Shown: one piece after another, positions 1 through 40,925 of the stretch
How the letters are laid out: every line of letters starts with the position of its first letter
How positions within the stretch are numbered: position 1 is the first letter of the stretch
Origin: Candidatus Woesearchaeota archaeon
GTDB lineage: Archaea > Nanobdellota > Nanobdellia > Pacearchaeales > GW2011-AR1
DNA length: 40,925 bases
Direction of reading: 5' to 3'
Assembly (NCBI GenBank): GCA_964653605.1
Contig: CAZZGW010000001.1
Location: 67,964-108,888 of the forward strand
The notes under the pieces: model-generated
Databases searched by the model: none
The model's input: the letters and a program-made list of their open reading frames with translations, nothing else
What the model was told of the DNA's origin: nothing
Made by a program: the position numbers and the translations under genes

Positions 1-72
1 TCCGCTAGTGAAAAAGGAATCGAACGAAAGCAAGAAGTTCAAGTTAGTAAGGAACAAAAGACTTTGTTTTAG

Positions 73-219
73 TTAATTTTTCCTAAAAAATTTTACATCC
101 GATTTTGGAGCGTCTCTTATTTTTATGAATTTGTAATGTGCAGATTTAGTTTCTATTTCTTTTTGGTCTTTTATTGTATAAACCTTTTCTTTATTTTTTA
201 AGAAAAACTTTAATTTCAT
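73..219 (-). CDS. nop10: H/ACA RNP protein Nop10 (48 aa; below the ORF-track size cutoff)
   Basis: My translation is MKLKFFLKNKEKVYTIKDQKEIETKSAHYKFIKIRDAPKSDVKFFRKN. The core KVYTIKD...SAHYKF matches the conserved Nop10 core (RVYTLKK...SAHPARFSPDDKY). Its ATG overlaps the TGA stop of aIF2-alpha (ATGA at 216-219), which is the conserved archaeal aIF2a-nop10 pairing. Confidence 0.7.
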   Translation of the reverse strand: MKLKFFLKNKEKVYTIKDQKEIETKSAHYKFIKIRDAPKSDVKFFRKN

Positions 220-914
220 TTTATTGAAATTTCCATAGAATTCTCTTTTGCAAAATATTCTAAATCTTCTAGGATGCTTTTTATTTCGTTGTCTGCTTTT
301 TTTAGATCTTCTGTTTCTTTTTTAATAGAATATTTTCCTGCGGAGATATATTTTAATTCATATCCTTTTATTTTTGAAAATAATTCTTTTATTAATTCTA
401 GTCCTTTTGGGTTTTCTGTTGTTACATTTATTTCTTTTTTTAGTATGAATTTCTTTTGTTTTTGCTGATTAACTATGTCCATTATTTTCTTTGTTGGTTC
501 TTTTCCTGCAACTTTCTCTAATTCTTTTGTATTTTCTTTTGCTTCTTGTAAGAAGTTATAAACAGAATTAATAGATTTTATTTTTTCAATAACTTCTTTT
601 GCATTTTCTTTAAGGATTGTTTTTAATATTGCTTCGTAACTTTTTTCTTGTTTTGCTTCTTCTAGCACTTCTTTTTTTTCTTTTAAAGTAACCCTTCTTA
701 ATGAGAGGTGCACGTTATCTCCGAAGGCTCTTAAAACTTTACAGACTATGCTCTTTTTTGGAACGACATAATCTCTCAAGTTACGAATTCTCCCTGGAGC
801 GATTTCACTTAGAATTATTGTTCCTTCTTTTTTATTTGGGAGGGTTACGAATACTGTTGTTCCCATTATTCTATCTACTGTGCACAAAATTGTGTCTCCT
901 TGTTCATATTCCAT
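216..914 (-). CDS. eif2a: translation initiation factor aIF2 alpha subunit
   Basis: There is an N-terminal S1/OB domain (GDTILCTVDRIMGTTVFVTL...GTIILSEIAPGRIRNLRDYV). It is followed by a helical domain and a C-terminal alpha-beta domain (LKYISAGKYSIKKETEDLKKAD, resembling the YLGAPRYRI region). nop10 lies immediately downstream. Confidence 0.75.
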   Translation of the reverse strand: MEYEQGDTILCTVDRIMGTTVFVTLPNKKEGTIILSEIAPGRIRNLRDYVVPKKSIVCKVLRAFGDNVHLSLRRVTLKEKKEVLEEAKQEKSYEAILKTILKENAKEVIEKIKSINSVYNFLQEAKENTKELEKVAGKEPTKKIMDIVNQQKQKKFILKKEINVTTENPKGLELIKELFSKIKGYELKYISAGKYSIKKETEDLKKADNEIKSILEDLEYFAKENSMEISIK

Positions 915-958
915 AAAAGATTTAGAAACAAGGGCATTTTAAAGGTTGTTGTTGGTAG

Positions 959-2299
959 TTATATCTTGATCATTTCAACTTCTAGTAGTTTTTTCAGATT
1001 GTCTATAAATTCTTTTTCTTGGGTTTGTTTTATTATACATCCTGCTGCAAATTCATGTCCTCCAACTTCTCCCCCGATTCCTTTTACAACTTCACTTAAA
1101 ACTTTTCTCAAGTTCCTTCCCGTTCTTCCTACACTTCTTGCAGAAACCTTTAGCTTATCCTCGTAATATGCCATGCCCACAATCATTGTCCCTTCTTCAT
1201 AAACTGTTGAATTTGAGAGAATGCTTGCGATGGTTCCAATCATTGTATCTTTTATCTCGTTCTTAGCATTTATTATAACAAAATTTTTTCCAGTTATTTT
1301 TTTTGCTCCTTCTGCGTATCTTATTCCTTGTATTAAATTTTGTCTGTATTTGACGTGTATTTGTTCTGCTTTCTTCTTTGCGGAGGGGATTTCTAGGCAT
1401 AATTGAAGCGCGGTTTCTGGTTCTCCGTATTTTGAACATGCGTTTATCTTAGCACTTATTTCTCTTGCATCTTCTAATTTGTTAAAAAGCTTTACTAGAA
1501 AAACATCCCCCACTATTTCAGAGTTTTTTGTTTTTGGATTTCTTAGAATTATAGCAGTCGTTAGCTTTTCCATTTCTTCGCGGGATAATTCTAGGAGGCT
1601 TTTGTATTTTCCTGTCTCGGGGGTTAAACCAACTTCTCTTAATAATTCTAAGACTCCTTTAATGTCTCCAGTAACTCCAGGGATGTATGGGTTCGAGCAA
1701 TACTCTAAAGTCCTGTTTAATGGCCTTGTAGAAGGAAAAATTAAGAGCCCTCTTTTTCTTTGGATTTCTCCATCTTCTAGGATCCCATTGTTTAGGTGTT
1801 CTATTTCTTTTTCAAGGCAATCTCCAACCATTCCTAGGATTGCTAGCTTTGCAAGATCTTTATTTTTCTCATTTATTTCTTTACAAATCAAATAAACTAA
1901 CCCCGAGGCACTTATTTTTTGTTTGTTGCTTAATTGAGGATTTATTATTGTAACGTTCTCTGGAATTTCTTTTGAGGATAATTCGTGATGGTCTATTATG
2001 AAAACATCTTTTAATCCAGAATCTTTTATGTGTTCTAAACTTCCTGATGCCAAGTCTAGAAATAAAATTAGTTTATTTCTTGGAAGATCTTTTATGAATT
2101 GTTCTTCAAGACTTTTTTTAATTTTTAATGTGAAGATTTTGTCTAGTCTCTTTAGAGTCTGAATCATAATTGCCGCAGAAGAGATTCCATCAGTGTCAAA
2201 ATGACTAACAACATAAATTTCTTTTTCTTTAGATTTGTCTAATAATTTTTTTACGAATGGTTTGATTTCATTTTCTAAAAATTTATTTATAATTTCCAT
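959..2299 (-). CDS. DHH/DHHA1 phosphoesterase, archaeal RecJ/GAN (Cdc45-like) family
   Basis: DHH motifs are present: VVSHFDTDGISSAAIM, LDLASG and FIIDHHE. The DHHA1 motif GGEVGGHEFAAGC is also present. The 446-aa size is typical of archaeal RecJ homologues. Confidence 0.75.
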   Translation of the reverse strand: MEIINKFLENEIKPFVKKLLDKSKEKEIYVVSHFDTDGISSAAIMIQTLKRLDKIFTLKIKKSLEEQFIKDLPRNKLILFLDLASGSLEHIKDSGLKDVFIIDHHELSSKEIPENVTIINPQLSNKQKISASGLVYLICKEINEKNKDLAKLAILGMVGDCLEKEIEHLNNGILEDGEIQRKRGLLIFPSTRPLNRTLEYCSNPYIPGVTGDIKGVLELLREVGLTPETGKYKSLLELSREEMEKLTTAIILRNPKTKNSEIVGDVFLVKLFNKLEDAREISAKINACSKYGEPETALQLCLEIPSAKKKAEQIHVKYRQNLIQGIRYAEGAKKITGKNFVIINAKNEIKDTMIGTIASILSNSTVYEEGTMIVGMAYYEDKLKVSARSVGRTGRNLRKVLSEVVKGIGGEVGGHEFAAGCIIKQTQEKEFIDNLKKLLEVEMIKI

Positions 2300-2333
2300 A
2301 TATCCTCTTTTAAAATTTATTTTAAATTTTAAA

Positions 2334-2729
2334 TTATTTTAAAGGCATCTTAAGATACTTCTTAATTTTTCTTCTTTGAGAGAAGATACGACTCTTTTCT
2401 CTTATCGCTCTTTTGTCTTGCTTATTTTTCTTAAGATGAACTTCAATTCTTTCTAGCTTTCCTTCAACGTTTTTCAATTCTGGATCAATGTATTTACCAT
2501 TGTCCTTTAATATTTTAGAGATTTTTTTATCAAAATCATTAGGGTGTATTCCTTCGAGCCTTAATTTTTCTCCTATTTTTTCAGCAGTCAATCCGCTTTC
2601 AGCTAAATCTAAAACTTTTTTTTCAAAATCTTTTTGAGATACTTTTTTAGTTTTCTTCTCCTTAGCTTCGTCTATTTTTGTAGCTTTTTCTTCTTTTTTA
2701 GTTGTTTTTTCTTCTGATTTTTTTGGCAT
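2334..2729 (-). CDS. rps15: 30S ribosomal protein uS15 (S13e type)
   Basis: The C-terminal signature HLKKNKQDKRAIREKSRIFSQRRKIKKYLK resembles the uS15 HL..N.KD..S.RGL....S.RRRLL.YL motif. The N-terminus is Lys-rich and the size is about 130 aa. Confidence 0.7.
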   Translation of the reverse strand: MPKKSEEKTTKKEEKATKIDEAKEKKTKKVSQKDFEKKVLDLAESGLTAEKIGEKLRLEGIHPNDFDKKISKILKDNGKYIDPELKNVEGKLERIEVHLKKNKQDKRAIREKSRIFSQRRKIKKYLKMPLK

Positions 2730-2793
2730 TTTATTAGATTGTAAAGTTCGTTTTTAAAGCTTATTGTTGTAGAAAAATCTATTGTGAAAAGTA

Positions 2794-2801
2794 TTTAAAT
2801 G
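2794..2801 (+). promoter_or_regulatory. TATA box (TTTAAATG) for the MinD-like gene; leaderless geometry
   Basis: This is a near-consensus archaeal TATA (TTTAWATA) ending 20 nt upstream of the ATG at 2821. No Shine-Dalgarno sequence lies in between. Confidence 0.45.
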
Positions 2802-2820
2802 GTATTGTTTTTTATTTGAT

Positions 2821-3615
2821 ATGGCAAAGACAATAGGGGTGATTTCCTTAAAGGGGGGTGTTGGTAAGACATCTGTTGTATGTTCTTTAGGGTATGCCTT
2901 TTCAAGTTTAGGGAAGAAAGTTCTTTTGATAGACGGGAATTTATCTGCGCCTAATTTAGGAATGCATTTGGATTTATTTGATCCAGAGAAGACTTTACAT
3001 AGTATTCTAAGAAGAAAGGCAAATCCTTCTGATGCAGTTTACGGTTTAGAAGATTTTGACGTTCTTCCTGCAGATATTTTTGACGAGGCTAAGATTCAGC
3101 CACTTATGCTTAAGAAAAGAATAAACCATCTTAAGAGAAGTTATGATGTTATCTTGATAGACTCTAGTCCTAGATTAGATGATGAGACTCTCGCAGTAAT
3201 GTTAGCCTCCGATGAGTTGATTGTTGTTACAACTCCTGATTTGCCTACTTTAGGAACCACTATGAAAGCGGTTAAACTTGCTAGAAAAAGGGGAGCAAAC
3301 ATCTCTGGTTTGGTTTTGAATAAGGTCTATAAAAAGAATTTTGAAGTTTCTTTAGAGGACATAGAGGAGACCCTAGATTTGCCTGTTTTAGCGGTTATTC
3401 CGCATGATGTAGCTATTTTGAAGGCTTTATCGGAGTTCCAACCAAGTACCAAGCAAAACCCCAAATCAAAGGCTTCTGGAGAATATATGAAGTTAGCTGC
3501 TACGCTTGTTGGAGAAAAGTACAATGAGACTAGATTTAAGAGATTAACTGGGCGGATTAATCCAGGGAAGCAAGAAGTTAATAGGGTTATATTTTATAAT
3601 AGTTTATTTGAATAG
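2821..3615 (+). CDS. MinD/ParA-family P-loop ATPase
   Basis: It has the deviant Walker A SLKGGVGKTS, the Walker B-like VILIDSSP, and the typical MinD/ParA layout and size (264 aa). Confidence 0.8.
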   Translation: MAKTIGVISLKGGVGKTSVVCSLGYAFSSLGKKVLLIDGNLSAPNLGMHLDLFDPEKTLHSILRRKANPSDAVYGLEDFDVLPADIFDEAKIQPLMLKKRINHLKRSYDVILIDSSPRLDDETLAVMLASDELIVVTTPDLPTLGTTMKAVKLARKRGANISGLVLNKVYKKNFEVSLEDIEETLDLPVLAVIPHDVAILKALSEFQPSTKQNPKSKASGEYMKLAATLVGEKYNETRFKRLTGRINPGKQEVNRVIFYNSLFE

Positions 3616-3638
3616 AATTTTAAAAAAATGAAATAAAA

Positions 3639-3651
3639 GGGGATTTTCCCC
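3639..3651. terminator. short GC hairpin GGGG-ATTTT-CCCC in A/T-rich context between convergent genes
   Basis: The inverted repeat is visible in the sequence. It sits in the 50-nt gap between the MinD-like gene (+) and the 74-aa ORF (-) and is flanked by A and T runs. Confidence 0.3.
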
Positions 3652-3665
3652 ATTTATTAAATAAA

Positions 3666-3890
3666 TTAATTAAGATTTTGGGCTTTGACCCATGCGATTT
3701 CTTTACTCATCCCATGGGGGAATAATACTAAGGCCTTTTCGCCGTGGTCTTCCAAGACGTCCACCTCGATTTGTTTTTCAGATATTGCAAGAATACCTGT
3801 TATCTCTTTCCCTCCTAGGTCGAGTACAGAAACCCTATACTTTCCAAAATTTCTTGGAAAGGTTTGACAATAGAGTTTTGCCTTTTCCAT
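3666..3890 (-). CDS. hypothetical small protein (74 aa)
   Basis: This is the only sizeable non-low-complexity ORF in the gap. I recognise no family. Confidence 0.4.
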   Translation of the reverse strand: MEKAKLYCQTFPRNFGKYRVSVLDLGGKEITGILAISEKQIEVDVLEDHGEKALVLFPHGMSKEIAWVKAQNLN

Positions 3891-4042
3891 GGTATGTCAT
3901 GATTGGTTTTATTTATAATAACTTTCGAGTATTTCTTAATGATGAAGGGGTGTTTAATTTTAAAGTGAGGTAGGACTGTTTCTAAATGAAAAGGACAGTA
4001 GCAAAACTCTTATAAACAGGTTAAATTTCTATTTTTTATTGG

Positions 4043-4115
4043 AGCCCCATAGTCTAGTGGTCAAGGATACGGCCCTTTGAAGGCCGTGACCCCGGTTCGA
4101 ATCCGGGTGGGGCTA
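4043..4115 (+). tRNA. tRNA-Gln(UUG): tRNA-Gln (anticodon UUG)
   Basis: Hand-folded cloverleaf. Acceptor AGCCCCA/TGGGGCT has the A1-U72 pair typical of archaeal tRNA-Gln. Anticodon stem is CGGCC/GGCCG with loop CTTTGAA. T arm is CCCGG-TTCGAAT-CCGGG. Discriminator is A and no CCA is encoded. Confidence 0.9.
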
Positions 4116-4141
4116 TTATATATTTTCTTTTAGATAAATGC

Positions 4142-4149
4142 TTAAATAT
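4142..4149 (+). promoter_or_regulatory. TATA box (TTAAATAT), leaderless geometry for the 4171 ORF
   Basis: A TATA-like octamer ends 22 nt upstream of the ATG at 4171. Confidence 0.4.
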
Positions 4150-4170
4150 TAATCAAGGGTTTATTTTTTT

Positions 4171-4581
4171 ATGAAAGATTTGATTATTTGGAAAAATGAA
4201 TCTTGGGAAGACCTTATTGTTAAAGGGTCTTGTAAAAAAATTTCTAAGAGGGATTTGACTAAAAGGGTGGAACTTTCAAGTTATTTTTCTGGGTTAAGAG
4301 AACCTTTAGATTTCAATAAATTAGTTTCATTAGGAGATAATAAATATTCTGATTTTAAAGTTCCTGTGGCTCTTTTAAATTCTTTATCAGAATACCATAA
4401 TAAAATACCAGAAGAAATTGATTTTGTGGATTTGGCTCAGATGTATTTTTCTATAAAAGATGTTTTGGACGTTTTAGATCATAGAGGATTAGAAAAATGG
4501 AAAGAAGCAAACAAACTTTCTTTTTTTGGGTCTGCCCAATATGAATTAATGGATAAATATTTTAAAAGTGAATGTTTTTAA
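4171..4581 (+). CDS. hypothetical protein (136 aa)
   Basis: The ORF has a TATA box at the right distance and non-repetitive composition. I recognise no family. Confidence 0.5.
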   Translation: MKDLIIWKNESWEDLIVKGSCKKISKRDLTKRVELSSYFSGLREPLDFNKLVSLGDNKYSDFKVPVALLNSLSEYHNKIPEEIDFVDLAQMYFSIKDVLDVLDHRGLEKWKEANKLSFFGSAQYELMDKYFKSECF

Positions 4582-5207
4582 TTTTTATATCTTCCACGTT
4601 TTTCTATGGTTCTTATTCTTTCAAAGATTAATTTTGCTTGAGGGTAGGTTAATGTTTTTTCATATTGTTTGAAAACCTGGTCTTGGAGTGTTTTGTAGTT
4701 TTGAAAATGCTTTGCTTCTAGTGCTTGTTTTAGCAAATGAAGGTCTACCGCCTTATCTTCTACTTTCTTTGAGATGAATCCCAATCCAAAATCAATGAAG
4801 AAAACTTTTTCTTCTGAGAGAATCATGTTGCTTGTTGTTAAATCCCCATGTATGATGTCTTCTTTATGTAATAGGGCAATTGATTTTCCTATTTTTCTGC
4901 ATACTTCTTTTTGTTTTTCTAAAGCAAATTGGTTTAATTCTTCTGAAAGTTTATTTCCTTTAATATATGGCATTTTTATTTTATCAAAATCTTTTGAATG
5001 GAGTTTTTCTGGAGAAGGGGAAGAAATCACTTTTGATGCTTTTTTAAGAAGTTTTGTTTCTGCCCTGGTTCTTATTTTTCTTATTCTTAGATCTAGTTCT
5101 GGAAGTCTATATGATTTTGGAATTCTATCTTTTGTAATTGTATTTTCATTTAGAATTATCTTTGCTTCTGCTCCTTGTGCAATTAGTTTTTGATTTTGCA
5201 TTTTCAT
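4578..5207 (-). CDS. bud32: KEOPS complex kinase/ATPase Bud32 (RIO-like small kinase)
   Basis: The start LIAQGAEAKI matches the Gly-rich loop equivalent GAEA. The catalytic loop HGDLTTSNMI and the metal-binding FIDFGLG are present. The 209-aa size fits. Confidence 0.8.
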   Translation of the reverse strand: MKMQNQKLIAQGAEAKIILNENTITKDRIPKSYRLPELDLRIRKIRTRAETKLLKKASKVISSPSPEKLHSKDFDKIKMPYIKGNKLSEELNQFALEKQKEVCRKIGKSIALLHKEDIIHGDLTTSNMILSEEKVFFIDFGLGFISKKVEDKAVDLHLLKQALEAKHFQNYKTLQDQVFKQYEKTLTYPQAKLIFERIRTIEKRGRYKN

Positions 5208-5485
5208 ATTTTAATCTCTAGTCTTTTTTTAAGAATCTTTGCTAATTTTGGATTCCATATATATCCTAAAGTATCATTTCTATCCATTGCAATTTTGTTT
5301 ATTTCCATGAGATAATCTATAATTAATAGGTAGGTTTGCCACATTACTTTTTTTGGTAATTTTTTCCATATTTGTGTTTTATTAAATTTACCAGAATATT
5401 TATTTATTGTTTCTTCCACCATGCTTACTGTTTCTAAAGTAGGGCTTCTTGCAAATGATTTTTGTTTTTTTGTTAAAATGGACAT
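5204..5485 (-). CDS. hypothetical small protein (93 aa), co-transcribed with bud32
   Basis: It overlaps the bud32 start by 4 nt. It may be a winged-helix-like protein, but I recognise no family. Confidence 0.45.
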   Translation of the reverse strand: MSILTKKQKSFARSPTLETVSMVEETINKYSGKFNKTQIWKKLPKKVMWQTYLLIIDYLMEINKIAMDRNDTLGYIWNPKLAKILKKRLEIKI

Positions 5486-5540
5486 ATTAATTTATATATC
5501 ATTTGATATATAAACTTTTTGTTTTAGAAATCTTTTGATT

Positions 5541-5960
5541 TTAATCTTTCCAGATAAACATGATTGCGAGTGTTAATAATGTTCCTACATCCACTATAAA
5601 ACAATATTGACATATAGCATTTATTACAAAAAATTGTAGGTATAGGAAATATAATGCAATTGCTGCTCCGGCGATTATACCATAGGTTAGGAATTTCTTT
5701 GTTCTTTTTTTAGGAAAGTTTAGATAGGTTAGTGATAAGACTCCTAGAATTGAGAAGGCAATTAAACCAAAATAACTATTGTTTACCCCAAGTGTTTCTT
5801 TGTATCCTGATTGTTGGACTGCGTAGCATGAAGTTTCTATTCCTCCGCATGCTTGTTCCGGAGTCATAAAGGATAAAATCCCAGAAGCAATAAAACAAAT
5901 TCCGAAGATTACTGCCAGTAATCTGTATTTTCTTTTTGTCAACTTCTTTAAATGTTTCAT
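5541..5960 (-). CDS. VKOR-family (vitamin K epoxide reductase-like) membrane thiol-disulfide oxidoreductase
   Basis: A four-TM layout carries a loop cysteine pair C-x6-C (CGGIETSC) followed by VQQSGY...NSYFG. A CxxC motif (CQYC) sits at the start of the last TM. This is the diagnostic VKOR arrangement. Confidence 0.65.
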   Translation of the reverse strand: MKHLKKLTKRKYRLLAVIFGICFIASGILSFMTPEQACGGIETSCYAVQQSGYKETLGVNNSYFGLIAFSILGVLSLTYLNFPKKRTKKFLTYGIIAGAAIALYFLYLQFFVINAICQYCFIVDVGTLLTLAIMFIWKD

Positions 5961-6013
5961 TTTGTATTAATATTTTTAGAATTTTTAGTATAAAAGCGTT
6001 GAGGTGTAATTGG

Positions 6014-7387
6014 TTACATTCTCCTAACTTTCTTTCCGCCAAACTTTTTCATCATTTTTTGCATTTGTTTTTGTGACATACCTTTGCTCATATCCATATC
6101 TTCCATTCCCCCAGAAGTCATTTCTTGGAGCATTTTATATTGCTTTAATAATCCTCTAACGTCTGAGTTGTTTACCCCAGATCCTTTAGCCACACGCCCT
6201 ATCCTTGAGGTTTGCTTTTCAAAAATTTCTGGATTTTCTCTTTCTTCTTTTGTCATAGATTTAATTATGTGTTCCCACTTCTTTATTTTCTCTTCTTGTG
6301 TTCCAAGCATGCCTTCAGGGATTTTTGCCTTGCTCATTCCTGGAATTAGTCCCTTTAATTTGTCAAAGCCACCCATTTGATTCATGGATTTAACTTGTTC
6401 TATAACGTCTTCCAAAGTTAGTTTTCCTTCTTCAATACGTTTTTGCATTTCTTCTTGCTCATCTTCGTTGGTAACTGATTTTATTTTATCAATTAATGTT
6501 TGTAGATCTCCCATACCAAGAAGCCGGGATAGGAAAGATTCTGGGTTGAATTCTTCAATATCATTCATTTTTTCTCCGGTTGTAATATAGTATACTCCAG
6601 CGTTAATTTCAGAGCAAGCAGTCAGGGCTCCTCCTGCTTTTGCAGTTGAATCCATTCTTGTAACAATTACTCCAGAAATATTTAATGCATCTTTAAATTC
6701 TTGAGCTTGTTTCTTTGCTGCTTGGCCAATATCCGCAGGCATTACCAAAATTGTTTGTGTTGGTTTTATTTCTTTATTTAATTCTTTTATTTCTTTTACA
6801 AGTTCTTTATCAAGTGTATGACGTCCTGCCGTGTCTATTAGGACAAGATCGTATTTTGAGAGGTCTTTTTTAAATTTTTTATAGGTTTTAACCGCATCAT
6901 TTTCTTCATGATTTACAAAAACATTGAGATTATTTTTTTTACCTAACTGTTCTAATTGTTCTTTTGCTGCAGGTCTGTGGACATCTAGTCCAAGAAGGGC
7001 AACTTTTTTTCCTCTTTTCCCAAACCAATTACCTAATTTTGCGATTGTTGTTGTTTTTCCTGCTCCATAAAGTCCTAAGAGCATGATTCTTTCTTGTTTT
7101 TTTGAATTTAATTCTAATTGTTTGTGTTTTCCAAGAATTTTTACTAGTTCATCATGTAAAAGTTTGATTAGGTGTTCTTTTTTTTCAATTCCTTTTACCC
7201 TCTCATCCAATGCTGTTTTCTTTATTTTATCTGTAAGTTGTTTTATTAGGACAATATTTACATCTGCCTCAATTAATGCTCTTTGTAAATCCCTTACTAT
7301 TTGATCTACCAGGTTTTTATCAAGAAATATGGCATTCGCTATTTTATTTGTGGCTTTCTTTAATACATTTCCAAGCTTTTCTAGCAT
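6014..7387 (-). CDS. srp54: signal recognition particle protein SRP54
   Basis: NG domain motifs GLYGAGKTTT, DTAGR and TRMD are present. The C-terminal M domain is Met-rich (MQEMTSGGMEDMDMSKGMSQKQMQKMMKKFG). Confidence 0.95.
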   Translation of the reverse strand: MLEKLGNVLKKATNKIANAIFLDKNLVDQIVRDLQRALIEADVNIVLIKQLTDKIKKTALDERVKGIEKKEHLIKLLHDELVKILGKHKQLELNSKKQERIMLLGLYGAGKTTTIAKLGNWFGKRGKKVALLGLDVHRPAAKEQLEQLGKKNNLNVFVNHEENDAVKTYKKFKKDLSKYDLVLIDTAGRHTLDKELVKEIKELNKEIKPTQTILVMPADIGQAAKKQAQEFKDALNISGVIVTRMDSTAKAGGALTACSEINAGVYYITTGEKMNDIEEFNPESFLSRLLGMGDLQTLIDKIKSVTNEDEQEEMQKRIEEGKLTLEDVIEQVKSMNQMGGFDKLKGLIPGMSKAKIPEGMLGTQEEKIKKWEHIIKSMTKEERENPEIFEKQTSRIGRVAKGSGVNNSDVRGLLKQYKMLQEMTSGGMEDMDMSKGMSQKQMQKMMKKFGGKKVRRM

Positions 7388-7434
7388 CTTTTTAGGAGTA
7401 TATTAAGGGTTATTAAGTTTTTGGGTTTTGAGAA

Positions 7435-8796
7435 TTATTCTTCATCTAAACCTAATTTTTTAATGAATTTTTCTTTGTCAAAAGGTTCTATTTCATCGTA
7501 CTCTTGGCCAGTTCCTAAATAGAGAATTGGTTTTTTTGTAACATACCCAACACTTAAAGCAGTTCCCCCTTTTTCATCAATATCTGCTTTACTTAAGATT
7601 ATTCCATCAATTTGTATAGCCCAATCAAAACTTCTTACTTGTTCTACTATGTCATTTCCAGTTATGCTTTCTCCTACGAAGATTTTTGTATCTGGTTTTG
7701 TTACTTTTACAACTTTCTCAATTTGTGCCATGAGATTTTTTTCTGTGTGCATTCTTCCTGCAGTATCTATTAGTACCACATCTAGTTTGTTTTTTTCAGC
7801 ATATTTTATTGCATCGAATCCAACTGCTGCTGGATCAGAACCATATTCATGAGCAATTACTTTAAGGCCTAGTTTTGTTGCGTGTTTTTTTATTTGTTCA
7901 ATTGATGCAGCTCTGAAAGTATCTGCTGCAGCAAGAACAGGTTTGAGGCCACTCTTTTTCATTTGTTGGGCAATCTTTGCAATGCTTGTTGTTTTTCCCG
8001 TTCCATTTATTCCGCAGAATAAAACTACATAGGGTTTAGTTTTATCTTCACGATTTTTTATTTTATCAACTAAGCTAAAGGGTTCAATTAAGATGTCTCT
8101 TATAATGTCTTTAAAGTATTCTTGAATTTGTCCTTCTATTTCTTTTTTCAACATTTCCTTTCCAACAATTTCTTTTCTCAAATCTTTAATCATTTTTTCT
8201 GCAACTTCCAATGCAACGTTGTTTTCTATGAGAAGCATTTCTAATTCCTCTGCGTAAACATCAAAGGCTTCTTCAGAAATTTTTACCTTGTTGACTTTTG
8301 AGGTTATTTTTTGAAAGAATGATCTTTTTTCTTTTGGTTTAATATCTTCTTTTAGTTCCTCTTTTTCTTTTTCAACTTCTTTCTCTGCTCCAAGATTTTC
8401 TTCTAGTTCTTCTTTTTCATATTCATTTTCTATCTCTTCTAATTTTTCAATCTCCTTTTCAACTTCTTTCTCTGCTTCTCCTTCAAGTTTCTTGTCTTCA
8501 ATTATGTCCGAAATTGTTTTTGTTTCTTCTCTTTCAGGAAGTTTAGATTCTTTCTCTTTCTTTTTAGCTTTTTTTTCTTCTTTCTTCTTAAGTTTCTTTT
8601 CTTTGGTTTCTTCCTTCTTTTTTTCTTTTTCAGCTTTTTTGTCTGCTTTAGTCTTTTTATCTTTTGGTTCTTCTTTAGTTTCCTCTACTTTTGTTTCTTC
8701 AATTACTTTTTCTTGAACTTCTTCCTCAACTTCCTCTGCTTTTTTTGAAAGGTTTTTTGTCCAATCTTTTAACTTGTTTTTTAGCTTTCCAAACAT
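7435..8796 (-). CDS. ftsY: SRP receptor FtsY with a long Lys/Glu-rich N-terminal domain
   Basis: The C-terminal NG domain has GINGTGKTTS, DTAGR and SKADIDEKGG. The N-terminal ~170 aa is low-complexity and K/E-rich. Confidence 0.9.
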   Translation of the reverse strand: MFGKLKNKLKDWTKNLSKKAEEVEEEVQEKVIEETKVEETKEEPKDKKTKADKKAEKEKKKEETKEKKLKKKEEKKAKKKEKESKLPEREETKTISDIIEDKKLEGEAEKEVEKEIEKLEEIENEYEKEELEENLGAEKEVEKEKEELKEDIKPKEKRSFFQKITSKVNKVKISEEAFDVYAEELEMLLIENNVALEVAEKMIKDLRKEIVGKEMLKKEIEGQIQEYFKDIIRDILIEPFSLVDKIKNREDKTKPYVVLFCGINGTGKTTSIAKIAQQMKKSGLKPVLAAADTFRAASIEQIKKHATKLGLKVIAHEYGSDPAAVGFDAIKYAEKNKLDVVLIDTAGRMHTEKNLMAQIEKVVKVTKPDTKIFVGESITGNDIVEQVRSFDWAIQIDGIILSKADIDEKGGTALSVGYVTKKPILYLGTGQEYDEIEPFDKEKFIKKLGLDEE

Positions 8797-8861
8797 ATTT
8801 TTAGGAGAAATCTACTGTTTATAATATTAACCCTGTTACTACTTTTGGGATATCTAAATTC

Positions 8862-8869
8862 TTATAAAT
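8862..8869 (+). promoter_or_regulatory. TATA box (TTATAAAT), leaderless geometry for apgM
   Basis: A TATA-like octamer ends 24 nt upstream of the ATG at 8893. Confidence 0.4.
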
Positions 8870-8892
8870 GGAATATTCGTTGAGATTTTACA

Positions 8893-10140
8893 ATGAAAGG
8901 CGTTTTAGTTATCATTGATGGGATTGGAGATTTACCTAACAAACAACTGGGAGATAAAACTCCTTTGGAGGCAGCAAATACACCAAATCTTGACTTCTTG
9001 GCTGCAAGAGGGGAGTTAGGTTATATGTATCCTGTTAAACCAGGATTTATCCCTGAATCTGACGAAGCATTAGTTTCTATTTTTGGAAATAAATTAATTA
9101 ATAGTACTCGTGGTCAATTAGAAGCTAGAGGAACTGATTTAAATCTTACAAGAGGTGATTTGGCTTTAAGGGCTAATTTTGCAAGCATTGATTCTCTGAA
9201 AGAGGGAAAGATTATTGATAGAAGAGTTGGGAGGACGTTAACAACTGTTGAAGCGCAATCCCTTGCAAAAGCAATTAATAAAATTGAGATGCCAGTAAAG
9301 TTTGATTTTGTCCCCACAGTTCAACATAGGGCAGTCTTAGTTTTCAGAGGAGGATTTTCAGATAATTTTGTTGGAAATGATGCAACTTATTATCAGGGGA
9401 AATCGGAAGAAGTTAGTAAGGTTTTCAAATGTAAGGCGATGGATGATGATGAAAATACTACCTATACTGTAAATATTGTGAATGAGTTTATTGAGAAGGT
9501 TTATGATGTTCTGAAAGAGCATCCAGTTAATATTGAGAGGGTTAAAAGAGGATTGATGCCTGCAAATTATTTAATGTTTAGGGGGCCGGGAATAGAACCT
9601 CCAAAATTAAAAAAGTATAAGAAATGGGTTTCGATAACGTACACTCCCTTGGAGAAGGGATTTGTAAAAACTTGTGAAATGAAAAACACTTCTTTTGAAT
9701 ATCCTCGGTTGAAGGGACTTGATGCTTATGAAAATTTGTGGAAGGGATTGAAGAAAGCTTGCAAGTACTCTATTAAATTTTTGAAAAAGTATAAGAAAAG
9801 TTCAGATTATGCGTTTATACACATTAAGGAAACTGATTATCCTGGGCATGATAATAAACCTTTTGAGAAAAAGTTAATGGTTGAGTATCTCGATATAACG
9901 CTTTTTAAGTTTTTAAGAAAATTTGCCCCTCCGAATAAAATTAAAGTGGTTGTTACGGCAGATCATTCTACTCCCTGTAAGCTTAAAAATCACTCTGCAG
10001 ATCCGGTTCCTGTTTTGCTTTACAAGGGAGAGGAAACAATTCCTAAAGAGCAAAGGTTTTCTGAAAAAGAATGTCGTAAGGGAGTCATGGGAAGAATCCT
10101 TGGAATTGATTTAATTAAGAGTGTTGGATTTAATAAATAG
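8893..10140 (+). CDS. apgM: 2,3-bisphosphoglycerate-independent phosphoglycerate mutase, archaeal type
   Basis: The N-terminus VLVIIDGIGD carries the metal-binding Asp. The C-terminal VVVTADHSTPC motif is present. The 415-aa size and overall pattern match the ApgM family. Confidence 0.8.
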   Translation: MKGVLVIIDGIGDLPNKQLGDKTPLEAANTPNLDFLAARGELGYMYPVKPGFIPESDEALVSIFGNKLINSTRGQLEARGTDLNLTRGDLALRANFASIDSLKEGKIIDRRVGRTLTTVEAQSLAKAINKIEMPVKFDFVPTVQHRAVLVFRGGFSDNFVGNDATYYQGKSEEVSKVFKCKAMDDDENTTYTVNIVNEFIEKVYDVLKEHPVNIERVKRGLMPANYLMFRGPGIEPPKLKKYKKWVSITYTPLEKGFVKTCEMKNTSFEYPRLKGLDAYENLWKGLKKACKYSIKFLKKYKKSSDYAFIHIKETDYPGHDNKPFEKKLMVEYLDITLFKFLRKFAPPNKIKVVVTADHSTPCKLKNHSADPVPVLLYKGEETIPKEQRFSEKECRKGVMGRILGIDLIKSVGFNK

Positions 10141-10143
10141 ATT

Positions 10144-10284
10144 TTATTCCTTAAAAAACCATAATGCTCCGAAAATAATCCCGAAGAATAGAAATGGTTG
10201 CCATCTATTTGACTCTTGAGAAGTAAAAAGTATTGAGATTAAAAGTATTGCAAAGATTGTTCCGAGTATTGCTTTTTGGTCCAT
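10144..10284 (-). CDS. possible small membrane protein (46 aa, not in ORF track)
   Basis: My translation is MDQKAILGTIFAILLISILFTSQESNRWQPFLFFGIIFGALWFFKE, with two hydrophobic segments. It fills the gap directly downstream of the 106-aa ORF. Confidence 0.3.
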   Translation of the reverse strand: MDQKAILGTIFAILLISILFTSQESNRWQPFLFFGIIFGALWFFKE

Positions 10285-10285
10285 T

Positions 10286-10606
10286 TTATATTCCTATTTC
10301 TGTGAGTCTTTTGTCTAGATAATTGTAATGTCCTGTTGATTCTTGTTTATCTCTATAGGCTTCGTGATAGATCATTGCTTTTATTTTTCCTTGTTCTTCG
10401 TCCATAAAATAGCTGTTGACATTTATTACTTTTTGCCCATCTATTCTTGTTATTCTATAGGCGGCTTCAAAAGTTTGGTCTCTTTTTAGTATGACAAGGG
10501 CTTTTATTTGGCAGCCATTAAACTCATGGATTATTTTGTCATCTAATATTATCTCGCGTATGCTTCTGATATTTTCAAGGTTTATTCTCCTAAAACCATT
10601 AATCAT
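10286..10606 (-). CDS. hypothetical protein (106 aa)
   Basis: A non-repetitive ORF. I recognise no family. Confidence 0.45.
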   Translation of the reverse strand: MINGFRRINLENIRSIREIILDDKIIHEFNGCQIKALVILKRDQTFEAAYRITRIDGQKVINVNSYFMDEEQGKIKAMIYHEAYRDKQESTGHYNYLDKRLTEIGI

Positions 10607-10734
10607 CTCTTTTTGAAAACTCTTTTCTTTAAAAAAATTATTGTGCTATGGAAAATTCCTAGTTAAACTAGTATTTAGTTAAAACTAGAAAAGTTAGGGA
10701 TTGCCTGATATTGGGATATTTAATAAAAATAAAA

Positions 10735-11028
10735 TTATCCGAATAGAGCAGACAATCCTTCTGCTGCAGCTTCTTTCTTTTCTTCCTTTGGTTTTGCTTC
10801 TGCTTTCTTTTCTGCAGGAGCACTTGCAGCTCCAGTAGGAGCAGCAGCAACCATGGTGGCGTTTTCTAGTTCTTTGTCTATATCAACGCCGTCTAAACTG
10901 GCAATTAAAGATTTGATTTTTGATTCATCAACTTCAATTCCAGCAGCCGCAACAATACTTTTCACGTTTGCTTCGTTAACTTCTTTTCCTGCTTTGTGCA
11001 GTAAAAGTGTTGCATATATGTTTTCCAT
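10735..11028 (-). CDS. rpl12: 50S ribosomal stalk protein P1 (L12e)
   Basis: The N-terminus [22 protein letters not shown] is followed by an Ala/Lys/Glu hinge. The conserved C-terminal tail EGLSALFG is present. Confidence 0.95.
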
Positions 11029-11068
11029 TTATTTGTTTTCCTCTCCTAAAAAGATGGGAGTTTTAGCA

Positions 11069-11971
11069 TCAACCGAAAAGACTTGCAAGTCCTTCACCCG
11101 CTGGTGCTTTTGGTTCCTCCTTTTTTTCTTCTTTTGGAGCTTTAGTTTCTTCTGCAGCAGGAGCTGCTTCTGCAACTGGTTCTGGTTCTCCAGTCATTAT
11201 TCTATTTATCTTGCTTGCTTGAGCACTAGCTTTACCAATCATAACTTTAACAGTGTCTTTTGAAATATAACCAATTAAAACAGCAAAAGGCAAGGCTTTT
11301 CCAGCAGCATATTTTAAGTCTGCAAGAGTTCCTTCCCTATCTATTTTTATTTCTGAATAAAATTTATTCTCTTGAGTATCAAAAGCGCATAACGGTAAGA
11401 AACCAATTTTGAATGGTTTAATATCTAATTTTGTCATTAAGTTTGTTGCACCTTGAGAAATTTTTTTACCTTCTTCTGCAATAACCTTCGATTCTTTAAT
11501 TGTTATTTTTCCGTTTTCGATTTGAATTTGAATTCCTAGTGCCCCTAATTCTGAGATTGCAGGACCTGGAATTAATTCTGTTGGACCTTCTGGAACTTCA
11601 ATATCCCTTGGTGCTTCTTGGCCTACTTTTGCTCTTGCTGGGCTTTGATTTTTTAATAAAACCCCCGATAATTCAAATGCATCTAAATCAGAGAATAAAA
11701 TTGCAAAAGCATCATCAATCTTTTCTTTTAATTTTTCTACTTGTTCTTTTGATTGTGAATCGCTTGAGTCTAATGCTCTAAAGATTAAATTTTTCTTTGG
11801 GACTTTAACAATAGCCTTTCCTCTAAGCTTCTTAACAATTTCTTGAAATTGTCCTCCAGGGATTCCTTTTATTGAGGCAATTAAAATTGTTTTTTTAGTT
11901 TTAACTAAACCGGATAATTCTTTTACTGTTTGTTTTTTTAGTTCTGAAACTTGTGCTTTTGGGTTTGCCAT
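11069..11971 (-). CDS. rpl10: 50S ribosomal protein uL10 (P0)
   Basis: The sequence is P0-like, with an Ala/Glu/Lys hinge and the stalk tail GEGLASLFG. It sits between uL1 and P1, as in archaeal stalk operons. Confidence 0.95.
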   Translation of the reverse strand: MANPKAQVSELKKQTVKELSGLVKTKKTILIASIKGIPGGQFQEIVKKLRGKAIVKVPKKNLIFRALDSSDSQSKEQVEKLKEKIDDAFAILFSDLDAFELSGVLLKNQSPARAKVGQEAPRDIEVPEGPTELIPGPAISELGALGIQIQIENGKITIKESKVIAEEGKKISQGATNLMTKLDIKPFKIGFLPLCAFDTQENKFYSEIKIDREGTLADLKYAAGKALPFAVLIGYISKDTVKVMIGKASAQASKINRIMTGEPEPVAEAAPAAEETKAPKEEKKEEPKAPAGEGLASLFG

Positions 11972-11972
11972 T

Positions 11973-12602
11973 TTATTTTACCTTTATTTTAACTGGTTTA
12001 GTCATTGTGAATTTTAATTCTATATTTTTTATGTTTTCTTTATCTCTTGGGAATTCTTTTATCAAAGTAGCGTAAATTGAGTGTATGTTTTCTATAATAT
12101 CTTCATCTTTCATGCTTTGTTTTCCTATTGGAAGTTTGATGCTTGCTTCTTTCACTTTTATCTTTATGCTATTGTTAATTTTTTGTTTTAATTCGGCAAT
12201 TGCTTTATCATCTGCATTCATAATTATTCCTAATTGTGGAGAAGGCATTTTTCCTGCAGGTCCTAGGATTCTACCGAATGTTGAAGCAACTTTTGGCATC
12301 ACACTTGCTTGTGCAATGAAAAAGTCATATTTTGCCACTATTTTTTTAAGAAGTTTTTTATCATTGTACTTTTTAAATTCGTTAGGAGTAATCGTATCTA
12401 CGTTTTTATTTTCTACTTCTAAGAATCCTGCTATTTTCTTTTCTTTAACTTTATGTGGGATATTCACAACAACGTTAATATTTGTTCTTTTTAGATCTAA
12501 TTTTTGTAAATTTACAATTAGATCTACAGTTTGGTCAAATTTTCTTTCTTTTGACTTTCTTAACTCTTCAAGAGCTTTTTTTAATTGTTCATCAAATTCC
12601 AT
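11973..12602 (-). CDS. rpl1: 50S ribosomal protein uL1
   Basis: The sequence is uL1-like (RKFDQTVDLIVNL..., GRILGPAGKMPSP). It lies 1 nt upstream of uL10. Confidence 0.9.
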   Translation of the reverse strand: MEFDEQLKKALEELRKSKERKFDQTVDLIVNLQKLDLKRTNINVVVNIPHKVKEKKIAGFLEVENKNVDTITPNEFKKYNDKKLLKKIVAKYDFFIAQASVMPKVASTFGRILGPAGKMPSPQLGIIMNADDKAIAELKQKINNSIKIKVKEASIKLPIGKQSMKDEDIIENIHSIYATLIKEFPRDKENIKNIELKFTMTKPVKIKVK

Positions 12603-12773
12603 TTGAATTTTTTCCTTTGTAGGTCTCCCAAATTATGCATCTTTGGACATAGATAATATTCCAAAGCGATATGGTTCAAACGACTTAGTTTTTTGAGAGA
12701 TTTTTGGTATTTAAAGGTTTTGATTGCACTTTACTATAGATATTCTTAAAAATAAAAGGGGGCATGAGTTTTA

Positions 12774-13115
12774 ATGATGGGAGAGGAAAAAGGACGAAAA
12801 GTAAGATATTTTCATGTTCAGGATTTAAATGATCTGGAGAATTCTTCAAAGTATTCTGGATTTGTTTTTAGAGTCAATGAATTAAAGGGGGATTTGGAGA
12901 ATTTGAGTGGGTCTAATATGGTTCTTAAAGAGGCAAATTTTCAATTTTCTAGGGAAGGGTATGTGGTAGATTCTTCCAAATATTCAATTGAAGAAATTAA
13001 TAAGGCTAAGGCAATGTTTATTGTGGCTGAGCAAGACCAAGAGGGGAAATTATGGCCGAATTATCTTAAAAAAATGGCAAGCGTTTTAAATATTCCTTTG
13101 GAGGGAAGAGTTTAG
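12774..13115 (+). CDS. hypothetical protein (113 aa)
   Basis: The ORF has a purine-rich AAGGGGG stretch upstream. I recognise no family. Confidence 0.45.
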   Translation: MMGEEKGRKVRYFHVQDLNDLENSSKYSGFVFRVNELKGDLENLSGSNMVLKEANFQFSREGYVVDSSKYSIEEINKAKAMFIVAEQDQEGKLWPNYLKKMASVLNIPLEGRV

Positions 13116-13116
13116 A

Positions 13117-13467
13117 ATGGAACTCATAGCACTTTTATCTTCGGGAAAAGGAACTTGGGCACAGGTTTCAGGTTTAATGGCCCATGGAGAATGGGATAAG
13201 GTAATTGTTTTAGGAGAGGATTTTGCAAAATCTTTTAGCCACCCTAAAGAATTTGAATTTATTAAGGTGGATATGAGTAAGAAAATAAAAGATTTAAGAG
13301 AAGAATTTACAAAAAAATTGCAAGGGAAGATTAATGGAACGGAAGTCGCATTAAGTATTGCTTCTGGAGATGGAAAAGAACATATGTCTTTAATTTCCGC
13401 CTTATTAGGGTTGCCTGTGGGGATAAGATTTGCGGCTTTAACTAAGGACGGAGTTATTGATTTGTAA
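13117..13467 (+). CDS. hypothetical protein (116 aa)
   Basis: It starts 1 nt after the preceding stop codon, which suggests coupling. It has a small alpha/beta-like pattern (LLSSGKGTW...) but I recognise no family. Confidence 0.45.
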   Translation: MELIALLSSGKGTWAQVSGLMAHGEWDKVIVLGEDFAKSFSHPKEFEFIKVDMSKKIKDLREEFTKKLQGKINGTEVALSIASGDGKEHMSLISALLGLPVGIRFAALTKDGVIDL

Positions 13468-13519
13468 CTATTCTTTAAATTATAATAATGGTTAAAAAGA
13501 GGGTTTTGTTGGGATTTTT

Positions 13520-14074
13520 ATGATATCTTATAATGATATATATGAAGCTGCTAGGAAAGAGAGGTATTCTGAGCAATTACAACCTCTTCAGAAGAATTTC
13601 ATAGGGGAGGTTTCAAAATATCTTAAAGAGAAGAAGGAACTTGTAGCTAGTGAAGGAGAGTTTTCTGATAATGTTCTAAAGGTTAAGAAGCAATTGGAGA
13701 ACGCAATTACTTTGTTTAAAGAACTAATAATAAGGAGAAGAAAAAAAATTCTTAATTTAGTTTTGATCGCAACAGAAACAGGAATATCTAAACAAGATTT
13801 TGAAAACATGTTAGCTATTGAAAAAGATTTATTTGAGGAATTAATGAGGTGTACAGATAGTTCTGATAAAAAGTTAAATGGGTTGTTGAGCCAGGGGACT
13901 GGGGAACCGGAACAGAGAAATGAGATGGTTGTTTTTTTAGGAAGCGTTGGAGAGTTTGTTGGAATGGATGGGGAAATGATGGGTCCTTTTGATAAAGGAC
14001 AAATTGCAAATTTGCCTAAGGAAGTTGTTAAGATTTTAGTTGATGGAAAAAAAGTTGAAATTATTGAGAAGTAA
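13520..14074 (+). CDS. gins51: GINS complex subunit Gins51 (Sld5/Psf1-like)
   Basis: The N-terminal A domain YEAARKERYSEQLQPLQKNFIGEVSKYL resembles archaeal Gins51 (ER.S..LQPLP.DFY). The C-terminal B domain VVFLGSVGEFVGMDGEMMGPFDKGQIANLPKEVVKILVDGKKVEII is present. Confidence 0.7.
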   Translation: MISYNDIYEAARKERYSEQLQPLQKNFIGEVSKYLKEKKELVASEGEFSDNVLKVKKQLENAITLFKELIIRRRKKILNLVLIATETGISKQDFENMLAIEKDLFEELMRCTDSSDKKLNGLLSQGTGEPEQRNEMVVFLGSVGEFVGMDGEMMGPFDKGQIANLPKEVVKILVDGKKVEIIEK

Positions 14075-14105
14075 GATTTATTAATCCGTGTTTCTTTTAT
14101 TTTTT

Positions 14106-14327
14106 ATGGTAAAGCATCCATTAAGTTCAATAATCGTTGGAATTATTTTAATAGTATTAGGTGTTGTTTTAATAATGGTCCCTGTGGTTTCTAAATCTGA
14201 AGGTATGTTTGTATCTTTAATTTATGGTATTCCTTCATTGGTTATAGGAATTGTTTTATTGATGTGGAAGAAAGAAGATAATATTGAACAAAGAAAAGAT
14301 AGGATTGTGAAAGGAGGGAAAAAATGA
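14106..14327 (+). CDS. small membrane protein (73 aa from ATG 14106; ORF track starts at GTG 14088)
   Basis: It has two hydrophobic helices. Its stop overlaps the start of the YbjQ-like gene (ATGA). Confidence 0.5.
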   Translation: MVKHPLSSIIVGIILIVLGVVLIMVPVVSKSEGMFVSLIYGIPSLVIGIVLLMWKKEDNIEQRKDRIVKGGKK

Positions 14328-14650
14328 GTAAAGAAATTATTGTTCTTACAACTGATAAAATTCCTGGGAAGGAAATTAAGGAAGTTTTAGGGGTTGTAAA
14401 AGGAAATACTGTTCGAGCCAGAAATATTGGAAGAGATATTGGGGCTGGATTTAAGAGCATGGTTGGTGGCGAAGTTAAGACTTACACAGATATGACAACA
14501 CAGGCTCGTGAAGAGGCTTTTAATAGGATGATTAATGCTGCTATTGAAATGAATGCAGATGCGGTTATTGGATTTAGATTTATGACTTCAATGATTATGC
14601 AGGGTGCTTCGGAAATGTTGGCTTACGGGACTGCTGTTAAGTTAAAATAA
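14324..14650 (+). CDS. YbjQ/UPF0145 (DUF74) family protein
   Basis: The full-length signature is present: IIVLTTDKIPGKEIKEVLGVVKGNTVRARNIGRDIGAGFKSMVGGE...AVIGFRF...AYGTAVKL. Confidence 0.85.
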   Translation: MSKEIIVLTTDKIPGKEIKEVLGVVKGNTVRARNIGRDIGAGFKSMVGGEVKTYTDMTTQAREEAFNRMINAAIEMNADAVIGFRFMTSMIMQGASEMLAYGTAVKLK

Positions 14651-14662
14651 ATAATATAAGAG

Positions 14663-14734
14663 AGCCTGTGGAGGGATTCAAACCCCCGACCTACTGCTTA
14701 CAAGGCAGCCGCTCTATCACTGAGCTACACAGGC
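14663..14734 (-). tRNA. tRNA-Thr(UGU): tRNA-Thr (anticodon UGU)
   Basis: Hand-folded. Acceptor is GCCTGTG/CACAGGC. D arm is GCTC-AGTGATA-GAGC. Anticodon stem is GCTGC/GCAGT with loop CTTGTAA. T arm is GGGGG-TTTGAAT-CCCTC. Discriminator is U. Confidence 0.85.
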
Positions 14735-14767
14735 ATAGGTTTCTGAGAATTATTTAGTTTAAAAGAT

Positions 14768-15406
14768 TTATTCTTTTTGAGAATCTTCTTTGGTTTCTTC
14801 TTTTTTGTCTTCTTCAGGGGCTTTTTCTTCTTTCTTAGCTTCCTTTGGTTCTTTAGCTTCCTTTTTAGTTTCAATTTCTTTCATTATCTTTAGGCTTCTT
14901 ATTTCGCATAGAGATAATGGGTAAATTTTCTTTAGTTTCATACTAAGTGTTTTTTGTAGTCTATTTCTTAGTATTTCTTCAAAAATTTCTTCAGATGTTT
15001 TTGTTTTGAAGTAATTGATTAATTCTTCCTTCGCATTTTTACGAACGGCGTTCTTAACGGCCCTTGATACTTTTCTTCTAGTAATTATAAAAGGTTTAAC
15101 GTGCATTTCAGCATCTTTACATTCTACTACAAAAGAATCTTCTACATAGTCTGTTCCTTTTCTAACCATTCTTCTCAAATAGTATGGCATTAATTTTATC
15201 TCTTTTGGAATAGATATTGCTTTGTCGTCTTTAACTTTAACTTTAAAGTTCATCAAAATGCTTTTTCCTTTAAGAATTCTTGTTAGGTCGTATTTTATTT
15301 CTCTTCCTTCTAATTCTGAAATATTCATTGCTTGAAGCTGGGTGTCTCTATTAATTATAGACATTTCCACATCAAAAAACTTTTTTTTCTTTTTTGCTAT
15401 TGCCAT
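14768..15406 (-). CDS. rps3ae: 30S ribosomal protein eS1 (S3Ae)
   Basis: The N-terminus is KKKKKFFDVEM... and the sequence looks like S3Ae throughout. The SD GGAGGTG lies 7 nt upstream of the ATG. The C-terminal tail is K/E-rich. Confidence 0.85.
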   Translation of the reverse strand: MAIAKKKKKFFDVEMSIINRDTQLQAMNISELEGREIKYDLTRILKGKSILMNFKVKVKDDKAISIPKEIKLMPYYLRRMVRKGTDYVEDSFVVECKDAEMHVKPFIITRRKVSRAVKNAVRKNAKEELINYFKTKTSEEIFEEILRNRLQKTLSMKLKKIYPLSLCEIRSLKIMKEIETKKEAKEPKEAKKEEKAPEEDKKEETKEDSQKE

Positions 15407-15407
15407 T

Positions 15408-15471
15408 AAAAGACACCTCCCGCTGCGCGGGTTTCTTTTGAGATTCCCTTGATTTTGTACTTAAGGTTAAT
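15408..15471 (-). promoter_or_regulatory. copy A of a repeated promoter/5'-leader element (upstream of rps3ae)
   Basis: In the sense (minus) orientation it reads ATTAACCTTAAGTACAAAATCAAGGGAATCTCAAAAGAAACCCGCGCAGCGGGAGGTGTCTTTTA, followed by ATG. It aligns with two tandem copies upstream of tRNA-Val at 16299-16400. CTTAAGTA resembles a TATA box. Confidence 0.5.
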
Positions 15472-15478
15472 TTTCATT

Positions 15479-15793
15479 TTATTCTTGTAGTTGTTTACCC
15501 GCTCTAATGCCACTTTTTTGGTATTTAGATTTATTGCATACCTTGCAAGTGTACATTATGTTTGTTTTTTTAGTTGTTTTTGATTTTCTTTTGTGTTTTG
15601 CCTGTGCTGGTTTAGATCCCCATTTTCCTTTGTTTCCAATACCCACACCTAATCCTCTTAGTTTTGCTCTTGCTCTTCCTCCACCTCTTGTCATTACTCC
15701 TCTTGAGAATCCTGTTCCTACTAATTTGATTTTTTGTTCAGTCTTTTTTTTACAACTTGGACAATATCTTTTTGTTGTTTTTGGAATCTTCAT
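15479..15793 (-). CDS. rpl44e: 50S ribosomal protein eL42 (L44e); start taken at internal Met of the 134-aa ORF
   Basis: MKIPKTTKRYCPSCKKKTEQKIK...YTCKVCNKS carries the CxxC...CxxC zinc ribbon and the basic composition of L44e. The 104-aa length fits the family. The 30 upstream codons overlap the divergent promoter region. Confidence 0.85.
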   Translation of the reverse strand: MKIPKTTKRYCPSCKKKTEQKIKLVGTGFSRGVMTRGGGRARAKLRGLGVGIGNKGKWGSKPAQAKHKRKSKTTKKTNIMYTCKVCNKSKYQKSGIRAGKQLQE

Positions 15794-15853
15794 AGTTTTA
15801 CTCTGGGAGATTGGTTTATAAAGTTTTTTATAGCATGGTCCCGCAGTTATTTC

Positions 15854-16129
15854 ATGAGAATTAGGTTTCAAAAGGGAAAACAAAGGGAATTTTTAAAATT
15901 AGTTTTGGAAAAAGTTAATGCTCCTTCTTTAAGGGAACTAATTAATAGAGGAATTGGTGTTAATTATTCTACTTTAAAGAATTATTTTAATGAAGAAAGA
16001 AATCTTCCCGAGAGTCTTTTTGATGAATTAATTGGATTGGGGGGGTTTGATAGGGGAGAATTTTCTTTTGAGGTCTTTGAAGATAGTTGGGGGCAGGTTA
16101 TTGGGGGAGAAAAATCTAGGAAAAATTAA
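15854..16129 (+). CDS. hypothetical small protein (91 aa from ATG 15854)
   Basis: The sequence is MRIRFQKGKQREFLKLVLEKVNAPSLRELINRGIGVNYSTLKNYF..., which may be HTH-like. The upstream part of the tracked ORF is antisense to rpl44e and is discounted. Confidence 0.4.
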   Translation: MRIRFQKGKQREFLKLVLEKVNAPSLRELINRGIGVNYSTLKNYFNEERNLPESLFDELIGLGGFDRGEFSFEVFEDSWGQVIGGEKSRKN

Positions 16130-16205
16130 TGGTCCTGCCAGGAATCGGGCTTCACAGAAAAACTGAAGTTCAGCCTAACACCTGAACATTGGAAAGTTCA
16201 GGCAC
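16130..16205 (-). pseudogene. decayed tandem copy of tRNA-Val (tRNA-like remnant)
   Basis: The last 16 nt (ATTCCTGGCAGGACCA) are identical to the 3' end of the adjacent tRNA. It also retains TCCAATG (D-loop-like) and CTGAACTT (versus anticodon loop CTGACTT). The acceptor (GTGCCTG versus GGTCCTG), T stem and anticodon stem no longer pair. Confidence 0.45.
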
Positions 16206-16224
16206 TAAACAAGTTCGATTAAAA

Positions 16225-16296
16225 TGGTCCTGCCAGGAATTGAACCTGGATTTTATCCAAGTCAGGGATACGTCTTAGCCATTGGACTACAGGACC
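16225..16296 (-). tRNA. tRNA-Val(GAC): tRNA-Val (anticodon GAC), unusual U at position 37
   Basis: Hand-folded. Acceptor is GGTCCTG/CAGGACC. Anticodon stem is TATCC/GGATA with loop CTGACTT. T arm is CCAGG-TTCAATT-CCTGG. Discriminator is A and the gene is followed by TTTT. Confidence 0.75.
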
Positions 16297-16298
16297 AT

Positions 16299-16354
16299 AA
16301 AAGACACCTAACGGTTTCTTTTGAACTTCCCTTAGGATTGTACTTAGGGTTAAT
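16299..16354 (-). promoter_or_regulatory. copy B1 of the repeated promoter/leader element (proximal to tRNA-Val)
   Basis: In the sense orientation it reads ATTAACCCTAAGTACAATCCTAAGGGAAGTTCAAAAGAAACCGTTAGGTGTCTTTTAT and then the tRNA begins. It is nearly identical to copy A, including the AGGTGTCTTTTA leader end. Confidence 0.5.
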
Positions 16355-16400
16355 AGACACCAAAGTCTAATCTTCCCTTAGGATTGTACTTAGAGTTAAT
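16355..16400 (-). repeat. copy B2 of the same element (distal tandem copy, core only)
   Basis: The core CTTCCCTTAGGATTGTACTTAGAGTTAAT (+ strand) differs by 1 nt from the B1 core. Confidence 0.5.
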
Positions 16401-16460
16401 GAAACATCTGGTTTTTTTTGTATTTTCCTCAAAGTACTGAAAAAGATATTCTTGGAAATA

Positions 16461-16468
16461 TTTAAATA
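16461..16468 (+). promoter_or_regulatory. consensus archaeal TATA box TTTAAATA
   Basis: It is a perfect match to TTTAWATA and ends 22 nt upstream of the ATG at 16490 (leaderless geometry). Confidence 0.5.
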
Positions 16469-16489
16469 TGTTTGTTTGCTAGATTGCTC

Positions 16490-16696
16490 ATGAGGCACTA
16501 TAAAAGAAGTAAGGGGAAGATGGCAATTTTCTTAATTTTCTTAATTTTAGCTTTATATTTTGTGAATATGTCTTTAGATTTTGTTAAAATTCCTGCATTT
16601 ATATTAAAAATTGAAGATTGGATTGTTCTAATTGGGGGAATTCTGATTTTTATTGGCGGATTTAATTTTTTGAAAGTTAAGAGACATAATTTTTAA
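16490..16696 (+). CDS. small membrane protein (68 aa from ATG 16490; tracked ORF begins at TTG 16472)
   Basis: A basic N-terminus (MRHYKRSKGK) is followed by two hydrophobic helices. Confidence 0.45.
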   Translation: MRHYKRSKGKMAIFLIFLILALYFVNMSLDFVKIPAFILKIEDWIVLIGGILIFIGGFNFLKVKRHNF

Positions 16697-16784
16697 TTCT
16701 TATTTTGTAATTTGTCAACTTATTTTTAATGGAATTTACTTAGTAAGTAAGTAATTAAGTAATTAAGTAAGTTAATAAGAAAAC

Positions 16785-16794
16785 TTTATATATA
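16785..16794 (+). promoter_or_regulatory. candidate TATA element (TTTATATATA) upstream of the giant-protein operon
   Basis: This is the only strong TATA-like run in the gap and it is preceded by purine-rich AGAAAA. It lies 20 nt upstream of the GGAG at 16814-16817, which is rather close, so the transcription start site and this assignment are uncertain. Confidence 0.3.
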
Positions 16795-16824
16795 GGAATT
16801 ATCTTAAGTATTTGGAGTTTGATA

Positions 16825-16959
16825 ATGAAAAAGTATTTACTTCTTATAGAGGATGAGAAACTTTGGGAAAAGTTTAAGAAAGTTATTAAAAAAGATATAA
16901 ATACTGAGATCATAGAGTTAATAAAAGATAAAATTGGAGTAAAAGATAAAAATGAATAA
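16825..16959 (+). CDS. 44-aa ribbon-helix-helix-like small protein (not in ORF track), first gene of the giant-protein operon
   Basis: My translation is MKKYLLLIEDEKLWEKFKKVIKKDINTEIIELIKDKIGVKDKNE. The pattern is a beta strand (KYLLLI), helix A, an N-T-E turn and helix B, as in CopG/Arc/MetJ proteins. The SD GGAG lies 7 nt upstream. Its stop lies 8 nt inside the next gene (ATGAATAA). Confidence 0.4.
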   Translation: MKKYLLLIEDEKLWEKFKKVIKKDINTEIIELIKDKIGVKDKNE

Positions 16960-18781
16960 GCGGGGCCAATTAACAATTTTCATTATAATTGCCATACTTG
17001 TTGTAGCAATGGTCGTAGGATTCTTTGTTTTTTGGGATAGGCCAGGGCCTTCAAAAGTTCCAAGAAATTTTGAGCCGGTATATAATACATTTCTTACTTG
17101 TATAGAGGAAAATCTCCAGCTTGGGGTGGATGCTCTTTCAGTCCAAGGAGGATATATTGAATTGCCAGAATTTGAACCTGGCTCTTTGGCATTTCCATTT
17201 TCTTCTCAGTTAAACTTCGTTGGAACTTCTATTCCCTATTGGGATTATATTTCTGGAGGGGGAATGCACAAAACACAAATTCCTACCGTAGAGGATATGG
17301 AAGGGGAGTTGGAGGAGTTTGTTATTTCTAGAATGGATTATTGTAATTTTGATAGTTATTATGCTTCTGAGATGACTTTGCTTTTTGGTGAGGGAACTCC
17401 TAAAGTTAAGATAAAAGATGGGGAGGTTGTTTTGGATTTGGATTTGGATTTTGTAGCATCTCTTGAAGGAGAAACTATCTCAGTAGAAAGGCACCATATA
17501 GCAATTGTAACAAAGCTTGGAAGTTTGTATGAGGATGCTTTGAAAGTTTATGAGTATGAGCAAGAGGAAATGTTTTTGGAAGATTATGGCCTAGATGTTC
17601 TGAACTTATACGCTCCGGTTGATGGGGTTGAGTTTACTTGTGCCCCAAAAGTTTGGGTTGCGGATAATGTATTTTATGATATTGAAGAGGCGCTTGAGAT
17701 AAACACAATGGCAATGAAAGTTGGAAATGAAAAGGAATATTTTGATGTGGAGATTGGCACAAATAACGATGTCCGCTTTATCAATTCTAGACATTGGCCT
17801 AGAAGTTTTGAAGTTAATCCTAGCGAGGATAATATTTTAAGAGCAGACCCTGTGGGGAACCAGCCTGGAATGGGTATTTTAGGATTTTGTTATGTAAGTT
17901 ACCATTTTGTTTATAATATGAATTATCCTGTTTTAGTTCAGGTTCATTCTGGAGATTCTAATGAAGTTTTCCAATTTCCTATGGCTGTTGTTATCCAAGG
18001 GAATAGAGCAAGAGAGCCTTTGGCTGGAGATGCTCTCGGATTAGAGAAGGGAATAGATTTATGTGCTGGAATGAATAGCCCCACGCTTATTTCTGTTTAT
18101 GGTAATGACGGGAATAGGGTGGAAGCAAATCTTTCTTATAATTGTTTAAATGATAAATGTTACCTTGGGGGAACTGGGGGAGGGATATTTGAAGGTAATT
18201 TACCTCAGTGTGTTAATGGATTTATTTTAGCTAAAGCAGAAGGGTATGAAGAAGGAAGCTTTATGTATTCTAGTGTGGAGAGGGGCCAAGTTAATCTTTT
18301 CTTAGATAAACTCTATACCTTGGATTTGAATTTATTTATGGAGGGCAAAAGATATAGTGATGAGGCAATAATTAATTTTGTTTCGGAGGATAAAGTTAAA
18401 GCTGTTTATTATCCTCAACAAAAGCAGGTTGAACTTAGCGAGGGAGATTATGAAGTTAGAGTTTATGTTTATGCAGATTCTCGTTTAGAATTCCCTGAAA
18501 TGACCTATGAGCAATGTTATGACGTTCCTAGAGGGCCAATACTAGGTTACTTTGGAGCTACAAGAGAAGAATGTGTTGATGTTGAATATCCCGAACAGGC
18601 ACTTACAAATGCCTTAGTTGCTGGAGGAGCAGAAGAGCATTCTATTTCAGAGGACCAATTAAAATCTTCAAATGTTTTGGAAATTAACTTTGAGAGATTC
18701 CCAAATCCAAAAACAATTTCTCAGCTACAAGAAAACTATATTTTATTTGATCAGACGGGGGTGGATATTAAACTTAAATGA
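16952..18781 (+). CDS. 609-aa exported protein with class III (type IV prepilin-like) signal peptide; function unknown
   Basis: The N-terminus is MNKRGQ followed by LTIFIIIAILVVAMVVGFFVF. This gives a basic residue, Gly, Gln at +1 and then a hydrophobic helix, the archaeal prepilin peptidase substrate pattern. The remainder is an acidic, Cys-containing extracellular region. A beta-sandwich-like stretch (ISVYGNDGNRVEANLSYN...GFILAKAEGYEEGSF) is present. Confidence 0.85.
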   Translation: MNKRGQLTIFIIIAILVVAMVVGFFVFWDRPGPSKVPRNFEPVYNTFLTCIEENLQLGVDALSVQGGYIELPEFEPGSLAFPFSSQLNFVGTSIPYWDYISGGGMHKTQIPTVEDMEGELEEFVISRMDYCNFDSYYASEMTLLFGEGTPKVKIKDGEVVLDLDLDFVASLEGETISVERHHIAIVTKLGSLYEDALKVYEYEQEEMFLEDYGLDVLNLYAPVDGVEFTCAPKVWVADNVFYDIEEALEINTMAMKVGNEKEYFDVEIGTNNDVRFINSRHWPRSFEVNPSEDNILRADPVGNQPGMGILGFCYVSYHFVYNMNYPVLVQVHSGDSNEVFQFPMAVVIQGNRAREPLAGDALGLEKGIDLCAGMNSPTLISVYGNDGNRVEANLSYNCLNDKCYLGGTGGGIFEGNLPQCVNGFILAKAEGYEEGSFMYSSVERGQVNLFLDKLYTLDLNLFMEGKRYSDEAIINFVSEDKVKAVYYPQQKQVELSEGDYEVRVYVYADSRLEFPEMTYEQCYDVPRGPILGYFGATREECVDVEYPEQALTNALVAGGAEEHSISEDQLKSSNVLEINFERFPNPKTISQLQENYILFDQTGVDIKLK

Positions 18782-21700
18782 ATAAAAATTTAAAATTAAT
18801 TTTTGTATTTGCATTTGTTTTCTTATTTGTAATCTCTTTTGGTAGTGCGTATACAAAGTCATACCCTGACATTATGCAATATGTTGCAACAGGGGGGGTG
18901 GGTGCTTTTGCGCAAAATAGTTTGGCTTTTGATAAATCAATGTGCGAGACTGGAACTGATTTTTTATTACAAATTGTCCCTTTTAGTTGTGAACCAAATC
19001 CTATTAGAAGTGATTTGCTGGAAGAAGAAGATGTTGCTGTTTATTGTCAGATTGCTGCAACCCAAATAAATCCCTTAATTGATGTTGAGACAATTAAATC
19101 AATGAAAATAGTTCCGGATAGGAGCTTTGGAGGGGGGGTTGTTAAGAATATTGCTTATTATCCTTCACAGGCTGCTTTAGGAAGGATTCCTAGTGGGGTT
19201 GTTAATAATCCTATGCTGGAAAACTTAGGTTATGTTGTTATTATTGTTGGAAAAAATGCAAATGAATCTGCAATGCCTGATTTTGTAGAAGGGAATTTGA
19301 CTGCCACATTAAGATATGATATTCAGGGGGCTTTTGGAATTGGTAAGTCTGAATTTTATCTGCCTGTTTTAAGTGATTCCGAATTTCAAGATAGATATTT
19401 GCAATATGGTTTTTGGGATGGAAGAGGATACCTAAGAGCAGAAGGAGTTGGAGATCATGAGGCAAGAATTTCTATTTATTCTGACGCAGAAGTAACTACC
19501 GGATTTCCTTCAAGATCTGAAGGAAGAGATTATAGTCAATTAAGATATTCTTCTTATACTGTTGAGAGGGGTAAAGAATCTCCTGAAATTTATTTGCCGG
19601 GATTGAGTCCTTGCATGGCAGGATTTAAATTGAGGTTGAATGATGTAGAAAATCCAGATACCACTGCTCGTTTAAGAGTCAATTCTGAGGTTGTTGAAGT
19701 TAAGCAGGGAGAGAAATTTTTAGAGGATAAATGTACTGTTTTGAGTGTTGAACATCAAGGATTGCACCAGTCTGCAGAGATTCGTTGCATTGATGATGAT
19801 GGAAGAGGATATACCTCTTTATTGAGTAGATCTCCAGGAGTGGAGTTAGAATTTGATAAGGATAAGGATGGTCACCTCGATAAATTAGAATTTCAACTGG
19901 GAGATAAGATTTATTCGGATAGGAATAAAGATGTTTTCTTAGGATACGTTGGAAGTTTTGATAATTCTCTAGCTGAAAAGGATATGTTTGTTGTTCTTTT
20001 TGCTGCCCCTTCCGAAAGAGGAATTGTAAAGTTAGATGATACTCAACTGAGGGCCGTTGCAAGGTTTGTTAAGCATAGAACTAAAGATTTGGGGACTGGG
20101 GCTGCTTTTGTGGATAATTTTGTAAATTCTCTTTCTGCTTTGTCTGCGGTTTCTGTAGAAGGAGTTACTTGGTTGGTTAAAGGAGAAGATTTTGAGATTC
20201 TTATTAAGCGTGGTGATGGAGAGAGATTTAAATCTAGAGAAATTGAATTAAATGGTTTCTCTTCTTCTGGAGGGAGTGATTATTTCTCTGCTTTGGATCT
20301 TAATTCAAATTCTAGAGGTTACTATGACAATGCTATTGAGGATTTTGAAACTGTTGAGGATTTCTACTCGGAAGTATCTGCTGCGGATGGTTCTTTTGAT
20401 TCTTTAGGAGAGCAAGCTCTTTATGAGGCTTTAGTGCTTGCTAGCAGGGTTGGAGAGACAGAAAATTTACTAACTTTTTGTGATGAGTTTATTGAGTATT
20501 ATCCTAATTCTTTGGTGATGCCGAGAGTAAATCTTCTTTGTTATGATGAATATACAATTTCAAATACGGGGGATAATATTTTTGAAGTTTTAATTAATGG
20601 AGACTTAAAAGAAATAAGTTTAGAAAGAGTAAGGAATCCAACCTATGAGCAGTACGGGGCTGAAATTTATATTAGAGGTCCTAATGGAAAAGTAGAGTTG
20701 GTTAAGCTTGGAAAAGATGAAATTTTCTTTTTAGATGGATTTAGAGGGCAAGTAGATTATGATTCTCAAGAAAACATTCCTGAAGATGAAGAAGAGGTTT
20801 CTTCTTTTGAAGATATAGAAACTCCTGGTTTGAAGTTGAAAATTAAAGATTCTAAGAATGTTATGTATAAATATTACAAGGGGGCTTGGTATATGAGGGT
20901 TTGGAGAAAAGGGTTGATACAAGATCACGATGACACAATTCCTGGGGAGAACTTTATAAAATTAGAAACTTTTGATTCTGGCCTCTCAAAAGTTAGTTTG
21001 GAGAATAGGGACAAGAGAATAATAGATGATCTTAAAGATAAAGATTATGCAGAAGGAATGAAGATGCTTGTGGATATTGTTCTTGGGGAAGATGGTGCGT
21101 CTTTAGGATTAGAAAGTTTTTCGGATATGACTCATCTTAAAAGTGATGGAAGATATGTGAATACCCAAGGAAATTCAAGGGATGTGGATTTTAGATTTGA
21201 TAAATCAACAGAAAAATGGTACTGGGGAAGTGATGCTAGTGTTCTTGGAAGAGCCTCCTGGATTGATGTTTCTGAATCTGGAGGAGATCAAGAAAAGTTC
21301 CTTAATGAGGATGGAGAAAAAAATAAAGCTACGGTTCTGAGAAATATGGGTCTTTATGAGGGAACTGCGTTTTTATTCTGGCATGATTCTTCTTACAACG
21401 AGAATACAGATGATAATTTCGATTATGATATAAGGGTTTCTGATACGGGAAAAATAGAACTTGGATTTAATCCAGAATCAATTGCTTTGGAAGATTTAGG
21501 AGATGATAGGGCAACTATTAATTTCCAAAGGGTTGAGAATTTTGTTGAGAGAAATTTTGTTACAGATAATAAACAGCTTACTTTGAATAAAGAAATTTCT
21601 ATTGGGGATTATTATGTAACTCTCAAGGATATTCATCTTGAAAAAGTTGCTAGGGTTACTGTTGTTCCAATGGTAAATAATCAATTCTCAAATTCTACTT

Positions 21701-24700
21701 TTCCCTATAGGGTTGCAATTGAAAAGAGAAAATTCCCTATGTCCGATGAAAGGATAAATGAAAAAATTGAGACGCTTGATGGGAGGATTGAGTGGCTGAA
21801 TACTACTGCAGAATACTTAGAAACAACAGTTGAAATAGGGAACAAGGTTTGTACAGGGGTTGGTCTTGGATTAACACTTAAGAATTTAATAAATAATATG
21901 AACGGGGGATCAATTGCAAGAACTTCTGTTATGCAAGGGAAAGGGGGATGGAATGAGGTCTGTCAGAAAGCGATGGCCGCAAAAGAACCAGAATATAGTT
22001 CCTTAGATGATTGTTTCTTGGAGCATTCTAAGGAAATAGACAATGATGTTAAAATGTACACAGATATTTTGAAAAGCCAAAATGATGCTCTGGCTCGTTG
22101 TGAGGGAGAAGTTAAAGGAGATGATGGAAACTTTGCAGAGAGATCTTATATAAATCAACAGCAATTGGTTGATTGTTATTTGGAGAATAGGATTAATGAT
22201 CCGAATAGTGGTTTGGGAGATACTTTAGATCAATTGGAAAGTAAAGGATATGTTGGACCAGATGGAAAATTCTATGCAAAGTTGGCAGAAGATGGTGTCA
22301 CTCCTTTGGGTGTGGGGGTGGATATCTCTGAAATTGATGAAGTTTTAAGTAAGAAAGTGGATGATGAAAATTATGCATTTAAGAAAAATGTATATTCCGT
22401 AGAACAATTAAAGGAAATTGAGTATTATAGTCTTGCACTTCAGGAAGATCCCGCTAATGATATGGCTAGGGAAAGATTGTACTCTTCTTTGACTGATTTG
22501 GAAAAGAATGCAAGGAACTTTAATCAAATTTCTGAAGTTGCTAATAGGGCAAACATTGATATTGATAAGGTAGGATATACTTATACTGGAGACTTAAAAC
22601 AACAAAGGGAAAATATCTATTTAGGATTAACAAAAGGAACTTATAACCAAGCGAGAAATATTCCAAATGTTGAAAATGGAGAGCCAATCTATGTTTCTGG
22701 GTCTAATCATGGAAGTTTTATGGTGGTTTTAGCAGACACCGAAGATAGTGGGGATGGAAGTAAAATGGCTGTAAAGAGAGATGATGATGGGCCTTTGATT
22801 TATGATTTAGAAGGAGAGAGAATATTTAGGCAAAAAGGAGATGATAATAATGAAGGGACAGCAATAATAAATGCAGTTGAAAACACAGTTTATGTAAAGA
22901 GAGATGCCGCTTCCTATAGAAATCCTTATACTAATCCTAGAGTTAAGTATTTTGATAACGAATTAACTGGAGGATATCCAGCGGTTGTTCCTGTGGATAC
23001 TGTTAATGGATGGTATGCTGCAACTAAATCAACTTTGCCTGTTGGAGGAAATATAGCCGCTTTTGATAAATCTGGAGTTGTTAGGAGCTTTTGGTTGTGT
23101 AATGTTGGAGAAAATGGGCTTGAAGAATATATTTCTGGAGATGATATTTGTAGCATGATTAATCTTGGAACAGGAGATGATTACACTGCTTTCCATAACT
23201 TGGATCCAAGTAAAGTTGAAAATTTAATTAGACAAGCAACAAGAAATATTGAAGAAGCTCAAAGCGCCAATAAGAATTCTAGAGGGTGGGTTACTATAGA
23301 TAGAAAGAGGTATCAAGTTGGTCAACCTCAAGCCGAAATTCCTTCAGTCCAATGCCAAGATTTAATGTCTCCTAAAGATTGTAGTTTAATGTATAACTTT
23401 TGTGATCCTTTTGTTTGTCCTAGTTCAAGATGTGATCTAGGAGGAAAGTATCCTGTAAGGGATGTTGTTCAATCTGGAATTTTTGGAGGGGTCGTTTTAT
23501 GTTACCCTAATGCTAAATGGCATGGAGGGGATGTTTATGTTCCGATTTGCGTTTCTGCAATAAGTGCGGGTGTAGATGGATGGTTACAAGTTAATAAAGG
23601 ATATAGAGATTGTTTGCAACACAATTTGGATACTGGAGAGACAGTTGGAATTTGTGACGAGATGCATAGTATTTACTTGTGTGATTTCTTTTACAGGCAG
23701 GCGAAACCTATTCTACAATTAGGAATTACTGAGCTTGGTTCTGCTTTATTAGGGCAAAATAGTCGTGGAGGTGGAGAATATATGACCTTTAAGAATGCTA
23801 TTAGTAATGCTGGAGATTCAATAGATTACTTTAAACAATATTACGCTGCAGAGGCATATAGGGCATTTAAACTTAGATCTGTGGATCAAATAAGTATTAA
23901 TGATCCTTGTGGGACTTTCCAGTCAGTAATTTTTCCAAATAGTGGAGAGGTTTTAGATTCATTAACTCAAGCCAGATCTCCTGTTCAGTTTACTGGTAAA
24001 TTTGAAGAAATGCAATTAACAACAATTACAAATCCTCCAACTTCGCACTATAAAGTTTATTATCAGATTTATGCTGGAAAAGATTCTGGGGCTTACTATC
24101 AAGTTTATTTGAGAGGAGGTAGTGGTAGCGATTATTATAGAGATACAACTTTTGATAGAATTGTTGATTCTGGACATATTGCTGCTGGGCAGAGTGTTTT
24201 TAATACAGAAGATTTCCAGGCACCTTCTGGCTACAAAGAGCTTTGTGTTGTTGTAAATGGCCAACAAGAATGTGGGTTCCAACAGGTTTCTACTTCCTTT
24301 GGAATTAACTATCTTAGTGATCTTTATATGAATCAACAAGCTAGCGAAACAGATATTAAAACAGAGAAAGAATGCATTTCTGGGTCTTCTAGTATGTATC
24401 AACTATTAAATCCTAATTTGCAGTCTGCTGCAGAAAATATTATTGATCCTGCCGTGTATAATAATGGATTATATAGAAAGTGTGCAACCCACGATCCTGG
24501 GGCTGGGGTGGATAGTAAAGCTGGAACAGAAGATGCACGTTGGGTGAAAGTAGGTTATTGTGGGGACACAAGTATTGGGTGTTGGATTGATACGGATAGT
24601 GTAAAGGATGTAATAAAACATTTGGGGTTAGAAGAAGATGCATTGAACAAAACTTCTGAGAATTTTCTTGATGAATTGTTTGAAGATGGAAACTATCTTA

Positions 24701-27700
24701 GCGATGATGAATTTAATGATGTTTTATTGAGTGTAGATGATGCTGAAGAGGGGGAAGCCAAACTTAGGATTTTAACAAATATCTTAGAAAGAATCTTTTG
24801 GAATAACCAAAAAGCAATTGTACATTTTAAGAGAGGAGAAGTTTTTGCAAGTATGGTAAATGCAGAGAAGTGCCCTTATTACTGTTGGGGGGAACAAAAG
24901 GGAGCCCAAGCAAACGAATATGTTGATGGAAAGTTGTATTATGGGATTTATAGGCCTAATTCAGATAAATGTTCTCGTAGTGATGAAATTGCAGAAGACT
25001 GTGAAAAAGGATGCCATGATCCAGATGGATATGGTCAGGGAGACCCTGCTATCTGTTTGAATGATGTTCCTCTTTCTGTAGAAGATGTTAAGGATTTAGA
25101 AAATAAAGATTCTTCTGAGTTTGAATTTAATTCTGGAGGAATAAATCCATTTAGAACTTATTGTTATGCGTTTGTTGCGGGAGAAGGATGGTTTTGGATT
25201 AATAAAAAATGTGGGTTCGCTGTTATTGGAGAAGAGGATTCTGAGTGGAAGAGTGTTGGAGAGGCTGGGGAGGCAAAAGGAGTTCACTATGATGTCACAT
25301 ATAGTTTGAATGGTAAGGGTTATTGGGGTGGTTTAGTTACTTTAATGAATGGTCTTAAAAGTGGGAAAACTGGAAGAAATGCAAAGATAACTGCAATGGA
25401 ATCTAAAACTGAAATTACGCATGGGTCAGTTGGTGATTCTGCTATTGTTACTTTCAAATTTGTAGCCCCTAAAGTTGCTGGAGAGAGGTTCTTTTCCAAT
25501 GAAGATAGTAATTTTTATTCTTCTTCTACAAATGGTTGGACTTACTTCTTTGGGCATAAAGAGCTTGATAATGGAAGAAGCTTTTATTCTGGAGTTGAAT
25601 GGGGAGAATTTGCTGCTGGAACTGGTTTGTCCCTACAATATTTTGATTTTGCTAATTGGTTTTTTACTAAGAACAATAAAGAAGGAATTTTAATTTTAAT
25701 TGGAGATTTGCCTGTTGACTATGAGGCATCTGAAATAGACATTAATGAGGAAGGAGTTAAAGATTATTGTAGTATATTAATGGGAGAATGTAAGAATTCT
25801 CTTGATTGTATGGGACCAATTTTTGAGAAAATTGTTACTCCTGATTGTGAAGACCTTGGAGAGATTTGTTGTGTTGATGGAGTTCCTCCCGGAATGGATG
25901 TTTTTGGTTATTGTGGGATGTTGGATGGAGAATGTTTGGGTTCTTCTGAGTGTGTAGGTCCTGTTTATGAAGGAATTGCTACTCCTGATTGTGAAGATGT
26001 TGGGGGTGTGTGTTGTGTTTCAATTGCAAGCATCCCCGGGGAAGACCCCGTGTCTGGGGAATGCAGTGATTGTAAATCAGGCTTCTGGGATATATGTGCT
26101 GAAGAGGAATGTTTAGAGATTGAACAGAAAACAGGAAGAGATTGCGTTTTTGCTAAGAATACTTTTGGTATTGGGGGTGTTTGTTCTGAAAAAGGGGAAG
26201 AGCCCCAAGAAGAGGTAGATGCTCCAACAGAGTGTAGTGATTGTAAAGATAATTATTTTGAAAAATGTACCCAAGAAGAATGCTCTGAAATTGGAATGCA
26301 GTTGAATAAAAATTGTGTTTATAAAAGAGCATTGGGGATATTTGGAAATTGTGTTGAGGAGGAGTTGAAAGTAATTGTTTGTCCAGAGGATTTAGATTCA
26401 GATGAGATTGAACCTGGAGATAAAGTTATTTGCGATGTTGTTCCGGCAGAAGAAGCTGAAGATGTTAGTGATAGTGCTAAATTTATTATCCCTTCTGGAA
26501 TTGATCCAGGAGAGATTGTTTGGTATGAAATCCCAGATGTTAGGGGAGACGAATATAATAGGGACGCTATAGTTTTTGAAATTCCAGACATTATTGAAGT
26601 CGGAACAGAAATAGAAGCAGAGATTGTAGAGATTGCAGAGGTTAAAGAATTTGAAGATGATTTTATTGGTTTGCCTTGCGGAGAGATGGGGGCTTTTGGG
26701 CAATGTATTTCTATTGATTCTGAAAGAGATCCTTTGGGGCTTAATTCTTGCGAGGGGAATGTTAGAAAGTTAGATTGTCCTGGGGGAAGTAATATTAGGT
26801 GTTGCATTCTAGATAGTCAGTTTGTTGGAGATCCTTGCGGTTTGGATGGAACTTGTCTAGATAGAAATTTTCTAGGAACTTCTTGTGATGGAGATTGGCA
26901 AACTGGTCTTTGTGGGGGGACAAGTGCTATTCAATGTTGTGTTCCAGAATCTCTTCCTCCTGATCCAAATCCTGATGAGAATTTAGAAAAAAAGATAGTT
27001 TGTAATGATTTTAGTGATGGGGACGGATGGACTTTAGAAAGAGGATGCGATATAAAAGTTCCTGATGCTAACGATCTTGAAAATAAAATCATTTGTCCTG
27101 TTCCGCCTGTAAGAGTTTACGAACAGATTAATTGTAAAGTCCCAGATGAAAGTGAAGAAAAACCTTTTTGGTGTAATATAATTGGAAGTTCAAATAATCC
27201 TAGTGAAGCAGATTGTTATGTCCATGGAGGGGAGAATTTAGGCCCTACCACAAACGTGAGAGTTTTGGAAGAAGTAGAACAACAGGATGGAGAAATTGTG
27301 CCTGGAACAACTTTTGCAACATATGAAGAAGGGGGAGTTCTTGCTAAGAAAAATGCTCACTGTGCCACTGCTATATATAATCTCCTTGGAGAAGCAGGGT
27401 GTGGAACTTCAGGAGCTGTTTATGGGGTTCCTAGTGGAGATAATTTTAATATTTATAGGGGAAGTATTCTTTCTGTTCTAGTAGGTTCTGGAGATGGTTG
27501 GAGGTGCACAACATCTGCTAGAAGTTCTAATAAAGTTTATGGGGTTGTTTTAAATGAATTGGTTCCCGGACAGTATTTAGATGTTGTCTTTGACACTAAT
27601 AATGCAGGGGAAACAATATGCCACACACTTATTTTTATGGGCTGGGAAGATAGAGATAATTATAGGGCAGTAATTTTTGACTGGATAGGCGGCAACTTAA

Positions 27701-27861
27701 ATTTGGGCACTGGGGGATGTACTTCTGATGATGCAGAAGGAGGGGTTTGTCATACGTATGGCTATGAAATAGTTAGTTTAAGAGAAAGTGCCATCTCCGG
27801 AGAAACTAATTATCCTATATACAGAGTTATGAGGCCCGTTGTTGATGATCAATTTACTTAG
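18778..27861 (+). CDS. giant secreted cysteine-rich protein (3027 aa), unknown function, C-terminal putative papain-fold hydrolase domain
   Basis: A 9084-nt open frame without interruption in an AT-rich genome cannot plausibly be chance. It has a Sec-type signal peptide (MNKNLKLIFVFAFVFLFVISFGSA/YT) and I see no later TM segment. The start overlaps the upstream stop (ATGA). Internal Cys-rich repeats and a C-terminal Cys/His/Asp pattern are described in the findings. Confidence 0.9.
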   Translation: MNKNLKLIFVFAFVFLFVISFGSAYTKSYPDIMQYVATGGVGAFAQNSLAFDKSMCETGTDFLLQIVPFSCEPNPIRSDLLEEEDVAVYCQIAATQINPLIDVETIKSMKIVPDRSFGGGVVKNIAYYPSQAALGRIPSGVVNNPMLENLGYVVIIVGKNANESAMPDFVEGNLTATLRYDIQGAFGIGKSEFYLPVLSDSEFQDRYLQYGFWDGRGYLRAEGVGDHEARISIYSDAEVTTGFPSRSEGRDYSQLRYSSYTVERGKESPEIYLPGLSPCMAGFKLRLNDVENPDTTARLRVNSEVVEVKQGEKFLEDKCTVLSVEHQGLHQSAEIRCIDDDGRGYTSLLSRSPGVELEFDKDKDGHLDKLEFQLGDKIYSDRNKDVFLGYVGSFDNSLAEKDMFVVLFAAPSERGIVKLDDTQLRAVARFVKHRTKDLGTGAAFVDNFVNSLSALSAVSVEGVTWLVKGEDFEILIKRGDGERFKSREIELNGFSSSGGSDYFSALDLNSNSRGYYDNAIEDFETVEDFYSEVSAADGSFDSLGEQALYEALVLASRVGETENLLTFCDEFIEYYPNSLVMPRVNLLCYDEYTISNTGDNIFEVLINGDLKEISLERVRNPTYEQYGAEIYIRGPNGKVELVKLGKDEIFFLDGFRGQVDYDSQENIPEDEEEVSSFEDIETPGLKLKIKDSKNVMYKYYKGAWYMRVWRKGLIQDHDDTIPGENFIKLETFDSGLSKVSLENRDKRIIDDLKDKDYAEGMKMLVDIVLGEDGASLGLESFSDMTHLKSDGRYVNTQGNSRDVDFRFDKSTEKWYWGSDASVLGRASWIDVSESGGDQEKFLNEDGEKNKATVLRNMGLYEGTAFLFWHDSSYNENTDDNFDYDIRVSDTGKIELGFNPESIALEDLGDDRATINFQRVENFVERNFVTDNKQLTLNKEISIGDYYVTLKDIHLEKVARVTVVPMVNNQFSNSTFPYRVAIEKRKFPMSDERINEKIETLDGRIEWLNTTAEYLETTVEIGNKVCTGVGLGLTLKNLINNMNGGSIARTSVMQGKGGWNEVCQKAMAAKEPEYSSLDDCFLEHSKEIDNDVKMYTDILKSQNDALARCEGEVKGDDGNFAERSYINQQQLVDCYLENRINDPNSGLGDTLDQLESKGYVGPDGKFYAKLAEDGVTPLGVGVDISEIDEVLSKKVDDENYAFKKNVYSVEQLKEIEYYSLALQEDPANDMARERLYSSLTDLEKNARNFNQISEVANRANIDIDKVGYTYTGDLKQQRENIYLGLTKGTYNQARNIPNVENGEPIYVSGSNHGSFMVVLADTEDSGDGSKMAVKRDDDGPLIYDLEGERIFRQKGDDNNEGTAIINAVENTVYVKRDAASYRNPYTNPRVKYFDNELTGGYPAVVPVDTVNGWYAATKSTLPVGGNIAAFDKSGVVRSFWLCNVGENGLEEYISGDDICSMINLGTGDDYTAFHNLDPSKVENLIRQATRNIEEAQSANKNSRGWVTIDRKRYQVGQPQAEIPSVQCQDLMSPKDCSLMYNFCDPFVCPSSRCDLGGKYPVRDVVQSGIFGGVVLCYPNAKWHGGDVYVPICVSAISAGVDGWLQVNKGYRDCLQHNLDTGETVGICDEMHSIYLCDFFYRQAKPILQLGITELGSALLGQNSRGGGEYMTFKNAISNAGDSIDYFKQYYAAEAYRAFKLRSVDQISINDPCGTFQSVIFPNSGEVLDSLTQARSPVQFTGKFEEMQLTTITNPPTSHYKVYYQIYAGKDSGAYYQVYLRGGSGSDYYRDTTFDRIVDSGHIAAGQSVFNTEDFQAPSGYKELCVVVNGQQECGFQQVSTSFGINYLSDLYMNQQASETDIKTEKECISGSSSMYQLLNPNLQSAAENIIDPAVYNNGLYRKCATHDPGAGVDSKAGTEDARWVKVGYCGDTSIGCWIDTDSVKDVIKHLGLEEDALNKTSENFLDELFEDGNYLSDDEFNDVLLSVDDAEEGEAKLRILTNILERIFWNNQKAIVHFKRGEVFASMVNAEKCPYYCWGEQKGAQANEYVDGKLYYGIYRPNSDKCSRSDEIAEDCEKGCHDPDGYGQGDPAICLNDVPLSVEDVKDLENKDSSEFEFNSGGINPFRTYCYAFVAGEGWFWINKKCGFAVIGEEDSEWKSVGEAGEAKGVHYDVTYSLNGKGYWGGLVTLMNGLKSGKTGRNAKITAMESKTEITHGSVGDSAIVTFKFVAPKVAGERFFSNEDSNFYSSSTNGWTYFFGHKELDNGRSFYSGVEWGEFAAGTGLSLQYFDFANWFFTKNNKEGILILIGDLPVDYEASEIDINEEGVKDYCSILMGECKNSLDCMGPIFEKIVTPDCEDLGEICCVDGVPPGMDVFGYCGMLDGECLGSSECVGPVYEGIATPDCEDVGGVCCVSIASIPGEDPVSGECSDCKSGFWDICAEEECLEIEQKTGRDCVFAKNTFGIGGVCSEKGEEPQEEVDAPTECSDCKDNYFEKCTQEECSEIGMQLNKNCVYKRALGIFGNCVEEELKVIVCPEDLDSDEIEPGDKVICDVVPAEEAEDVSDSAKFIIPSGIDPGEIVWYEIPDVRGDEYNRDAIVFEIPDIIEVGTEIEAEIVEIAEVKEFEDDFIGLPCGEMGAFGQCISIDSERDPLGLNSCEGNVRKLDCPGGSNIRCCILDSQFVGDPCGLDGTCLDRNFLGTSCDGDWQTGLCGGTSAIQCCVPESLPPDPNPDENLEKKIVCNDFSDGDGWTLERGCDIKVPDANDLENKIICPVPPVRVYEQINCKVPDESEEKPFWCNIIGSSNNPSEADCYVHGGENLGPTTNVRVLEEVEQQDGEIVPGTTFATYEEGGVLAKKNAHCATAIYNLLGEAGCGTSGAVYGVPSGDNFNIYRGSILSVLVGSGDGWRCTTSARSSNKVYGVVLNELVPGQYLDVVFDTNNAGETICHTLIFMGWEDRDNYRAVIFDWIGGNLNLGTGGCTSDDAEGGVCHTYGYEIVSLRESAISGETNYPIYRVMRPVVDDQFT
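25765..26019 (+). repeat. tandem duplicated 6-Cys module, pair 1 (within the giant CDS)
   Basis: YCSILMGECKNSLDCMGPIFEKIVTPDCEDLGEICCV aligns with YCGMLDGECLGSSECVGPVYEGIATPDCEDVGGVCCV (aa 2330-2414). Confidence 0.85.
26056..26364 (+). repeat. tandem duplicated 6-Cys module, pair 2 (within the giant CDS)
   Basis: GECSDCKSGFWDICAEEECLEIEQKTGRDCVFAKNTFGIGGVCSEKGEE aligns with TECSDCKDNYFEKCTQEECSEIGMQLNKNCVYKRALGIFGNCVEEE (aa 2427-2529). Confidence 0.85.
26671..26943 (+). repeat. tandem duplicated 6-Cys module, pair 3 (within the giant CDS)
   Basis: LPCGEMGAFGQCISIDSERDPLGLNSCEGNVRKLDCPGGSNIRCCI aligns with DPCGLDGTCLDRNFLGTSCDGDWQTGLCGGTSAIQCCV (aa 2632-2722). Confidence 0.8.
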
Positions 27862-27867
27862 CTAGAA

Positions 27868-28287
27868 TTATTTAATTCTGACGGAATCTCCGAGTTCTAG
27901 GCTTGAAATATCAAGGCCAGGGTTTAGACGAAATATGTGTCCTTCTTTTTTTCCTGTATTATAATATAAGTTTCCTAATCTTTTGAGTATATTTTCCATG
28001 TAAGCTGTATCTAGAGGGTTTATTGTGTGGTAGACTGTGTCTTTTTCTTTCATTCTTTGCGATGTTTCTTCCGAGCTCATTTTATATTTTATAACAAGTT
28101 TTCTTAACCTTTCCATTTTCATTTCTTCTTTTTCTTCAGGGTCTAATTCTCTCTTTATTGTGTCTTGGAATACTACTTTCTCAATAGTGTTTTTAACGGG
28201 GAAGTTAGTGTTTTCAATAGAATCATAATTTGGAGTACCCATGCTGGTTGCTGTTGCTAAAAGTAGTGGGATTAAGATTTTTTTCAT
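27868..28287 (-). CDS. small secreted protein (139 aa) with weak LysM-like C-terminus
   Basis: The signal peptide is MKKILIPLLLATATSMG. The C-terminus VYHTINPLDTAYMENILKRLG...IFRLNPGLDISSLELGDSVRIK loosely follows the LysM pattern (Y.V..GDT...IA......L..LN.L....L..GQ.L.IP). Its start abuts the stop of the upstream lipoprotein gene. Confidence 0.6.
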   Translation of the reverse strand: MKKILIPLLLATATSMGTPNYDSIENTNFPVKNTIEKVVFQDTIKRELDPEEKEEMKMERLRKLVIKYKMSSEETSQRMKEKDTVYHTINPLDTAYMENILKRLGNLYYNTGKKEGHIFRLNPGLDISSLELGDSVRIK

Positions 28288-29319
28288 TTATTTTAAACCG
28301 GCATCTATTTCTTGCTGGAGCATTTTTTCAAGATATGCTTTTCTTACTTTTATAGAATCCATTTGTCTTTCGTGTTCTGCGTCTAAAAGCATTCTTTTTT
28401 CCATTTCTTCTCTATATCTCATATAATCTGTTATATCTTGAGGCATTTCTGACTGTGTTGGTTGTACAGAAGTGGAATCGGCAGGTTGTGTTGGTTGTTC
28501 TGTTTCTTTTTTTCCAAAACATCCACAGTCTTCTGCATCTGTTTGGTTTTCTTCTATAATTGGTCTGAAAAAACCTTTATCATTAGCAATTATTAGTGTT
28601 TTCTTACCCTGGTCTACAGTACCTTTGGTGTTATCTGTTATTGGAATAAATACTTCTGGTAAAGAACCTTCTGGAGTGTACATTGTTACTTGTTCTAAAA
28701 CTCCAACTCCTTTAGAATTTTCTTTCCTTACAAAATAGTTTGCTTTTTCTCCATCAAAGTATAAATAATCACAACCTTCTATTTCTACTCTTGGAATTTT
28801 TTTCTTAAAACTTCCACTATTAAAATTAAAAGCATGTCCGAAAGCTTTTTTATCCCCATTTCTTTTAGCTTTTCTTAATTCTCTTGTTACTTTTGCCTTT
28901 ACTCTTCTATCAGTTATTTCTACAGCTGCTATTGATTGTCCTTTTTTAACTAGTTCTGTAGGAACATATTTTTGTCCTTCTAAGGTTGATTCTCCGGTGT
29001 TCGTATCTACTGCTTCCCAGATTCTTGCTTCTTCAAAAGGGGTCATTGTGAAGGGTAATTCTCCTCCATCCTGGTCAGTGTTTTTTACCATAAAATATTC
29101 TCTTTGTTTTCTTTTGCTTCCTTCGAATAAAACTTGCCCTTCTAATTGGTATTTGTTTTTCGTTTCACTTTGAGAATAATGATTTCCTTTAATAGATCCT
29201 TCTATATATGATCCTTTAGAATTATCTGCTTTGTTGTCAGAATTACAAGAAGTTAATGTAGGGGCTAAAGTTGCTCCTAGTAACATTGCTGTAAGTCCTA
29301 ATCTTTTTATTGTTTTCAT
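28288..29319 (-). CDS. putative lipoprotein (343 aa), unknown function
   Basis: The signal peptide carries a lipobox: MKTIKRLGLTAMLLGATLAPTLTS-C. A P/T/Q-rich linker (ETEQPTQPADSTSVQPTQSEMPQ) and a C-terminal charged helix follow. Confidence 0.7.
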   Translation of the reverse strand: MKTIKRLGLTAMLLGATLAPTLTSCNSDNKADNSKGSYIEGSIKGNHYSQSETKNKYQLEGQVLFEGSKRKQREYFMVKNTDQDGGELPFTMTPFEEARIWEAVDTNTGESTLEGQKYVPTELVKKGQSIAAVEITDRRVKAKVTRELRKAKRNGDKKAFGHAFNFNSGSFKKKIPRVEIEGCDYLYFDGEKANYFVRKENSKGVGVLEQVTMYTPEGSLPEVFIPITDNTKGTVDQGKKTLIIANDKGFFRPIIEENQTDAEDCGCFGKKETEQPTQPADSTSVQPTQSEMPQDITDYMRYREEMEKRMLLDAEHERQMDSIKVRKAYLEKMLQQEIDAGLK

Positions 29320-29384
29320 AATCTTTGATATAAGAAATACTTTATAAATCTTTCTCTTTTGTTACTTCTGAGGAATTACAACAA

Positions 29385-30668
29385 CTAGGATTTTAGTCTT
29401 TTATTGTATTCATTTGCCATATTTTCAAGCATTTTTTTCTTTATTGTCTCAGGGTTCTTTGCCCATTCTGAGTGCCCTAGGACCCATCCTAGCTTAACTA
29501 GGGCTGTTTCTGAGAGCATATCTTCTAAATAGATCATTCCTGCATTAAGGAGTTTTCTCCCTGAGCTATAAACAAAAGGGTGCAATCTTCCATATGTTGT
29601 TTGGGAGGCGGCACAGATTGTTAGGCCTTTTTTTGTTAGTTCTTGTATTTTTTTTACCCAAGAATGTTTTGATTCTGTTGCAACTTGTCCAATCCCTGCA
29701 ACTTCTACGACAATTCCTTTGAAACCTTGTTTATGGTAATAATCTAAGATTTCTGGGCCTTGCCCTGGATAGAATTTTATTAATGCTACTTTGTCTTGGA
29801 ATTTTGCATCTAATTTTAACTTATTTTTTGATTTATTGTTTAGATAATCCGGATTCATTATTTCAATTTTATCTGGCCAGACTCTTGCAATTGGGGAGTC
29901 ATTTATTGGTTTAAATGCATCTCTTCTTGAAGAATGCATTTTCTTTACTTTTGTTCCAGCAAGTGCATAGCAGAAAGTATCATTTTCTGAGGCGTGTCCA
30001 ACCAGGGTTACTTTGTTTATGTTTGAAGTTGCGACTCTTGCTGCACAAATTAAATTTAATCTTGCATCACTAGAACCTCTGTCTATTGAACGTTGGGAAT
30101 AAGTTAATGCAATTGGTTTATTTAGATTTTTTAACATAAATGAGAGTGCTGCGGAAGTATAATGAAGAAAATCTGTTCCGTGAGTTATAACAACCCCTTT
30201 AATATTAGGATCATTTAATAATTTCTCACAGGTTTTTGCAATTGTTTTCCAATCCTTTGGAGCCATATCCTCACTCCAGACCATAAAAGGATTTTCAATT
30301 TTTACAACGTTTGCAACCTCTGAAATTTCTGGATAAAATTTTAAAAATTCTTGAACATCTGTGAGGTATTTTACTCCTCCAGTTTTAGAATCATATTTTG
30401 AAGCTATTGTTCCCCCAGTAATAATCATTGCAATATTTGGTTTTTTAGGATTTTTTTTTATTTCAGATTTTTGCTTTGTTTCTTGGGCTTCCTTGAGTTT
30501 TTTTATTTCATGAATATCCTTTTTGTTAAAACCTATATTATATCCGTTTTCAAGTTTTAGCAGAATAATGCTTTTTTCTGAATCAGAGCTTTCTAATAAT
30601 GTTCCTTGATAAATTATTCTTGTTAAATGTATTTCAACAAAATCTCCTGGTTTTGCGTTTGATTTCAT
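29385..30668 (-). CDS. gatD: Glu-tRNA(Gln) amidotransferase subunit D (asparaginase-like)
   Basis: Asparaginase motifs ITGGTIAS and VITHGTDFL are present. It has the extra N-terminal domain typical of GatD and is 427 aa long. Confidence 0.85.
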   Translation of the reverse strand: MKSNAKPGDFVEIHLTRIIYQGTLLESSDSEKSIILLKLENGYNIGFNKKDIHEIKKLKEAQETKQKSEIKKNPKKPNIAMIITGGTIASKYDSKTGGVKYLTDVQEFLKFYPEISEVANVVKIENPFMVWSEDMAPKDWKTIAKTCEKLLNDPNIKGVVITHGTDFLHYTSAALSFMLKNLNKPIALTYSQRSIDRGSSDARLNLICAARVATSNINKVTLVGHASENDTFCYALAGTKVKKMHSSRRDAFKPINDSPIARVWPDKIEIMNPDYLNNKSKNKLKLDAKFQDKVALIKFYPGQGPEILDYYHKQGFKGIVVEVAGIGQVATESKHSWVKKIQELTKKGLTICAASQTTYGRLHPFVYSSGRKLLNAGMIYLEDMLSETALVKLGWVLGHSEWAKNPETIKKKMLENMANEYNKRLKS

Positions 30669-30713
30669 AAAGAATAAATGATTGTTTAGATTAAAAAGTT
30701 TTAGATGGCTTAT

Positions 30714-31829
30714 TTATAGAAATAATACTGCTATCGTTCCAAGTATAAATATTAGGCTTAAAACAATTATTATGAATTTGTTTATCCGTATTGAATATTC
30801 TGGTTTTCTTTCATTTTTCTTTTTGGCATTTCTTACCATGAGAAGAATTAATATGCTTGCTAATCCTCCTGAAACAACACCGCCTATTGAAAGGATCTTT
30901 GTGAATGAAAAGAAATCAAACATCTGAATTATTATAAATAAAATTATTGGAAGCATTGAAGAGAGTATCCAGGATTTTTTCTTTCTGTAGTGCTCATCGA
31001 ATATAAAATCATCTTCAAGAGAATTTCCTAAGGAGAGGTAGGAGGTAAACATTGTTAAGATTCCTAGGACTATGAATATCTTTCCTAACGCAAGGGTCGC
31101 TACTTCTGGAGTCCCCAACCCCATAAATCCTACAACAATTAGTGTGAATAGTATATAAAAAATAATTGAAATAATTGTTCCTAGAAGGATAGTTTTTTTT
31201 AATTTCTTCTTATCTTTTCCTAAGATAATTTTTATTTCTGGAATTGCGTGGAAAGACATCAATGCAAATAGGATTACTCCAAATGGAAGGAAGATATTTG
31301 AGGCATTAAATCCCAAAAGATTGTTTAACTGGACCGAGGGGATGAAGAAGATTATTATGAAAATTAAAAGTAGCAATACAATTCCCACACCTATTTTTTC
31401 AAATTTTTTCAAAGCCTTTTTCCCGTTCCATAGTAAGAAAGACATTATGATTCCAAAAAATATCCCAAAGAAAATGGAATAGCTTGTATTCCCTATTGCT
31501 AAGAAGCTTAAACTTTCTCCCACCCCTACCATGTATGCAATTATTGCAGCATAAATACCAAAGATTGTTGCAAATTCCATGAATCTTCTACCTCTTTTGC
31601 CAAGATATTTTTCTGCATATCCTACTATTTGGTGTTTATTTTTTGTTCTTAGAGAAACTTCTCCAAGATAGAGGTTAATCAGGTATGTTAGTAGGCCAAT
31701 TATAATTATATAAATAATTGCGGTGAGGAATCCTGCTTGGGCAGCAACGTAGGGAATACCTAAGATTCCTGCCCCTATGCATGTCCCGACTAGAATAGAA
31801 GTTCCTGTTAAAATTTTTTTATCCACCAT
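30714..31829 (-). CDS. amino acid permease (Aa_trans / aromatic amino acid permease-like), polytopic membrane protein
   Basis: It has about 10-11 hydrophobic segments and the N-terminal motif GTCIGAGILGIPYVAAQAGF, which is typical of this transporter superfamily. Confidence 0.65.
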   Translation of the reverse strand: MVDKKILTGTSILVGTCIGAGILGIPYVAAQAGFLTAIIYIIIIGLLTYLINLYLGEVSLRTKNKHQIVGYAEKYLGKRGRRFMEFATIFGIYAAIIAYMVGVGESLSFLAIGNTSYSIFFGIFFGIIMSFLLWNGKKALKKFEKIGVGIVLLLLIFIIIFFIPSVQLNNLLGFNASNIFLPFGVILFALMSFHAIPEIKIILGKDKKKLKKTILLGTIISIIFYILFTLIVVGFMGLGTPEVATLALGKIFIVLGILTMFTSYLSLGNSLEDDFIFDEHYRKKKSWILSSMLPIILFIIIQMFDFFSFTKILSIGGVVSGGLASILILLMVRNAKKKNERKPEYSIRINKFIIIVLSLIFILGTIAVLFL

Positions 31830-31918
31830 TTACCACACTCTTTTCATTATCTTTTGCTGTTTAATGAAATGGGAAAAATATTAAACTATAAAAAGGTTTT
31901 TTCTTATGTATATTTGAA

Positions 31919-31990
31919 GGGCGTATAGTTTAAGGGATAGAATTACAGGTTTCGGCCCTGTTGATCGAGGTTCGAATCCTCGTACGCTCG
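31919..31990 (+). tRNA. tRNA-Arg(UCG): tRNA-Arg (anticodon UCG)
   Basis: Hand-folded. Acceptor is GGGCGTA/TACGCTC with one G-U pair. Anticodon stem is ACAGG/CCTGT with loop TTTCGGC. T arm is CGAGG-TTCGAAT-CCTCG. Discriminator is G. A TATA-like TATAAAAA at 31887-31894 lies 25 nt upstream. Confidence 0.85.
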
Positions 31991-32056
31991 TTAAAAAATA
32001 AAAAGAATGAATAAAGCTGCGGAATAATCAGCAACTAAAGAGGTTAGAAAGAGATA

Positions 32057-32915
32057 ATGAGAAAACACCATAGGATAATTTTAGGGGGATTTAGTACGAT
32101 AGTTGTAGCATTCATGGTTATAACAGGAATCTTGCTTAATGGTTTAATTGTTAAACAGCAAATTAATCATAATGAAGTTGTTGATAAAATAGATACTTTG
32201 CAGATTGATACCCAGAGTAAATTAAATGAGTTAACAGAGAATCTTATGGAAACTATGGGGGATGTTGATACTCTAAATGGCAAGGTGGGTGTGATTAATC
32301 AGGAATTTGAATTGTTAAAAGACTCTACTGGTGGAGATTTTTCAGAGGTTATAGAGAATTCTATCCCTTCGGTGGTTACTATAAAAACAGATATTAGTCA
32401 GGGAACGGGTTTTGTTATTTCCAGTGATGGTTTCATAATAACTAATGCGCATATTTTGTCGGGGGGGGAAAAGAGTTGAAACTTGGAATTATGAACAACT
32501 TGTCTTTAGGACATCCTTTGTAGGGTATGATAGCGAGTTAGATTTAGCATTATTAAAGATTATTGGGGTTTTTGATCCTTTAGAATTTACTGATTCAAAT
32601 CCTGTTCATGTGGGAGAAGAAGTAATTGCTATTGGAAATCCGCTTGGGTTGCAATATAGTGTCTCTCAGGGAATTGTTTCTGGCGTCCATAGGAAAGGGC
32701 CAAATGGGTTGAATATTTATATTCAAACAGATGCAGCGTTAAATCCGGGTAATTCTGGAGGGCCTTTGATTAATACTAATGGAGATGTTATAGGAATAAA
32801 TAATTTTAAGAGTTCTTCTGGGGAGAGTTTAGGTTTTGCTTTGGAGTCTAATTCCATAAAAGAAGCTGTAAATCAAATTGCGCAAAATGAATTAAATATA
32901 ACTATTTTGAGTTAA
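32057..32915 (+). pseudogene. HtrA/DegP-like trypsin-fold serine protease (no PDZ domain) interrupted by a +1 frameshift at a G8 tract
   Basis: ORF 32057-32479 carries a TM segment, a coiled coil and the His box (GTGFVISSDGFIITNAHIL). ORF 32445-32915 carries the Asp box (DLALLKI) and Ser box (GNSGGPLIN). The two frames switch at GGGGGGGG (32461-32468). Deleting one G fuses them as ...NAHILSGGKRVETW... Confidence 0.8.
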
Positions 32916-32917
32916 TC

Positions 32918-32925
32918 TTAAATAG
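32918..32925 (+). promoter_or_regulatory. TATA box (TTAAATAG), leaderless geometry for proS
   Basis: It ends 21 nt upstream of the ATG at 32946. Confidence 0.4.
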
Positions 32926-32945
32926 TTTTATTTCTAACTTAGTTT

Positions 32946-34403
32946 ATGGGAAATAAGAAATCTATTGAAGGTATTACTGTAAAAAAAGAAGAGAATTTTT
33001 CTGAATGGTTTACACAGATAGTTGAAAAAGCAGAGATGGTAGATTTAAGGTTAGGTGTTAAAGGGTTTACTATTATTAGGCCTTGGGCTGCAATGACAAT
33101 GGAAAATATGTTTGAATATCTAGAGAAAGAATTACAAAAAAAAGGACATAGGCCTACTTTCATGCCTTGCGTTATTCCTAAGGAAAATTTAATGAAGGAA
33201 TCAGAACATGTTGAAGGGTTTACTCCTGAGGTTTTTTGGTTGAAGGATATTAATGAAGGTCAGGAATTAGCATTAAGACCTACTTCTGAAACATTATATA
33301 CTCCTATGTTTAAATATTGGGTTAGTGGGCATAGAGATTTACCTCTTAAATTATATCAGAGAGGTTCTGTGTTTAGATTGGATACAAAGGCCACTAGACC
33401 ACTGATTAGGGGTCGTGAGTTTATTTGGATTGAATGCCATGATGCTTTTGAAACAAAAGAGCAAGCGGAGGCACAAGTTCAAGAGGATATTGATACTACA
33501 GAGAAAGTTATGCATCAAATTTATGGGGTTCCTTTTTTGCCTATGAAAAGACCAGAGTGGGATAAGTTTGCAGGGGCAGAGTATACTGTGGGTTCTGATT
33601 GTTTTATGCCTGATGGGAAACTAATACAGCAGCCTTCAACTCATTTAATGGGACAAAAATTTTCTAAGGCATTTAATGCTACATTTAAGAACAAAGATGA
33701 GAAGAGAGAATATTTATGGACAACTGCTTACGGTCCTGCCGTTTCAAGAATTTTAGCCTCGGTAATTGCAACCCATGGAGATGATTCTGGAATGATTCTC
33801 CCTTATGCGATAGTCCCTATTCAAGTAATTGTGGTCCCTATTTTTAATGCAGAGAATAAGAAGAAGGTTTTAAAAAAAGCAAATAGTATTTTGAAAGATT
33901 TGAATAAGGCTGGAATTAAAGCAGAGGTAGACGAACGTGATTATAAAAGGCCTGGGGAAAAATATCATATTTGGGAATTGAAAGGGGTTCCTTTTAGAAT
34001 TGAGTTTGGAGAAAAAGAATTAGTGAAGGATGAAGTTATTTTGTTTACAAGGGATACTAAAAAGAAAGAAACATTGAAACTTAAGAACATAAAGAGTATT
34101 TCAAAGTTAGGAAAAGAATTTGATAAAAGACTTTTGGATAGGGCAGATAAATTTGCAGAAGGGAGAATTATTGATTGTTCTTCTAAAAAAGAAATTAAAC
34201 AAGCATTAGATTCTGGGAAGGTTGCCCGTATTAATTTTTGTAGTGTTGAAAAGGAAGGGGTTCCTTGCGCGGATATTATTGAAAGAGATTTTCACGGAGA
34301 TGTTAGGGGCACTTTGGCAAATAAGAATGAAAAAGCAAAAGGGGATTGTATTTTCTGCAGGAAACCTGCAACAAAGGTTGTTTATGTTGGAAGAAGTTAT
34401 TAG
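32946..34403 (+). CDS. proS: prolyl-tRNA synthetase, archaeal/eukaryotic type
   Basis: The N-terminus FSEWFTQIVEKAEMVDLRLGVKGFTIIRPW is present, as are class II motifs (LRPTSET, FRLDTKATRPLIRGREF). The C-terminal Zn-binding domain ends in the conserved terminal Tyr (VGRSY). Confidence 0.9.
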   Translation: MGNKKSIEGITVKKEENFSEWFTQIVEKAEMVDLRLGVKGFTIIRPWAAMTMENMFEYLEKELQKKGHRPTFMPCVIPKENLMKESEHVEGFTPEVFWLKDINEGQELALRPTSETLYTPMFKYWVSGHRDLPLKLYQRGSVFRLDTKATRPLIRGREFIWIECHDAFETKEQAEAQVQEDIDTTEKVMHQIYGVPFLPMKRPEWDKFAGAEYTVGSDCFMPDGKLIQQPSTHLMGQKFSKAFNATFKNKDEKREYLWTTAYGPAVSRILASVIATHGDDSGMILPYAIVPIQVIVVPIFNAENKKKVLKKANSILKDLNKAGIKAEVDERDYKRPGEKYHIWELKGVPFRIEFGEKELVKDEVILFTRDTKKKETLKLKNIKSISKLGKEFDKRLLDRADKFAEGRIIDCSSKKEIKQALDSGKVARINFCSVEKEGVPCADIIERDFHGDVRGTLANKNEKAKGDCIFCRKPATKVVYVGRSY

Positions 34404-34432
34404 AAATTTTGTATATTTGACTTTACATTTGG

Positions 34433-34464
34433 TACACTAACAAATTGTAGTGTATTTCTTTTTT
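34433..34464 (+). terminator. hairpin plus T-tract downstream of proS
   Basis: TACACTA-acaaattg-TAGTGTA forms a 7-bp stem and is followed by TTTCTTTTTT. Confidence 0.4.
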
Positions 34465-34839
34465 GAATCTTTTATTCTGATTTTACTTTTATTATAGCAT
34501 ATAGCTCATCTTCAAGCCGAAGAGTCAATTCCATTATTTGACTCAATTCTTGCTCTACGAATTGTTGTTCCATTTTTTCTTTCCTTTTTCCCATTTTATT
34601 TAGAACTCAAGGAAATTCAGTCTCATTCGTTAATGGTATTTGAACTAGTTTAAGAAGCGTGTCTCAACCCAATTCAGAACCAAAAATGAAACCGAATTAA
34701 ATTGAGTTTAGTTTAATAAATGAAGTATAGACTAAGCAATCCATTAAACAGGTATTCCAACCTCTAATGACAAGTCTATTCTCCATGTCTTTTAGAAGAT
34801 ATTAGAATTTATAAATATTTCTTTTCTTGAGAACAATGT

Positions 34840-35883
34840 TTATTTTTTGTTTAAAATATTTTTTATGTTATTTTCTAATTTATCTATGTCATTTATGTTA
34901 ATTTGGGCTCCAACTGCATTTATGTGTCCTCCGCCTGTAGAGTTTTCTAGAGGTTTTATTGCTTCCAACACTAGTTCCTTTACATTTTCCCCTCTTGCAG
35001 AGATATTGGCCTTTGGGCCTTTTGTAAATATTACAAGAATTATCTTTTCGGGGAATAAGAAACTTAGTTTATTTGCGAGATCTGCACTCATACTTGTGTC
35101 CCCCGCATATTTGAATAGGAGAAGGTTTCCAGAAACTTCTTTTTTTGCTTTTTCTATAAATTTATTGAAACTTTTTTCTATATTTGCGAATCTTAAAGTA
35201 AGTATTTTATTTTCTTTTGATTCGTTTAGGATGTCATAGGGATTTTTTGCATTGTTTAGGACTTTTATCATTTGGATCACGTTTGAAATCCTATCTTTTA
35301 ATCCAAATCCTATCATTCTTGATACTTTTCCTATTTCGGAATTATAAAGTATTTCAAAAGGATCTTTGGAATCTACTGAGAGCTCAGGATATTCTTCTTT
35401 GAATTGTTCATAAAATTTTGGGGTAAAGTGATCTGCAACGCATCCAACAACTCCTAACCAAGAATCTTCTTTTTTGTTTGTTATTTGATAACACAAAGCT
35501 GTTGTCGGCTCTGAAGTTTTTTCTTTATTATATACGGGATTGTAATAATTAATAAATTCTGGAACATAAAAGTCTTCTATTTCATGATGGTCTATCCAGA
35601 CCGTAGGAATATTATTTTCTCTAACCTCTTCAAAAAATTCTTTTGATACTTCTGGCTGGTCTAATATAAAAATATAATCTGCATTTAGTTCCCTAATTTT
35701 TCTAAAATAGTCTTTTGTCATTTCTGGGGAAACTTTTATTGGATACCCTTTTCCCCTTTTAATGAATCTCTTCAATAATATAAAACTGCATAATCCATCC
35801 TGGTCATTATCAAAGAAAAATAAGGGATTTTGGGCTTTGTCTAGATGTTCTCTAATTTCTTTTACTTGTTTTTCTGTTAACAT
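34840..35883 (-). CDS. stand-alone DHH/DHHA1 phosphoesterase (NrnA/Pde2-like); candidate c-di-AMP/pApA phosphodiesterase
   Basis: DHH motifs FFFDNDQDGLCS and WIDHHE are present, as is the DHHA1 motif GGGHINAVG. It is 347 aa long and lies 7 nt downstream of disA on the same strand. Confidence 0.75.
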   Translation of the reverse strand: MLTEKQVKEIREHLDKAQNPLFFFDNDQDGLCSFILLKRFIKRGKGYPIKVSPEMTKDYFRKIRELNADYIFILDQPEVSKEFFEEVRENNIPTVWIDHHEIEDFYVPEFINYYNPVYNKEKTSEPTTALCYQITNKKEDSWLGVVGCVADHFTPKFYEQFKEEYPELSVDSKDPFEILYNSEIGKVSRMIGFGLKDRISNVIQMIKVLNNAKNPYDILNESKENKILTLRFANIEKSFNKFIEKAKKEVSGNLLLFKYAGDTSMSADLANKLSFLFPEKIILVIFTKGPKANISARGENVKELVLEAIKPLENSTGGGHINAVGAQININDIDKLENNIKNILNKK

Positions 35884-35890
35884 GTTAAGG

Positions 35891-37000
35891 TTATATCTGC
35901 TTTCCTAAATTAATCTTCTCTCTTAAACTATATAATTCTTCCTTAAAAAAGGATATCATCCCTTCGCTTTCAAATATACTTATTAATTCCTCATCATTTG
36001 CAAGAAGAATTTTATCTAGTACTTTAAAGTTTGAAATTAGAGAATGGATGTATCTTTCTAGGATGTTTGTTTTGCTTAAAATTCTTATTCCTTTAGGAGA
36101 GACTTTTTTATCGTGAAGTTCTTCAAATAATGTTCTAGAAATATTTAGAGGTTCTAATAAGAAATCAAAATCCATCTTTTCAAGTAATTCTTTTGCGTAT
36201 GGGGAGTCGTTCCCAAAATAGTCTTTAAGTAAGAGATCTTCTTCTTTTTCTAGTCCGCCTGCAAGTTCTTTTAACCTCATACTAACAATCATCCCTTCCT
36301 TCCCCAACTCAACGAGGTATCTCTTTACCATTTCTGAAATTCTCTTTATTATTTCAAATCTTTGAATTACCCCACAAACATCATTTATTGTGGACATTCT
36401 GTTTAGTTCTAAATGGTTTAGGTTGTTTAAGTGTTCGTTTAAACTTTCTCTTTGTTTTTCTAAAATTTGTAGTGTTTCTGCTGCACGTCTCAAAATTTCT
36501 GAAGACTCCTTTAATTCATGTCTTTGATTTCCATAGTATAGCGTTATTTTCTTTTTTCTTTCAGAAATTGCTAAAACTATTGCCCCTGTTTGTTTTGCCG
36601 TTCTTTCTGCTGCTTTGTGCCTTGTTCCTGTTTCTTTTGTTGAAATTTCTTGATTTGGAGAAAGTAAGGTATTTGCATGGAGAATCTTTTTTATATTCCT
36701 TGAAAGAATTATTGCCCCATCCATCTTTGCCAATTCAACCAGTTTCTGTGAGGTGAATCTAGAATATATCCTGAATCCTCTTTCAACAACTTTTTCAATT
36801 TGCCCATTGTCTACAACAACCAATGCGCCCATTCCAGCATTGAGCAAATCATCTAGAGCGCTTCTTATTGAAGTTCCTGGTGCAAACATTTTTAGAACAT
36901 CTATGAAACTTTTTTCTTGTATTTCTGTTTTTTTTGGAGAACTTTCTGGGACAAATAATTCATCTACTTCAGAATTTTTTTCAGCTTCGCTTTTATCCAT
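35891..37000 (-). CDS. disA: DisA-type diadenylate cyclase (DNA integrity scanning protein)
   Basis: It is close to Bacillus DisA as I recall it: MFAPGTSIR versus FVAPGTPLR; ELAKMDGAIILS identical; KILHANTLL; ETGTRHKAAERTAKQTGAIVLAISERKKKITLY versus [33 protein letters not shown]. The 369-aa length and three-domain layout also match. Confidence 0.9.
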   Translation of the reverse strand: MDKSEAEKNSEVDELFVPESSPKKTEIQEKSFIDVLKMFAPGTSIRSALDDLLNAGMGALVVVDNGQIEKVVERGFRIYSRFTSQKLVELAKMDGAIILSRNIKKILHANTLLSPNQEISTKETGTRHKAAERTAKQTGAIVLAISERKKKITLYYGNQRHELKESSEILRRAAETLQILEKQRESLNEHLNNLNHLELNRMSTINDVCGVIQRFEIIKRISEMVKRYLVELGKEGMIVSMRLKELAGGLEKEEDLLLKDYFGNDSPYAKELLEKMDFDFLLEPLNISRTLFEELHDKKVSPKGIRILSKTNILERYIHSLISNFKVLDKILLANDEELISIFESEGMISFFKEELYSLREKINLGKQI

Positions 37001-37057
37001 CTAAAAAAAAGTAACTCTAAAATATATAAGCTTTTAGCAATAAAAATAGTTATTTTA

Positions 37058-38104
37058 TTATTCTTTTATCTCTGTTTTTAATTTGTTATATCCAAAAAAA
37101 TCCGTGGTATAATTATATGCTCCTGCATTTAGGAAGATAATTTTGTCTCCAATTTTGGGGGTTTTTAGTTTGACTTTATATCTAAAAATATCATCTCTTG
37201 TTGGGGAATTTCCTTTTATTAAATAAAAATCAGTTTGTTTATCTTGGTTATTGTCTGGCAATTCACTTTCAATAAGCATCTTTGTCCCAGTTAAAATAGA
37301 ATCTAGGGCACATTGGTAGATTGTGGCATTTATTATTAGATTTTTATTTTGTACTTGAATTATTTCTGTTTCTAACCTTATGCATGGGCTTGCTAAAAAT
37401 CTTCCTGGTTCAATATATGTCTCGATATTAAATTTTGAAAGAAAATCCTTGGCATTTCTTAATTTTTCGAAGATATAATTTATTACTTCTGTCGTATAAC
37501 TCCTATATTTTGTTGGAAGTCCTCCTCCAAGATTAAGAAAATTTATTGAATTTAGTGTTTCTTTTGTTAAGGAATCCTCTAATTCCTGCTTTATTTCCCA
37601 TTCACTTGTATTTTGGGATTTCCTATGAATATGAACCCCTAATTTTTCTAATAATGGATTATTCTTTAATTCGTAAATTAGTTCATTTACTTTTTTTGAA
37701 GGCATTCCATAAACAAAATATTTTCCAGTTCCAATCCTATTCTCTTGGAATTTCATTCTTAAGGATAATTGAATTTGTTTGTTTGTTTGTTTTATTGCGT
37801 TTAAAATTTTTTGGAGATCAATTTCATTATCAATTACAAATTTTGACAGACCAATTTCCAATAATTCTTGCAAATCTCTTTCTGATTCTGCTTGAGTAAA
37901 AAACCAAATCTTTGATTTGTTTTGAATAAATCCTATTTCTGGTTTGGAGTGTATTGAAAAATCAACTTCGTTAATTTCTTGTAGAACCTGCCCTACTTGA
38001 TTGTTTGTTTTATATGAATAGGAAATCTTCAAGTTCAAATCTTGTAATTTTTTTACTTGTTCTAATAGAATTTTTTTTGAGAGAATAAATTTTGCTTCGT
38101 TCAT
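37058..38104 (-). CDS. PLP-dependent Orn/DAP/Arg-type decarboxylase family (alanine racemase fold); polyamine biosynthesis candidate
   Basis: The PLP-lysine motif is YSYKTN (versus YA.KAN). The glycine loop is LNLGGGLP. A C-terminal beta-barrel-like region contains GAYNYT. It lies 1 nt upstream of the deoxyhypusine synthase gene. Confidence 0.65.
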   Translation of the reverse strand: MNEAKFILSKKILLEQVKKLQDLNLKISYSYKTNNQVGQVLQEINEVDFSIHSKPEIGFIQNKSKIWFFTQAESERDLQELLEIGLSKFVIDNEIDLQKILNAIKQTNKQIQLSLRMKFQENRIGTGKYFVYGMPSKKVNELIYELKNNPLLEKLGVHIHRKSQNTSEWEIKQELEDSLTKETLNSINFLNLGGGLPTKYRSYTTEVINYIFEKLRNAKDFLSKFNIETYIEPGRFLASPCIRLETEIIQVQNKNLIINATIYQCALDSILTGTKMLIESELPDNNQDKQTDFYLIKGNSPTRDDIFRYKVKLKTPKIGDKIIFLNAGAYNYTTDFFGYNKLKTEIKE

Positions 38105-38105
38105 T

Positions 38106-39050
38106 TTAGGGATTTTGGATTAAATTTTCTTTTTTTAGTTTATCTAAAACAGAAGACATAATTAATGGAAAAGTTATAGAAACATCCCCATTTACCGTTG
38201 CTGCTTCTGCATCATCTTTTAATTTACCCCAGGATTTTGCTTCTTGAGTTGTTGCTCCACTTACAGAACCAGAACTTGCGTGAGAAGTAGTTAGATAAAC
38301 GGCATAATCAAAGCCTCCAGACATTAATGCCGCAAATATTGCATAGTGTTTTGAAATACTTCCTCCAAGAGAAATTAGTGCTTTTTTATCATCAAAACTT
38401 AAATCAGTTATTACTCTTTGCATGTCCCATATTGTGTCAACAATGAAATCTTTGTTTTTTTGTTGAAACATAAATAAATGAAATCCAAAGCTAGAATCGG
38501 CAATTCCAGGGCAATAAATTGGAATGTTATTCTTTGCTGCTTGGTATAAAATTGAATTCTTATCCTCAAGTAAAAGGCCTATTTCCCTTAGTAGTTCAGA
38601 AGTTGATATTCTTTGTTGTTTCTTGTAAATTCCCGAGAGGGTTTCATTCATCTTATCCTCAAATTTCATGTAACTTTCATTCCTTATTAATAAATTTCCT
38701 ACCCGGTTTTCTCCACGTTCATGCATTGAGGTATCATCCGCGTAGAAGCTTGATAATTCAAATTCTTCTCCAAGAGCCTTCATGATATCTTCTTCAATTG
38801 CTCCAGAAGTTGTTACAAGTATATTTGGTATCTTAAGAGAGCATAATTGAGCAAAAAAACCTCTTAAACCAGAAGTAACCATATTTGAAGTAAATGTTAG
38901 GAATATCTTAGAATTGCTTCTTTTCATCTTTAGGATTACTTGCACTGCTTCTGAAAGTTCTGTTGCTTGGTATCCTAATGAGTTAAAACTATCAACGCAT
39001 TCTTCTATAGACATGCGTGGTTTCCATAAAAAATCTTTAACTTTCTTCAT
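38106..39050 (-). CDS. dys: deoxyhypusine synthase
   Basis: Conserved motifs include LGGSISKHY and the catalytic-Lys region TTQEAKSWGKL (versus EA.SWGK). The 314-aa length fits. Confidence 0.9.
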   Translation of the reverse strand: MKKVKDFLWKPRMSIEECVDSFNSLGYQATELSEAVQVILKMKRSNSKIFLTFTSNMVTSGLRGFFAQLCSLKIPNILVTTSGAIEEDIMKALGEEFELSSFYADDTSMHERGENRVGNLLIRNESYMKFEDKMNETLSGIYKKQQRISTSELLREIGLLLEDKNSILYQAAKNNIPIYCPGIADSSFGFHLFMFQQKNKDFIVDTIWDMQRVITDLSFDDKKALISLGGSISKHYAIFAALMSGGFDYAVYLTTSHASSGSVSGATTQEAKSWGKLKDDAEAATVNGDVSITFPLIMSSVLDKLKKENLIQNP

Positions 39051-39238
39051 TTTAATTGTTCATATGAAATATTTAGAATAAAAGTATGACTAGCTTTACA
39101 TAATAGGTATTGCCCTGTTAAATGTAAATTTTTTCAAACTCATAAAATTATTCGTTTGAAAGTATATTTAAGTGTTTCGAAATGTGGTTTTTCATCACAA
39201 GAATCTTTTTAAACAAAAATGACTGAAATAATATTACA

Positions 39239-39427
39239 ATGAATAGATGGTTAGAGATTTTATTTGGGTTAATCCTTGTAGTTGTTCCTCTTGCTCTTAT
39301 TCTTCCGGGAATGCCTTTGGCAGTGTGGGGAATTGCAGCATTGACTGTTCTAAAGGGAGCAATAGTTTGGATTTTACTTTTAGTGGGGTTATTATTAATA
39401 ATTCTTGGAATAAACGATTTGAAATAG
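39239..39427 (+). CDS. small membrane protein (62 aa)
   Basis: It has two clear hydrophobic helices (LEILFGLILVVVPLALILPG and AIVWILLLVGLLLIILGI). The alternative overlapping frame (39247-39435) is Cys/Ser-rich and less protein-like. Confidence 0.5.
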   Translation: MNRWLEILFGLILVVVPLALILPGMPLAVWGIAALTVLKGAIVWILLLVGLLLIILGINDLK

Positions 39428-39431
39428 TTAG

Positions 39432-40058
39432 TTAATTTATTAAAAATATTAACAAACCTTCAATTATTCCTGCGATTAGCAATAAAGGGAGCACAATTAG
39501 TAAGAAAACTTTGATTGAATTTTTAAGAAAGTTTCTTAGCGATTTCTTAGGATTTTTTTGAAAAGGGAAGGTCCCTAATTTTAGGCCTGTTCCAAGGGCA
39601 ATGATTACTGCTGGAAGTTCAAAGATTCCATGTGGGAGTAGTTTTAAGAGAGAGGAAGCACCTTCTAGGTTAATACTCATAAGGGCCACGAACCCTAAGA
39701 CATACCCATTTATTATGACTGTTATTACGGGGAAAATGCCCAAAACAAAACCGAATATCATTCCCAAGAAGCTTGCTTGGACATTGTTAGCTATTATAAA
39801 TGTTACTAATTCTCTAGAGCCCATTCCTTGCGTTTTATCTAATATTTCTTCAATTAGTTCAAGTATTTGGTTTGAGATAAATTCTGGAGCTGGAACAAAA
39901 TATCCTATTAACGCCATAACTAAGAAAACAATAGCAATTATCCAAATGAATTTCTTAGTTTTTTTTAAGTAATCCCAAGTTTTTACGTATTCTTCTTTTA
40001 AACTAAAATTTTCTTTAGAAGTTTTTTTCACATCTTTTTTCTTTTTTTTGGCTGCCAT
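39432..40058 (-). CDS. SpoIIM-like (DUF95) integral membrane protein
   Basis: Family-typical segments are NNVQASFLGMIFG, INGYVLGF and LLPHGIFELPAVIIALGTGLKLG. Confidence 0.7.
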   Translation of the reverse strand: MAAKKKKKDVKKTSKENFSLKEEYVKTWDYLKKTKKFIWIIAIVFLVMALIGYFVPAPEFISNQILELIEEILDKTQGMGSRELVTFIIANNVQASFLGMIFGFVLGIFPVITVIINGYVLGFVALMSINLEGASSLLKLLPHGIFELPAVIIALGTGLKLGTFPFQKNPKKSLRNFLKNSIKVFLLIVLPLLLIAGIIEGLLIFLIN

Positions 40059-40059
40059 A

Positions 40060-40731
40060 TTAACTAAATCTCTTATTAATGACTTTAATCTTTCTTTTAT
40101 ACTTTTTCTTTAGGTAAAATCCATACCCTAGTCCGACGAGTAATCCTCCAAGGTGTGCCACGTTTCCGATTGGGAGGTTTCCTGCTATTGAAATTATCCA
40201 AAGAACTATTAGCATCCCAGGGGCTGCATATTTGAGTTTTATAGGAATTGGAATAAACATTATGTAAACTTTTAAATCTGGAGTTAAGAACATCATTAAC
40301 CCGATTAATCCGAATAAAGCTCCTGAAGCTCCAACAGCATAGGCGTTTATATCCGCTGGAAAGATGAATGCAGAGAGTACAAAAAGCAATCCTGAAACTA
40401 TTCCTGCTATTAGGTAGAATTTAAGGAATCTTTTCTTCCCAATTATTTTTTCAATTAATGCCCCCACGAAGAATAATGAAAGCATGTTAACGAATAGGTG
40501 AAAAAATCCCGCATGCATAAACATGCTTGTTAGGAAAGTCCAGAGATACATTCCTTGAAGTATATTTGCTGGCTGTATTGCAATTAAATCTATTGTCAAG
40601 ACATTTAATCTGAGCAATATTTCAAAGATAACAAAAAGTAGAACATTGATTGCTATTAAAGCTGTGTTCATGCTAAGGGAATTGAAAATATTTTTTTTCT
40701 TTTTTGGAGGTTCTATTTGGTAAATTGCCAT
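40060..40731 (-). CDS. rhomboid-family intramembrane serine protease
   Basis: Motifs HAGFFHLFVNM (H..H...N), GASGALFGLIG (GxSG) and AHLGGLLVGLG (catalytic His) are present. Confidence 0.9.
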   Translation of the reverse strand: MAIYQIEPPKKKKNIFNSLSMNTALIAINVLLFVIFEILLRLNVLTIDLIAIQPANILQGMYLWTFLTSMFMHAGFFHLFVNMLSLFFVGALIEKIIGKKRFLKFYLIAGIVSGLLFVLSAFIFPADINAYAVGASGALFGLIGLMMFLTPDLKVYIMFIPIPIKLKYAAPGMLIVLWIISIAGNLPIGNVAHLGGLLVGLGYGFYLKKKYKRKIKVINKRFS

Positions 40732-40767
40732 TTTTATGTTAAATAGAATAAGTAATCTGTCTTTAAA

Positions 40768-40925
40768 TTATTTCTTTTTCTTTTTAGGGGGTTTTTTCTT
40801 AACAACTTTCTTTTTAGTCACTTTTTTCTTAGCAGGAGTCTTTTTCTTAACAACTTTCTTTTTAGTCACTTTTTTCTTTTTAGGGGGTTTTTTCTTAACA
40901 ACTTTCTTTTTAGTCACTTTTTTCT
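40768..40925 (-). CDS. 3' end of a CDS running off the window; Lys-rich tandem-repeat C-terminal tail
   Basis: My translation is ...KKVTKKKVVKKKPPKKKKVTKKKVVKKKTPAKKKVTKKKVVKKKPPKKKKK-stop (TAA at 40768-40770). A 48-nt period has copies starting at 40798, 40846 and 40894. Confidence 0.45.
   Translation of the reverse strand, partial: KKVTKKKVVKKKPPKKKKVTKKKVVKKKTPAKKKVTKKKVVKKKPPKKKKK

Follow-up and report, generated by a model that had tools for sequence, protein, structure and literature searches.

Overlapping genes for a pilin-like protein and a giant protein with variable modules in Pacearchaeota and Woesearchaeota

Described giants and surface systems

Pacearchaeota and Woesearchaeota are DPANN archaea, ultrasmall and with reduced genomes, and are placed in GTDB Nanoarchaeota. 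Castelle et al. 2021 (PMC8204110) described fam00969, a set of Woese- and Pacearchaeota-specific proteins of up to 3,000 aa for which attachment to bacterial cell walls was proposed, and giants of this type had been noted earlier and elsewhere (Rinke 2013; Castelle 2015; Vigneron 2022, PMC9723730). The giant protein considered here (3027 aa), encoded in a 40,925-nt stretch of DNA that we call the window, resembles fam00969 in its size, in its lineage restriction (all its named homologs are labelled Pacearchaeota, Woesearchaeota, Nanoarchaeota or 'archaeon'), in its predicted extracellular location and in its proposed role, attachment to bacterial walls or attack on them. SLT-bearing members of the family, P0012 and P0021 among them, are homologous to the window giant over the full core. 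The window giant itself has no SLT domain and carries a different putative enzymatic module, which is NlpC/P60-like and undetected by Pfam. Judged by the published description and not by sequences, the giant family appears to be fam00969. It is already in print but uncharacterised, and a preliminary description of this DNA overstated its novelty in calling it unrecognised, since Castelle et al. apparently described the same giants and proposed the same role. Neither Castelle 2021 (PMC8204110) nor Vigneron 2022 (PMC9723730) mentions the 609-aa, 44-aa and 68-aa partners described below, the core of about 1,800 residues, its internal insertion site or the frequent NlpC/P60-like module.

Archaeovorins, giants of ultrasmall predatory Omnitrophota, have been suggested to attach to the wall of a partner cell and break it down (West-Roberts et al. 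2023, bioRxiv 10.1101/2023.11.21.568195). Like the window giant they are very large and multidomain, belong to an ultrasmall host-dependent organism and occasionally include SLT and peptidase domains, but they are bacterial, exceed 10,000 aa, are rich in glycosyltransferase and other recognisable domains and have no described pilin-like partner; no homology between them and the core of the giant was found. The SPEARE giants of Nanohaloarchaeota, reportedly put forward by Hamm et al. in 2019 as multidomain proteins for host attachment and breaching, resemble our protein in that they are giant, have many domains and belong to the surface of a DPANN cell. They differ in lineage, in their archaeal hosts and in their serine protease, adhesion and restriction endonuclease domains, and homology to the window giant was not detected.

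Bacterial polymorphic toxin systems (CdiA/CDI, Rhs/YD, MafB, LXG) join a conserved N-terminal or central part to a variable C-terminal effector, peptidoglycan hydrolases included. The preliminary description saw polymorphic-toxin logic in this locus, and the comparison stands as far as the large conserved part, the variable, faster-evolving C-terminus and the proposed contact with another cell are concerned. Elsewhere it finds no support: no same-strand immunity gene follows the giant, which has a Sec signal only and no TPS, T6SS or T7SS partner, no sharp pre-toxin motif was seen, strain-level cassette swapping is apparently absent as the tails of close relatives are homologous, and we saw no sequence or fold similarity.

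A two-protein arrangement is found in SlaA/SlaB of the Sulfolobales, where the smaller partner, SlaB, sits in the membrane by a C-terminal helix and holds a large outer protein that has no anchor. Archaeal non-pilus surface proteins of the bindosome type use prepilin-type class III signals for surface anchoring. The operon described here resembles SlaA/SlaB as a two-gene unit for an anchorless large protein and a smaller, apparently membrane-anchored partner, but its gene order is reversed, its sequons are few, it brings enzymatic modules and its predicted anchor is N-terminal and of class III; no sequence or fold similarity between the two systems was seen. We propose, with a probability of roughly 0.5, that the operon encodes a lineage-specific cell-surface complex whose murein-active modules are directed at the walls of bacteria.

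Layout and conservation of the operon

Three open reading frames follow one another on the plus strand: 16825-16959 (44 aa, ATG start), 16952-18781 (609 aa) and 18778-27861 (3027 aa). The first two overlap by 8 nt (ATGAATAA at 16952-16959) and the last two by 4 nt (ATGA at 18778-18781). A GGAG Shine-Dalgarno-like motif stands 7 nt 5' of the 44-aa ATG (16814-16817, plus strand), and purine-rich GAGG or GGGG motifs occupy the equivalent position in related loci. Positions, overlaps and GGAG are all as first described, and so is the setting, an operon that fills about 27% of a housekeeping window (11,084 of 40,925 nt; GC about 0.28-0.39). The archaeal housekeeping neighbours comprise S3Ae, Gins51, GatD, SRP54, FtsY, L10, deoxyhypusine synthase and four tRNAs. 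The gene 3' of the giant is convergent, on the opposite strand, and ends 6 nt past the giant's stop codon; convergent downstream genes also occur at loci L001 and L003. Because the ATGA overlap couples translation of the 609-aa protein and the giant, the two are likely produced in fixed proportion.

The preliminary description noted the want of a promoter-sized gap, which is correct between the three genes; upstream of them, a BRE/TATA-like archaeal promoter element conserved in relatives, AAGAAAACTTTATATATA, lies at 16777-16794 on the plus strand. A near-identical element, TTAAGAAACATTTATATA, is found 30-50 nt 5' of the 44-aa ATG in about 30 loci, suggesting that it works as the operon promoter; this single conserved promoter would serve an optional 44-aa cytoplasmic protein, the 609-aa protein and the giant. 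Directly 5' of the element, repeat finding revealed AT-rich TAAGTAA-type repeats and palindromes (16733-16778, no strand assigned) that could be an operator or a stop-rich insulator, and strings resembling ACTTAGTAA/TAAGTAAGT recur at the equivalent place in about 30 related loci. The unit probably starts farther upstream, at a conserved gene for a 68-aa two-helix membrane mini-protein (16490-16696, plus strand) with a TATA-like box of its own at 16459-16466. An HMM built from its homologs recovers the window copy at E = 1.4e-28. In 62 of 76 loci it detects the gene 50-400 nt ahead of the 609-aa homolog and in the same orientation; Pfam and NCBIfam assign the protein to no family.

The 609-aa protein is encoded in at least 455 species genomes of Pacearchaeota and Woesearchaeota, whose labels read Pacearchaeota, Woesearchaeota or Nanoarchaeota save for two apparent mis-bins. 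At the level of genome loci, 78 of 80 are labelled Pacearchaeota, Woesearchaeota, Nanoarchaeota or 'archaeon', and the other two, labelled bacterial, are apparently mis-binned contigs. Of 77 loci, 73 have the giant after the 609-aa gene, and in 45 of these the two genes share the exact ATGA overlap; the 44-aa ORF, which ends 4-11 nt within the next gene, was found in 35 of 76. Loci L001-L003 keep this operon, its overlaps and the flanking synteny, and the chromosomal position beside ribosomal and replication genes is conserved. The arrangement goes far beyond what chance would produce, with gene order and overlaps found again in dozens of MAG contigs that are independent of one another. Co-occurrence in relatives, one of the checks originally suggested, has come out in favour of the 609-aa gene and the giant as a linked pair within one expression unit, joined by the 44-aa ORF in about half of the loci.

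The 44-aa ORF encodes a basic cytoplasmic mini-protein that is kept in relatives (MKKYLLLIEDEKLW.KFK..I.KDINTEI..LI), with 16 of 44 positions invariant. No tool supported the RHH-like character initially ascribed to it: Pfam scans of 20 members of the family returned no RHH family at E <= 10, a PDB profile search with the family returned no RHH structure, and hhalign of the family against the weakly RHH_1-like tail of a protein from locus L005 gave a probability of 1%. That L005 protein (RHH_1-like at E = 0.025) occupies the same overlapping slot, as does a wHTH protein in locus L033 (HTH_11, E = 4.6e-6). What hints at DNA binding, or at an RHH fold, is the position of these two slot proteins, and our working guess is that the 44-aa protein is a small regulator.

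Very wide, probably single-copy presence (at least 455 species genomes), a fixed chromosomal position by ribosomal and replication genes and a highly conserved 609-aa protein are also what one would expect of a structural part of the envelope. The locus might then encode the main cell envelope, an S-layer-like coat in which the giant is the outer canopy and the 609-aa protein its membrane-anchored stalk, after the manner of SlaA/SlaB, with hydrolases as secondary decorations. We consider this possible but rather unlikely. A near-consensus, conserved promoter and coupled translation suit the abundant, stoichiometric output that a coat demands; we know of no S-layer gene for Pacearchaeota or Woesearchaeota, and none of the window ORFs scanned matches a known S-layer family. 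Against the coat, neither large protein resembles S-layer families in Pfam, NCBIfam, PDB or Foldseek, and an identity of 45-66% among 609-aa homologs across the lineage is unusually high for an exposed lattice component.

The pilin-like protein and the giant

The 609-aa protein (16952-18781, plus strand) opens with a class III, prepilin-like signal, the leader MNKRG followed by QLTIFIIIAILVV..., and continues through an extracellular alpha/beta region into tandem beta-sandwich domains, with 10 Cys in all. It has more than 1,548 homologs of constant length. Across 120 of them, the processing site has G (97), A (18) or S (5) at position -1, K or R at -2 in 105, Q at +1 in 120, T at +3 in 117 and F at +5 in 120, and the leader has a modal length of 5-6 residues. 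The window protein likewise combines a short basic leader, K/R at -2, G/A/S at -1 and a hydrophobic helix of about 20 residues, so that the prepilin-type signal read from the sequence at the outset is upheld across the family, and prepilin peptidase probably cuts after the Gly of K-R-G, ahead of Q. A Pfam scan of 20 larger ORFs of the window, among them the genes next to the operon, revealed no prepilin peptidase (PibD/EppA/FlaK type) and no pilus ATPase or platform protein of the PilB/PilC type.

An AF2 model of the 609-aa protein (pLDDT 78) shows a helix at aa 4-28. Foldseek returned only local beta-sandwich matches to pilins and adhesins (TM-score about 0.1), and Pfam, NCBIfam and PDB sequences gave no match. 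We suggest that the protein is exported, processed and then retained through its hydrophobic helix of 22 residues, either in the membrane or as part of a pilus-like stem, with the beta-sandwich domains facing outward.

The giant has a Sec-type signal peptide at aa 1-24 (18778-18849, plus strand), with cleavage predicted after GSA and before Y25. This segment is the protein's sole hydrophobic one and its ...SF.SA-Y.RS motif is kept in homologs, consistent with the Sec signal proposed from the start. Homologs range from 1,874 to 3,064 aa. BLAST coverage by 119 of them divides the protein into conserved and variable regions, all on the plus strand. Core A (aa 25-660; 18850-20757) is aligned by 114-119 homologs and has no family match. 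An internal variable insertion site follows (aa 661-899; 20758-21474), aligned by 10-45 of the 119; in homolog P0098 a Peptidase_M23 domain sits at aa 712-802, between its two core blocks. Core B (aa 900-2030; 21475-24867), delimited by BLAST coverage and invariant columns, has long helices alongside beta domains; a Cys-rich block within it (aa 1526-1640; nt 23353-23697) is invariant and includes a short hydrophobic stretch. Its AF2 model is of low confidence (pLDDT 59.7) and found nothing below E = 0.04 with Foldseek against the PDB, and a profile of the core family matched no PDB sequence. Hardly any homolog aligns to the variable tail (aa 2031-2824; 24868-27249), which is made up of Cys-rich linkers, a beta-rich region, three pairs of tandem Cys-rich repeats and an acidic linker. 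The repeat pairs (nt 25762-26049, 26050-26397 and 26662-26985) stand out from shuffled sequences with alignment z-scores of 22, 16 and 8.5, bearing out the Cys-rich repeats reported earlier. The giant as a whole has 90 Cys.

Exported by Sec and without an anchor of its own, the giant would most likely be held at the surface by its 609-aa partner, perhaps also by the 68-aa membrane protein; coupling and co-occurrence are what suggest that the giant and the 609-aa protein touch each other. The conserved, disulfide-rich core (about 1,800 residues) would form a scaffold that offers exchangeable, fast-evolving modules at two places, the internal site and the C-terminus.

A released protein would likewise have a Sec signal and lack an anchor. 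On that account, which we hold to be quite unlikely, the giant is a free modular enzyme or antibacterial toxin that either scavenges murein from dead bacteria, as a source of amino acids and sugars, or kills competitors, and the 609-aa protein merely helps with export or assembly or has a separate function. It is hard to see why a diffusible enzyme would keep a conserved non-enzymatic core of such length, and the tight translational coupling of the giant, in 73 of 77 loci, to a pilin-like protein anchored in the membrane points instead to a complex. An anchorless giant beside a partner with an N-terminal membrane helix and beta-sandwich domains suits the coat as well, as does the acidity of both proteins (pI 4.3-4.4; 4.4 for the giant). 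N-glycosylation sequons, by contrast, are few for a coat, 5 in the 3027 aa of the giant and 1 in the 609-aa protein.

Variable modules and their proposed target

The giant ends in a domain (aa 2825-3026; 27250-27855, plus strand) that alignment and profile search place near NlpC/P60 enzymes of the papain type. In an 18-sequence alignment, Cys2862 (27361-27363) and His2949 (27622-27624) are invariant and Asp2968 (27679-27681), within FDW, is kept in at least 90%, making these three a candidate triad. The motifs N-C-x-x-A..Y.Y and L.PGDL.S.VY....HN.IFI.W show the NlpC/P60 hallmark of a Cys at a helix start followed by a PGD-type strand and His, and both align in remote relatives. The window domain itself has no Pfam match and hence lies below the NLPC_P60 gathering threshold; among 18 domains of the family, Pfam gave two weak NLPC_P60 hits (best E 0.038), one Amidase_6 and one CHAP. 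The link is transitive: a profile of the domain (A2) searched against 1.8 billion proteins reaches P0316 (E = 5e-9) and P0322 (E = 6.5e-7), which pass the NLPC_P60 threshold of 23 with 29.8 and 24.7 bits. The C-terminal Cys-His(-Asp) domain recognised in the preliminary description is thus conserved and tied to the NlpC/P60 papain-like superfamily. It occurs in 66 of 120 family members, and from its sequence the terminal module here is probably an NlpC/P60-like cysteine peptidase or amidase.

Homologs carry other Pfam domains at the variable sites, namely SLT, VanY, M23, YkuD or trypsin-like domains, and some tails have domains with no relation to murein, such as ankyrin or LRR. Of the 119 listed giant homologs with the whole core in common, 15 carry SLT, which has no match in the window giant at E <= 1; as far as these searches go it is a facultative module of the family and not a trait of the window member. 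The murein-active domains fit the cell-surface role against a partner cell first suggested for the locus. Under the surface-complex reading, modules such as the lytic transglycosylase, D-Ala-D-Ala carboxypeptidase, M23 endopeptidase, L,D-transpeptidase-fold, trypsin-like, ankyrin and LRR modules of relatives would allow the apparatus to bind and locally cut bacterial cell walls, for attachment to a bacterial host, lysis of prey or harvest of wall material. No immunity protein would be needed, because bacterial murein, absent from the archaeon, would be the substrate of most enzymatic modules. In a coat protein, murein-directed modules recurring at variable sites would be needless.

A papain-like module does leave room for another substrate. 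Pseudomurein endoisopeptidases are among the papain-like Cys-His peptidases, and to our knowledge all DPANN hosts confirmed in culture to date are archaea; both points favour modules that act on the cell's own envelope or on the wall of an archaeal host, such as methanogen pseudomurein, in self-remodelling, division or an archaeon-archaeon symbiosis. SLT-like domains have moreover been speculated to target pseudomurein (bioRxiv 10.1101/2023.11.21.568195). We regard this substrate as highly improbable. Our Pfam scan of 18 tail domains contained no pseudomurein peptidase family. By established enzymology, the VanY (D-Ala-D-Ala), M23 and YkuD domains that relatives carry are specific to the D-amino-acid-containing murein of bacteria.

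Murein-degrading domains in relatives and the NlpC/P60-like tail of the window protein are equally what a freely released enzyme would require, and bacterial peptidoglycan has been proposed as an amino-acid source for Pacearchaeota (PMC11537232), a use that such an enzyme could serve. Its fast-evolving variable tail recalls polymorphic toxins too, but an immunity gene, a pre-toxin motif and a specialised secretion system are all missing, and the tails of close relatives are homologous and apparently not swapped as cassettes. Tails do diverge much faster than cores, with core and tail identities of 94.7% and 68% in one example pair and of 81% and 37% in another. They remain homologous at core identities of 80% and above; tails with no relation to each other turn up only where core identity has dropped to about 73-76%.

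Operon layout, conservation and putative regulatory elements

The preliminary description had proposed three genes linked by overlapping stops and starts, and its reading frames and both overlaps match ours exactly. A 44-aa ORF (16825-16959), a 609-aa gene (16952-18781) and the gene for a 3027-aa giant protein (18778-27861) lie on the plus strand, joined by an 8-nt overlap (ATGAATAA) and a 4-nt overlap (ATGA). GGAG lies 7 nt 5' of the 44-aa ATG, and purine-rich stretches also precede both internal starts (GGAG at 16936-16939; GGGGGTGG at 18757-18764). The operon takes up 27% of the window (GC 0.28-0.39), in the archaeal housekeeping setting already noted for it: neighboring genes encode S3Ae, L10, Gins51, GatD, SRP54, FtsY, phosphoglycerate mutase, DisA, deoxyhypusine synthase and four tRNAs.

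When one genome per GTDB species was scanned, at least 455 genomes were found to encode the 609-aa protein, and the best 80 of these loci were examined. They belong to Pacearchaeota, Woesearchaeota or Nanoarchaeota MAGs, except for two contigs labeled bacterial. These two (L022 and L047) carry the archaeal operon in MAGs labeled Bacillota and Muribaculaceae, and probably entered these public genomes through faulty binning. In 73/77 loci the 609-aa gene is followed by a long ORF on the same strand; this ORF starts within -20 to +60 nt in 62 of the 77, and the identical ATGA overlap is present in 45 of the 77. The three-gene linkage thus holds among relatives for the 609-aa gene and the giant, but the 44-aa ORF occurs in only 35/76 loci. 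As about half of the loci lack it, we regard this ORF as an accessory rather than a core part.

More than 1,548 relatives of the 609-aa protein were found, of near-constant length (604-639 aa) and 45-66% identity, along with more than 334 relatives of the giant (1,874-3,064 aa); the named sources of homologs are Pacearchaeota or 'uncultured archaeon'. Flanking synteny is kept, with Gins51-YbjQ-S3Ae upstream and GatD and a permease downstream in the related locus L003. Given this synteny, we reject an origin by horizontal transfer or from a mobile element; genes typical of such elements were not seen among the window ORFs scanned. Together, recurrent linkage and conserved flanks indicate that the operon is a core locus passed on vertically rather than a mobile island.

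Just upstream, a plus-strand gene (16490-16696) encodes a 68-aa protein that is predicted to form two membrane helices and has no family assignment; an HMM detects it upstream of the operon in 62/76 loci. A TATA-like box lies 24-31 nt 5' of its ATG, a spacing that suggests a leaderless transcript. Between this gene and the 44-aa ORF is an archaeal BRE/TATA element (AAGAAAACTTTATATATA, 16777-16794), which in about 30 relatives reads TTAAGAAACATTTATATA and sits 30-50 nt before the ATG. Directly 5' of the operon TATA box, TAAGTAA/TAATTAAG repeats with overlapping palindromes span 16733-16778, and similar ACTTAGTAA...TAAGT strings hold the equivalent place in about 30 related loci. The repeat run may serve as an operator, or may be no more than a stop-rich AT spacer. 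Searching the window for a generic TATA pattern was uninformative, and a scan for sigma-70 promoters and intrinsic terminators, irrelevant for an archaeon, returned as many sites as shuffled sequence or fewer.

Where present, the 44-aa ORF (MKKYLLL[IV]EDEKLW.KFK..I.KDINTEI..LI) always ends 4-11 nt inside the next gene. Its product is very highly conserved, with 16 invariant positions; it is basic and lacks a signal peptide. It had been likened to ribbon-helix-helix (RHH) proteins, an identity that no search supports; neither Pfam, NCBIfam nor PDB profile searches gave a significant match. Other proteins occupy its slot in two relatives: an 83-aa winged-helix protein (HTH_11, above threshold) in L033 (8900-9152), and a 142-aa protein with a weak RHH_1-like C-terminus (E = 0.025) in L005 (9567-9996). 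Both are unrelated to the 44-aa ORF and extend 8-16 nt into the 609-aa gene at its start, suggesting that a small DNA-binding protein has been repeatedly recruited to this position. For the 44-aa ORF itself, these slot proteins offer a purely positional hint of a regulatory role.

The prepilin-type protein and the giant scaffold

No Pfam, NCBIfam or PDB sequence match was found for the 609-aa protein. Judged from its sequence, it begins with a textbook class III (prepilin-like) signal of the archaeal type, and the conservation of the site across 120 homologs strengthens the earlier reading of it. Position -2 is K/R in 105/120 and position -1 is G in 97, A in 18 and S in 5, while +1 is Gln in 120/120, +3 is Thr in 117/120 and +5 is Phe in 120/120. 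About 20 hydrophobic residues follow the predicted cut. The invariance on either side of the cut favors a processing site, presumably cleaved, over a simple anchor. An AF2 model (pLDDT 78; 65 sequences) predicts a membrane helix at residues 4-28, an alpha/beta N-terminal half and tandem beta-sandwiches at 374-582. Foldseek searches of PDB and viral models returned only local beta-sandwich matches (TM-score ~0.1) to pilins, adhesins, carboxypeptidase-regulatory-like domains and phage fibers, and homology to Gram-positive pilins or phage fibers was rejected on these grounds. Nine cysteines are invariant. We read the protein as a putative non-enzymatic, membrane-proximal stalk or anchor.

The giant, previously described as Sec-secreted, indeed begins with a Sec-type signal (aa 1-24) and has no other hydrophobic segments; its pI is 4.4, and it contains 90 Cys and only 5 N-glycosylation sequons. 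BLAST and global alignments delimit a conserved core A (aa 25-660), a variable internal insertion (aa 661-899), a conserved core B (aa 900-2030) and a variable tail (aa 2031-3027). Conservation peaks in core B, in an invariant Cys-rich block (aa 1526-1640) that includes a short hydrophobic stretch and is of no known fold. The AF2 model of core B is of low confidence (pLDDT 59.7), and the Ig-like pieces that Foldseek returned for it (E >= 0.05) were rejected; no structural neighbor in PDB fell below E = 0.04. A profile of the whole giant family likewise gave no significant match in PDB, Pfam or NCBIfam. An EF-hand-like calcium loop in core A (DKDKDGHLDKLE, 19855-19890; giant aa 360-371) draws a weak Pfam EF-hand match (E ~0.06), which we consider incidental given that the short stretch (aa 358-373) is not conserved in the family consensus.

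In the window giant, the tail contains three pairs of Cys-rich tandem repeats (z = 22, 16 and 8.5), which bear out the repeats proposed from inspection, as well as an acidic linker and a ~200-residue terminal domain. A W-rich module seemingly shared by insertion and tail (WYW/WFW, choline-binding-like) was discarded, its alignment scores being no better than those of shuffles. Tails evolve far faster than cores, with identities of, for example, 94.7% in the core versus 68% in the tail, and 81% versus 37%; they are still homologous at core identities >=80%, and unrelated tails appear at ~73-76%.

The variable sites of relatives carry a range of modules. SLT was found in 15 of the 119 homologs listed (P0012, aa 2104-2202), and VanY (P0006, aa 2944-3023), YkuD (P0113, aa 2741-2902), Trypsin_2 (P0103), DUF1615, ankyrin, LRR and others also occur. 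A Peptidase_M23 domain sits at the internal insertion site of P0098 (aa 712-802), between the two core blocks, so the giant tolerates whole-domain insertions internally as well as at its C-terminus. By established enzymology, the substrate of most of the enzymatic modules found in relatives is bacterial murein, with its D-amino acids.

The terminal domain (aa 2825-3026) is present in 66/120 family members, 27 of which have it at the extreme C-terminus. Cys2862, His2949 and two Trp are invariant and Asp2968 nearly so, consistent with the candidate Cys-His-Asp hydrolase suspected at this end of the protein; the domain's motifs are N-C-x-x-A..Y.Y and L.PGDL.S.VY....HN.IFI.W.D....A.LFDWNG. Pfam does not recognize the window copy, and a few relatives' domains give weak NLPC_P60, Amidase_6 or CHAP matches. 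When 1.84 billion representatives were searched exhaustively with a profile of the domain, 130 proteins were recovered. Two distant profile matches, P0316 (E = 5e-9) and P0322 (E = 6.5e-7), pass the Pfam NLPC_P60 threshold, and both the Cys motif and the PGD...H motif align in them, which leads us to place the terminal domain, with moderate confidence, in the NlpC/P60 papain-like superfamily. By this assignment, the commonest enzymatic module of the giant family is an unannotated, putatively NlpC/P60-like domain, not SLT. Our results suggest that published surveys scoring SLT/GH23 alone under-count 'peptidoglycan-degrading' DPANN (ultrasmall, reduced-genome archaea).

A candidate surface complex and its alternatives

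Few uncultured archaea are as widespread as Pacearchaeota and Woesearchaeota, and to our knowledge neither their hosts nor their mode of host contact is known. The operon is real, conserved and biologically interesting, and is probably the best genomic handle on this question: it is a single operon present lineage-wide, and the giant's modules are predicted to target bacterial murein, a polymer that the archaeon itself lacks. That these modules act on archaeal or self walls is, in our estimate, very improbable, and the least probable of the readings considered here.

The best-supported model, with a probability of roughly one half, is a surface complex that presents murein modules to bacterial cell walls. 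The 609-aa prepilin-type protein, possibly with the 68-aa membrane protein, would hold the Sec-exported giant scaffold, which would display exchangeable murein-binding and murein-cutting modules toward bacterial cell walls for attachment, local wall opening or harvesting. The two large proteins could instead form an S-layer-like envelope pair, which we think unlikely; the operon shares its logic with SlaA/SlaB but not its ancestry, and lacks at least one of their defining features. Release of the giant as a scavenging enzyme or toxin appears quite unlikely. Polymorphic toxins have a logic in common with the operon, not ancestry, and here too at least one defining feature is absent. The gene 3' of the giant is convergent and 6 nt away, with no same-strand gene downstream, which leaves no candidate immunity gene; that absence makes sense if the producer has no murein.

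A bolder reading, improbable as a whole, extends the surface complex to an inter-domain feeding organelle of archaea parasitising bacteria, comprising stem, wall opening and channel. A short stem built of the pilin-like 609-aa protein would bear the giant, whose murein-cutting tail would open the bacterial wall, and the Cys-rich block (aa 1526-1640) would then enter the host membrane to form a channel or cytoplasmic bridge. If true, this would define a new kind of machine for breaching cells and provide direct molecular evidence that archaea live as episymbionts on bacteria. Omnitrophota Archaeovorins and SPEARE proteins resemble the operon in logic but not in ancestry, and each has at least one defining feature that the operon does not.

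The window giant appears to belong to the same family as fam00969, a Woese-/Pacearchaeota giant-protein family described by Castelle et al., 2021 (PMC8204110), who cite earlier sightings (Rinke, 2013; Castelle, 2015); the proposal that it attaches to bacterial cell walls has been repeated by Vigneron et al., 2022 (PMC9723730) and others. This apparent identity makes the giant a member of an already noted, experimentally uncharacterized family, and less novel than the preliminary description had supposed. Absent from the published accounts consulted are the operon with its pilin-like partner, mini-ORF and membrane mini-protein, the two-block core with its internal insertion site, and the NlpC/P60-like domain as commonest enzymatic module. 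With apparently the same family and the general idea already in print, what is gained is a more refined and testable picture, not a new principle; the pairing with a prepilin-type protein, the scaffold and the NlpC/P60-like module are concrete targets for further work.

Neighboring genes

Neither Pfam nor NCBIfam gives a match for the two minus-strand ORFs convergent with the giant (139 aa and 343 aa; 27868-29319). At the matching position L003 carries an unannotated ORF of 381 aa, so this may be another lineage-specific conserved gene. Elsewhere in the window, a DisA-type diadenylate cyclase (DAC + DisA-linker) adjoins a DHH/DHHA1 phosphoesterase (34840-37000, minus; also 959-2299, minus). 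The pair recurs in L003 and suggests that a DPANN archaeon makes and degrades c-di-AMP with a bacterial-type enzyme pair.

Follow-up and report, generated by a model that had tools for sequence, protein, structure and literature searches.

A giant Sec-exported protein of a Candidatus Woesearchaeota archaeon belongs to a DPANN family with a conserved scaffold and a variable tail

A 40,925-nt stretch of DNA from a Candidatus Woesearchaeota archaeon (hereafter, the window) carries a genuine gene, an ORF of 3,027 codons, whose 335-kDa product is exported via the Sec pathway. The encoded protein is not an orphan. It is a member of a large family specific to Pacearchaeota and Woesearchaeota, in which a conserved scaffold is followed by a variable C-terminal tail and the gene of a 609-aa partner lies directly upstream (Table 1). 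The two proteins may form a surface-tethered complex carrying exchangeable wall-hydrolase heads, possibly used on bacterial hosts. We give this reading an even chance of being right.

Table 1. Features of the giant gene and of the genes upstream of it (window positions; aa, amino acids of the encoded protein).
Feature	Position	Strand	Description
Putative operon promoter	16785..16792	+	TATA-box-like TTTATATA; read directly from the sequence
Small 44-aa ORF	16825..16959	+	MKKYLLLIEDEKLWEKFKKVIKKDINTEIIELIKDKIGVKDKNE; overlaps the start of the partner gene
Partner gene	16952..18781	+	609 aa; stop overlaps the ATG of the giant gene (ATGA)
Giant gene	18778..27861	+	ATG start, 3027 aa + stop; one intact ORF
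Sec-type signal peptide	18778..18849	+	aa 1-24; predicted cleavage GSA/Y
N-terminal scaffold module	18850..20727	+	aa 25-~650; aligned in 115-119/119 relatives
W module copy 1 (Trp-rich)	20947..21402	+	aa 724-875, between the two scaffold blocks
Core scaffold	21475..24810	+	aa 900-2011; covered by ~119/119 relatives
Post-core region	25060..25752	+	aa 2095-2325; holds a divergent second W module
Cys-rich repeat A x2	25768..26019	+	aa 2331-2414; C..L.GEC..S..C.GP..E.I.TPDCED.G..CCV; read from the translation
Cys-rich module B x2	26059..26358	+	aa 2428-2527; ECSDCK....C..EEC.EI......C........G.C.E
Cys-rich repeat C x2	26674..26943	+	aa 2633-2722; PCG..G.C......C.G.....C.G.....CC[IV]; read from the translation
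Cys-His-Asp domain	27268..27840	+	aa 2831-3021; putative catalytic C2862, H2949, D2968

The frame is open over 9,084 nt, exactly as the original prediction had it, and with a stop-trinucleotide frequency of 0.062 in the window, 3,027 open codons would arise by chance with a probability of about 3e-85. The largest antisense ORF inside the gene (26319..26807) is also of the predicted length, 162 aa. A long ORF could nevertheless consist of several genes fused by misassembly, or be a non-functional or chance frame, and an indel error or slippery tract is indeed probable in at least one place of the same contig, where a G8 run (32461-32468) breaks a trypsin-like gene. Such an artefact is very improbable here. 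Besides the negligible chance of an open frame, colinear relatives of the protein are found in hundreds of independent assemblies, including that of the closest genome, whose 2,844-aa ortholog (P0002) runs colinear to aa 23-3026. Neither GC content nor GC skew changes along the gene, and cysteines and putative catalytic residues are conserved in the family.

The N-terminus of the protein, MNKNLKLIFVFAFVFLFVISFGSA/YTKS, has n-, h-, and c-regions and small residues at -3 and -1. The proposed Sec signal peptide is thus supported, with hydropathy and residue pattern as the only criteria used, and the S-A/Y cleavage site is kept in the family consensus and alignment. The expectation that no later segment would be long enough for a transmembrane helix also held, the sole 19-residue window with a Kyte-Doolittle value above 1.3 being aa 1-28; a hydrophobic or sorting tail is absent from the C-terminus. 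As had been noted, the composition is acidic and rich in Gly, Glu, Asp, and Tyr (pI 4.41; G 9.5%, E 8.4%, D 8.3%, Y 4.6%), and the protein contains 90 Cys. Taken together, the signal peptide, the lack of a transmembrane segment, and 20 invariant Cys in the core of the scaffold make the protein appear extracellular.

At E<=1e-3, relatives fall into about 1,144 protein clusters at the 50% identity level. More than 334 relatives, 1,900-3,060 aa in length, were retrieved, the size range used for the family being about 1,900-3,100 aa. The 119 relatives listed all match with E = 0, over aa 1-650 and 900-2011. Relatives occur at at least 461 loci in GTDB species genomes. The 80 of these 461 loci listed with labels all come from archaeal MAGs, nearly all of them labelled Pacearchaeota, Woesearchaeota, or Nanoarchaeota; the exceptions are one Diapherotrites and a few labelled simply "archaeon". 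In the collections searched, the family is confined to Pacearchaeota/Woesearchaeota-type DPANN archaea. That so large a protein is under selection, as expected at the outset, is supported by the scaffold, which is 36-51% identical across at least 461 species-level genomes, as it is in the 119 listed relatives, and which keeps its 20 core Cys invariant.

The closest genome is a MAG of the same lineages, with an SRP54 87% identical to that of the window. Its giant protein is 43% identical in the N module, 47% in the core, and 27% in the tail. This difference suggests that the giant protein evolves fast with respect to SRP54, as expected of an interaction protein. Ribosomal protein genes lie upstream in many of the 82 related loci compared (L44e in 52, S3Ae in 46), and a scan of viral contigs gave no relative of the core. 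From this genomic context and this absence, we conclude that the giant gene is chromosomal and vertically inherited. Together with its partner, it forms a near-universal, apparently single-copy pair at a conserved chromosomal position.

Conservation within the family is limited to aa 1-650 and aa 900-2011. The N module has 8 Cys, 7 of which are invariant (alignment A8), and its profile found only noise among PDB sequences. In the core, a beta-sandwich is followed by long helices at aa ~990-1258 and by a region rich in beta structure. Next come a Cys-rich segment of high conservation (aa ~1520-1710; QCQDLMSPKDC..CDPFVCPSSRCDLGG) and, at aa ~1737-1834, a beta-sandwich of Ig-like type, with an alpha/beta part at the end. 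AlphaFold2 modelled the core (aa 881-2011) with a mean pLDDT of 63 and a pTM of 0.43, and Foldseek found no PDB match at E<=1e-3, returning generic beta-sandwich matches of about 115 residues. Because the model confidence is mediocre and these matches are generic, no fold is assigned to the core. An internal duplication and a paralogy between partner and giant protein were both considered and rejected, as hhalign found no relationship among the N module, the core, the partner, and the tail domain. A role of the scaffold as a stalk or platform is our conjecture.

Upstream of the giant gene, an A-rich BRE-like stretch precedes the TATA-like box, which lies about 33 nt 5' of the ATG of the small ORF, and a GGAG is found at 16814-16817. 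This box is a putative operon promoter. The 44-aa ORF has an equivalent at the same position in a related locus (L001), and by tblastn it precedes the partner gene in 21 of the 82 loci. It may possibly encode a small regulator or a ribbon-helix-helix-like protein; this fold is a guess, because Pfam gives it no support.

In 71 of the 82 loci, the partner gene immediately precedes the giant gene; these 71 are all the loci for which upstream DNA is available. In both the window and L001 the two genes overlap by 4 nt (ATGA), and the two partners are 48% identical. The window partner starts with MNKRG/QLTIFIIIAILVVAMVVGFFVF, a sequence similar to archaeal class III signals or anchors of the prepilin type, with KRG/QLTI followed by 20 hydrophobic residues. 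The remainder is a Cys-containing extracellular domain. FlaFind-type class III signals are described by the pattern [KRDE][GA][ALIFQMVED][ILMVTAS]x3 followed by a hydrophobic stretch. This pattern matches 22 of 27 partners, Q6 and F10 are invariant in all 27, and the pattern occurs in none of 26 giant-protein N-termini. Searches of Pfam, NCBIfam, and the PDB gave no match to the partner, its profile yielded noise against the PDB, and Pfam models of pilin and archaellin N-termini did not match any of the 27 partners at E<=1. Genes for a prepilin peptidase and assembly machinery are absent from the 41-kb window. The partner thus resembles a prepilin-type protein by virtue of this motif, and we infer both its processing as a prepilin and its tethering of the giant protein to the surface. 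As for the original view that the protein has no anchor, the giant protein does lack a membrane anchor of its own; anchoring would probably be supplied by the partner, given its presence in 71/71 loci.

A pair of this kind could also be the main two-component surface layer of Pacearchaeota and Woesearchaeota, comparable to SlaA/SlaB, with hydrolase and binding modules as accessories. The layout is suggestive: a large anchor-less secreted protein and an anchored partner share one operon, the pair is near-universal and apparently single-copy at a fixed position beside ribosomal protein genes, the scaffold is large, disulfide-rich, and includes beta-sandwich elements, and the literature searched yielded no S-layer protein for these lineages. 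We nonetheless consider this reading unlikely. S-layer proteins are seldom as conserved as this scaffold, which combines its level of identity with long invariant motifs over all the species-level genomes counted above. Archaeal S-layer glycoproteins are usually rich in N-X-S/T sequons, whereas the giant protein has 5 where about 20 would be expected. Moreover, neither sequence nor fold resembles known S-layer proteins (Pfam, PDB, Foldseek), and wall-hydrolase enzymes as heads are not known from S-layers.

The sequence of the giant protein had been called mostly unrecognisable, and this is true for curated libraries: searched with the entire protein and with six or seven pieces of it, Pfam returned just a sub-threshold EF-hand loop, while NCBIfam and PHROGs returned no match, and phmmer with the last 227 aa matched nothing among PDB sequences. 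The EF-hand loop (aa 360-371), a 6-residue insertion private to this protein, was rejected as a family feature. The description does not hold for the C-terminal third, which is made up of family-wide modules and of the Cys-His-Asp domain. With an iterated local HMM, the W module was found in 126 of 244 family proteins (213 instances, mostly after the core); in the window protein, the second copy (aa 2168-2265) matches this HMM with E 2e-6. Module B occurs in 62 family proteins (75 instances) and repeat C in 3, and repeat A was not found in other members; these short Cys repeats were read by eye and were not reported by self-BLAST. At the DNA level, the gene has no tandem repeats.

Shuffling of the tail modules gives more than 25 architectures in the family, and 59 of about 243 proteins have none of the three tail modules that were modelled locally. 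Peptidoglycan-hydrolase domains are found in the tails of relatives. In 70 locus-derived tails, SLT was found 19 times and VanY, glucosaminidase, DUF1615, and NLPC_P60 once each; among the 119 best-scoring relatives, 15 have SLT (PF01464) in their tails, and M23 and YkuD occur in others. Hence, SLT is not universal in the family as defined by homology. In the window protein and its tail, Pfam gives no match to SLT (PF01464, GH23), and a peptidoglycan-binding domain (LysM, SH3b, PG_binding) is not recognisable.

The enzymatic candidate in the window protein is its last domain. Among the 120 best-scoring family proteins, 66 carry such a domain, about 170-200 aa long, as do 95 of 244 overall. Over 99 instances, the three putative catalytic residues are conserved (Cys 97/97, His 97/97, Asp 86/96), and the motif PGD..(8-12)..H..IF resembles the GDL....H.GIY of NlpC/P60 proteins. 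Seven of the 15 SLT-bearing members carry it together with SLT. The AlphaFold2 model of the domain (pLDDT 72.6, pTM 0.75) has its best Foldseek match in BFVD at E 6.6e-4 and TM 0.41, followed by phage matches named "CHAP domain containing protein" and "Lysin" with probabilities of 0.92-0.93. Against the PDB, Foldseek found nothing at E<=1e-3; the weak matches include, at TM ~0.25, NlpC/P60 DPP-VI and Gsp CHAP amidase, which are at the top, and staphopain, and TM-scores do not exceed 0.41 in either search. Pfam, with PF00877 and PF05257 among its models, does not match the window domain and, in 30 members carrying it, gives NLPC_P60 in 4 (best E 0.016) and Amidase_6 in 2 (best E 0.0047), all below curated cut-offs. 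PHROG gives a weak match of the domain to a "minor tail protein". The domain profile found only noise among PDB sequences and a single fragment in a search for homologous proteins, and tblastn found no match in phage genomes. With hhalign, the comparison with four E. coli NlpC/P60 proteins reached a probability of 6.7%, no better than unrelated control pairs, and aligned just the PGD..H segment. The domain is probably a papain-like (CHAP/NlpC-P60-like) hydrolase, an assignment that reaches no curated significance threshold. The domain-wise remote homology and structure prediction recommended at the outset hence brought a weak CHAP/NlpC-P60 likeness for the last domain and no fold match for the core of the scaffold.

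The substrate does not follow from a papain-like fold by itself, and the domain is often found right after the core and before other modules (61 of 99 instances), an internal position that is also compatible with a processing peptidase. The Cys-His-Asp domain could hence be a self-processing or "releasing" peptidase, or could act on archaeal envelopes (pseudomurein or proteinaceous walls), in a delivery system resembling polymorphic toxins. The conserved N-terminal and central regions with a shuffled C-terminal tail do reproduce the polymorphic-toxin layout (PMC3482391), and an archaeal target would agree with the archaeal hosts reported for all cultivated DPANN (PMC11291902). This reading is, in our opinion, a little less probable still than an S-layer. 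In the window protein the domain is at the extreme C-terminus, so that nothing lies downstream to be released. No immunity-type gene follows: the next two genes (27868-28287 and 28288-29319) lie on the other strand, convergent with the giant gene, and recur in 1/82 and 0/82 related loci. Finally, the recognisable enzymatic tail domains of relatives are mainly peptidoglycan-specific, save one Trypsin_2, with no nuclease, deaminase, or pore-forming domain among them.

We return to the surface-tethered complex with wall-hydrolase heads. In this model, the 44-aa ORF, the partner gene, and the giant gene would be transcribed as one unit from the TATA box at 16785, with the last two translationally coupled through their ATGA overlap. 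By its prepilin-type N-terminal helix, the partner would sit in the membrane or in a pilus-like structure and hold the anchor-less giant protein at the cell surface. The disulfide-rich scaffold (aa 25-650 and 900-2011), with its long helices, would serve as stalk or platform and present a modular tail made of W modules and Cys-rich modules for binding and at least one cell-wall hydrolase head. The head would here be the Cys2862-His2949-Asp2968 papain-like amidase or peptidase; relatives would use this domain, SLT, or the two together and, less often, VanY, M23, YkuD, or glucosaminidase. Where the cells touch, the head may cleave peptidoglycan of a bacterium, either host or prey, allowing attachment, cell access, or scavenging. 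Activity and substrate of the head in the window protein, like the bacterial target, are parts of the proposal.

Few uncultivated archaea are as widespread as Pacearchaeota and Woesearchaeota. A broader and rather doubtful proposal is that scaffold and prepilin-like partner constitute a previously undescribed, near-universal surface apparatus of these lineages, without known fold and with interchangeable peptidoglycan-cutting heads (SLT, the new Cys-His-Asp family, VanY, M23, YkuD). If this were true, attachment to or predation on bacteria would be the way of life shared by, and ancestral to, this very large clade of DPANN archaea, and the type of head would be a readable marker of host wall chemistry. 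In any case, the giant gene and its partner are one of the few large, lineage-wide, and clearly extracellular systems in these tiny genomes, occupying about 11 kb, roughly 1-2% of a typical genome of inferred size. Should the tail domains be active peptidoglycan hydrolases, they would be direct molecular evidence that these archaea engage bacteria. Two pieces are tractable in experiments: the domain of ~200 aa, for which a Cys/His/Asp triad is predicted, and the pair of partner and scaffold, suited to co-folding or pull-down. Moreover, Pfam, NCBIfam, and PHROGs do not include the scaffold, the W module, or the Cys-His-Asp domain, and describing these would improve the annotation of more than 1,000 protein clusters.

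Several known systems share parts of this organization. Like SlaA and SlaB of Sulfolobales (PMC6911244), the window pair consists of an anchor-less large secreted protein and an adjacent, smaller anchored partner. However, the two pairs have no similarity in sequence or fold, the anchor of the partner is a C-terminal transmembrane helix in SlaA/SlaB and an N-terminal prepilin-like segment here, and the window giant protein is sequon-poor and carries enzymatic tails. Bacterial polymorphic toxins (PMC3482391) also combine a conserved N-terminal and central part with recombining C-terminal modules. They are accompanied by an immunity gene and have RHS, filamentous-haemagglutinin, or other trafficking domains, none of which is present in the window system, and their C-termini are intracellular toxins whereas those of the giant-protein family are wall hydrolases.

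Giant proteins are also known from other host-dependent microorganisms. SPEARE proteins of Nanohaloarchaeota (PMC6642349) are likewise giant (3,300-8,500 aa), mostly extracytoplasmic DPANN proteins, take up a big share of a tiny genome, and are proposed to act in host attachment or attack. They differ by serine-protease, laminin-G, and restriction-endonuclease domains and by having a transmembrane segment and a cytoplasmic part; in the window protein, Pfam found no such domain and hydropathy no such segment after the signal peptide, and no homology was detected. The "Archaeovorins" of Omnitrophota (bioRxiv 10.1101/2023.11.21.568195) are also giants of ultrasmall host-dependent organisms, and some have SLT and peptidase domains proposed to degrade prey walls. 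In contrast to the window protein, they are bacterial, 10-30 times larger, and rich in glycosyltransferase, methyltransferase, and TPR domains, and the proposed direction is opposite, a bacterium attacking archaea. Of the comparison originally suggested with giants of DPANN, CPR, and Omnitrophota, the first part thus led to a family of DPANN giants, while likeness to Omnitrophota and CPR proteins is analogy only, with no sequence relationship.

At the level of the tail, the nearest parallels are muralytic enzymes of phages and conjugative systems (CHAP or NlpC/P60 with SLT or lysozyme) and lambda-gpK-type minor tail proteins, in which, as here, a papain-like domain stands alone or with SLT on one polypeptide. 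Phage CHAP proteins and lysins are also the best structural matches of the tail-domain model. Yet the window domain has no significant match to Pfam CHAP or NLPC_P60, to PDB sequences, or to phage genomes, and it is carried by a 2,800-aa archaeal scaffold, whereas the phage and conjugative enzymes are parts of virion or conjugation proteins.

The closest known system is that of the giant SLT proteins (up to ~3,000 aa), described as extracellular and murein-lytic in Pacearchaeota and Woesearchaeota (Castelle et al. 2021, PMC8204110) and reported in Woesearchaeota AR20 and Lake A MAGs (PMC9723730), for which binding and degradation of bacterial walls were proposed (PMC8204110; PMC9723730). The window protein resembles them in lineage, size, and predicted extracellular location, and its family appears to correspond to what Castelle et al. 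2021 (PMC8204110) presented as "large extracellular lytic-transglycosylase proteins". Its identity with their cluster fam00969 is deduced from the published description, namely an SLT domain, a length of up to 3,000 aa, and restriction to these two lineages. Indeed, the SLT-bearing relatives found here share a scaffold of ~1,750 aa with the window protein, at the family-wide 36-51% identity. The published accounts (PMC8204110; PMC9723730) define the family by its SLT domain, and in their available text we found no scaffold, obligate prepilin-like partner, tail modules, or SLT-less majority. The window member has no SLT, and its enzymatic candidate is the undescribed Cys-His-Asp domain. The window protein is a new, SLT-less member of a kind that is known but not yet characterised.

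The giant gene lies in an AT-rich window (GC ~0.28-0.39) that carries archaeal housekeeping genes for ribosomal proteins L10P, L1, S3Ae, L44e, and S15, as well as for Gins51, GatD, ProRS, SRP54 and FtsY, and deoxyhypusine synthase. As originally predicted, it is one open frame of 3,027 codons starting with ATG, within which the longest antisense ORF reaches 162 aa; given the stop-trinucleotide frequency of the window (0.062), the chance of a frame of this length staying open is ~3e-85. The protein begins with MNKNLKLIFVFAFVFLFVISFGSA/YTKS, which has the hydropathy and sequence pattern of a textbook Sec signal, and this predicted signal is the sole stretch where 19-residue Kyte-Doolittle hydropathy exceeds 1.3. 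With a pI of 4.41 and abundant G, E, D, and Y, the protein also contains 90 cysteines. Pfam returned only a sub-threshold EF-hand loop, NCBIfam and PHROGs returned nothing, and phmmer matched the last 227 aa to no PDB sequence. Since the ORF, the signal, the composition, and the lack of matches in curated libraries all hold, the original prediction of an acidic, secreted, anchorless, and mostly unrecognisable protein is confirmed. A fusion of several genes by misassembly had been named among the things that could overturn it. Residues 23 to 3026 of the query align colinearly with the ortholog from the closest genome (P0002, 2,844 aa); because this independent assembly reproduces the gene model, core-tail junction included, a misassembled fusion is very unlikely, and an ORF created as an assembly artefact can be practically dismissed.

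Features of the giant protein and of its surroundings
Feature	Window position (strand)	Giant-protein residues	Remarks
SRP54 gene	6014-7387		
131-aa ORF	15734-16129 (+)		upstream of the operon; conserved in 20/82 related loci
tRNA-Val(GAC)	16224-16297 (-)		between 131-aa ORF and operon promoter
44-aa ORF	16825-16959		
609-aa partner ORF	16952-18781 (+)		
Giant gene	18778-27861 (+)	1-3027	
N module (conserved)		1 to ~650	
EF-hand loop	19855-19890	360-371	DKDKDGHLDKLE
W module (Trp-rich)		724-875; weakly 2168-2265	in 126/244 family proteins (locally iterated HMM)
Core (conserved)		~900 to 2011	
Private pairs of Cys-rich repeats		2331-2414; 2633-2722	
B module (Cys-rich), two copies		2428-2527	in 62 family proteins (locally iterated HMM)
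Terminal ~170-aa domain		2831-3021	
Convergent genes (139 aa, 343 aa)	27868-29319 (-)		
Trypsin_2 protease gene	32057-32915 (+)		ORFs 32057-32479 and 32445-32915; G8 run 32461-32468
DHH/DHHA1 phosphoesterase gene	34840-35883 (-)		
DisA-type cyclase gene (DAC + DisA-linker)	35891-37000 (-)		

Searching a collection of 5.8 billion proteins yielded more than 334 relatives of 1,900-3,060 aa and 36-48% identity, the named matches being Pacearchaeota or “uncultured archaeon.” When the core region was run exhaustively with HMMER against representatives of 50%-identity clusters, 1,144 clusters matched at E<=1e-3, of which 920 also did so at E<=1e-30. Matches in GTDB species, each represented by one genome, amounted to 461 loci; the 80 of them that were listed are all from archaeal MAGs, almost entirely labelled Pacearchaeota, Woesearchaeota, or Nanoarchaeota (a few are labelled generic “archaeon” and one Diapherotrites). 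No relatives were found on IMG/VR viral contigs. Homology places the giant protein in a large, lineage-specific family. Between it and P0002, the N modules share 43% identity, the cores 47%, and the tails 27%, as against 87% between the SRP54 proteins of the window and of the “Ca. Woesearchaeota” MAG that encodes P0002 (CAYURQ01); these values indicate that the giant protein changes far more rapidly in evolution than housekeeping genes do, most of all in its tail.

The SRP54 comparisons gave two further observations. In ten related loci (L088, L104, L112, L113, L124, L141, L151, L153, L163, and L165), the tblastn match is ~1,950-2,050 nt long rather than ~1,320 nt, which implies an insertion of ~650 nt, possibly an intein or intron; the window gene is devoid of it. 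Besides, two MAGs labelled “Omnitrophota bacterium” and “bacterium” (L113, DATJPO010000003.1, and L161, DAITPU010000001.1) carry SRP54 genes whose products are 70-71% identical to that of the window, and these contigs are probably mis-binned or mislabelled DPANN contigs. Elsewhere in the window, the Trypsin_2 (trypsin-like) protease gene is split exactly at a GGGGGGGGAAAA homopolymer, which may reflect a sequencing indel, a pseudogene, or a tract prone to slippage, and the adjoining DisA-type diadenylate cyclase and DHH/DHHA1 genes form a possible bacterial-type pair for c-di-AMP synthesis and degradation in a DPANN archaeon.

Coverage by 119 relatives delineates two conserved blocks, the N module and the core, which together make up the scaffold; a variable insert divides them and a variable tail follows. 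In the core, 20 cysteines are invariant, and so are long motifs such as QCQD.MSPKDC..(F/Y)N.CDP..CPSSRCDLGG, which fits a disulfide-bonded extracellular protein. In the AlphaFold2 model of aa 881-2011 (pLDDT only 63, pTM 0.43), a beta-sandwich, ~50-residue helices, a beta-rich region, a poorly modelled Cys-rich helical segment, a second beta-sandwich, and an alpha/beta end follow one another. No PDB match of Foldseek reached E<=1e-3; those obtained were generic sandwich matches of ~115 residues, for which the output does not give the aligned part of the model. No relationship was detected between the N-module and core profiles, nor of either to the partner or to PDB sequences. The canonical EF-hand calcium-binding loop of the N module stems from a 6-residue insertion private to the window protein, and such a loop occurs there in only 5 of 244 family members.

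The ATG of the giant gene overlaps the stop of the partner ORF, an arrangement shared by the related locus L001, whose partner has 48% identity to that of the window. Of 82 loci, 71 have a tblastn match to the partner directly upstream; these are all the loci that keep upstream DNA, and the pair is obligate. In the N-terminus of the partner, MNKRG/QLTIFIIIAILVVAMVVGFFVF, a basic and a small residue precede an invariant Gln; an invariant Phe comes four positions after the Gln, and then ~20 hydrophobic residues. The archaeal class III (prepilin) signal pattern, which reportedly comes from the FlaFind work, fits 22 of 27 partners vs. 0 of 26 giant-protein N-termini, suggesting that the partner may be processed like a prepilin. 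Pilin Pfam models did not match the partner and no known relatives were found for its globular part. Upstream, the 44-aa ORF overlaps the start of the partner gene, with an identical layout in L001, and is detectable in at least 21 loci; a TTTATATA box lies ~33 nt before it. The unit is usually preceded by ribosomal protein genes (L44e in 52/82 loci, S3Ae in 46/82). On the other side, the two convergent hypothetical genes, which adjoin the giant gene downstream, have no Pfam match and are practically missing from related loci, being found in 1/82 and 0/82.

Universality of the pair and a layout with an anchored partner would also suit a two-component S-layer. We regard this as unlikely though worth weighing, given the high sequence conservation, the enzymatic tails, and a strong depletion of N-X-S/T sequons in the giant protein (5 vs. 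~20 expected from composition).

The tails occur in more than 25 architectures, produced by shuffling of family-wide modules. Among 70 complete tails of related loci, Pfam identified SLT (lytic transglycosylase) in 19, and VanY, glucosaminidase, DUF1615, ankyrin repeats, and, weakly, NLPC_P60 in one each; precomputed annotations of relatives add M23, YkuD, LRR, and Trypsin_2. Hence, relatives carry bona fide peptidoglycan-hydrolase domains. The commonest tail domain is the terminal one: 66 of the 120 best-scoring family proteins have it, as do 95 of the full set of 244. It is at times duplicated within one protein, and 7 of the 15 members with SLT carry both. Among its 99 instances, a Cys (97/97), a His (97/97), and an Asp (86/96) are conserved, corresponding to C2862, H2949, and D2968 in the query, and a “PGD-x(8-12)-H-x-x-I-F” stretch is similar to the NlpC/P60 “GDL....H.GIY” motif. 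With the structure model (pLDDT 72.6, pTM 0.75), Foldseek gave a best BFVD match at E 6.6e-4, followed by two “CHAP domain containing proteins,” a “Lysin,” a TIGR02594 protein, and a D-alanyl-glycyl endopeptidase. No PDB structure matched significantly, the top weak matches including NlpC/P60 dipeptidyl-peptidase VI, Gsp CHAP amidase, and staphopain. A few members match Pfam NLPC_P60, Amidase_6, or the PHROG “minor tail protein,” all below threshold, and hhalign against four E. coli NlpC/P60 proteins gave 6.7% probability, which is not significant and no better than unrelated control pairs. These data point, convergently yet weakly, to a papain-like fold of the CHAP/NlpC-P60 type; for this reason, we consider the domain a probable, divergent papain-like hydrolase and not a demonstrated NlpC/P60 or CHAP member.

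The model that best accounts for these data, and that holds about half of our confidence, is that of a partner-tethered scaffold with a wall-hydrolase tail. The prepilin-type helix of the partner would fix it in the membrane or a pilus-like structure, and the partner would tether the Sec-exported giant protein, the conserved scaffold serving as a structural platform. The tail would bear binding modules and one or more wall-hydrolase heads acting on bacterial peptidoglycan, that of a host or of prey. As the papain-like domain is often internal, it might instead be the releasing peptidase of a polymorphic-toxin-like protein, or its target might be archaeal; no immunity genes were found and the domain repertoire is largely peptidoglycan-specific, which makes this quite unlikely.

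With regard to known systems, the resemblance to SPEARE proteins (PMC6642349), Omnitrophota giant proteins (bioRxiv 10.1101/2023.11.21.568195), muralytic enzymes of phages and conjugative elements, polymorphic toxins, and SlaA/SlaB is one of functional analogy only, and the features that define these systems were absent where looked for. By its published description, as far as available, the Pacearchaeota/Woesearchaeota-specific family of proteins of up to 3,000 aa (Castelle et al., 2021; PMC8204110) appears to be the same as the present one. Its large extracellular SLT proteins have been proposed to attach to bacterial walls and degrade them, and a similar proposal was made by Vigneron et al. 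(PMC9723730). However, that family is described by its SLT domain, which Pfam did not find in the window protein. The available parts of the literature searched hold no account of a homology-defined scaffold common to members with and without SLT, of an obligate prepilin-like partner with a small upstream ORF, of the widespread Cys-His-Asp tail domain, or of the W and Cys-rich modules. The giant gene bears directly on the question of the hosts of these abundant archaea and provides testable parts. The notion of a giant extracellular protein that degrades cell walls has, however, been published before. The window protein newly adds to a family that had been noticed but never characterised.

Follow-up and report, generated by a model that had tools for sequence, protein, structure and literature searches.

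The window analysed here, a stretch of 40,925 nucleotides from a Candidatus Woesearchaeota archaeon, encodes a protein of 3027 residues and raises the question of which activity resides at the far end of this giant. Pacearchaeota and Woesearchaeota are abundant, uncultivated archaea with reduced genomes, and to our knowledge their hosts are not known. The main genomic hint of an attack on bacteria is the GH23 lytic transglycosylase domain present on giant proteins (PMC8204110, PMC9723730), and genomes without GH23 have in the literature been read as lacking the capacity for peptidoglycan attack. A first-pass annotation had singled out a Cys, a His and an Asp close to the C-terminus as the putative catalytic residues of a papain-fold hydrolase of the NlpC/P60-CHAP type, which would serve as an effector cutting the envelope of a partner cell or as an autoprocessing protease. 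In our judgement the balance leans towards residues 2827-3021 being a divergent papain-like cysteine hydrolase of the NlpC/P60-CHAP type, which probably acts on peptides of bacterial peptidoglycan.

The giant carrier protein and its locus

The giant gene (18778..27861; all features described here are on the plus strand) opens with a segment that reads as signal-peptide-like, MNKNLKLIFVFAFVFLFVISFGSAY (18778..18852), and the protein would accordingly be exported or secreted. A full-length protein search returned 334 homologues of 1900-3060 aa, some of them named Candidatus Pacearchaeota; the 120 listed among the 334 all score above 1180 bits. BLASTP alignments of 119 homologues delineate a conserved core in two parts, residues 1-650 (18778..20727; covered by 100-119 of the 119) and residues 900-2030 (21475..24867; covered by 104-119, declining to about 74 at residues 2001-2050), separated by a variable insert at residues 650-900. 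Beyond the core extends a variable C-terminal 'cargo' region, residues 2031-3027 (24868..27858), to which only 1-14 of the 119 homologues align.

In homologues, Pfam recognizes SLT, M23, VanY, YkuD, trypsin, ankyrin and LRR modules in this tail region. The tail of the window protein includes three pairs of tandem Cys-rich modules (residues 2329-2415, 2426-2529 and 2631-2724; 25762..26949), which have no Pfam match and are probably disulfide-bonded spacer or binding modules. SLT was recovered in the window protein neither by Pfam nor by an SLT HMM built from the homologues, and the Pfam scan returned no other recognized peptidoglycan module.

Over both core parts the window protein is homologous to fam00969 (Castelle et al. 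2021, PMC8204110; also PMC9723730), a family comprising giant proteins annotated as 'murein lytic transglycosylase' in Pacearchaeota and Woesearchaeota, and its own Pace-/Woesearchaeota origin fits. Judged by these alignments it is clearly a member of this DPANN family of giant extracellular proteins, matching it in size, lineage and predicted extracellular location, although it lacks SLT/GH23, the domain behind the family annotation. Peptidoglycan attack has already been proposed for the giant family, and the Cys-His domain is not mentioned in either account of it (PMC8204110, PMC9723730).

Directly upstream, overlapping the giant gene by 4 nt, lies a partner gene of 609 aa (16952..18781), with a pilin-like N-terminus resembling a class III signal peptide and without a Pfam match. 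It also precedes the giant-gene homologues in three other loci (L009, L010 and L011; 57% and 49% identity), and in L010 and L011 a LysM protein adjoins the giant gene. The surroundings comprise archaeal housekeeping genes (SRP54, FtsY, GatD, ProRS, S3Ae and tRNAs), and the synteny of the locus is kept in a Woesearchaeota MAG. Since, in addition, tblastn yielded no phage homologue of the C-terminal domain and its signature motif (below) is absent from IMG/VR, we rejected a mobile-element or viral origin.

Conservation of the Cys-His domain

The domain spans residues 2827-3021 (~195 aa; 27256..27840), as delimited by the HMM envelope. Its three candidate residues lie in the 3027-aa reading frame at the very codons assigned to them beforehand: Cys2862, which opens a helix and is proposed as the nucleophile (TGT, 27361..27363; context KKNAHCATAIY), His2949, the proposed general base on a beta strand (CAC, 27622..27624; context ETICHTLIFMGW), and Asp2968, the candidate third residue, in an FDW motif on the next strand (GAC, 27679..27681; context AVIFDWIGG).

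Protein homologue searches with the domain alone (206 aa), or with a 40-sequence alignment of it, gave zero matches. The word index is evidently blind to such a short, divergent domain, and the family was therefore recovered through the full-length search followed by local HMM iterations over the 120 homologues. The iterated HMM located the ~190-aa domain in 66 of the 120, and in 69 of 123 after three proteins had been added, compared to SLT-like modules in 33 of the 123. An exhaustive phmmer search with the window domain retrieved six proteins, all of them giant proteins or fragments of such. The domain is sometimes internal in homologues, follows immediately upon an SLT module in three of them (P0012, P0037 and P0122), and is tandemly multiplied in others (L179, L185 and P0043).

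Throughout this family the Cys is retained in 66 of 66 copies and the His in 67 of 67, with the Asp present in 60 of 67. The first-pass reading had been made to depend on conservation of C2862 and H2949, and both indeed belong to the only seven invariant columns of a MAFFT alignment of 40 members (C2862, G2931, H2949, F2953, W2956, A2964 and W2969). None of the remaining Cys and His residues of the window domain (H2861, C2875, C2910, C2948, C2981, C2991 and H2992) is conserved in the family alignment. Column 2880, where a Cys ranks next in conservation (53 of 64 copies), holds an Ala in the window copy. A second set, independent of the first and comprising 41 copies of the domain in GTDB genomes, gave a congruent picture, with Cys and His each found in 39 of the copies covering the columns. 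Both exceptions are the same two copies, in which Cys is replaced by Ala and His by Asn jointly; each is one of three tandem copies, in L179 and L185 respectively, and retains the fold residues. The residue pattern noticed at first is thus no product of chance.

The window copy departs from the consensus at several well-conserved positions (SD2883-4 to GV, K2924V, D2932Q, N2970I and H3012Y), and the motif C-x-YSD-x2-GK-x-Y, conserved in the insert of other members, is degenerate. It may therefore possess altered specificity or reduced activity. An exact-motif scan of 185,579 species genomes with H-x2-IF-x2-W-x7-A-x2-FDW hit only Pacearchaeota, Woesearchaeota and Nanoarchaeota, and this lineage-specific motif is usable as a search handle.

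Predicted fold and relation to known hydrolases

AF2 modelled the window domain with a pLDDT of 85 and a pTM of 0.84, and the near-consensus member P0018 with 94.5 and 0.90. Both models predict the same order of elements, namely a Cys-helix, a GD strand, a His strand, an Asp strand and two further strands. C2862 (model residue 41) opens helix 41-51, as C29 opens helix 29-39 in P0018, while His and Asp are placed on two consecutive strands, congruent with the secondary-structure contexts originally proposed. The models hence display the features expected at the superfamily level, with the Cys predicted to open a helix and the conserved His on the strand after the 'GD' strand. The latter, 'PGD-like' in the window (P2930-G2931-Q-Y-L-D-V-V-F, 27565..27591), harbors the invariant Gly2931 and is the counterpart of the GDL strand in the MepS alignment. 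A family-specific insert of ~45 aa (residues ~2875-2920; 27400..27537) separates this strand from the Cys helix. Predicted as three short strands (DSSP strands 54-62, 68-72 and 76-80 of the window model) and a low-pLDDT loop, the insert accounts for the long Cys-His spacing of 87 aa. The strand register read from the DSSP strings suggests that D2968 lies opposite F2953 rather than H2949. Conserved as it is, and aligned to E134 of LysK, D2968 may with this offset of about four residues be considered only a candidate member of a triad.

Foldseek searches of the PDB returned MepS (8xud and 8xup, prob 0.94), 7v6s-u and Spr (2k1g) as top full-length matches, the NlpC/P60 group of MepS/Spr (8xud, 8xup and 2k1g) spanning prob 0.77-0.94. 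They were accompanied by the CHAP lysins PlyPy (5udm), PlyGRCS (8xyf, prob 0.92), LysGH15 (4olk) and CHAPK of LysK (4csh), with PDB prob of 0.47-0.92 for the CHAP group. Every full-length top match was of NlpC/P60 or CHAP type (prob 0.75-0.94). In BFVD the top matches were CHAP, lysin and NlpC/P60 phage proteins (prob 0.87-1.0, best E 1.7e-3), with CHAP endolysins the best among them (prob 0.98-1.0). The best matches have E-values of 1.7e-3 to 7e-2, none reaching 0.001 or lower, TM-scores of 0.35-0.48 and high rmsd, and the window's own model yielded noise-level matches only against the PDB. A non-enzymatic fold matched with confidence would have spoken against the initial proposal, and none appeared. 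Chymotrypsin-like viral proteases, retrieved with the window model, were rejected, as their TM-scores of 0.12-0.19 are too low and the order His-Asp-Cys does not fit.

Sequence comparisons point in the same direction. The window domain itself has zero Pfam matches, and among 40 family members four match NLPC_P60 (PF00877) with a best E of 0.042, below the gathering threshold, one matches CHAP (PF05257; E 0.026), two DUF1287 and one Amidase_6 (E 0.0034), likewise sub-threshold. The family consensus scores 15 bits against PF00877 (E 0.024), spanning Cys to His, relative to a gathering threshold of 23 bits. These weak Pfam matches cluster in one clan. NCBIfam and PHROGs scans provided scattered matches below significance (phrog_329 'minor tail protein' in five of 40 members, and p60/Iap, LnsA and SseI), which are suggestive of that same clan. 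PDB sequence searches returned nothing relevant; a match of the FIxWxDK segment to ETV6 (E about 0.8) was spurious and rejected. When aligned by hhalign to a 14-sequence CHAP profile, the family is collinear, with the Cys on C54, the His on H117 and the Asp on E134 of LysK, at a score of 18.1 compared to 12.5 +/- 2.5 for column shuffles, 2 of 100 of which attained 18.1 (P ~0.03). Matches by hhalign of the 40-sequence alignment to LysK or MepS singly were too weak to stand alone, and the genome scan intended for a diverse NlpC/P60 reference profile gave only relatives at least 84% identical. As all homology signals are sub-threshold, the assignment is made at the level of fold and superfamily rather than family membership, and the weak Pfam scores and E-values together point to a family that is new and highly divergent within a superfamily already known. 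The papain-fold reading is supported at that level, since the full-length structural matches are confined to NlpC/P60 and CHAP and the weak sequence signals fall into the same clan.

The resemblance to MepS comprises the Cys at the helix N-terminus and the 'GD' followed by the His strand, which align with TGDLVLF...GRHVGIY of MepS, such that hhalign pairs H2949 with MepS H145 (precursor numbering). Unlike NlpC/P60 enzymes, however, the family has the ~45-aa insert, lacks the N-terminal 'YvwGG' motif and offers an Asp at His+19 as third residue in place of a His at His+12; it is also Cys-rich, extracellular, archaeal and lineage-restricted. To CHAP it is linked by a His-to-acid spacing of 19 (17 in CHAP) and by a shared [DE]..WNG motif, with a GH-to-WNG segment of 24 residues in both, despite a sequence identity of merely 11-14%. 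The His/Asp hairpin of the AF2 models is presumably longer than that of CHAPK.

Putative activity, alternatives and significance

For catalysis, which we infer from the above, the nucleophile would be Cys2862 at the helix N-terminus and the general base His2949 on the facing strand, with Asp2968 or a neighbor in the FDW(N)G strand orienting the His. The domain ends a secreted protein of ~3000 aa, placed behind a conserved core of ~2000 aa and within a modular, variable tail. Its most likely action would be to cut a bond, peptide or amide, within the stem peptides of peptidoglycan in bacteria, and so to help the archaeon break through a bacterial partner's wall or remodel it. It may do so by itself or in concert with the lytic transglycosylase, M23, VanY and YkuD modules occupying the same position in homologues; the choice of substrate is suggested by analogy with these domain neighbors only. 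The envelope-cutting effector put forward at first fits the same modules, while for its pseudomurein variant, modelled on PeiW and PeiP, nothing specific was found. A comparable arrangement is known from PrgK of pCF10, a bifunctional SLT + CHAP cell-wall hydrolase of secretion and conjugation systems (PMC11323569), and the three homologues in which an SLT-like module precedes the Cys-His domain would follow the same glycosidase-plus-peptidase logic. The PrgK-type proteins are however small, bacterial and built of canonical Pfam domains, whereas here the carrier is a 2000-aa archaeal protein and the window copy comprises the peptidase-like module only.

Among the alternatives, the one that survives best, albeit quite unlikely, is a Cys-His enzyme with a target other than peptidoglycan, such as isopeptide bonds of pseudomurein or the S-layer, or one performing transglutaminase-type cross-linking, LRAT-like lipid acyl transfer or small-molecule amidase chemistry. 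The NlpC/P60-CHAP superfamily also holds amidases and acyltransferases, PeiW and PeiP employ Cys-His-Asp chemistry in a papain/transglutaminase-like fold, and the known hosts of cultivated DPANN are archaea. The single weak NCBIfam matches to LnsA and SseI, both papain-like enzymes that do not act on peptidoglycan, fit such a target, as do the consensus residues missing from the window copy and the lack of a peptidoglycan-specific partner domain in its carrier. Nevertheless, no likeness to PeiW or PeiP appeared in the PDB sequence searches, nor was a Pei-like or transglutaminase structure among the Foldseek top 50, from a library in which the presence of a Pei structure is not established. Moreover, the SLT, M23, VanY and YkuD modules of homologues and the neighboring LysM proteins all aim at bacterial peptidoglycan, rather than pseudomurein.

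Very unlikely, in turn, is a papain-fold protease serving its own system. The giant protein would be autoprocessed or set free by it, or the 609-aa pilin-like partner matured, in analogy to C39 leader peptidases or to proteases of the LapG type, which cut giant adhesins. The conserved Cys and His and the fold evidence apply equally to such an enzyme, the C39 peptidase domain of PCAT1 is among the weaker Foldseek matches (prob 0.60), and the upstream partner gene is conserved; presence in most family members, sometimes internally, is likewise as expected of a housekeeping processing domain. On the other hand, ~44% of the homologues lack the domain and bear peptidoglycan hydrolases in its place, indicating an exchangeable module rather than an obligatory maturation device. 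The best structural matches are furthermore peptidoglycan hydrolases, not processing proteases, and tandem multiplication is what lytic or binding modules typically show. Autoprocessing, as first suggested, gained nothing specific in its favor. Least likely is a non-catalytic binding domain or pseudo-enzyme, at least in the window copy, with the invariant Cys and His kept for structural reasons, for example in a disulfide or as a metal ligand: the sub-threshold homology, the disulfides expected in a Cys-rich extracellular family, the pseudo-enzyme copies and the consensus residues lost in the window would agree with it, but no second Cys is invariant that could pair with the first (column 2880 being Ala here), Cys and His are lost jointly and not singly, and the predicted Cys at the helix N-terminus, facing a His on the sheet, finds its best fold matches in active Cys-His hydrolases.

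That a surface protein may bear a cysteine peptidoglycan hydrolase is in itself a known concept. What the hydrolase reading contributes is a second catalytic-looking module, previously unannotated and commoner than SLT on the sampled carriers, which brings in carriers without any recognizable peptidoglycan domain, such as the window protein. As no Pfam or NCBIfam model covers the domain, it also represents a new sequence family for annotation. A bolder proposal, which we hold to be doubtful, is that the Cys-His domain rather than the lytic transglycosylase constitutes the principal, lineage-defining 'warhead' of a Pace-/Woesearchaeota host-attack apparatus composed of the giant secreted protein, the pilin-like partner and a LysM-like lipoprotein, perhaps with a specificity unseen in bacterial and phage NlpC/P60 and CHAP enzymes, for instance towards a bond in the envelope of a particular bacterial or archaeal host. 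If true, it would supply a direct molecular marker of, and a testable handle on, cross-domain parasitism of archaea on bacteria. The domain is small (~180-200 aa), folds well in the models and should be expressible, and the polymer that it cuts would point to the hosts.

Conservation of the Cys-His domain

The giant protein (3027 aa, from an ORF of 9084 nt at 18778-27861, + strand) ends in a domain that a first-pass annotation had proposed, from sequence alone, to be a papain-fold Cys-His-Asp hydrolase. The three residues lie at the codons assigned to them and in the described contexts, with C2862 at TGT 27361-27363, H2949 at CAC 27622-27624 and D2968 at GAC 27679-27681. Using the C-terminal 207 residues as query, we gathered the domain family by BLASTP and three local HMM iterations, recovering a Cys-His domain of ~170-200 aa in 66 of 120 retrieved giant proteins (30 at the C-terminus, 36 internal). 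Congruent with the conservation in homologues that the annotation called for, the Cys column of the 67-copy alignment is C in 66/66 and the His column H in 67/67. The third position holds less strictly: Asp is found in 60 of the 67 copies but is replaced by Gly in five, His in one and Ser in one. None of the remaining Cys or His residues of the window's domain is conserved in this alignment, and the second-best Cys column (53/64 copies) is Ala in the window; an invariant Cys without an invariant Cys partner speaks against a merely structural disulfide. Only seven columns, C2862, G2931, H2949, F2953, W2956, A2964 and W2969, are invariant when 40 members are aligned with MAFFT. The window copy departs from consensus at several conserved positions (SD to GV at 2883-4, K2924V, D2932Q, N2970I and H3012Y) and may thus be atypical for the family in specificity or activity.

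As an independent sample, we exploited a degenerate DNA pattern for H-x2-I-F-x2-W-x7-A-x2-F-D-W, with the Cys outside the pattern. Across 185,579 species-representative genomes it matched 36 stretches, with a chance expectation estimated at about one, and all 36 belong to Pacearchaeota, Woesearchaeota or Nanoarchaeota/Nanoarchaeia MAGs. In the window the pattern has a single match (27622-27684); in 100 shuffles it has none. No match to the pattern was found in IMG/VR, nor any by tblastn of a consensus-like member against 50,697 phage records. Within the reach of this motif scan, the family thus appears restricted to one DPANN lineage, which we consider new. The pattern-matched GTDB loci yielded 41 domain copies, of which 39 keep the Cys. 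The two exceptions, the first of three tandem copies in L179 and in L185, carry Cys to Ala and His to Asn jointly and are likely pseudo-enzyme or binding copies, yet they retain the fold-defining IF..W..A..W residues; joint loss in a redundant copy is the expected behavior of a catalytic dyad. L179 (CAYQJI010000001.1) and L185 (JAAZNJ010000004.1) are Woesearchaeota giant genes with three tandem copies each; P0043 and L201 have two each.

Predicted fold and relation to known hydrolases

AlphaFold2 was supplied with 206 residues of the window and a 40-sequence alignment (model residue i being aa 2821+i), and returned a model with mean pLDDT 85 and pTM 0.84; the near-consensus copy of homologue P0018 reached pLDDT 94.5 and pTM 0.90. 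Both models show an N-terminal helix, a helix starting exactly at the invariant Cys, an insert, a 'PGD' strand, the His strand, the Asp strand as its hairpin partner, and two more strands, reproducing the predicted placement of Cys at a helix start, His in a strand and Asp in the next strand. The insert, three short strands and a loop, is specific to the family and explains why Cys and His lie as far as 87 aa apart, which had given cause for caution.

Foldseek searches of the PDB with the window model gave no meaningful match (best E 0.04). In BFVD, five of the six best matches come from phages and are of CHAP type: a lysin, two entries named as CHAP-domain proteins, and two without a name that score the same. 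An NlpC/P60 endopeptidase ranks eighth. E-values of these CHAP-type and NlpC/P60 matches run from 1.7e-3 to 8e-2, with probabilities of 0.87-1.00 and TM ~0.4. For the P0018 model, the top PDB matches are NlpC/P60 and CHAP hydrolases, led by MepS (8xud/8xup, E 0.016, probability 0.94) and including 7v6s-u, PlyPy, PlyGRCS (probability 0.92), Spr 2k1g, LysGH15-CHAP, LysIME-EF1 and CHAPK. Matches aligning over more than ~170 columns all fall within the NlpC/P60-CHAP superfamily, bar a few with probability below 0.3 and the PCAT1 C39 domain, a related papain fold, while the rest cover 60-110 columns and pair the sheet with KOW/SH3-like barrels. With TM-scores of 0.35-0.48 and E above 0.001 for every PDB match of this model, the assignment of the fold is consistent rather than individually significant.

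Neither the last 206 residues nor the whole giant protein has a significant Pfam match, and phmmer with the last 206 residues found nothing among PDB sequences. When 40 members were scanned singly against Pfam, every match was sub-threshold, and the only families matching more than one member were NLPC_P60 (four) and DUF1287 (two), with Amidase_6 (E 0.0034) and CHAP (E 0.026) among the singletons; these four belong to one papain-like clan. A single alignment links the family consensus to NLPC_P60: consensus residues 29-122, which start shortly ahead of the Cys and end shortly beyond the His, match positions 11-73 of the 105-position profile at E 0.024, scoring 15 bits where the cut-off is 23. 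By hhalign, with a MepS sequence 100% identical to that of E. coli, the PGD strand and His align with TGDLVLF...GRHVGIY, the matched His being catalytic His145 of the precursor (His119 in the mature protein). Against a CHAP profile of 14 sequences from IMG/VR loci found with LysK, the 67-sequence family gave one collinear alignment (score 18.1, P 0.03; column-shuffled profiles 12.5 +/- 2.5, two of 100 reaching the real score) that pairs Cys, His and Asp with LysK C54, H117 and E134. Analogously, the family motif GH-x18-FDWNG resembles GH-x16-EQNWNG of LysK, with 24 residues from GH to WNG in both. Taken as a whole, this evidence puts the domain in the NlpC/P60-CHAP superfamily, where by its sequence it would be a new, very divergent family belonging to neither Pfam family. 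Conservation, predicted fold and sequence links hence support the proposed Cys-His hydrolase in substance, and we regard a papain-like Cys-His hydrolase fold as highly probable.

D2968 is a candidate third residue. HMM-HMM alignment equates it with the Glu of the CHAP triad, and six 'FGW[KRQ]' variants with Gly in this column (five from the family alignment and one from the GTDB set) retain Cys and His. A hairpin register read purely from DSSP strings of window-model strands 125-137 and 142-154 would make D2968 face F2953, and H2949 face residue ~2972; the Asp would then be too distant for a direct hydrogen bond to the His, and position 2970 (Asn in 41/67 copies, Ile in the window) would lie closer.

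Carrier protein, proposed function and alternatives

A full-length search retrieved 334 homologues of 1900-3060 aa, of which a few carry the name 'uncultured archaeon' or 'Candidatus Pacearchaeota archaeon'. The N-terminus of the giant protein is a signal-peptide-like segment, and aa 1-650 and 900-2030 align with essentially all of 119 homologues, while almost none align with the last ~1000 aa. In the window, this variable tail comprises three pairs of tandem Cys-rich modules (25762-26949, + strand, aa 2329-2724) and the terminal Cys-His domain. The module pairs, with one pattern each (C..L.GEC...S.C.GP..E...TPDCED.G..CC, ECSDCK...C..EEC.EI...C and G.PCG..G.C...C.G...C.GG..I.CC), lack database matches and may be disulfide-rich binding or spacer modules. 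Homologue tails carry Pfam SLT, VanY, M23, YkuD, trypsin, ankyrin or LRR domains. Local HMMs detected an SLT-like module in 33 of 123 proteins, the Cys-His domain in 69 and both in 12; the domain is thus commoner in this sample than the SLT from which the family takes its functional label. In P0012, P0037 and P0122 an SLT module immediately precedes it, the glycosidase-plus-peptidase layout of bifunctional wall hydrolases such as PrgK.

The carriers have been described as 'murein-like lytic transglycosylase' proteins of up to 3000 aa, specific to Pacearchaeota/Woesearchaeota, with a suggested role in binding or degrading bacterial walls (PMC8204110, PMC9723730, PMC11537232); these papers mention no NlpC/P60- or CHAP-like domain, and a literature search found no paper combining DPANN, NlpC and peptidoglycan. 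Cysteine wall hydrolases of CHAP/NlpC-P60 type on large surface proteins are well known, and the novelty lies in a domain family that lacks annotation in Pfam and NCBIfam, in its apparent restriction to one DPANN lineage, and in its outnumbering SLT among the sampled homologues.

We propose that the giant protein would be exported, its conserved core serving as a long carrier and its variable tail displaying binding modules and a distal cysteine hydrolase, where H2949 would activate C2862 for amide-bond attack; stem peptides of peptidoglycan would be the likeliest target. Both the structural neighbours (MepS and CHAP lysins) and the modules co-resident in homologues agree with such a target. 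For fold and peptidoglycan substrate taken together our confidence is moderate. The same fold could instead act on pseudomurein, S-layer or lipid, or the domain could be a self-processing protease, both less in keeping with those neighbours and modules. The third alternative is a non-catalytic module.

Genomic neighborhood and further features

The neighbors in the window are housekeeping archaeal genes (SRP54, FtsY, GatD, ProRS, phosphoglycerate mutase, DHH phosphoesterase and four tRNAs), with ribosomal protein S3Ae just upstream in syntenic loci. Gene order is conserved around the closest homologue, P0002 of a Woesearchaeota MAG (locus L009), where a 286-aa trypsin-like protease gene (17797-18657) separates amino-acid permease and ProRS genes; two small ORFs (32057-32915) occupy the counterpart position in the window.

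A 609-aa ORF (16952-18781, + strand) overlaps the giant gene start by 4 nt and recurs directly upstream in L009 (57% identity) and L010/L011 (49%). Its product has no Pfam match and is a possible conserved partner of the giant protein; the N-terminus, MNKRGQ/LTIFIIIAILVV, resembles an archaeal class III (type IV pilin-like) signal peptide. Downstream of the giant gene lie two lipoprotein-like ORFs on the - strand, of 139 aa (27868-28287) and 343 aa (28288-29319), both without Pfam matches at 1e-3. In L010/L011 a 335-aa LysM-domain protein is encoded downstream of the giant gene; by blastp, the 139-aa ORF resembles the C-terminal part of this protein (E 2.5e-5) and the 343-aa ORF its N-terminal part (E 1.6e-6). 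The window may hold a split or diverged version of this neighbor.

Within the giant protein, aa 358-373 (19849-19896, + strand), DKDKDGHLDKLE, agrees with the 12-residue EF-hand Ca-binding loop consensus, at sub-threshold E 0.06-0.09 against Pfam EF-hand_5 and EF-hand_1. A highly conserved, Cys-rich core stretch at aa ~1500-1640 (~23275-23700, + strand), also found in P0122, has hydrophobic segments such as VVQSGIFGGVVLCYP and VYVPICVSAISAGVDGWL and could be a membrane-interacting element. Finally, across 18001-28000 the GC skew of the giant gene is strongly positive (+0.32 to +0.38), and its G+C of 0.35-0.39 is slightly above the window mean of ~0.32; since other + strand genes are also positively skewed, the skew probably reflects coding-strand purine bias rather than foreign origin.
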